30,932 nucleotides of DNA from Histomonas meleagridis 2922-C6/04-290x. Taxonomy: Eukaryota > Protista > Parabasalia. The position numbers were made by a program, and so were the translations under genes. The stretch lies in the NCBI GenBank assembly GCA_020184695.1, contig JAANOX010000010.1, positions 1 through 30,932 on the forward strand, in the 5' to 3' direction. This document shows, piece after piece, positions 1-30,932 of the stretch. The notes under the pieces were generated by a model that saw nothing but the letters and a program-made list of their open reading frames with translations, had not been told where the DNA came from and did no database searches. Positions within the stretch are counted from its first letter, which is position 1. Each line of letters starts with the position of its first letter.

Positions 1-251
1 AGTGCATTTGCTACACCATCTATAACAGGTGAGAATTTATCTGCTATTTTAATTCCTTTTGCAATAGCACCTGCATGACCAGGTAAATTTTCAATTCCAG
101 GTATTTTACCTACTGTATTTACAACAAGTTTAGCTACTTTATTCCATACATTACCAATAAATCTTCCGACTGGTTTAATAATTTTATTTTTAATCCAAGC
201 ACCTGCTTTTTTAAATCCATTTTTAATTTTGTTCCAAAAACTCCAAGCCAT
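1..251 (-). CDS. small amphipathic-leader protein 1 (3' end outside window; not in the ORF track)
   Basis: ATG at 251; open frame MAWSFWNKIKNGFKKAGAWIKNKIIKPVGRFIGNVWNKVAKLVVNTVGKIPGIENLPGHAGAIAKGIKIADKFSPVIDGVANAL. A homologous copy lies at 29459-29790. Confidence 0.75.
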   Translation of the reverse strand, partial: MAWSFWNKIKNGFKKAGAWIKNKIIKPVGRFIGNVWNKVAKLVVNTVGKIPGIENLPGHAGAIAKGIKIADKFSPVIDGVANA

Positions 252-286
252 AAATAATAATATATATAAAATATTAATTCTTTTTT

Positions 287-520
287 TTATTGATAAAATA
301 TGAGATGGATCTTGTCATTTGCTTCATTTCCTATATTTTTAAATAATAAAATTATTTTATCACCGGTTTCAAATATTTTATCCATAGGTAACTTTTTAAA
401 AGGTCTTATTTTTTTAATGTCTTCTTTATGTTGTTTAGCAAATTCATAACCTTTCACAATATGTGGACTAATTTTTTTAAATCCTTCTTTCATTTTTTTG
501 AGTAAGTTATATTTTCTTAT
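287..520 (-). pseudogene. small amphipathic-leader protein 2, N-terminal leader deleted in this copy
   Basis: Matches 29825-30097 from MKEGFKK onward, but the MAWGLWNKFKNG-coding segment present in copy C is missing here. Confidence 0.7.
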
Positions 521-534
521 GTTTCAGTAATAAG

Positions 535-765
535 TTATTTGTTTATTAAATCCTGTAATATTAACTTATTCCTAACTTTTTCTTTTACATCTTTAAATAT
601 TATTTTATCATTAGGTTTATATGGTAGAATTCTATTTTTATTACCTAAATTCTTTTCATGTTCTAACCATTTTTTCACATTTTTGTTGAATTTTTCTTGT
701 TGTTCTTTACTTAACTGAAATTTGCTCAAACCTTTTTTAATTTTATTCCAAAAACCCCAACCCAT
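535..765 (-). CDS. small amphipathic-leader protein 3 (76 aa, basic)
   Basis: MGWGFWNKIKKGLSKF...; TCATA Inr-like motif upstream; homologue at 30118-30348. Confidence 0.75.
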   Translation of the reverse strand: MGWGFWNKIKKGLSKFQLSKEQQEKFNKNVKKWLEHEKNLGNKNRILPYKPNDKIIFKDVKEKVRNKLILQDLINK

Positions 766-774
766 TTAAAAATT

Positions 775-792
775 ATGAAAAATATTTTTCAT
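775..792. promoter_or_regulatory. perfect 18-bp palindrome ATGAAAAATATTTTTCAT providing back-to-back TCAT Inr-like motifs for divergent genes
   Basis: Lies in the 35-bp spacer between ATG 765(-) and ATG 801(+); identical at 30358-30375. Promoter function is inferred from the trichomonad Inr consensus. Confidence 0.55.
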
Positions 793-1525
793 TTTTATTA
801 ATGTATTATAATAAATTACAAATTATGTCTAATAAAATATCTACTGGTTATCAACAAAATGAATGTTGTCGTGAAGGTTATTGTTATTCTACAATTAAAC
901 CCTATGCTGAAAAGAAAACTAGGAAATATACACATTCTTTATATGAAAATGTTTCAGAATATTCTCAATCTGTTTGTGGTACTTATGTTGATTTAAATAC
1001 AATTGCAGATGGAAATAAACATGATATCGAATTTGAAATGAATCTTCCATTTGAAGATATATTAGCTTTACAAGCATTTGATTTATATCCAAATAGATTA
1101 GTTGGTGATATAGAATTAAAGTTTTATGTTATTCAAAATGGTTTAGTATGGTGTCAAGTAGATCCACGTAAAATTAAAGAAGTTAAAGAATTTTTAGAAG
1201 ATTCTACTATTAATGCTATATTTAATAATTTACCTTTATTTACTCATGGTTTTACTCAAATAGGTAATTCTGCTAATATTACTACTACATTTAAATATGA
1301 TACTGAAACTAATCATACTATTGATACTGCAACTGAGAATGTTTCTTTATATTGTACAGGTTTAACAGTAGTTTCATGTAAATCTAATATGTTTGGATTT
1401 GGAGTTAAAGAAGAAACTTTAAATAAAATAGCTCAAATACTTCAACAACCTGGAGGTTTAATAATTCCTTCACAACAATTAGATTATAATGCATTTGCTT
1501 TAGCTGCTACTGAATCTGGTATACA

Positions 1526-2673
1526 TGTAGTAACCCGATTTGATCTCCAAATAAACGGTCATATATCGTAAAAAAAATTAACGGTTTTGATTGTTACTTA
1601 TTCGACCGGTCGGTTATTGATCGGTATGCATTGGAAAACTAGGTTTTTCAACATCGACCGATCAACCGACGGGTGTTTGTGTGCAATGTTTTTGTGCTAA
1701 TTGGAACGGTTGTGGTTAGATTATACTGGTGATAACGCAATTTCAACTGCAACAGAATACAAAACAGGTGGGTCGGTTGATGTTGATCGATTGATCAGTA
1801 GATCGATTGTCTTCATCGATCACCATGCTTTGCCAAACAAAGTCTGATAAAGAGTTCAAACATTTCAGTCAGAAAAAAGTATGCTAAATTTTTATTTAGC
1901 AGATATCTTTTTGACGAATTCAACTTCGTCAGGGCATCCAGGTGACCAATGAGGTTCACTCAGCCACATGTCTGATGGTGTCATCCACTTTCTTGTCATC
2001 TCATGAAGACCGTGGTGTCTCCATGCAAAGTTATATTCATAAATGACAGTTTGAAGATCGGATGCACCTTTGATATTTCATATGTTTCCACCACTCTTCC
2101 ATTTTCCCATTTTGTTGTGGTGTGTATGGTGCAGTTCGCAATCTTTATCCCATTGTGTGAAAGAATAGCTTGGTAGGGTTTACCAACAAACCTCCATTGT
2201 CGATAACAATCCGAGCTAGAGCTGAGGCATTTGTGATCTCTGATGGCTTTCCCCGTTGGATCTCTGGAAATGGAACTTGAGCAAGAGCAAATTCTTTTTT
2301 AAGGCGCTTGATTCCTATTTTTTCTTCCTTCATCAGCCCCTTGATTGTTTGCTTGTGTTCTTTTATTCTTCGTTCAAATTCTAATATTTGTTCGAATGTA
2401 TAGATTTGTTGCTTATAAGGACCTCTCTCCATTCAAAAAAAGTGAGTAAAGAATTCGAAATTAAATAATATTAATAAAGTATTACAATATTGAATTGATA
2501 CAGAAAATTCATAAATAATATTTTTATTACTTTGGTGAATCAAAATTCTAAAAATTATGCACTTTTATGACAGTTTTTATGTATGATTATTAAATATAAC
2601 CAACAACTTTTTGATTGCTTTACATCGACGACCGTTCATTCACCGTTCATTTGGAGACCAAATCGTTAGAACA
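1526..2673 (-). mobile_element. IS481-like (IS481EU-type) DNA transposon, internally deleted
   Basis: TGT...ACA ends. Imperfect ~33-bp TIRs (TGTAGTAACCCGATTTGATCTCCAAATAAACGGT vs reverse complement TGTTCTAACGATTTGGTCTCCAAATGAACGGT). Perfect 16-bp TSD CTGAATCTGGTATACA at 1510-1525 and 2674-2689. Confidence 0.85.
1900..2432 (-). pseudogene. rve/IS481 transposase remnant
   Basis: Frameshifted motifs IVIDNGG (second D), RTAPYTPQQNGKMEEWW (catalytic E) and YEYNFAWRHHGL...TP (C-terminal YNxxRxH...TP motif); first D region absent. 3' boundary approximate. Confidence 0.8.
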
Positions 2674-3316
2674 CTGAATCTGGTATACAATCTACTATTA
2701 ATATGCCTTTATTTAATGTTACAACTATTACAGTTGTATTTCCAAAACATGCTAATGATTATACTTGTTTTGATAATCCTATTTATAATAATGTACAATT
2801 AACTATTGCAGGTCAAAATTATCCTGATGAACCAGTAAGTACTTTAGGTGCTAGATTTTGTTACAATATCAATTAGTTGCTTCTGATTTAGATGGTGGTA
2901 TACAATGTACCAAAGAATTCGAAGATTCTTTAACTATGGATAGAAATGATTCTAATGGTACAAGATATAATAATACATTAAGTGATGCTACCTCATTTAT
3001 GCTTAATATACAATGTGAACGTTCACGTGGTGGTTACGTATTCGACGGCTTATACTCTAACGGTCAAAACATCCCGATACAAATTAAGGGGCAACCTATA
3101 TATACTCAAGCTAACGATACTTATTATAATGTTGATGATACTGGAAATCATCCACCTCCTCCACAATTATTCATTTGTCGTGATACTTATTTCACATTAG
3201 ATTTACATAATGTATTGAAATATTATGCTAATGGTACTCCTGATGGTTATTAAATAAAAATTATTTGAAATTAGATCTCAATTTTATTTATATTAGAAGT
3301 ATTTTTTTTTATTTAC

Positions 3317-3544
3317 TCAATTTTGGTTGAGTGCTTCTTCAATTTGTTCATACATCGTATGAACCATCTCCGATTTTATATTCGGTCCATGTTTCTTGAT
3401 CCAATCATAAAGAAGATCAAGACTTCCCGGTACTAAGCATTCCAGGGGTTCTCTAGTGAACTCTCCTGTGCCCCAATGCACCAGGAAAGACACCACCCCA
3501 TTTTTAATGCGTGGCGCAGAGATGCTTTGAACTGGATATTTCAT
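3317..3544 (-). CDS. stand-alone chromodomain-like protein (75 aa from ATG 3544)
   Basis: YPVQSISAPRIKNGVVSFLVHWGTGEFTREPLECL fits the chromo pattern Y-x-V-x-x-I...G...(Y/F)LVxW...TxEPxxxL. Confidence 0.6.
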   Translation of the reverse strand: MKYPVQSISAPRIKNGVVSFLVHWGTGEFTREPLECLVPGSLDLLYDWIKKHGPNIKSEMVHTMYEQIEEALNQN

Positions 3545-4009
3545 TTTTAGATGTGAGGTGATTCTGAATATTTCAATACAGTTAAACTTTTTGATATATT
3601 TTTTTATTATTTTGAAACAAAACCCTTTCAAATATTAAGTACTTCGGTTAGAAATTAAGAAATATACGATCATAAAATTGAATAGCGATTATGTTGTTGT
3701 ATGATAGTTTTGATCACAATGACTTTTTGAACTGAATAAAGACTGTACTATCAAATATTTTTTTGTTTAAATAGTTTACTGATCGTATCCCATGATCTCG
3801 AAAATTAATTTATATCTTAAGTTAGTACATAACTGTAAAAATTGAATCTATCGTTAATTCAAAAGTGGGGAAATACGATAAAAATCAATTCATTTTTATA
3901 ACACTGATCCCCTGTCCATAAAAAATTACATAAAAATCATTATACATTTATTCATTCAAATGTGTCACCTTTCGAACGTTAAAAAATATTAATGACATTA
4001 AGTTTTTAT

Positions 4010-4402
4010 TTATATAACATTTTGAGCTTGATCATTTTGATTTTGAGGCATTACTGAGTTAGCATAATTTTGTAAAACATCCAATTTATTTACATAAGCA
4101 TTATAATTGTTAAAATCATCATTAAATATTTGATTTAATAATTCCATTTTAGATATTTGATAAGCTTGATCTAATTGTTCAGGTGTTATATTTTGTAAAG
4201 GATTTATTATAGTAGGATGATATTTTTCATCTATAAATTTATAAATTTGTTTTCTTAATAAATTATGATATTTATTATACACAGTTACAGTTAATGTTAT
4301 TACATTTTTATTTTTTACAATAGAAAACGAAGGTTTAATATTTATAGCACTAAAATCACAATCTTTAAATTCTTGTGCAAAGCACGTATAAAGAGATTCC
4401 AT
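4010..4402 (-). CDS. hypothetical virus protein (130 aa)
   Basis: Intact ORF, TCATT upstream, divergent from the ATPase; no recognised motif. Confidence 0.6.
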   Translation of the reverse strand: MESLYTCFAQEFKDCDFSAINIKPSFSIVKNKNVITLTVTVYNKYHNLLRKQIYKFIDEKYHPTIINPLQNITPEQLDQAYQISKMELLNQIFNDDFNNYNAYVNKLDVLQNYANSVMPQNQNDQAQNVI

Positions 4403-4441
4403 TAATAATAATGAATTGATTTTATAAAATTATTTTATTTT

Positions 4442-5242
4442 ATGGAAAACGATATTAATATTGATGCCTTAGATAATATGATTGATTATTGTTTATATAA
4501 AAATAAACCTAAATTAAATGAAGAATTAATAAGTGAAATTCATCCAGTGGTGAATGTACCTTATAATTCTTTAAATATAGCAGTAGGTAGACAAAGAAGT
4601 GGGAAAACTCAATGTATAATTAGAGAAATTATTAAAATTAGTAATATTAGTCCTAGAACTCATTTATTAATTTATATTAATAAAAATGGATTAAAAAATG
4701 ATCCCACTTTTGAATCATTAAAACCGCTAATAAAGATTACAATATTATATGTAGCTGAAAATCAAGCAGAAGATATAGTTAAAGATATATTAAAATGGAA
4801 ACAATTTTATAATGAAATTAAAAATAATCATTGGGAAAATAAAATAGTAGATAATCAAATATCTGAATTATTTGAAAAATTATATATTAATAATTTTAAT
4901 AATTTAACTTTACATACTATAATATTTTTTGAAGATTGTGCTAATAGTCCTTTATTTAAAAAACCTACTAATTATTTTAATCAATTATTTACTAAATTAT
5001 CTCATATTCAATGTTCTGTATTTTTCGCTGTACAATTTTGGAAATCTTTACCTGCTGAAGTTAAAGCTAATGTAAGTACTATATTTATATTTCCTAATTT
5101 CTCTAAACAACAATTAAGTTATATGATAGCTCAAATACCATTGCTCTATACTAAAGATCGAATTTATTCAGTTTATCAAAAACTGACAGAACATCAAAAA
5201 ATAATCGTCGACGTTAATAATCAAAAAATAAAAATTGAATAA
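4442..5242 (+). CDS. A32/FtsK-HerA family DNA packaging ATPase
   Basis: Walker A GRQRSGKT (4586-4609), Walker B-like TIIFFED, downstream H...Q motif (KLSHIQCSVFFAVQ) and LP...KAN, typical of Polinton ATPases. Confidence 0.88.
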   Translation: MENDINIDALDNMIDYCLYKNKPKLNEELISEIHPVVNVPYNSLNIAVGRQRSGKTQCIIREIIKISNISPRTHLLIYINKNGLKNDPTFESLKPLIKITILYVAENQAEDIVKDILKWKQFYNEIKNNHWENKIVDNQISELFEKLYINNFNNLTLHTIIFFEDCANSPLFKKPTNYFNQLFTKLSHIQCSVFFAVQFWKSLPAEVKANVSTIFIFPNFSKQQLSYMIAQIPLLYTKDRIYSVYQKLTEHQKIIVDVNNQKIKIE

Positions 5243-5273
5243 AAAATGAAAAATTAAAATTCATTTTTTTTTA

Positions 5274-6239
5274 ATGTTAAAAGGCCAACAGGGTATAGAT
5301 AATGAAATAGCTACTTATCTCAATGTTCTTGGTATTGATATGACTGCTGCTAAAGAAAACTTAAAACAATGGAGAAATAATCAATCCAATAAAACTATAA
5401 ATGATCTCAATAATCAAATAAAAATATGGCGAACATTAAAAACAACCATTATAGATGAGAATAATTTATGGGACAATATATTGACGTATTTACAAAATAT
5501 TCAACATCCATTTTTTGAGGATCTAGCCGCATTTCATCCAGAAGTACAAAAGGATGATGCTTTGGAAGAAACAGAATATGAAGATCATTTTTCATCAGTG
5601 CAGCCAACAATAACTATCGACGACATTAAACCAATTTTGTCTATTGAAAATCCACCATTGGGTTATGAAAAAGTGGACGGAAAATATCAAAAAAGATAAA
5701 CAAATACCAAAAGTTTACCACCACCTCCAAGACCTCATGAATATCAAATTAGAACTCATGATGGTAAAATGTATGATTTTATAGAAGATAAGAATAAATA
5801 TAAATATACTGGAGGAAGTAATGTTATATTGGATGAAAATATGGATACATTAGCTCATCTTATTCTTGATTTAAAGAAAGATGTAAAAAAAATTAGAGAG
5901 CTTCAAACAATAGAAGGTGCAAGAGAATTAGTTGAAAAACATAATAAAGATAAAAAGGATCCAAGATATCATTGGACTGCAATTGAAGAAGATATAAATA
6001 AGGATGGTATTCCAGATGTTATAGTTGCAGATCAACATAAAAGAGCAAAATTTGTAAATGGATGGACGGTTAAACAACATGACCTATATGAAAGTCAATA
6101 TATAAGATTTTTACAACAAAAATATGGTAGTCCACAAAATAGAAAACTTTTGAGAGCAAAAGGTCAACATATAGAGGATTTCGATGAATTTATTAATAAA
6201 TATATAAGAAAAGTTTCATATGATGATAATATGAATTAA
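5274..6239 (+). pseudogene. hypothetical virus protein with one in-frame stop (5697-5699), probably 3'-truncated
   Basis: ORFs 5274-5699 and 5769-6239 are in the same frame, joined by 23 sense codons; contains DINKDGIPD; TCATT upstream. Confidence 0.6.
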
Positions 6240-7248
6240 ATAAAGCTTTAGCTATAGATTCTATCGATTTCTTTGTAGTTATTTTATCATTTATTTTTGT
6301 ATTAGTATAGGCATAAAATAAAAATCTAGACCTAATTTCAACTGCTAATAAATAACAATATTTTGTTTCTGTTTTAGTGGTTTCATCATAACCAGAAAAA
6401 AATAAATCCATTTGATATTCACCATTATTACCAATATATTTTAGTTGATATTTATTTCTTTTATAAGGAAAATAATTTATATTAGGTTTAAATTGTGGAT
6501 CTAATTTTGAATAATCAATATGATATGGAAGTAAATAGTTATCAAATAAATATTTGTTTTTCGAACGAGATTTGAAACCTGTGTTAATATAAGGTGAATT
6601 CTTAGAATCTTCATAAATATTATAATTTCTATATATATTGTCATAAGGAAATTTACTAAAATATCGTAACAAATAATTACTATAAGCAGAATCGAATGTA
6701 AATACGTTCCCAATTTTATTATCGATTATTTCAATACCATATAAATATTCTTTTAATTTTTCACAATATTTATTAAATTTGAGAGGCTTTTTTTTAGCTT
6801 CAAAAAATTTGCGTGCAAACATCTCATTCAATTTTTTGATAATCGTTCTAATATAATATTCATAATGCTCTGGGATTGTTTTTCCTCCAATTTTTCCATT
6901 AATAGGTGTAATTTTTTCAGTTTTGATAAAAAGTTTAATAAAATTATATTTAAATTGCTTATAATCGTCAAATTGTTTATTTTTTATTTTTTCATCTGTT
7001 GTTCTTTCTAAGCTCACATCTATATAATAATTAACTAAATTGTTGTATGTTTCAACTAATGGCTTTGTACCAGTATTAAATTCAGGTGTAAAATTAAACT
7101 CCCTATTATATTTTTCATTCAAAAAATTAATAAAATTTTTAAGACTCAAATTACCTTTTAATTGTGAATTTTGATTATTTAATTCATTTTTAATCAATTT
7201 TTCGAATGAATCTTGTATTTCTCTCTTTCTTTTATAAACTGGATCCAT
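6193..7248 (-). pseudogene. Maverick rve integrase, truncated after the first catalytic Asp
   Basis: GEYQMDLFF...YLLAVEIRSRFLFYA...KKSIESIAKAL is the start of an rve core. Similarity stops at ~6240, where the frame runs into the antisense of the neighbouring gene. Confidence 0.75.
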
Positions 7249-7278
7249 ATAAAAAAATAAAATGAAATAAAATATTTT

Positions 7279-9252
7279 TTATTCTTCAAATACATTTAAT
7301 AAATGTTCATCTATTTTACCTGTTACTTTACCAACTATTGAATTTAATATTTTAGTAGTTATTACTAAATCATCTGATAATTTATTATTATCAAATAATA
7401 CTACATCACCAATTTCATAATCTGTAGTATTATTTACTTTAAAATAAAAATCTCCATGTGTAGCAAAATCAATAGTATCTTGTAAAATTTCGATTTCTCT
7501 TTTAATAACATCACCTATTGAAGCTTTATAACCAGTTTCATGTTTAGCTACACAAATACCTAAATATTCTTTATATGTACCTGTTGTTTTAACTGATGGA
7601 ATACAATCAGTTGATGAAGTATTTGTAACATATTTACCTTCATTGGTTAAAGCATAAACATTACCTGTTAAAAATACTGGTGAACCAATTTGAAATTGTG
7701 TTAAGTCTTCTGAAACAGGAGCATTATGAATAATAGTTGTATTTATTTGTGCAAGACCTCCAGTTCCTTCGAATGTATTAAATGTAGTTGCGATATAATA
7801 TATTGCACTATATGTATCAAGATAAGAACCATCATTTTGTTTCTTTTGTGTTACAGATTCAAAATATAATCTTCCATATTTTTTATCTGCAGTAGGTGTA
7901 CATCCATAAATTCTCCATAATAATTCTTATGTATTATCTGATTCTTCAATTATACTGTGAAATAAAGTTAATTTAGTAGATTCTAAACTAGTGAATTGAC
8001 CAGTAGCAGATTTTATATTTCCTGTATTAACAATACCATTAGTATTTACAGAGTACATAATTTCAGAGCAATTTATTTTTTTACAACCTATTGCTTCAAA
8101 AGATGAGGAGTAATAAAAACCATTTCCTTGTTTTGGTTGGAACTCAAGATAATCATCTAATGCTGTTATTCTCCAACTATAATCATTTCCATAACCATCA
8201 CTAGTATGCATATCTATGTGAGGACCTGTTTCTAAAACACCATCGTTATTAATAACTGCAATTGAAGGAACACTAATATCTAAATTTGAAGCTGAAGGTC
8301 CCGAATTTAAAGCAAAACCATTAATTGTTGAACAATGAATATCTTCTGTATTTGAACCTGTAGGAATAAATGTTAAATCATTATAACTATGTGTATGATT
8401 TGTTGCAGCATATTTTGTATCATGATTATGATCTTTTGAAGCATACTCTTCATGTGTATGTTCTGAGGGTGGAAATTTTTCAGGTTTATCAGTTAAATCA
8501 TTATAACTATGGGTATGTTCTGAAGGTGGAAATGTTTCAGGTTTATCAGTTAAATCATTATAACTATGAGTATGATCTGAAGGTGGAAATGACTGTGGTT
8601 TATCATTTAAATCAGTATAACTATGAGTATGATCTGATGAAGCATAGTTTACATGTTCATGATCTTTTTTAGCATAAATCTCATCATGATTATGATCATT
8701 TAAAGATATTTCAGATGTATCTACATTATTTATAGATGCACATTGAATATTCCCATTACTACCAAAACTTAATAATGTTCCAGTTTTTGATTTAAAATCT
8801 AATGAATTAGTATTAGCAGTTATTCTCCATGTATTATCTTTATCGTAATCTGTCTTATTATGCATATCAATATATTGACCAACTTCTACAACACCATCTT
8901 CTTTTAATGTGATAATAGCTGGAACATATAATTTTGTATCCCATTTACCACCTTCTGCAGTTGATAATTGAAAACCATTTAATGAAGTAACTTGTACATT
9001 CCCATTTACTGTTAAATCATTATTTATTGTATTATGTGTATGACTTTTTGTAGAATATTTTTCATCTGATTGTGATTTGTTATAATATAATTGTGGGATT
9101 GTAATCGAAGTTATAGTATTAAGTTTTTCTGTTATTTGATCATTTGTAGAATAATTTTCTAAAACTTCTTGTAAATCATCTTGGTCAATAATTTCAGGAG
9201 CAGCAATAACATTAGTTTTTATACCTTTTGTAGCATTCTCAATACTAAACAT
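7279..9252 (-). pseudogene. fibre/tail-fibre-like protein (657 codons) with a single premature TAA at 7927-7929
   Basis: The frame continues for 215 sense codons past the stop to TAA at 7279-7281. Contains HxH repeats and two GVxExGxxIDMH...WRITA modules. Confidence 0.7.
8452..8631 (-). repeat. 57-bp coding tandem repeat x3 (HTHSYNDLTDKPETFPPSE)
   Basis: HTH codons recur at 8631, 8574, 8517 and 8460 with exact 57-bp spacing. Confidence 0.92.
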
Positions 9253-9272
9253 TGATAAAAAATGATTTTTAT

Positions 9273-9617
9273 TTAATAAATTAATAATAATTCTAACATA
9301 AAATATTCTGGTTCAATTTCTTTACCATTCATTTCTTTAAACCATATTTTAAAATTTGGTTTTCTACTTTTATATTCATATTTCTTATATTTAGTCCTGT
9401 TTTCATTTGTATAAATACAAAAATAATCTTCATAATGATCACGTTCAATGAAATCAGCATGCATTGAAACATCAGATACTAAATATTCCTTAAATTTACA
9501 CTTACATTGTTGTACTACTATATATCTCCTCCGATTTTGAGAATCCACAAATTCAGGCGGAAAACGGTTTTCTTTTTGCGATGTACAAAAATACGTTTTG
9601 ATCACAGGTTTAAGCAT
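9273..9617 (-). CDS. small beta-rich virus protein, possible minor capsid (single jelly-roll)
   Basis: Intact 114-aa ORF, TCATT upstream; C-terminus FKIWFKEMNGKEIEPEYFMLELLLIY resembles Polinton penton C-termini, but the protein is short for a penton. Confidence 0.45.
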   Translation of the reverse strand: MLKPVIKTYFCTSQKENRFPPEFVDSQNRRRYIVVQQCKCKFKEYLVSDVSMHADFIERDHYEDYFCIYTNENRTKYKKYEYKSRKPNFKIWFKEMNGKEIEPEYFMLELLLIY

Positions 9618-9915
9618 TTATAAAAATGAAGTTTGCCATGAGACCAAACAATAACCGTCGTTTTTTGACTACTAACCTCCTGGCAAAGATAAATTGAATA
9701 GGATAAATGTCCGACCAAAGATAACCGGGGACAATTCGTGTTGGTTATGTGAGGTTTTTGATAGGTTTATGCGAAAAGTGGTGCTAAAAGTGCTATCGTT
9801 CCTATCAAAAAGTTTCGCGTTCTCTCAAAATTGAATGCGCATTCAAATTTTCAGACGAATTGTATGGCTCACAAAAATCATTTTGATTTTTGTTGCGAGC
9901 GGAGCGAGCACACTC

Positions 9916-9992
9916 GGGGGATTGGAGGGGTCTGAGGCCTCCGGAGGGGTCCGAAGGGCACCTCCGGAGGCCTCAGACCCCTCCAATCCCCC
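9916..9992. repeat. perfect GC-rich hairpin, 32-bp arms, 13-nt loop
   Basis: 9916-9947 is the exact reverse complement of 9961-9992. Confidence 0.95.
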
Positions 9993-10006
9993 CAATAAAA
10001 ACTTAA

Positions 10007-10084
10007 GGTCGGGAATAATCACGAGGACCCTAGGGGCCCCGCCGGGGGGCGGGGCCCCTAGGGTCCTCGTGATTATTCCCGACC
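10007..10084. repeat. perfect GC-rich hairpin, 37-bp arms, 4-nt loop
   Basis: 10007-10043 is the exact reverse complement of 10048-10084; lies 16 bp from the element terminus. Confidence 0.95.
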
Positions 10085-10434
10085 GCATTATATACCTACC
10101 AAAAACACATTATTCAAATCATAAATAAATAAAAATTGATACTTATTTTTCCCTACATTTTCAAATATGATTATAATTATAATTTGATTGATATGATATC
10201 AGAATTTTATTTAAATTCTCCTGCTGAGTTCTGAAAAAAAGTTGTTAAAATATGCATATAAAACATGTTTTCTTCTACCAACGATTATTTTTCATACAAA
10301 AAGTATATAACCGTTCTTTTTTTTTTTTTTATTTATTTATTTTTATTTTTTTTTCTTTTGAATATCGCAAATCGTTCAGTTGAAATAAAATGAATTCATC
10401 AAAATCTAGAGTGGCATCAATAAGGGGATTGACT

Positions 10435-12056
10435 CGGTAAAAACCTAGTTGACCCATGTTATCTTTTGAAAATTAAAAAATTTTAAACAATTTTTTGTCG
10501 AGATTTTATAAAAAAAAATAATCTTTTATTCATAACTTTGTTCTCTTCTTATTTTTTGATAAGACCAAGAAATCTGGTGAATTTCTGAAGTGCCGTACTC
10601 GATCAGCATACCTCTCATCAACCTTGATGTAGAGGATATTGTCATTCTGAGAATATTCTGTTAGAAGTCCTCCTTTCCGAAAGGCATTTACAACGCATCT
10701 TGGAACAGTAGACATTATATATTATGAATCATAAATCCTTATAACTTCCCATGTTTGAGGAGAAAGTGTTGAATCAAGATATATGTTGGCCATTTTTCCC
10801 TTAATGATTTGCAAAAAGACCGATGTCAAAAAATTGCAATTGATCGCTCGAATGCAAAGGAATATATCTAAGATATACATTGTTCTCGGATAAATAGTCA
10901 TCAATACCATCGGTTCCATGGCACGAACACCCATCAAGGATTAGAATTGCTGGACCATCATATCCAGTTATTTGTCGTCTTATTTGCAAATCTTTCAAGT
11001 AACAATCATCCAACCATTTCTTAAATATCCTTGCATTGATATACCCAGTATCGCTTTTGGAATATGTTATTTTATCTGTTGTGTATCCCAGCTGAAGTAA
11101 TTCCAAATCAACTGTTTCTCTTTGAATAACAATTAGTGGCTTGATAACTGAACCATCTGCAACTATTGCAGCAATCATTGTGTGGTGATCCACATTAACA
11201 TCTTGCTCAATTGGAATTTCATTTCCAACATATTCCATCGGTACAACACAAGAAACATCGCGATCAAGTTCGCGTCCACCAAAGCCTACTTCATCAACAT
11301 TTACAACAAATGATGCTGGTATTGGAAATTCAAATGTTTCATGAAATTGCTTGAACCATTCATCTATTTGGCTTTCATCGCAGTGGACACGATCTGCTTC
11401 CATTTATGTCCCCTTGATCAACCTGAATAACTGCGAGTTAGATATCATATGCCTTACAGATTCTGGAGTTAGAATCATTTCGAAAGCATTAAAAACGAAA
11501 TTAACTGTTCTTTGTATTGTGCATTGGGTCTTCTGGTTATATTGTGAAGAAATGTAACTACTTAATCTTTCCATTTGTTGATCATTAAGTATAGATGGAT
11601 GCCCAATATTTCCAGGTTCTCCATTCCACTTGCAATAAGAACTTATTACATTAAAAATCCTTTGTTTAGATACACCAAAAAAATCTTCCCAATGTCTGAC
11701 ATCGAAAGTTCTCTTTCTTTTCCATTATAATAGAGGTTATATATTTGCTCACGCTTTGAGGATGCATTAGAGTTCCATTGTAATATTTCATATGCAATCT
11801 TTGCTTTGTCCGGACAAAACAGATAGACTGCCCCAAGGTCTAATTGATCAAGAGTACACGGATTCTCAAGAATGCTTCTGCTGTGTGGAAACTGAAAGTA
11901 TTCTTCGGGTTTCTCCAGCATCCGAACATTTAATAAAGTGAAAAAACGCTAGAAGATTTTGATCGTATCACAAATTTTAAATGCATCAATCTCAATTTTT
12001 AACTTTTTCAAAACTTTGTCAATAATAATTTGTCACAGTCAACTAGGTTTTTGCTG
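10435..12056 (-). mobile_element. pogo/Tc5-like DNA transposon relic
   Basis: Inverted 19-bp ends (CGGTAAAAACCTAGTTGAC at 10435-10453; GTCAACTAGGTTTTTGCTG at 12038-12056 followed by TA); the left TA is not preserved. Confidence 0.6.
10530..11921 (-). pseudogene. DDE_1-type transposase, fragmented
   Basis: NVDEVGF, LILDGCSCH and PLHSSDQLQFFD motifs in ORF 10801-11403; flanking fragments 11646-11921 and 10530-10715. Confidence 0.8.
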
Positions 12057-12394
12057 TAACTCTGTTTGTATTTTTTGAAATTGGTAACGAATGCATAATA
12101 TACCTATTTGAAAATTCAATATTTTTTAGAATTAACCTATATACATTCCAGGATAAGATAAAAACATTCATTGGCCGACGAAAGCACTTTCGAATTTCCA
12201 ATTTTTTGTCTAGACGATGAATTCTGAAAAAACTCACGCGCTAAGAATTATTTTTATCTTAACATTTTAAAATAGCAGCAACTTTATGGATTCTATCTGA
12301 TATTACCTATATATGATGGATTTAATTCAATAAAAACAGAGCTTTTATATTGAAATTAGGATGAAAAAGATTTGTATAGTTTACTCATGTCGAA

Positions 12395-14362
12395 TTGCTG
12401 ATGATTTTTTTATGTTTTTTTGCTCTACCATTGATGGTAATTTTGGATGACTATATTCCAAGTTCAGAATTTTCAAATGAGTGGAGTGGGAAAACAATGG
12501 GGGACAATGTTTTTATTGGAACAGCAGATGGATGTTTTCATTGCATTAATATTATTACAGGGGAATTAATGTGGTCTATAAACACTGGTGGCTCAGTATT
12601 TCGTTCGTCTGATAAAAAACAAAGTGCTTTTATACCAACAATTGATGGATTTTTATTTCGATTTATTGAAGGTTATGGATATCGTCGTGTCCCTTTATCG
12701 ATACGTGATCTTGTATTTTTTTCTCCGTATCAAACTGACACTGAAATATACTTATCTACCAAGTCTGTTCAAGTATTTTTTATTGATTCCAATGGCAAAA
12801 TAATATCAACGTTTCAATCCACCTCCACCTCGACTGGGATACCATTTAATAGAAGCTGTGTCACAGTTGCACGTGTTGATTATATTTTAAATGTTATTAC
12901 TGATAATGATAATAGCAAATTAATCAAATATTCTTCATTTGAAATTCTATCTGGAGCACCGACGAGTGGGCCTATTCATCGGGTACAACTTAAAACCACT
13001 TTTTTAGGCTCTATTACCATATCAGTTAATGATACAATAATTTCAAACTTAAAGTTAAAAGGATTTCCAATTTGTGTAATTGGCTCTTTTGACAAATTTA
13101 AGTTTCGGATGAGTTCCAACGATGAACCATTAGAGCCTGAAACGGCCACAATGGTGATCATCGAAGGGATTCAAGTTGTTGTACCCTCCGTACCACTTGA
13201 TAAACTAAAGGAATCCGACGTGCTCGATGACAACATCGACTTAGGCATCATTAATGAGAAACAGCCATTCTTTGCATTTCGTTCGTTTACATTTGCAAAT
13301 GGCGAATCACTTGACGACGAACAATTTCATTATGTTATCATCTCTAAGAAATTTTCGTACAATTTTTTTTCTTTAATTTGTTTTTTAACATATTCTGCGA
13401 TGCGTATTATCCAATATTTAATGAAACGCTTAAAAGACACAATAGATGCGTCAATACGTATCATTGTAAATGAGAATAATCCTGAAATAGGAACATTTAA
13501 TAATGCAAATTGTAGTATTGTTAAAACTAAAAATACCGATGAAATAATATTAAAAGCGTTAAGCGAAATGAACATCCCTGGAATACCTAAGATAATTGCG
13601 TATGAAATTGATGGCGATGAAACGACAATAGCTTTACAACCTGTTGTAAAATATAATTTCAAAAATTTCGATGCCCAAAATTTCTTACGTAAAACAATCG
13701 AAACACTTTCGTCGTTGTTTAAGTATGGATATGTTCATGGATCTATACGACATGATTCATTTTTCGCAGATGTTGATGGTAACCCATTAATTGGAGGCAT
13801 CGAAAACACTGCGCATCCTTCAATCGACGAAGAAGAGCGTGCTAAAGATATATACTCGATTAAAGAAGTTTTATCTTTGTATCCAATTAAGGATTACCTT
13901 TTGGATGACTTGTTAAGTGAAATGGGCCTTGATGATTACAGAGAACGGCCAACGCCTTCTGAAATACTAAGGCATCCGTTCTTTATCTCGGGGCTGCAAA
14001 AGCTGAACATCATTTCACACGCAAGTGAGTTTTTGCAGTCAAAAAAGGCTCGAGAAAAGCAATTGTTACAAATATTCGAATCACAAAGTAGATACATAAT
14101 CGGACTGAATTGGATGAACTTCTTGAATAAAGAGCTGGTGGATGAGGCAACAAAACATTGCGATTATTCAGGTGAATCAATCGCAGATTTAATTAGATTC
14201 ATGAGAAATAAATGGGCACATTCGCCAACGTTGCCAAAAAGTGGTAATGATAAAGCAGAGAGAGTGTCGGCTGATGAATACTTCGCGTTCTTTCATAACT
14301 TGTATCCTAATCTGTTTTTATATTTGTATTATTTTATTGATAAATATGAGGTTTTGAATTAA
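12395..14362 (+). CDS. IRE1: IRE1-like type I membrane protein: luminal domain, TM helix, degenerate kinase, KEN RNase domain
   Basis: Hydrophobic N-terminus (likely start at ATG 12401). Luminal motifs GTADG..H.I...TGE..W and IPTIDG.L...VPLSIRDLV..SP. TM segment FFSLICFLTYSAM. RPTPSEILRHPFF. KEN motif DLIRFMRNKWAH and YF.FF...YP.LF. Confidence 0.85.
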   Translation: MLMIFLCFFALPLMVILDDYIPSSEFSNEWSGKTMGDNVFIGTADGCFHCINIITGELMWSINTGGSVFRSSDKKQSAFIPTIDGFLFRFIEGYGYRRVPLSIRDLVFFSPYQTDTEIYLSTKSVQVFFIDSNGKIISTFQSTSTSTGIPFNRSCVTVARVDYILNVITDNDNSKLIKYSSFEILSGAPTSGPIHRVQLKTTFLGSITISVNDTIISNLKLKGFPICVIGSFDKFKFRMSSNDEPLEPETATMVIIEGIQVVVPSVPLDKLKESDVLDDNIDLGIINEKQPFFAFRSFTFANGESLDDEQFHYVIISKKFSYNFFSLICFLTYSAMRIIQYLMKRLKDTIDASIRIIVNENNPEIGTFNNANCSIVKTKNTDEIILKALSEMNIPGIPKIIAYEIDGDETTIALQPVVKYNFKNFDAQNFLRKTIETLSSLFKYGYVHGSIRHDSFFADVDGNPLIGGIENTAHPSIDEEERAKDIYSIKEVLSLYPIKDYLLDDLLSEMGLDDYRERPTPSEILRHPFFISGLQKLNIISHASEFLQSKKAREKQLLQIFESQSRYIIGLNWMNFLNKELVDEATKHCDYSGESIADLIRFMRNKWAHSPTLPKSGNDKAERVSADEYFAFFHNLYPNLFLYLYYFIDKYEVLN

Positions 14363-14818
14363 TAAAATAAGAATAAATATGGAATAGAAATTTAATGTTA
14401 TTAATAAATATATATTATAATATTTATGGTAATTTTTTCTTTTAATATTTGGTGTTCGTACCGACTTTATTTCCATGAATAAACATATTTATGGATCAAA
14501 CATAATGGTTTAGACGGTTTAGAAATCTCTGATGAAATTGGTTGCGATGCAACGCCTTCCATTTTGCGGTTTATGAGCGATATAGATTTGAAAGGAAAAA
14601 AAATGGCGAATCTCGAATTAATTCAAATTCGCGACACTTCACTTTTATAAAAGTGACATTTTATCGAAAAAGTGACATTTAATCCACATGCCAAAATTAG
14701 CCATTAATTCGTTACGATATTATAAGGGTAGAGCATTTAAAGAAATTATAGTATTACCCGACAATTCAGCAGTTAGTTGATTATGCATTTTTTTTCTATT
14801 ATCTTCCATCATTTGGAA

Positions 14819-14820
<2 letters not shown>

Positions 14821-14855
<35 letters not shown>
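14821..14855. repeat. (AT)n microsatellite, 35 bp
   Basis: Direct reading. Confidence 0.95.
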
Positions 14856-14856
<1 letters not shown>

Positions 14857-14925
14857 CATTAGCAAGTAATAGTATTACTCAACAATTTTATTGTTATTAA
14901 TCATCCTTTTTATATTCTCTTCCAA

Positions 14926-16302
14926 ATGATTATTTTTGTGAAATCAAAATATCACAAAAAAGTGATTTTTCATCAAGATAAAAATTTATCTTTATCTGTG
15001 GATCAAAATATTTTACAATCAATTAGAAAACATGATAAATATCTTCAAAAAAATTTTATTGATTATATTATTAATAATTTTGGCGGTTCAATTATTATAT
15101 ATTTAACAAAAATATATTCAAAATAATTAGTAAAAATTAATGAGACTGACTATGTTTTTGGATTATCTTGGATTTTTCCTTGGGCAGCTTCTACATTATA
15201 TAGTATTAATTACAGTTGTTTTATGATAGATGCCACATTTATAGCTATAAAGCCTTATACATTGTCAATATTAATTATCATTATAAATAATGAATCAATT
15301 CCTATAGGTTTGTCTATTTCTCCTACCGAAACATCAAATTCTTATGGGAGATTATGGAATTATTAGATAAATTGCTGTAGAAATTTTAAATTGTTTTATC
15401 AAGAACAATATATTTTTAGCAGATATTGGTTCTGCTATTAAAAAATTTATTGAGAATAATAATTCAAATATTAAATATTGCCATCGCCATTTTATAGAAA
15501 AATTTGGTTCTGCAAGTATGATTGGAAATTGGATTTCAAGAATTATTAATACTTTCAATCCACATGAATTTCAAATGATTACTTATTATTAAAAATGTAT
15601 CACAAATAATTTTGAATTCGAAAATTCAAAAAAATTTCGATAATGAAAAATTTCAAAATTTTTTAATGGTTTTGGGTGTGAAAGAATCAGATTTTATACA
15701 TAATATTGATAGGTGGGCAAAATGGTTAAGACCTGGATGTCCTACCACTACTAATTCTTTAGAATCGATCCATAGTCATATTAATTCGACAATTCCATTT
15801 AAAGGTACTTTTATAGAAAAATTAAAGAATGTAAAAAATGTATTGTGGAATAGATTTAATTCAAGAAATGAATGGCACGGCAAAAACTTAATTAAATATA
15901 TAAATAAATTAAAAAAAGATGGTAGTAATGAACAAAAATTATTGGGGAATTGTACTTGTGGAGTATGAATTTTACTCCAAATTATATCAAAATAAGCATA
16001 TTCCATGTAAACATACAAATGTAGATTTCTGCAATAAATTTAAAAATTTAAAATTAGATTCTTTGGAAATTGTTGATAATGTGCTAATTATAAATATTGT
16101 AGAAACTCAGATTATCAATGAACCACTCCCTGAAAATTGGAATGATAAAAACAAAAATAATAATGGTAATACTGAAGTTATACGTAAAAAAAAAGCTCCA
16201 GTGGTACTAAATTCTCCAAGTTCACAATTTGCATGGGATATTATTTATTCCATCAAAAATATCATTAAAAAAAGTATGTGGAATGAAAAATGCATTCCAT
16301 AA
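14926..16302 (+). pseudogene. MULE transposase, degraded
   Basis: IDATFIAIKPY...NNESIPIG...PTET (first D), CHRHFIEKFG (CxxH), TTNSLESIHSHIN (E), CTCG...IPCKH (SWIM-like) across broken frames. Confidence 0.8.
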
Positions 16303-16516
16303 TAAGTATTGTTATTGAAAATGGTACAAATGTAGATATTGGTAATGTCCAGCAGTTAGCTTTATGGAGAATCAAAAGTTACATATTTGTTGGTATAGAA
16401 TTTGTATAATGATTACAATAAATAAAAATAAATAAATAATAAATAAAAATAAATTAAAAAATATAAAATAATTTTTTATTCATTGAAATATATATTTGAG
16501 ATATTGAATCAAATGT

Positions 16517-16680
16517 AAAGATCAAATATTGTGTGAAAGATCAAACCTTGTAAAAGATCAAATAATGTGTGAAAGATCAAACCTTGTAAAAGATCAAATA
16601 ATGTGTAAAAGATCAAACCATGTGAAAGACCAAATAATGTGTAAAAGATCAAATTCAAATCATATATAAAAGACCAAATC
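16517..16680. repeat. tandem repeat, 36-bp dimeric unit (AAAGATCAAATAATGTGTG + AAAGATCAAACCTTGTA), ~4.5 copies
   Basis: Direct reading; subterminal within MULE relic 1. Confidence 0.88.
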
Positions 16681-17302
16681 AAGTGTGCGATGTAATGTGT
16701 TTCAGGTTGCAAAATGATAATAAATTTTGGCAGTCTAATAATTGTATCAAAACAATCATTCAGTTGATAACCATATAATATCGATTCAAATATAATAGGT
16801 GTATTGAGACATTTAGTTAGTCGACTTTTTGATAAAATGTCACTTTTTAAAAGTGAAGTGTCGCGAATTCGAATTAATTCAAGATTTCCCGCATAAATGA
16901 TTTAACATGTCAATTTAAATATTTTTGAATGCTTATCTGCTCCGGTATTCTGACAGTTGTTACGGCGCGGGAAAATGATAATTCAATTCGTACAATGAAT
17001 AATGTAAACATTGATAATTTACAAACGTTGCTTTGAATTAAGTGAAGAAAATATTCAAAAACATTCTTCTCTATTTATAGAAATATCAAACGATCAAAAA
17101 ATGATCCATTATCATGTAATATAGTAGTGTATATTAATTACCCAGACTCCAGCGATATATATGTAATATGTGTAATATATATATATAGAATAATTTCATG
17201 ATTCGCACTGAATAAATTTATTTTCTCATTTTAAAAAGTGACAAAAATCGACTCTTGCATAATTTATATCGAACGATAGCAGCAACAATAAGTGAAGATA
17301 GG

Positions 17303-20080
17303 AGCGAATTTGAATGATGGTAAATATTATCAATATTCTATTCTATTTTCGAAAAGGCGGTGTGATCTTTAATTCAAATTTTGGCATCAAAGACCTCATA
17401 GATTATTTTGAATTGATGCATTGAGATGATTCTTTCAGAAAAAGTGGACCATCTAGAGGGATCCCTCAGTTGCCCAGACGTCAGTTTATATTTTTTTATA
17501 TGATTATTCAAAGAAGGAGTATAAAGCCAAAGAATAATTACTTTATTTTTGATATTGTAGAGGACCAAGATCGAAAAGAAATAACGAGTACATCATTAGG
17601 AAGTACCAATGTTATGTTTCATATAATGCATCGAATTTCTCTTGCTGATGGATGGGATGTTTTTAAGCTTCTCAATTGTCTTTCTTATTTTCCTGCTGAT
17701 TTTTCATCAAAGAAAGTTCATAGAACGACCAAAGATGGTTTTAACAAAGTTATTAAAATCAAAAAAGACAATGTGATTTACTTTGAAGCTTATGTAACAA
17801 ATGGACTTGAAAAGCAAGCAGTATTTCTAAAAAATTGGGTTAATTGGATTGAACGAAATGGTTTTCATTATTGTGTAAAAAAATTAAAATGGTCCCTTGA
17901 AAAAGATACTCATCATCTTTTTTTAATATTTGCAAAATATTTTACACATACTGATAAAGCACCTTGTTATATTTTTCATGCTGTTTTTATAGGATTATTC
18001 AAAAGGCCTGGAAGATATGATAAAGATCTTGCAGAAGAAACTGTAGAAGGAAAATTACAAAATATAGCAAAATCTTTACCAGGGTATGTTGAAATCGTTC
18101 TTCAAGATTATGTAGAAGGTGGATTCATTGTTGAAGATGTAGAAGTACTTCACATGAGTTTGTTCATGGGTTGAAAATAGAATCAAACAAACTCATTATA
18201 TCGAATTAGATGCATCCTTCAAGGCCACGAAGCCTTACTGTTATTGTTGCATCAATAGTATTCGGAACAATGAATCGGTTCCAATAGCTTTATCAATTGA
18301 AATGAAAGGAAATTCACATCTTTACGAAAATGTTTACTGTGGTATTGAGTCATTTGGAATTAGTTCTGAATTATTAAATTCCATTCTAATTTTGTCAAAT
18401 ATGGGAAAAGGAATCATAAAATTTTAAAAATAAATAAATTTTACACATTTCTTTTGTCATCGACATATTCTTGAAGTTTTTGGCAATCCAATTTTAAGGA
18501 ACTGGGTACTCAGATTGCTTGAATGTGTCAAAGAAGAACAATATATACGACTTTGTCCTCAAATTTCAGAAGAAATTTCGATTTGGTGCAGTCAATTGGA
18601 ACCTGAATCAATACCAGAAAAAATTAATTTAATATATAAGATGCTTGACATCAATTCATCTCATTTACAATATAATGTATGGGCCTTATGGGAAAGAATC
18701 GGATTTCATGTAGGTCGCTGCACGAATCACAGTGAATCCTTTCATCATGTAATTAATTCACATTGTTTCATTCGAAATAATTTTTTGGATAGAGCGATAG
18801 GCATTACTAAAATGATAATTAAAAAATATACAAAACAAGGAGAAGTTCATGGACGAACAATAAAGGATCGATTTTGGAAATATTCGCAATTTAAATCCAC
18901 AGCAATAACAAAAGGATGGGATCTTTCTAAGTATTCATTAGATCATTGTGAGTGTGGTTGGAATGATTATTATTCAAGTATCTTAGGTGTGAGATTTCCA
19001 TGTATACATGATATTTTTAATAATATATTCAATAGAGCACCATCACCACCAGAGCTAATTATAGAATCTTATTCACAAATAAATGAAGTAAAATTAATAG
19101 AAACACAAAAAATAAGAAATCTTCCGAGAATATCAAATGAAATAGATACAACAAAAATGCCATTAGAATCTAATGATGAAGAAATTTCTCACAAGGTATC
19201 AAGCTTTGTATATGATAGTCCAAATACAAAATATGCCAAAGAAGAATTCTGGAAAGTGGTTCGCGAACTGAAGGTGATGTATAAAATTGATAAACATGAT
19301 GCAATTGATATTGTTAAGAATGAGTTTGCGCAGTGGGGATTAAATAATGAGCAAACTGCTTCAATAACTAATATTGCTCATTTTAGAATTTCTTGTTGGA
19401 GTGTTGGGATTAAGTTTAAGGAAAAAAGAGATAAAAGCCAACGACAAAGTAACAGTGATACACATTCTTAAAGTCTTTCACATATGAATAAACATCGAAG
19501 GTGAATAACAAATATTTTTGTTTCAATACATAGTTTTGAGATTTAGTAATATACTTTCGATGACAAATGCATTCATTGCACGATAAAAAGAACAGTAAGC
19601 TCGAGGAAGATAAATAAATTTTTTCATTCTAATAATATAGTATATAAAAGCTTTGAAATATTCAGATTTGGTGATAATACAATTATCTTTGGCTCTTCAA
19701 AGCCTTGTTTTGGTCTGAAAACGAGTGACAATCAATTTTAAAACACTATGGTAGATAGTTAACTAAATCAGCGAGTATATTATTTTATTAAAAACTTTTG
19801 TGTTTAAAGCGGCGTTCATATTTAGTTCTTGGTAAACAATAAGGTTCTTTCATTATTTTCTATTAATCTTCGTGAAGTCCAATCATTTGATAAGTCCGAG
19901 AAACATGTTCTAGAAAAAATGGTTTTTGGCGCTCAATAAACCGCGAACAAACTATCAGAAAAAATATTTCAATGCATTAATTCATAATATTCTATAAAGT
20001 CTTTGATGCCGAAATTTCAATTAAACATCACTCGTTCTTCGAAAAGATACGTTGTTTATTTCTATCATCGTAATTTGTAA
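17303..20080 (+). mobile_element. Mutator-like (MULE) element relic 2 (ends approximate)
   Basis: Diverged long TIRs (~17303-17435 vs ~19960-20080; shared core AAATTT.GGCATCAAAGAC...ATAGA.TATT.TGAATT.ATGCATTGA). Confidence 0.7.
17470..19471 (+). pseudogene. MULE transposase, frameshifted
   Basis: ELDASFKATKPY...NNESVPIA (~18205), CHRHILEVFG, CTNHSESFHHVIN, CECG...RFPCIH. Confidence 0.82.
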
Positions 20081-20309
20081 ACAGCCAAATCAAATGATAT
20101 ATGGTTTGTAGTTATAAAATAAAATTGGTGAAATTTTATCATAGAATCGTGATTTGTTACCTATTTTAAAAAATTATATGAAATTTTGATTTCCTCTAAT
20201 TTATGAATTTTATAAAAAAATGAATGATATGATAATTTTTGTAATACCTTAATTATGTACTTATTTAATTCGATTAATAATTTATAATCTATAAAATAGT
20301 TTCTGTGTA

Positions 20310-21732
20310 GATACATATTCTGGAAATATCCGGGGACAAAAAATACATTTTTTTGGAAGAAAACGATTCTTAATCATTGAATTTATTCGATGCAGTTTTT
20401 TTTTCCCCCAATCAATTTTAAAATTATAGCAGGATGTTCAATTTTATATAATAAATATCTATACATATTTAATTTGCAAATGATCTTCAAAATACTGACT
20501 TGAGATACATCTATCAATTTTTTTTTTCTCATATTATTACTCACGTGTTTTCAAATTTTAAATAGATTACATTTTTCAACTTATTTGACATTCAATGTAA
20601 TTATGTCGATTTTTCTCTAAATGAATGCAGAAAAATGACGTTTAAAATTTTTACCCCACCATAATTATGGCGCTTGTTCAGATATCAATCACGATATATC
20701 TTGCGATGAAGGGAATGTCAGCAAAAGCGATTCATACCGAAATGGAGACCATATTGGGAGAAGAATGCATTTCATACTCAACAGTATGTAAATACCTCAG
20801 ACAAAGAAGTTTTAGTCAAACAACGTCACCTAACATTAGTGAACCGATTTTAACTATTGACGAAAATGTTGATTTGAAAAATTATGAAAATTTCAGATAA
20901 ATTTTTATATGCTTCAGTAAGGCAAACCGCTAAGTTAACAGAGATTCCAAACACTACTTGATATAGGGATTTTGCTGAAAAACTTGGATATGAAAATAAA
21001 CTTTTAAAGTTGGGTTCCACATTTACTTACGGAAGATATTAAAAAACAAAGAGTCACTAATTCAATCCAACTTTTATAGACATTAGAAATTGCAAAACAT
21101 AACAGTTATAAATATTTTGTGACAGGTGACGTCCTGGTTTTATTATGATGATTATTATGTTCGACAATAAATACCACGAGGAACACCAAGAGGTACAATA
21201 AGCAAAAAGACTATTGCTCAAAAATCAGTAATGTTGACGGTTTTTCTGAATCCTCACGGTTTTATTGTTATTGACTTTCTTTCAAATAGTGAAACATTTA
21301 ATTTACAATATTATGTAAAATATATATTATCGAAACTTTCCAAAAAAAATGATACAAATCCTATATAGAACACAAGAAAAATTGCTGTACATGCTGACAA
21401 TGCAAGACCGCATACGTCGAGATTCACAACTTTATATATGAACTCCAACGAGCTCAAAAGGGCACATCATCCCCCTACTCCCCAGATATAGCTTCTTCAG
21501 ACTTTTTCCTTATCGAATATGTAAAAGGAAAAATGGAAAGATCTCAATATGAGAGTAGAGAAGAGGTTGAAGACAAAATGACTTCAATTTATTTTATATA
21601 CTGAAAGATATTTTGCAAAGCGTTTTTAAATTTAATTTATTTGTGAACGTAATTATATATGATATGATAGAAATTTAAAATATTATAAATAAACAGAAAT
21701 GTTATACGACCGTTTACCTCCCAGAAGGTGTC
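20310..21732 (+). mobile_element. mariner-like element relic
   Basis: ~1.4 kb, TA on both sides, weak ~25-bp inverted ends (GATACATATTCTGGAAATATCCGG vs reverse complement GACACCTTCTGGGAGGTAAACGG); boundaries tentative. Confidence 0.5.
20667..21640 (+). pseudogene. mariner (DD34D) transposase, degraded
   Basis: N-terminal HTH, WVPHLLT, VTGD, HADNARPHT, HPPYSPDIASSDFFL motifs. Confidence 0.88.
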
Positions 21733-21868
21733 TATCCAAACAAAAGAACAAATTCATTGATTTTCTATTTATTATGATCCGTTTATTATACATAAAAAAA
21801 CCGCGCTCCAAGTTCATTTCATACGAAGTTTCTAAATAAACATACAACATTCGAATTTTTTGCTTATG

Positions 21869-22140
21869 TAATAATGTACAATTAACTATTGCAGGACAAA
21901 ATTATTCTGATGAACCTATTTCTACTTCAGTTGCTAGATTATTACAATATCAATTAGTTGCTTCTGATTTAGATGGTGGTATTCAATGTACTAAAAAATT
22001 TGAAGATTCTCCAACTATGGATAGAAATGCGTCAAATGGTACAAGATACAATAACACATTAAGTGATACTACATCAATTATGTTTAATATACAATGTAAG
22101 CGTTTACGTGGTGGTAAGTATTCGATGGGTTAGATTTAAA
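21869..22140 (+). pseudogene. isolated fragment of the putative major capsid gene (third copy)
   Basis: High nucleotide similarity to ~2788-3060 (NNVQLTIAGQNY.DEP.ST...LQYQLVASDLDGGIQCT). Confidence 0.88.
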
Positions 22141-22249
22141 TGGATGATATATCCTGATCTTCCTCCATTCCGCGATTTTTACGACCGTTAAAAACCGTTT
22201 CTCAATATGAATGCTTTGTTTAAATTTGTTCGAAATATTGCAATTGATA

Positions 22250-23300
22250 GAATTCTTGTTCATTCATTGTTCAATCTTTGTTTGCTCATTATTTGTTCTC
22301 ATTCATTCTGGTTTGTTTTATTAATTCATTTATATTTATTCTTGCTTATTCTTGTTCATTTTTATAAATAATTCTTGTTTATTCTTCTTTGTTCATTGTT
22401 TTTTCTTGTTTATTTTTTTATATTCATTGTTTACTCTACATTATTCTTGTTTATTTCTGCTTATTCTAATTTATTCTCATATGTTCTTGTTTGATCTCAT
22501 TTATTCAGATTAATTCTTTCTTTATTCTCATTTGTTCATGGTTTATTCTTATTTATTCTTTGATTATTCACATTAATTCAGTGATTATTCTTATTATTTT
22601 ATCGTTTATTCTTGTTTATTCATTGATCATTCTTATTAATTCATTGATAATTCATCATTTATTCTTATTTGTTCATTATCTTTCTCAAATATTCATTGTT
22701 TATTCTTGTTTATTCATTAATTAATCTGTTTATTCATTATTTATTTTCATTAATTCATGTCTAATATATTTTCTCATTGTTATTCATCGTTTATTCATGT
22801 TTTATATGTTTAAGATGTTTTATCATTTTTACCCAATAATTATTAACGTCAAATATATTTTTTTATTCTTATTAACTAAATTTCGATGTTTATTGCATAT
22901 TCATGCAATATTATATCATTATTTTTTTATTGTTTATTAATGTTTAATATGTTTTTCATTATCATTATTTTTCATGTTCATATGATTTTTTCTTTTTTAT
23001 TTTTTGTTTTTGATTATTATAAATAAGTTTTATCATCGTATTGCATATTTTATTAATGTTTAATATGTTTTCTCGTTACCATTTCTCCTTTATTTATGTT
23101 CAATATTCTTTTAATTTATTTTTTATTTCATATAGGGCACTTTTTATCGTTCTGATTCATTATTTTTTTTCTTGTGTGTGTTTTTTTCTTATTCTTTCAT
23201 TTCTCGTGATGTTAATGCGTTTTTTCTTTACTAATATAATTATTTTTATTATTCAATATTTTTTGATATATTTTATTATTGACTCGTATTTCTATTTTTG
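22250..23300. repeat. strand-biased low-complexity tract (TTATTCTT/TTATTCAT/TTGTTCAT variants)
   Basis: Very T-rich top strand; the bottom strand reads as decayed E/Q/N/K/I-rich codons with many stops. Confidence 0.6.
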
Positions 23301-23939
23301 ATTTTTATTCAATTGTTTAATCTATATATATTGCTATACAAAAGTAAATGCCTTGCTTAATAAAAGTTAATATCTGCATTTTTGAATTGTTTATTTTTCA
23401 TTATTTATTGCCTTAAAGAGTGCATTTTCATAATGAATACACAATAAAAAAAAAATTAAATTATATACAAATTATCAAACATTAATTATAAATCCTATGT
23501 TCATCGAAAAATATCAAAAAATTAAATTTCTCGAAAAAATGTATAATAATTTGATTTTTAATTTTTGAAAGAAATCAATGCTCAAAATAATCTCTATATC
23601 ATCATAGATATTTTTATGTATTTAAAATGTTTTTGCTAAAATATATGGAAAGAAAAGGTATATTTAATTTGGTGCTCATCACACCTGTACCCCTATAGGG
23701 CAAAAAAATAATGTAGGCACAAATAATTCAAATAAAGTGATGTGTCAAATTTATTTTTATTCAATTTTTGGATATTCACTTTTGTGAAGCAAGACACATT
23801 TTTTTACAAGCGTCACTTTTTTCCCAATTACTTTTGTAAAGCAAGAGTCTCTTTTTGATAGTATCAACATTTATTTAATCTATATAAGGGCGAAGAAAAA
23901 AAATATTTCAAAAAAATATTCATAATTCATAAAGAAACT

Positions 23940-26900
23940 TTACCATTACCTCAAATAAAAGAAATTACAAACAAGTATCAACAACAAACAATATTTTTAT
24001 TATATGAATAAGAAGATAGGAACGAACCATCAGTAATCGAACCTTGGGGTGAAACTCAACTAGAAGAAGACCCAGATATAGTTTATTTAGGTTTCAATGA
24101 ACAACAGGAAGATTTAAAAAAAGAATTTGATGAAAACGAAGAATTATATTAATTAAATACAGAATTTACATATGAAACTTTTGAACCATATAAAAAAGAA
24201 TTACCAATTGAAAATGATGACGATTTTATAAATCCTTATGAACCAACAAGAATTGAAAAACCAAAGCCAATTATAGACAAAGATGTACATGTTTTTGAAA
24301 TTCCACTTAAACAAAAACGTATTTAAAAGAATCTGAAAAAAGTATGCCCATTATAGATGATAAATCGATCATTATTTATCCTTCTGTTAATCCACCTCCT
24401 CCATCTTTAACACCACCTAAACATGGTCGTCCTAATAGATATCCTGTCCCTGATGACCCACCACCTTCACCTTTTTCATAACCTCCACCTCAAACACCTG
24501 ATCCACCTTTTGTCCCTAATTATATAATTACTGCAAATGATTTTAGAAATAATTTTATAAATTTACGTCAATTTCTTCGTATTATTCCAGATAATTTTAT
24601 TATAAAATTTAGAGGTTTTACAGACCCTCAACGTCATCAATTTTATGTCATTATTTTAGAACATATACAAAATCACATTGGTAGAATTAGTATTGCACAA
24701 CATTATTTTGTGAATCATAGAAGGATGAAGATTGGTCTCAAAAACCATGTTAATATGAATTTTATCGTAATATGTTAACAAGTTTTACTGAACCTGGAGG
24801 AGATATTGAAACAGATTATACTGAAATTTATGAAATTGAAGGTTCAGATGAAGATAATGCCTATATACCGTATTGGATTCATTTAACTGGTTTTGGGATG
24901 CAACTTGTATCAAATGCTAATCAAAATGTAGAGCACTTCTTTCCTTATTTAGTGTTTTTAAATATTTTTTTTTATACTATTATATATTATTTAAGGCGTT
25001 TACAAATATTTGAAACATTATTAGTAGATAATAAACAAGAAGAATTAAATGATTGCTGCTTTATTTATGCTTTAAAGCAATCTGAAATCGTGGAAGATGT
25101 TCTCGACAAAATGAGATGTCGGATATTAATTGAATATCAAATAGCATCAAAACTTGATTTCGTTTGTTATAAAAATTCTGTATATGTTCAAATACATAAA
25201 GTATACAAGACAGTAGAATCAAATGGTAAACTTCGAATACTTCCAATAGTTTACCAAAAAAAAGGTCAAACTTTTGATTATATTGGTCCAAAATTAGAAC
25301 AAGCAAAAGACAAAGTTCATTCATATTTATTTGAACAACATCACTTTATAAAAAAAATGATGTATTTTACTCTAAATTATGTACAGCATTTCGATGAACC
25401 AAATTTGATTAATTACAGAAGTAAAAAATTATGCGATACATTACAATTAATTACTCCTTTAATGAATAAAAATTAATTCACATCAATTACATATTCTTAT
25501 TTTCCTTTATTACGTACAGATTTTTCAAATCAATGTTATAACGGGATGAATTATTCATTAGATCATAATCCCAACACTTGTGTTAGACGTTTTATTAGTA
25601 AGAAGAAGAAAGATAAATTTATTGATACAAATTTAATAAATTATTAAGATTTTGAGTCAGATGTTAAAGGTGTTATCCATTAGTCATATTTATGTGTGGT
25701 TCACAAATATGATGGTAATGAAAAACAGGTTTTTAAAAACATCAACATCCCAAACTGTCGCATTGATGAAGCCACTTTTAATATGTGGGAATATGCGATC
25801 TATTATTGTAGACAAGACGTAAGAATATAACGTGAAGGCTTTAATCGTTCTTGCTTAGGCTTTTAAGAATCATTCAATATTTCACTCTTTCATTATTTAT
25901 CAATTTCATATTTAGCTAATGCAGTATTTACACAGAAAGTTTATTCAACAAACAATAATTTATTCCGAGTAGATGGGCACGTTAGACGCTTTATAGCCAG
26001 AGCAGTTTATGGTGGAAGATGCATGACTGCATATAATAAAAAATGGCACATCAAAGAAGAATTATGTGATTTTGATGCCGTATCATTATACCCATCAGCA
26101 ATGGCTCGAATAAATGTCATTAATGGTCCTCCAAAAGTAATTAAAGAAGAACAATTAAATTTAAACGATGATGATAATATTACTGAAGACAACCCTGTTA
26201 CTATGGTGGTTGATAAAATAACATTAGAAAATTTGATTCAATTTAGATTAGTCAGAGGTTTTTATTAAGATGAGAATTATGATGATTCCACATTTCAAAA
26301 TGTAATCAAAGATATATTCCGACAACGTTCAAGTATTAAGCATGTCAAAACGTATAATGAACGAAGTGATGTGCTTAGCATATGACATTGACTGTATGTT
26401 GTGGAGGAAATTTTCCGTCAGGTCGAGTGACTTCACTTTTTGAATGCATAATTTTGGACTAACTAGAAAAATAAAATATTTTGTTATAAATGAATTTTCA
26501 TATCAATTTTCAGTTTTAATCGAAAATTAATTGAGGAATTTATTTCCATTTTGTGGATAGTTGTTTTTCCATTTTCTTCGACTTTCATGGATACTTCATC
26601 CCCAAGGAAATATTTTTATTAGCCCTATTTCTTTTTCCCTTAATAATTCCACAGCTTTATCGCCTACATTTTCACCTCCATTGTCACACCAGACGATAGT
26701 GGGGCGACCGTTTAGTTCAATGAACTTTTTTGAACAATTTGAAATAGTTTTTGCATCTTTTGATGAAACAGCCTCAATCCCAACAATATCTCGAATAGTC
26801 ATCTATTGCAGCATTAATGTACATTCCCTAAACTTTTTTCCAATAATGCACATCAACATGCCAGTAAGCATTAGGTACAGTAAATTGGTATCGGCATCTG

Positions 26901-27967
26901 GCGATAAACGGCTGCTTCGATTTTTTCGGTTGTACTCACTTTTCTTCATGATAAATTTCACGAATAGAATCATAATGGAAGGGAATTGTTGTGTTTGACC
27001 CTCTGAAAATATAATACATTTTTGTTATTCCAATAATAATTCCTTTTTGTCTATATTCAAGCATGATATTTTTGAGTTTTTTTTCGTTAACACTAATTAA
27101 ACTTCTTCCACGTCCTCGTGTAACATTGAGTCCTCTACTTTCTATTGTCCTATAAAATAAACCAATAGAAATATCGATAGCCTCGGATGAATTTTTGATT
27201 TTTACACTATTTCTGGTTTCTCTTATTGTTGTTGTACCGTTGTTAATGTCGCTTACTTTTGCTTCAAGCCATTTTTCGTCGATTTGTTCCAAAATAGTTG
27301 AGCTTTCCCAAGCACTCCCCTTCGAAACAAATGAACGGTCGACGGCGATACCACTTTTTCACCATGTGATTAAAAAAGTGGTATAGGCTACATCGGCACA
27401 AAGTAAGTCAAAATATTTCACAACTTAATTGGTCACTTGACCTAACGGAACATTTTCTTCATTATAATGACATTGGCTGTAAAATTTTTTATCAAGATAC
27501 AGACTCAATGCATATAGTAAAATCGGATTTAAATATTCAAATTAGAAACAGCCTTCGAGGCAAAATATAATAGAAAACTAATAGGTAATGATTTAGGGCA
27601 ATTTCATTCTGATTTTACTAGTGATGATGGTAGAAGCGATGTCAACTGAGCAGTTGAAAGCTACTTCATCATAAAGAAAACCTATATCGATAAATTATTA
27701 TACAATGATGGTGATATAGGTTTTATGTCTTAAACAAAAGGTATACCTACCGATACTAGATATATACATGCACATCTTGATTATGATAATGATATTATGA
27801 AATTGTATCGTTTATTATATGAAGGCAACAAAATAGAATTTAATCTATTATTAGCTACAACCAAATTTAAACTAAATCCTAATCAAACTATCACTAATAT
27901 CAAAAAGTTTCCGATAACTTTAATAACCACATATGATACAGGAGATGTTAACGACTATTTTAAATAA
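23940..27967 (+). pseudogene. protein-primed family B DNA polymerase of Maverick type, heavily degraded and interrupted
   Basis: Exo I DFES (25648), Exo III YCRQDV (~25804), RAVYGGRC, motif A DFDAVSLYPSAM (26068-26103), SMSKRIMNEVMCLAYDI, motif C YQDTDS (27490-27507), LGQFHSDF, KGIP. The 5' boundary (acidic and Pro-rich fragments) is uncertain. Confidence 0.85.
26397..27466 (-). mobile_element. IS481-like (IS481EU-type) element with degraded rve transposase
   Basis: ~35-bp imperfect TIRs (TGTTGTGGAGGAAATTTTCCGTCAGGTCGAGTGAC vs reverse complement TATAATGAAGAAAATGTTCCGTTAGGTCAAGTGAC). 15-bp TSD ATGACATTG(A/G)CTGTA at 26382-26396 and 27467-27481. Motifs RCRY..PNAYWHVDVH, IDDYSRY, VWCDNGGE. Confidence 0.85.
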
Positions 27968-28193
27968 GATAAAAGTGCAATCGTTATTTTGTATCGTTCT
28001 TCTGAATTTTTTGTTCTGAATGTACAGTCCTATCGTCATACAAAAGGTGTAAAGTGTCGAAATGCTAAACGGTTTTTGAGCGTAACTTTGAAAATTAATG
28101 GTGAATATTTTATATCTCTCAAAGTCAGGCCACGTAAGATTATATCAAAATTGTATGCATTCAATTGACTTCAGTGAATAACATGCAAAGGAA

Positions 28194-28610
28194 GGTAGGT
28201 ATATAATGCGGTCGGGACTGATCACGAGGACCCTAGGGGCCCCGCCGGGTTATCGGCCTCCGGAATTGCCCTTCGGACCCGTAGGCCTCCGATTCCTCCA
28301 ATCCCCCGAGTGTGCTCGCTCCGCTCGCTACAAAAATCAAAATGATTTTTGTGAGCCTACAATTCGTCTGAAAATTTGAATGCGTATTCAATTTTGATAG
28401 AACAAGAAACTTTTTCGAAGGGACGATAACACTTTTAGCACCACTTTCACTTTTCGCATAAACCTATCAAAAACCTCACATAACCAACACGAATTGTCCC
28501 CGGTTATCTTTGGTCGGACATTTATCCTATTCAATTTATCTTTGCCAGGAGGTTAATTGTCAAAAAAAGCGACGAATATTTTTTGAATGCATGGCAAACT
28601 TTATTTTAAA
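28194..28610. repeat. left TIR of copy C, hairpin region partly deleted
   Basis: Inverted match to 9620-10100, lacking ~65-70 bp between the two hairpins. Confidence 0.9.
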
Positions 28611-28651
28611 TAGTAAATAACTGTTATAAATTATCACTTCATTTTTTCTTC

Positions 28652-29089
28652 ATGTATGCGAATATTTTTTCCATTGCTCAAATTGCAGACAATATCAAAA
28701 ATAAGGATCTTGATGCTATTGATGTTGCAATATTCTTTGATCCTAAATATAATAAAATGGGAAATTACAACAATTTTATTATCAATCCAATTGGGATGAT
28801 AATAAAACATAGTAATTCTTCCGATTTTTATTTTATTCAAAGAGAAATAATAGAATTCTTTGACAATCCAATACTAATATCAATTCCAATTACTGAAAAT
28901 AAGAAACCACCTATAAATCAAAATGTTCATTATTTAGAAATAGACTTATTTCCATTGAAATGTAAATTTGGACGATGGTATGCGTCATATATCTATGAGT
29001 CATATAATGATGAAATTAATCGTACATTATTAGATAATGTAATCGTTAATAGTCAACATAAAGACAAAACTCATCAATCTGCTTTTTGA
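28652..29089 (+). CDS. hypothetical virus protein (145 aa), first gene inside the left TIR
   Basis: Intact ORF preceded by TCACTTCATT. Confidence 0.6.
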   Translation: MYANIFSIAQIADNIKNKDLDAIDVAIFFDPKYNKMGNYNNFIINPIGMIIKHSNSSDFYFIQREIIEFFDNPILISIPITENKKPPINQNVHYLEIDLFPLKCKFGRWYASYIYESYNDEINRTLLDNVIVNSQHKDKTHQSAF

Positions 29090-29163
29090 TTTTTAAAGCA
29101 GGATCTTTTCAAGAGTGCCTAAAAAATAATAAAATGATTTTAATTTTTTTATTTATTTTGATT

Positions 29164-29382
29164 CTATAAAAAACTAGAAGGTGATGAATATATTCTACTA
29201 TTTTGTCTTTCAATTGGATAATTTGATAATTTTTCAAAATAAATTGAATTACTAATAGTTAGTTTTGGTAACTTTATATACTGGATAGATGGATCTATTA
29301 ACTCAGTTTCTTTCTCTATCGTTGATGAATTTGATGTCTCATCGTCATAATAAGTCTTGATCACCTTCGTGCTACTAGACAT
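29164..29382 (-). CDS. hypothetical small protein (72 aa, MSSSTKVIKTYYDDE...)
   Basis: ATG at 29382 has the TCATTTTTATTA-ATG context also seen before the capsid ATG; the longer track ORF uses a non-ATG start. Confidence 0.5.
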   Translation of the reverse strand: MSSSTKVIKTYYDDETSNSSTIEKETELIDPSIQYIKLPKLTISNSIYFEKLSNYPIERQNSRIYSSPSSFL

Positions 29383-29458
29383 TAATAAAAATGAAAATTT
29401 TATTAAATTATAATGAATTTTTGAAACTAAACTATGACAAATGGGACACAGGTGTTCT

Positions 29459-29790
29459 TTAAGGACGCCTGGGATTTGGAATAGTTTCAAAACAATATAT
29501 ATATAAATAATATTTTATTATTTCTTTTTGTCCAACTAGCGCATTTGCTACACCATCTATAACAGGTGAGAATTTATCTGCTATTTTAATTCCTTTTGCA
29601 ATAGCACCTGCATGTCCAGGTAAATTTTCTATTCCAGGTATTTTACCTACTGTATTTACAACAGGTTTAGCTACTTTTATTCCATACATTACCAATAAAT
29701 CTTCCAACTGGTTTAATAATTTTTATCTCTGAAGTAAGCACCTGCTTTTTTAAATTCATTTTTAATTTTGTTCCAAAAACCCCAAGCCAT
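29459..29790 (-). pseudogene. amphipathic-leader protein 1, frameshifted
   Basis: MAWGFWNKIKNEFKKAG..., then two +1 insertions in homopolymer runs relative to 1-251. Confidence 0.75.
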
Positions 29791-29824
29791 AAATAATAAT
29801 AAAAATAAAATATTAATTCTTTTT

Positions 29825-30097
29825 TTATTGATAAAATATAGGATGGATCTTGTCATTTGCTTCATTTCCTATATTTTTAAATAATGGAATTATTTTATCA
29901 CCGGTTTCAAATATTTTATCCACAGGTAACTTTTTAAAAGGTCTTATTTTTTTAATGTCTTCTTTATGTTGTTTAGCAAATTCATAACCTTTCACAATAT
30001 GTGGACTAATTTTTTTAAATCCTTCTTTCATTTTTTTAAGTAAAGGTCCTATTTTCTTTATTCCGTTTTTAAATTTGTTCCACAAACCCCACGCCAT
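29825..30097 (-). CDS. amphipathic-leader protein 2, intact (90 aa)
   Basis: ATG 30097: MAWGLWNKFKNGIKKIGPLLKKMKEGFKKISPHIVKGYEF... Confidence 0.75.
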   Translation of the reverse strand: MAWGLWNKFKNGIKKIGPLLKKMKEGFKKISPHIVKGYEFAKQHKEDIKKIRPFKKLPVDKIFETGDKIIPLFKNIGNEANDKIHPIFYQ

Positions 30098-30117
30098 AAA
30101 TAATAATAAAAATAAAT

Positions 30118-30348
30118 TCATTGTTTTATTAAATCCTGTGATATTAACTTATTCCTAACTTTTTCTTTTACATCTTTAGATATTATTTTATCATTATATT
30201 TATATGGTAGAATTCTATTTTTATTACCTAAATTCTTTTCATGTTCTAACCATTTTTTCACATTTTTGTTGAATTTTTCTTGTTGTTCTTTACTTAACTG
30301 AAATTTGCTCAAACCTTTTTTAATTTTATTTCAAAAACCCCAACCCAT
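30118..30348 (-). pseudogene. amphipathic-leader protein 3 with W6 TGG>TGA nonsense change
   Basis: Otherwise near-identical to 535-765. Confidence 0.78.
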
Positions 30349-30383
30349 TTAAAAATTATGAAAAATATTTTTCATTTTTATTA

Positions 30384-30932
30384 ATGTATTATAATAATAC
30401 GCAATCTAAAAATGAACAAGATGATCAAGGTAATGTTGGAGCTTATTTTGATCGTCTTAAAGATTTAATTGCTAAAAATGATGGTACTCGTTCTTTATTT
30501 TAAGAACTGAAGATTGTCATGATCAAAATGCACCCTTTTTAATCAATCACAAGAAACTAGATTAAGAATTACTCATGGTGATCATATGGTTTCACAAATA
30601 ACTGAAGGTTTTATTAATTTTAAACTTAGAATAACTGTACAATTATCAAAAGCTATTTCATCTAGTAATTTGACAGATCCTGAGAATTTAGCTAAAATAT
30701 TTATAGGTTTTAAGAGTTCTAATCAATTATTAGATCAATGACAAATTATGTCTAATAATATTTCTACTGGTTATCAACAAAATGAATGTTGTCGTGAAGG
30801 TTATTGTTATTCTACAATTAAACCCTATGCTGAAAAGAAAACTAGAAAATATACACATTCTTTATATGAAAATGTTTCAGAATATTCACAATCTGTTTGT
30901 GGTACTTATGTTGATTCAAAAACATCATAATA
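30384..30932 (+). pseudogene. putative major capsid gene 5' part (retains the ~340 bp deleted in copy A; frameshifts and a stop)
   Basis: MYYNNTQSKNEQDD...ETRLRITHGDHMVSQITEGFINFKL...KIFIGFKSSNQLLDQ*QIMSNNISTGYQQNECCREGY. Confidence 0.65.

Follow-up and report, generated by a model that had tools for sequence, protein, structure and literature searches.

What are the three short genes at the left end of this DNA, and why do they begin alike? The window, as we call the whole stretch analyzed here, comprises 30,932 nucleotides of a Histomonas meleagridis contig (JAANOX010000010.1). A first-pass annotation described three tandem minus-strand genes within positions 1 to 765 that share a protein-VI-like leader and then diverge completely. 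It read them as a "lytic leader + variable cargo" cassette for endosome escape or egress, or as an antimicrobial or toxin set. The leader that they share stands up: a degenerate 24-nt pattern matched five minus-strand leader starts in the window (251, 765, 29790, 30097, and 30348; one with a mismatch), whereas across 100 shuffled windows it matched nowhere (mean 0.00, maximum 0). Codons 2 to 15 of the three leaders are identical at 31 to 34 of 42 nt. The array is also repeated near the right end, as had been claimed: by blastn, block 1-814 (copy A) has a second copy at 29538-30397 (copy B) that is 90.5% identical.

All of these genes are on the minus strand. In copy A, gene 1 (1..251) has an intact leader and encodes 83 aa until the window edge; it belongs to class A and is the core gene of the family. 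Gene 3 (535..765; 76 aa) also has an intact leader and is an orphan beyond it. Between them lies a remnant of gene 2 (287..493; 68 aa), a class B gene whose 5' end and leader are gone. The description of three leader genes at 1-765 therefore holds for genes 1 and 3 and fails for the middle one. The quoted gene 2 leader, MAWGLWNKFKNGIKK, was found in copy B only (30097-29825), where gene 2 (29825..30097; 90 aa) is intact and is a class B orthologue. However, gene 1 of copy B (29530..29790; left boundary approximate) has its leader and a downstream frameshift, and gene 3 (30118..30348) has an early stop at codon 6. Therefore, neither copy has three intact genes, and the trio as described combines genes from two provirus copies, both decayed.

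The leader genes point away from a major capsid protein gene that begins at 801 in copy A and at 30384 in copy B. The copy A capsid gene (801..3253, plus strand; located by tblastn) is decayed: approximately residues 6 to 127 are absent, there is a ~1.15-kb insertion near 1520-2672, and there are frameshifts. In copy B, the window holds the frameshifted 5' part (30384..30932, plus strand). Both are broken copies of a ~550-aa protein with 467 homologues. The predicted fold of an intact relative (locus L041) comes from a poor model (pLDDT 44); even so, each of the 10 best PDB matches is a double-jelly-roll capsid, including Sputnik (E=1.1e-4), PBCV-1, and SGIV. Gene 3 and the capsid gene are separated by a 36-nt palindromic spacer (766..801) with TCAY(T/A) on each strand, at -13 and -12. 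This motif resembles the trichomonad initiator consensus (PMC4693282), and its arrangement makes the spacer a likely bidirectional promoter. Of 17 starts checked, 11 carry the initiator-like motif, and those of genes 1 and 2 lack it; the capsid-proximal site belongs to gene 3.

Element A, which includes copy A, also has a packaging-ATPase-like gene (4442..5242, plus strand), with a product that is 63% identical to a protein of metagenome locus L022 and had no Pfam match. Its right terminal repeat (9623..10100) contains two GC-rich hairpins, and element B begins with a left terminal repeat (28194..28607) that is inverted relative to it. Between the elements is a host IRE1-like gene (12401-14362) with a beta-propeller and an RNase 2-5A domain, apparently intronless. 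We infer that the elements are polinton-like viruses of the Metamonada group, endogenous and decayed, in a parabasalid genome, from the low-confidence capsid model and the terminal repeats, with the ATPase and the element A integrase recognized by eye only and the host assignment drawn from the initiator-like motifs at 11 of 17 starts and from an Atlas protein cluster described below. The viral, polinton-like context that had been proposed is supported, at the low confidence of the capsid model, as is a fixed linkage to the capsid gene. Metamonada Maverick/polinton-like viruses likewise have a divergent double-jelly-roll capsid and many copies per genome (PMC10120064), and, given how divergent its capsid module is, the group is described as still unplaced (10.64898/2026.06.19.733378). 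By eye, the Hexon, PacK, P2375, and Cahpentoid proteins of Meldvirus canis8760 "trichomonad" (Meld8760; PMC11071296) resemble proteins of the window or of the metagenome loci, PacK resembling the product of 4442..5242. At the level of annotation, none of the 14 Meld8760 proteins is encoded by a small amphipathic gene. Assignment of a 115-aa gene at 9273-9617 as the penton is unproven, and we set it aside; its by-eye Meld8760 counterpart, P2375, is annotated apart from Penton.

The leader/capsid region is a family of many divergent copies. Two DNA runs, which are not independent and may be the window's own source, gave 1764 and 1710 contigs over the first 1540 bases. Contig depth is lower over genes 2 and 3 than over gene 1 and the capsid gene, but such depth is unsuited to ranking genes. 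Contigs in two runs cover gene 1 and the capsid gene; that these runs are RNA is a guess, and we do not read the contigs as expression. Joints from 261/270 to 542-544 in run X2 resemble copies without gene 2 but are ambiguous: loose ends at 542 match the region upstream of gene 2 in copy B, and the joints may be intact gene 2 starts aligned onto the gene 1 leader. A 983-nt contig of run X6, a run whose type is also a guess, has another leader variant that starts near the contig end.

Genes with this leader occur in relatives, as expected. Five of seven candidates were close homologues of gene 1. A profile search had 232 matches at E<=0.001; among the matches listed (150 of 232), 149 were new identifiers and 58 were <=300 aa. 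Manual reading placed the leader at the N-terminus of 49 of these 58. The 91 longer matches were set aside as tape-measure-like without individual checks; most have several matching stretches, as repeats do. Two short matches, P0151 and P0088, have another amphipathic start, one with a C-terminal hydrophobic span, and are possibly analogous proteins of other viruses.

A metagenome scan retained 44 loci from 525 pattern matches. At 32 of the 44, the leader gene or genes are head-to-head with a ~550-aa capsid gene. At the other 12, six contigs end just upstream, three leader genes adjoin bacterial-looking DNA, two (L026 and L028) have a fibre-like gene upstream instead of the capsid gene, and one is unclear. 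The three bacterial junctions (L014, L024, and L031) are likely chimeric assemblies. Many loci are near-identical, so they are not independent events. Two tandem leader genes are present at 18 of the 44 loci, and many relatives have a single gene. We built a capsid tree from 21 rows (the window plus 20 of the 32 linked loci), in which a single clade (support 100/100) united the window with all 8 two-gene loci and the 12 single-gene loci fell outside. Therefore, the multi-gene state is confined to that clade: there is one gene in some lineages, two in the window's sister clade, and three in the window. The trio is probably a lineage-specific duplication of one gene.

These genes are a large, hitherto unnamed family. 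We did not find a description of it in the literature; bioRxiv supplements and parts of the files of Buck et al. could hold one. Capsid gene and leader family queries had no matches in a viral-contig collection. A search of viral contigs with gene 1 gave four loci (L001 to L004) that were rejected as tape-measure-like, the matches lying inside long frames with Trp repeats. The predicted structure of gene 1 had no BFVD match at E<=0.001, and named Atlas clusters had no usable match. Look-ups of clusters gave either no name or only "hypothetical protein". One look-alike Atlas cluster contains 310 hypothetical proteins, with Parabasalia the commonest phylum, although the phylum is known for only 3 members. 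The putative hosts of these viruses are likely trichomonad-type gut protists.

The leader is under purifying selection, as had been supposed, with pN/pS of 0.16 to 0.26 (uncorrected; pairs not independent). The pairwise value was 0.157 over codons 2 to 15 of 31 leaders. Because the leader itself was used for retrieval, we ran controls. In 24 class A genes, codons 9 to 15, to which the retrieval pattern does not extend, had a ratio of 0.23; six leaders of class B, gene 2, or gene 3 that were not retrieved by the pattern had 0.26. Among the variants listed (40 of 59), the synonymous share of changes was 6/7 in gene 1, 5/12 in gene 2, 1/3 in gene 3, and 7/15 in the capsid gene. Copies A and B differ at three codons of gene 2 and four of gene 3, all non-synonymous; this is expected because both copies are decayed.

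The helix that had been suggested is predicted, and it is strongly amphipathic and cationic. We analyzed 62 class A proteins, including 37 of the 49 short profile matches and proteins from 19 loci, and left out 12 short matches that were truncated, extended, or chimeric looking. The mean hydrophobic moment of residues 4 to 21 was 0.62 versus 0.25 for shuffled sequences, and 62 of 62 exceeded the shuffled 95th percentile. Taken singly, the window leaders had moments of 0.44 to 0.50 over residues 2 to 19 (p=0.05 to 0.10). Mean charge over residues 1 to 15 was +3.9 (n=62), acidic residues occupied 11 of 930 leader positions, and W-G-x-W-x-K was near-invariant. The amphipathic stretch reaches approximately residue 45 to 50 in genes 1 and 2. 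For gene 1, AlphaFold predicted helices at residues 3 to 47 and 59 to 81, with confidence mainly in residues 1 to 20 (pLDDT 83 to 84). An MG start occurs in 8 of the 62 proteins only, and N-myristoylation was rejected as a family trait. Dermaseptin-type antimicrobial peptides start GLWSKIK.

Beyond the leader, the genes are not arbitrary. We built profiles of class A and of class B, the capsid-proximal genes, without the window genes. After residue 15, gene 1 scored 18.1 bits on the class A profile and gene 2 scored 13.0 bits on the class B profile; neither score was reached by any of 1000 shuffles. Gene 2 and class B have a common C-terminal motif, E(T/S)xxxI.P.(F/Y)K. Cross-class scores were weak but not nil (reached by 34 and 21 of 1000 shuffles), and hhalign (97.6%) matches the class A profile to the class B profile across 23 columns, as far as a conserved K..P. 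Complete divergence was therefore an overstatement. Genes 2 and 3 are also collinear over ~60 post-leader residues, although not significantly (p=0.08). The leader genes are paralogues that differ in age rather than one leader joined to arbitrary cargo. The cassette model is not supported: genes 1 and 2 have conserved C-terminal classes, and many relatives have only one gene.

Is the leader protein VI? The helix quoted for adenovirus, AFSWGSLWSGIKNFG, is correct and was matched in natural loci (L052, L061, and L065). Natural protein VI genes made up 9 of 20 pattern loci, and 8 were aligned. The lytic helix of protein VI (residues 34 to 54) and the family leader are both N-terminal, Trp/Gly-rich, cationic amphipathic helices. 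Their moments, by equal measure, are 0.55 to 0.62 and 0.62, and both genes adjoin the major capsid gene of a double-jelly-roll virus. However, protein VI has a 33-residue propeptide, whereas the leader proteins have none, are 70 to 140 aa long, and come as one to three paralogues. Their spacing is W-G-x-W rather than W-G-S-x-W, and their charge is higher. Homology was not detected: hhalign gave 0.3% against the 8 natural protein VI N-termini, and no protein VI was among the PDB or Pfam matches seen for the family. Protein VI scored 3.7 to 5.1 bits on the family profile, which 46 to 453 of 1000 shuffles that kept the hydrophobic pattern also reached. It did beat plain shuffles (4 to 36 of 1000), but a tape-measure-like segment scored higher, at 11.3 bits. 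The family may work like protein VI, yet it is apparently not protein VI, and the match is one of helix pattern only. An unrelated 110-aa viral ORF (L057:395-724) starts MSWGSIWTGIK, which is nearer to the protein VI motif than the leader family is.

Macc is an umbrella term for membrane-active capsid core proteins (10.1101/2024.03.25.586562; PMC11071296), with context given elsewhere (10.1101/2024.03.23.586382; PMC12220804). As published by Buck et al. in 2024, it covers small, basic, capsid-linked proteins proposed to be membrane active, is polyphyletic, and is mostly hypothetical. It includes capsid-linked adintovirus genes for PLA2X, GasderminX, and cupiennin-like proteins (PMC8502044; 10.1101/2025.02.07.637071), and adomavirus LO6 is a virion component (10.1101/341131). 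The leader genes lie in a virion-gene module beside the capsid gene and have a membrane-active domain by prediction only, and they add to the Macc category. By eye alone, adomavirus Macc after RRRRGG (GFFSKLG...VVPVIK, FLPIAQQKGKEFL) resembles both class A GFFSKVG...IVKPVAK (P0140) and class B ALPAIKKGSEFI (L013). In the published Macc proteins there is a basic propeptide upstream, along with GG cleavage sites; the leader family lacks both. Neither of two pattern scans aimed at cupiennin-like and adomavirus Macc genes turned up a viral protein of that kind.

We lean toward the following explanation, by analogy with protein VI. The leader genes would encode virion-internal, capsid-packed proteins whose N-terminal helix ruptures a vacuole membrane at entry, and they were duplicated in one clade. 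The viral context, selection, helix, occurrence in relatives, and linkage fit a protein-VI-like entry role. Linkage, selection on the leader, helix pattern, and paralogy were observed, whereas expression, packaging, and lysis are proposed, as follows. The genes would be co-expressed with the capsid gene from a putative shared promoter, and the small basic proteins would pack against the inner capsid surface, with the lytic helix perhaps doubling as a packaging tag. Uncoating would release the proteins and free the helix. Its Trp/Phe/Ile face would insert into the membrane and its Lys face would lie on anionic lipids, causing vacuole rupture. The helix starts at residue 2 or 3 with no propeptide ahead, and adenain-like motifs are not enriched (16 of 62 versus 18.5 expected), so proteolytic maturation would not be needed. 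No protease was recognized when 25 proteins of the window and 28 of the loci were scanned against Pfam, although remote ones could escape such scans. In the proposed history of tandem duplication, class A would be ancestral, class B old in the clade, and gene 3 lineage specific. The duplicates would have kept the helix while their tails drifted or specialized.

Not every copy need be functional. Perhaps only the class A gene, or classes A and B, works, and gene 3, having arisen recently by duplication of promoter and leader, is dispensable and without a function of its own. This concerns gene 3 only and is compatible with an entry role for the family. A homologue search with gene 3 found none, its tail did not score on the class A or B profile, copy B has the stop, and four of four differing codons are non-synonymous. 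However, its 61 post-leader codons are open, which was equalled in only 5 of 5000 shuffles, and it bears the capsid-proximal initiator site. Its leader differs from that of gene 2 at 3.5 of 6.7 synonymous versus 7.5 of 35.3 non-synonymous sites. We regard dispensability of gene 3 as somewhat unlikely.

The same proteins might instead be non-lytic core or scaffold components, with the helix serving mainly as a capsid-docking tag and the basic bodies condensing DNA or anchoring an inner membrane. The three intact proteins all have a net charge of +11 to +12, basic amphipathic helices also suit DNA or capsid binding, and the near-invariant W-G-x-W-x-K suggests a specific partner rather than a generic lytic helix. 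A common tag with differing tails has a precedent in adenovirus, where the pVI and pVII N-termini are rivals for a single hexon pocket (10.1101/857581). The family also has weak matches to lipid-binding helices. The 11-residue Trp repeats of phage tape-measure proteins and the helices of synuclein and apolipophorin score on the family profile. The tape-measure repeats, however, are internal to far longer proteins (1562- to 1729-aa frames at L001 to L004), and for all of these likenesses the best reading is that amphipathic helices have converged. The leader's high moment, exposed Trp, and scarcity of acidic residues are as in membrane-active helices, and among the 25 window proteins and 28 locus proteins scanned against Pfam, no other candidate for breaching a membrane was recognized. 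A purely non-lytic role is unlikely in our estimation, and a core or tag function is compatible with entry.

Egress could also employ such proteins, as non-structural viroporin- or holin-like factors made late with the capsid protein that permeabilize the nucleus or cell. The promoter position shared with the capsid gene and the glycine-zipper-like tails of some class A members would suit this, and a role in egress has been put forward for pore-forming proteins encoded by polinton-type viruses (10.64898/2026.10.13.758929). However, only 1 of the 62 proteins has a transmembrane-like 19-residue window, and the capsid-linked adomavirus counterparts are virion components (10.1101/341131), making an egress role quite improbable. 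Most improbable is the antimicrobial or toxin set of lytic leader and variable cargo: the leaders have the charge and moment of cationic antimicrobial peptides, the gene 3 tail is an orphan, and the putative hosts live amid gut bacteria, but no signal-peptide-like core was found in the 62 proteins (11-residue hydropathy peak in the first 30 residues, mean 0.28, maximum 0.95), the gene 1 and 2 tails are conserved orthologous classes, many relatives have a single gene in a position tied to the capsid gene, and no antimicrobial-peptide family was among the Pfam matches seen (14 proteins in full; 25 of 50 families otherwise).

Membrane rupture at entry by virion-internal proteins, the reading that we favor, has a more specific version that we consider rather unlikely. 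In it, the leader protein would be related to the adomavirus/adintovirus core lytic protein but protease-independent, or "pre-matured". In one clade it would have given rise to two or three paralogues with a common lytic helix that docks to the capsid. These would vie for the capsid cavity, as adenovirus pVI and pVII do, and split membrane rupture and genome delivery between them. If this were true, a pre-matured core protein would supply the missing entry machinery of the most abundant known endogenous DNA viruses in protist genomes, and protein-VI-type entry would be linked across animal and protist viruses. Mavericks account for roughly one-third of the genome in some trichomonads (PMC10120064). 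An infectious non-enveloped particle would need a gene of this kind, conserved, under selection, linked to the capsid, and coding for a lytic-type helix; a pure transposon would not. The leader gene is a handle on whether trichomonad Mavericks form infectious particles and infect new cells. It is also a virus-group marker for gut metagenomes, a source of a short testable peptide, and a gene overlooked by annotation. The trio is secondary to this, a case of paralogue expansion.

Other features lie elsewhere in the window. In element A, a Cahpentoid-like gene of 156 aa (relatives have 400 to 520 aa) overlaps tail-to-tail with a truncated integrase-like gene at 5769-7248, which suggests a large internal deletion, and no polymerase or primase match was found within 1-10100. 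A 75-aa minus-strand ORF at 3317-3544, which we take by eye to be chromodomain-like, had no Pfam or PHROGs match. A DDE_1 transposase remnant (10801-11921) is followed by two elements bounded by inverted repeats of 43 to 65 nt and 73 to 78 nt (14609-16886 and 17362-20031). An ORF at 17500-18174 has a weak match to the C-terminal domain of poxvirus poly(A) polymerase (E=0.0011). A third decayed element (21864-28000) contains a fragment of the capsid C-terminus (21864-22132), pieces of polymerase B (24772-26268), and part of an rve integrase (26596-26802), and it is broken by a 21-nt tandem repeat at ~22250-23130. Finally, the hairpins in the right terminal repeat of element A are near-perfect, GC-rich, and 37 bp long (9916-9992 and 10007-10084), and the left end of element B has half of the outer hairpin only (28194-28249). 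These hairpins are a possible replication origin or end structure.
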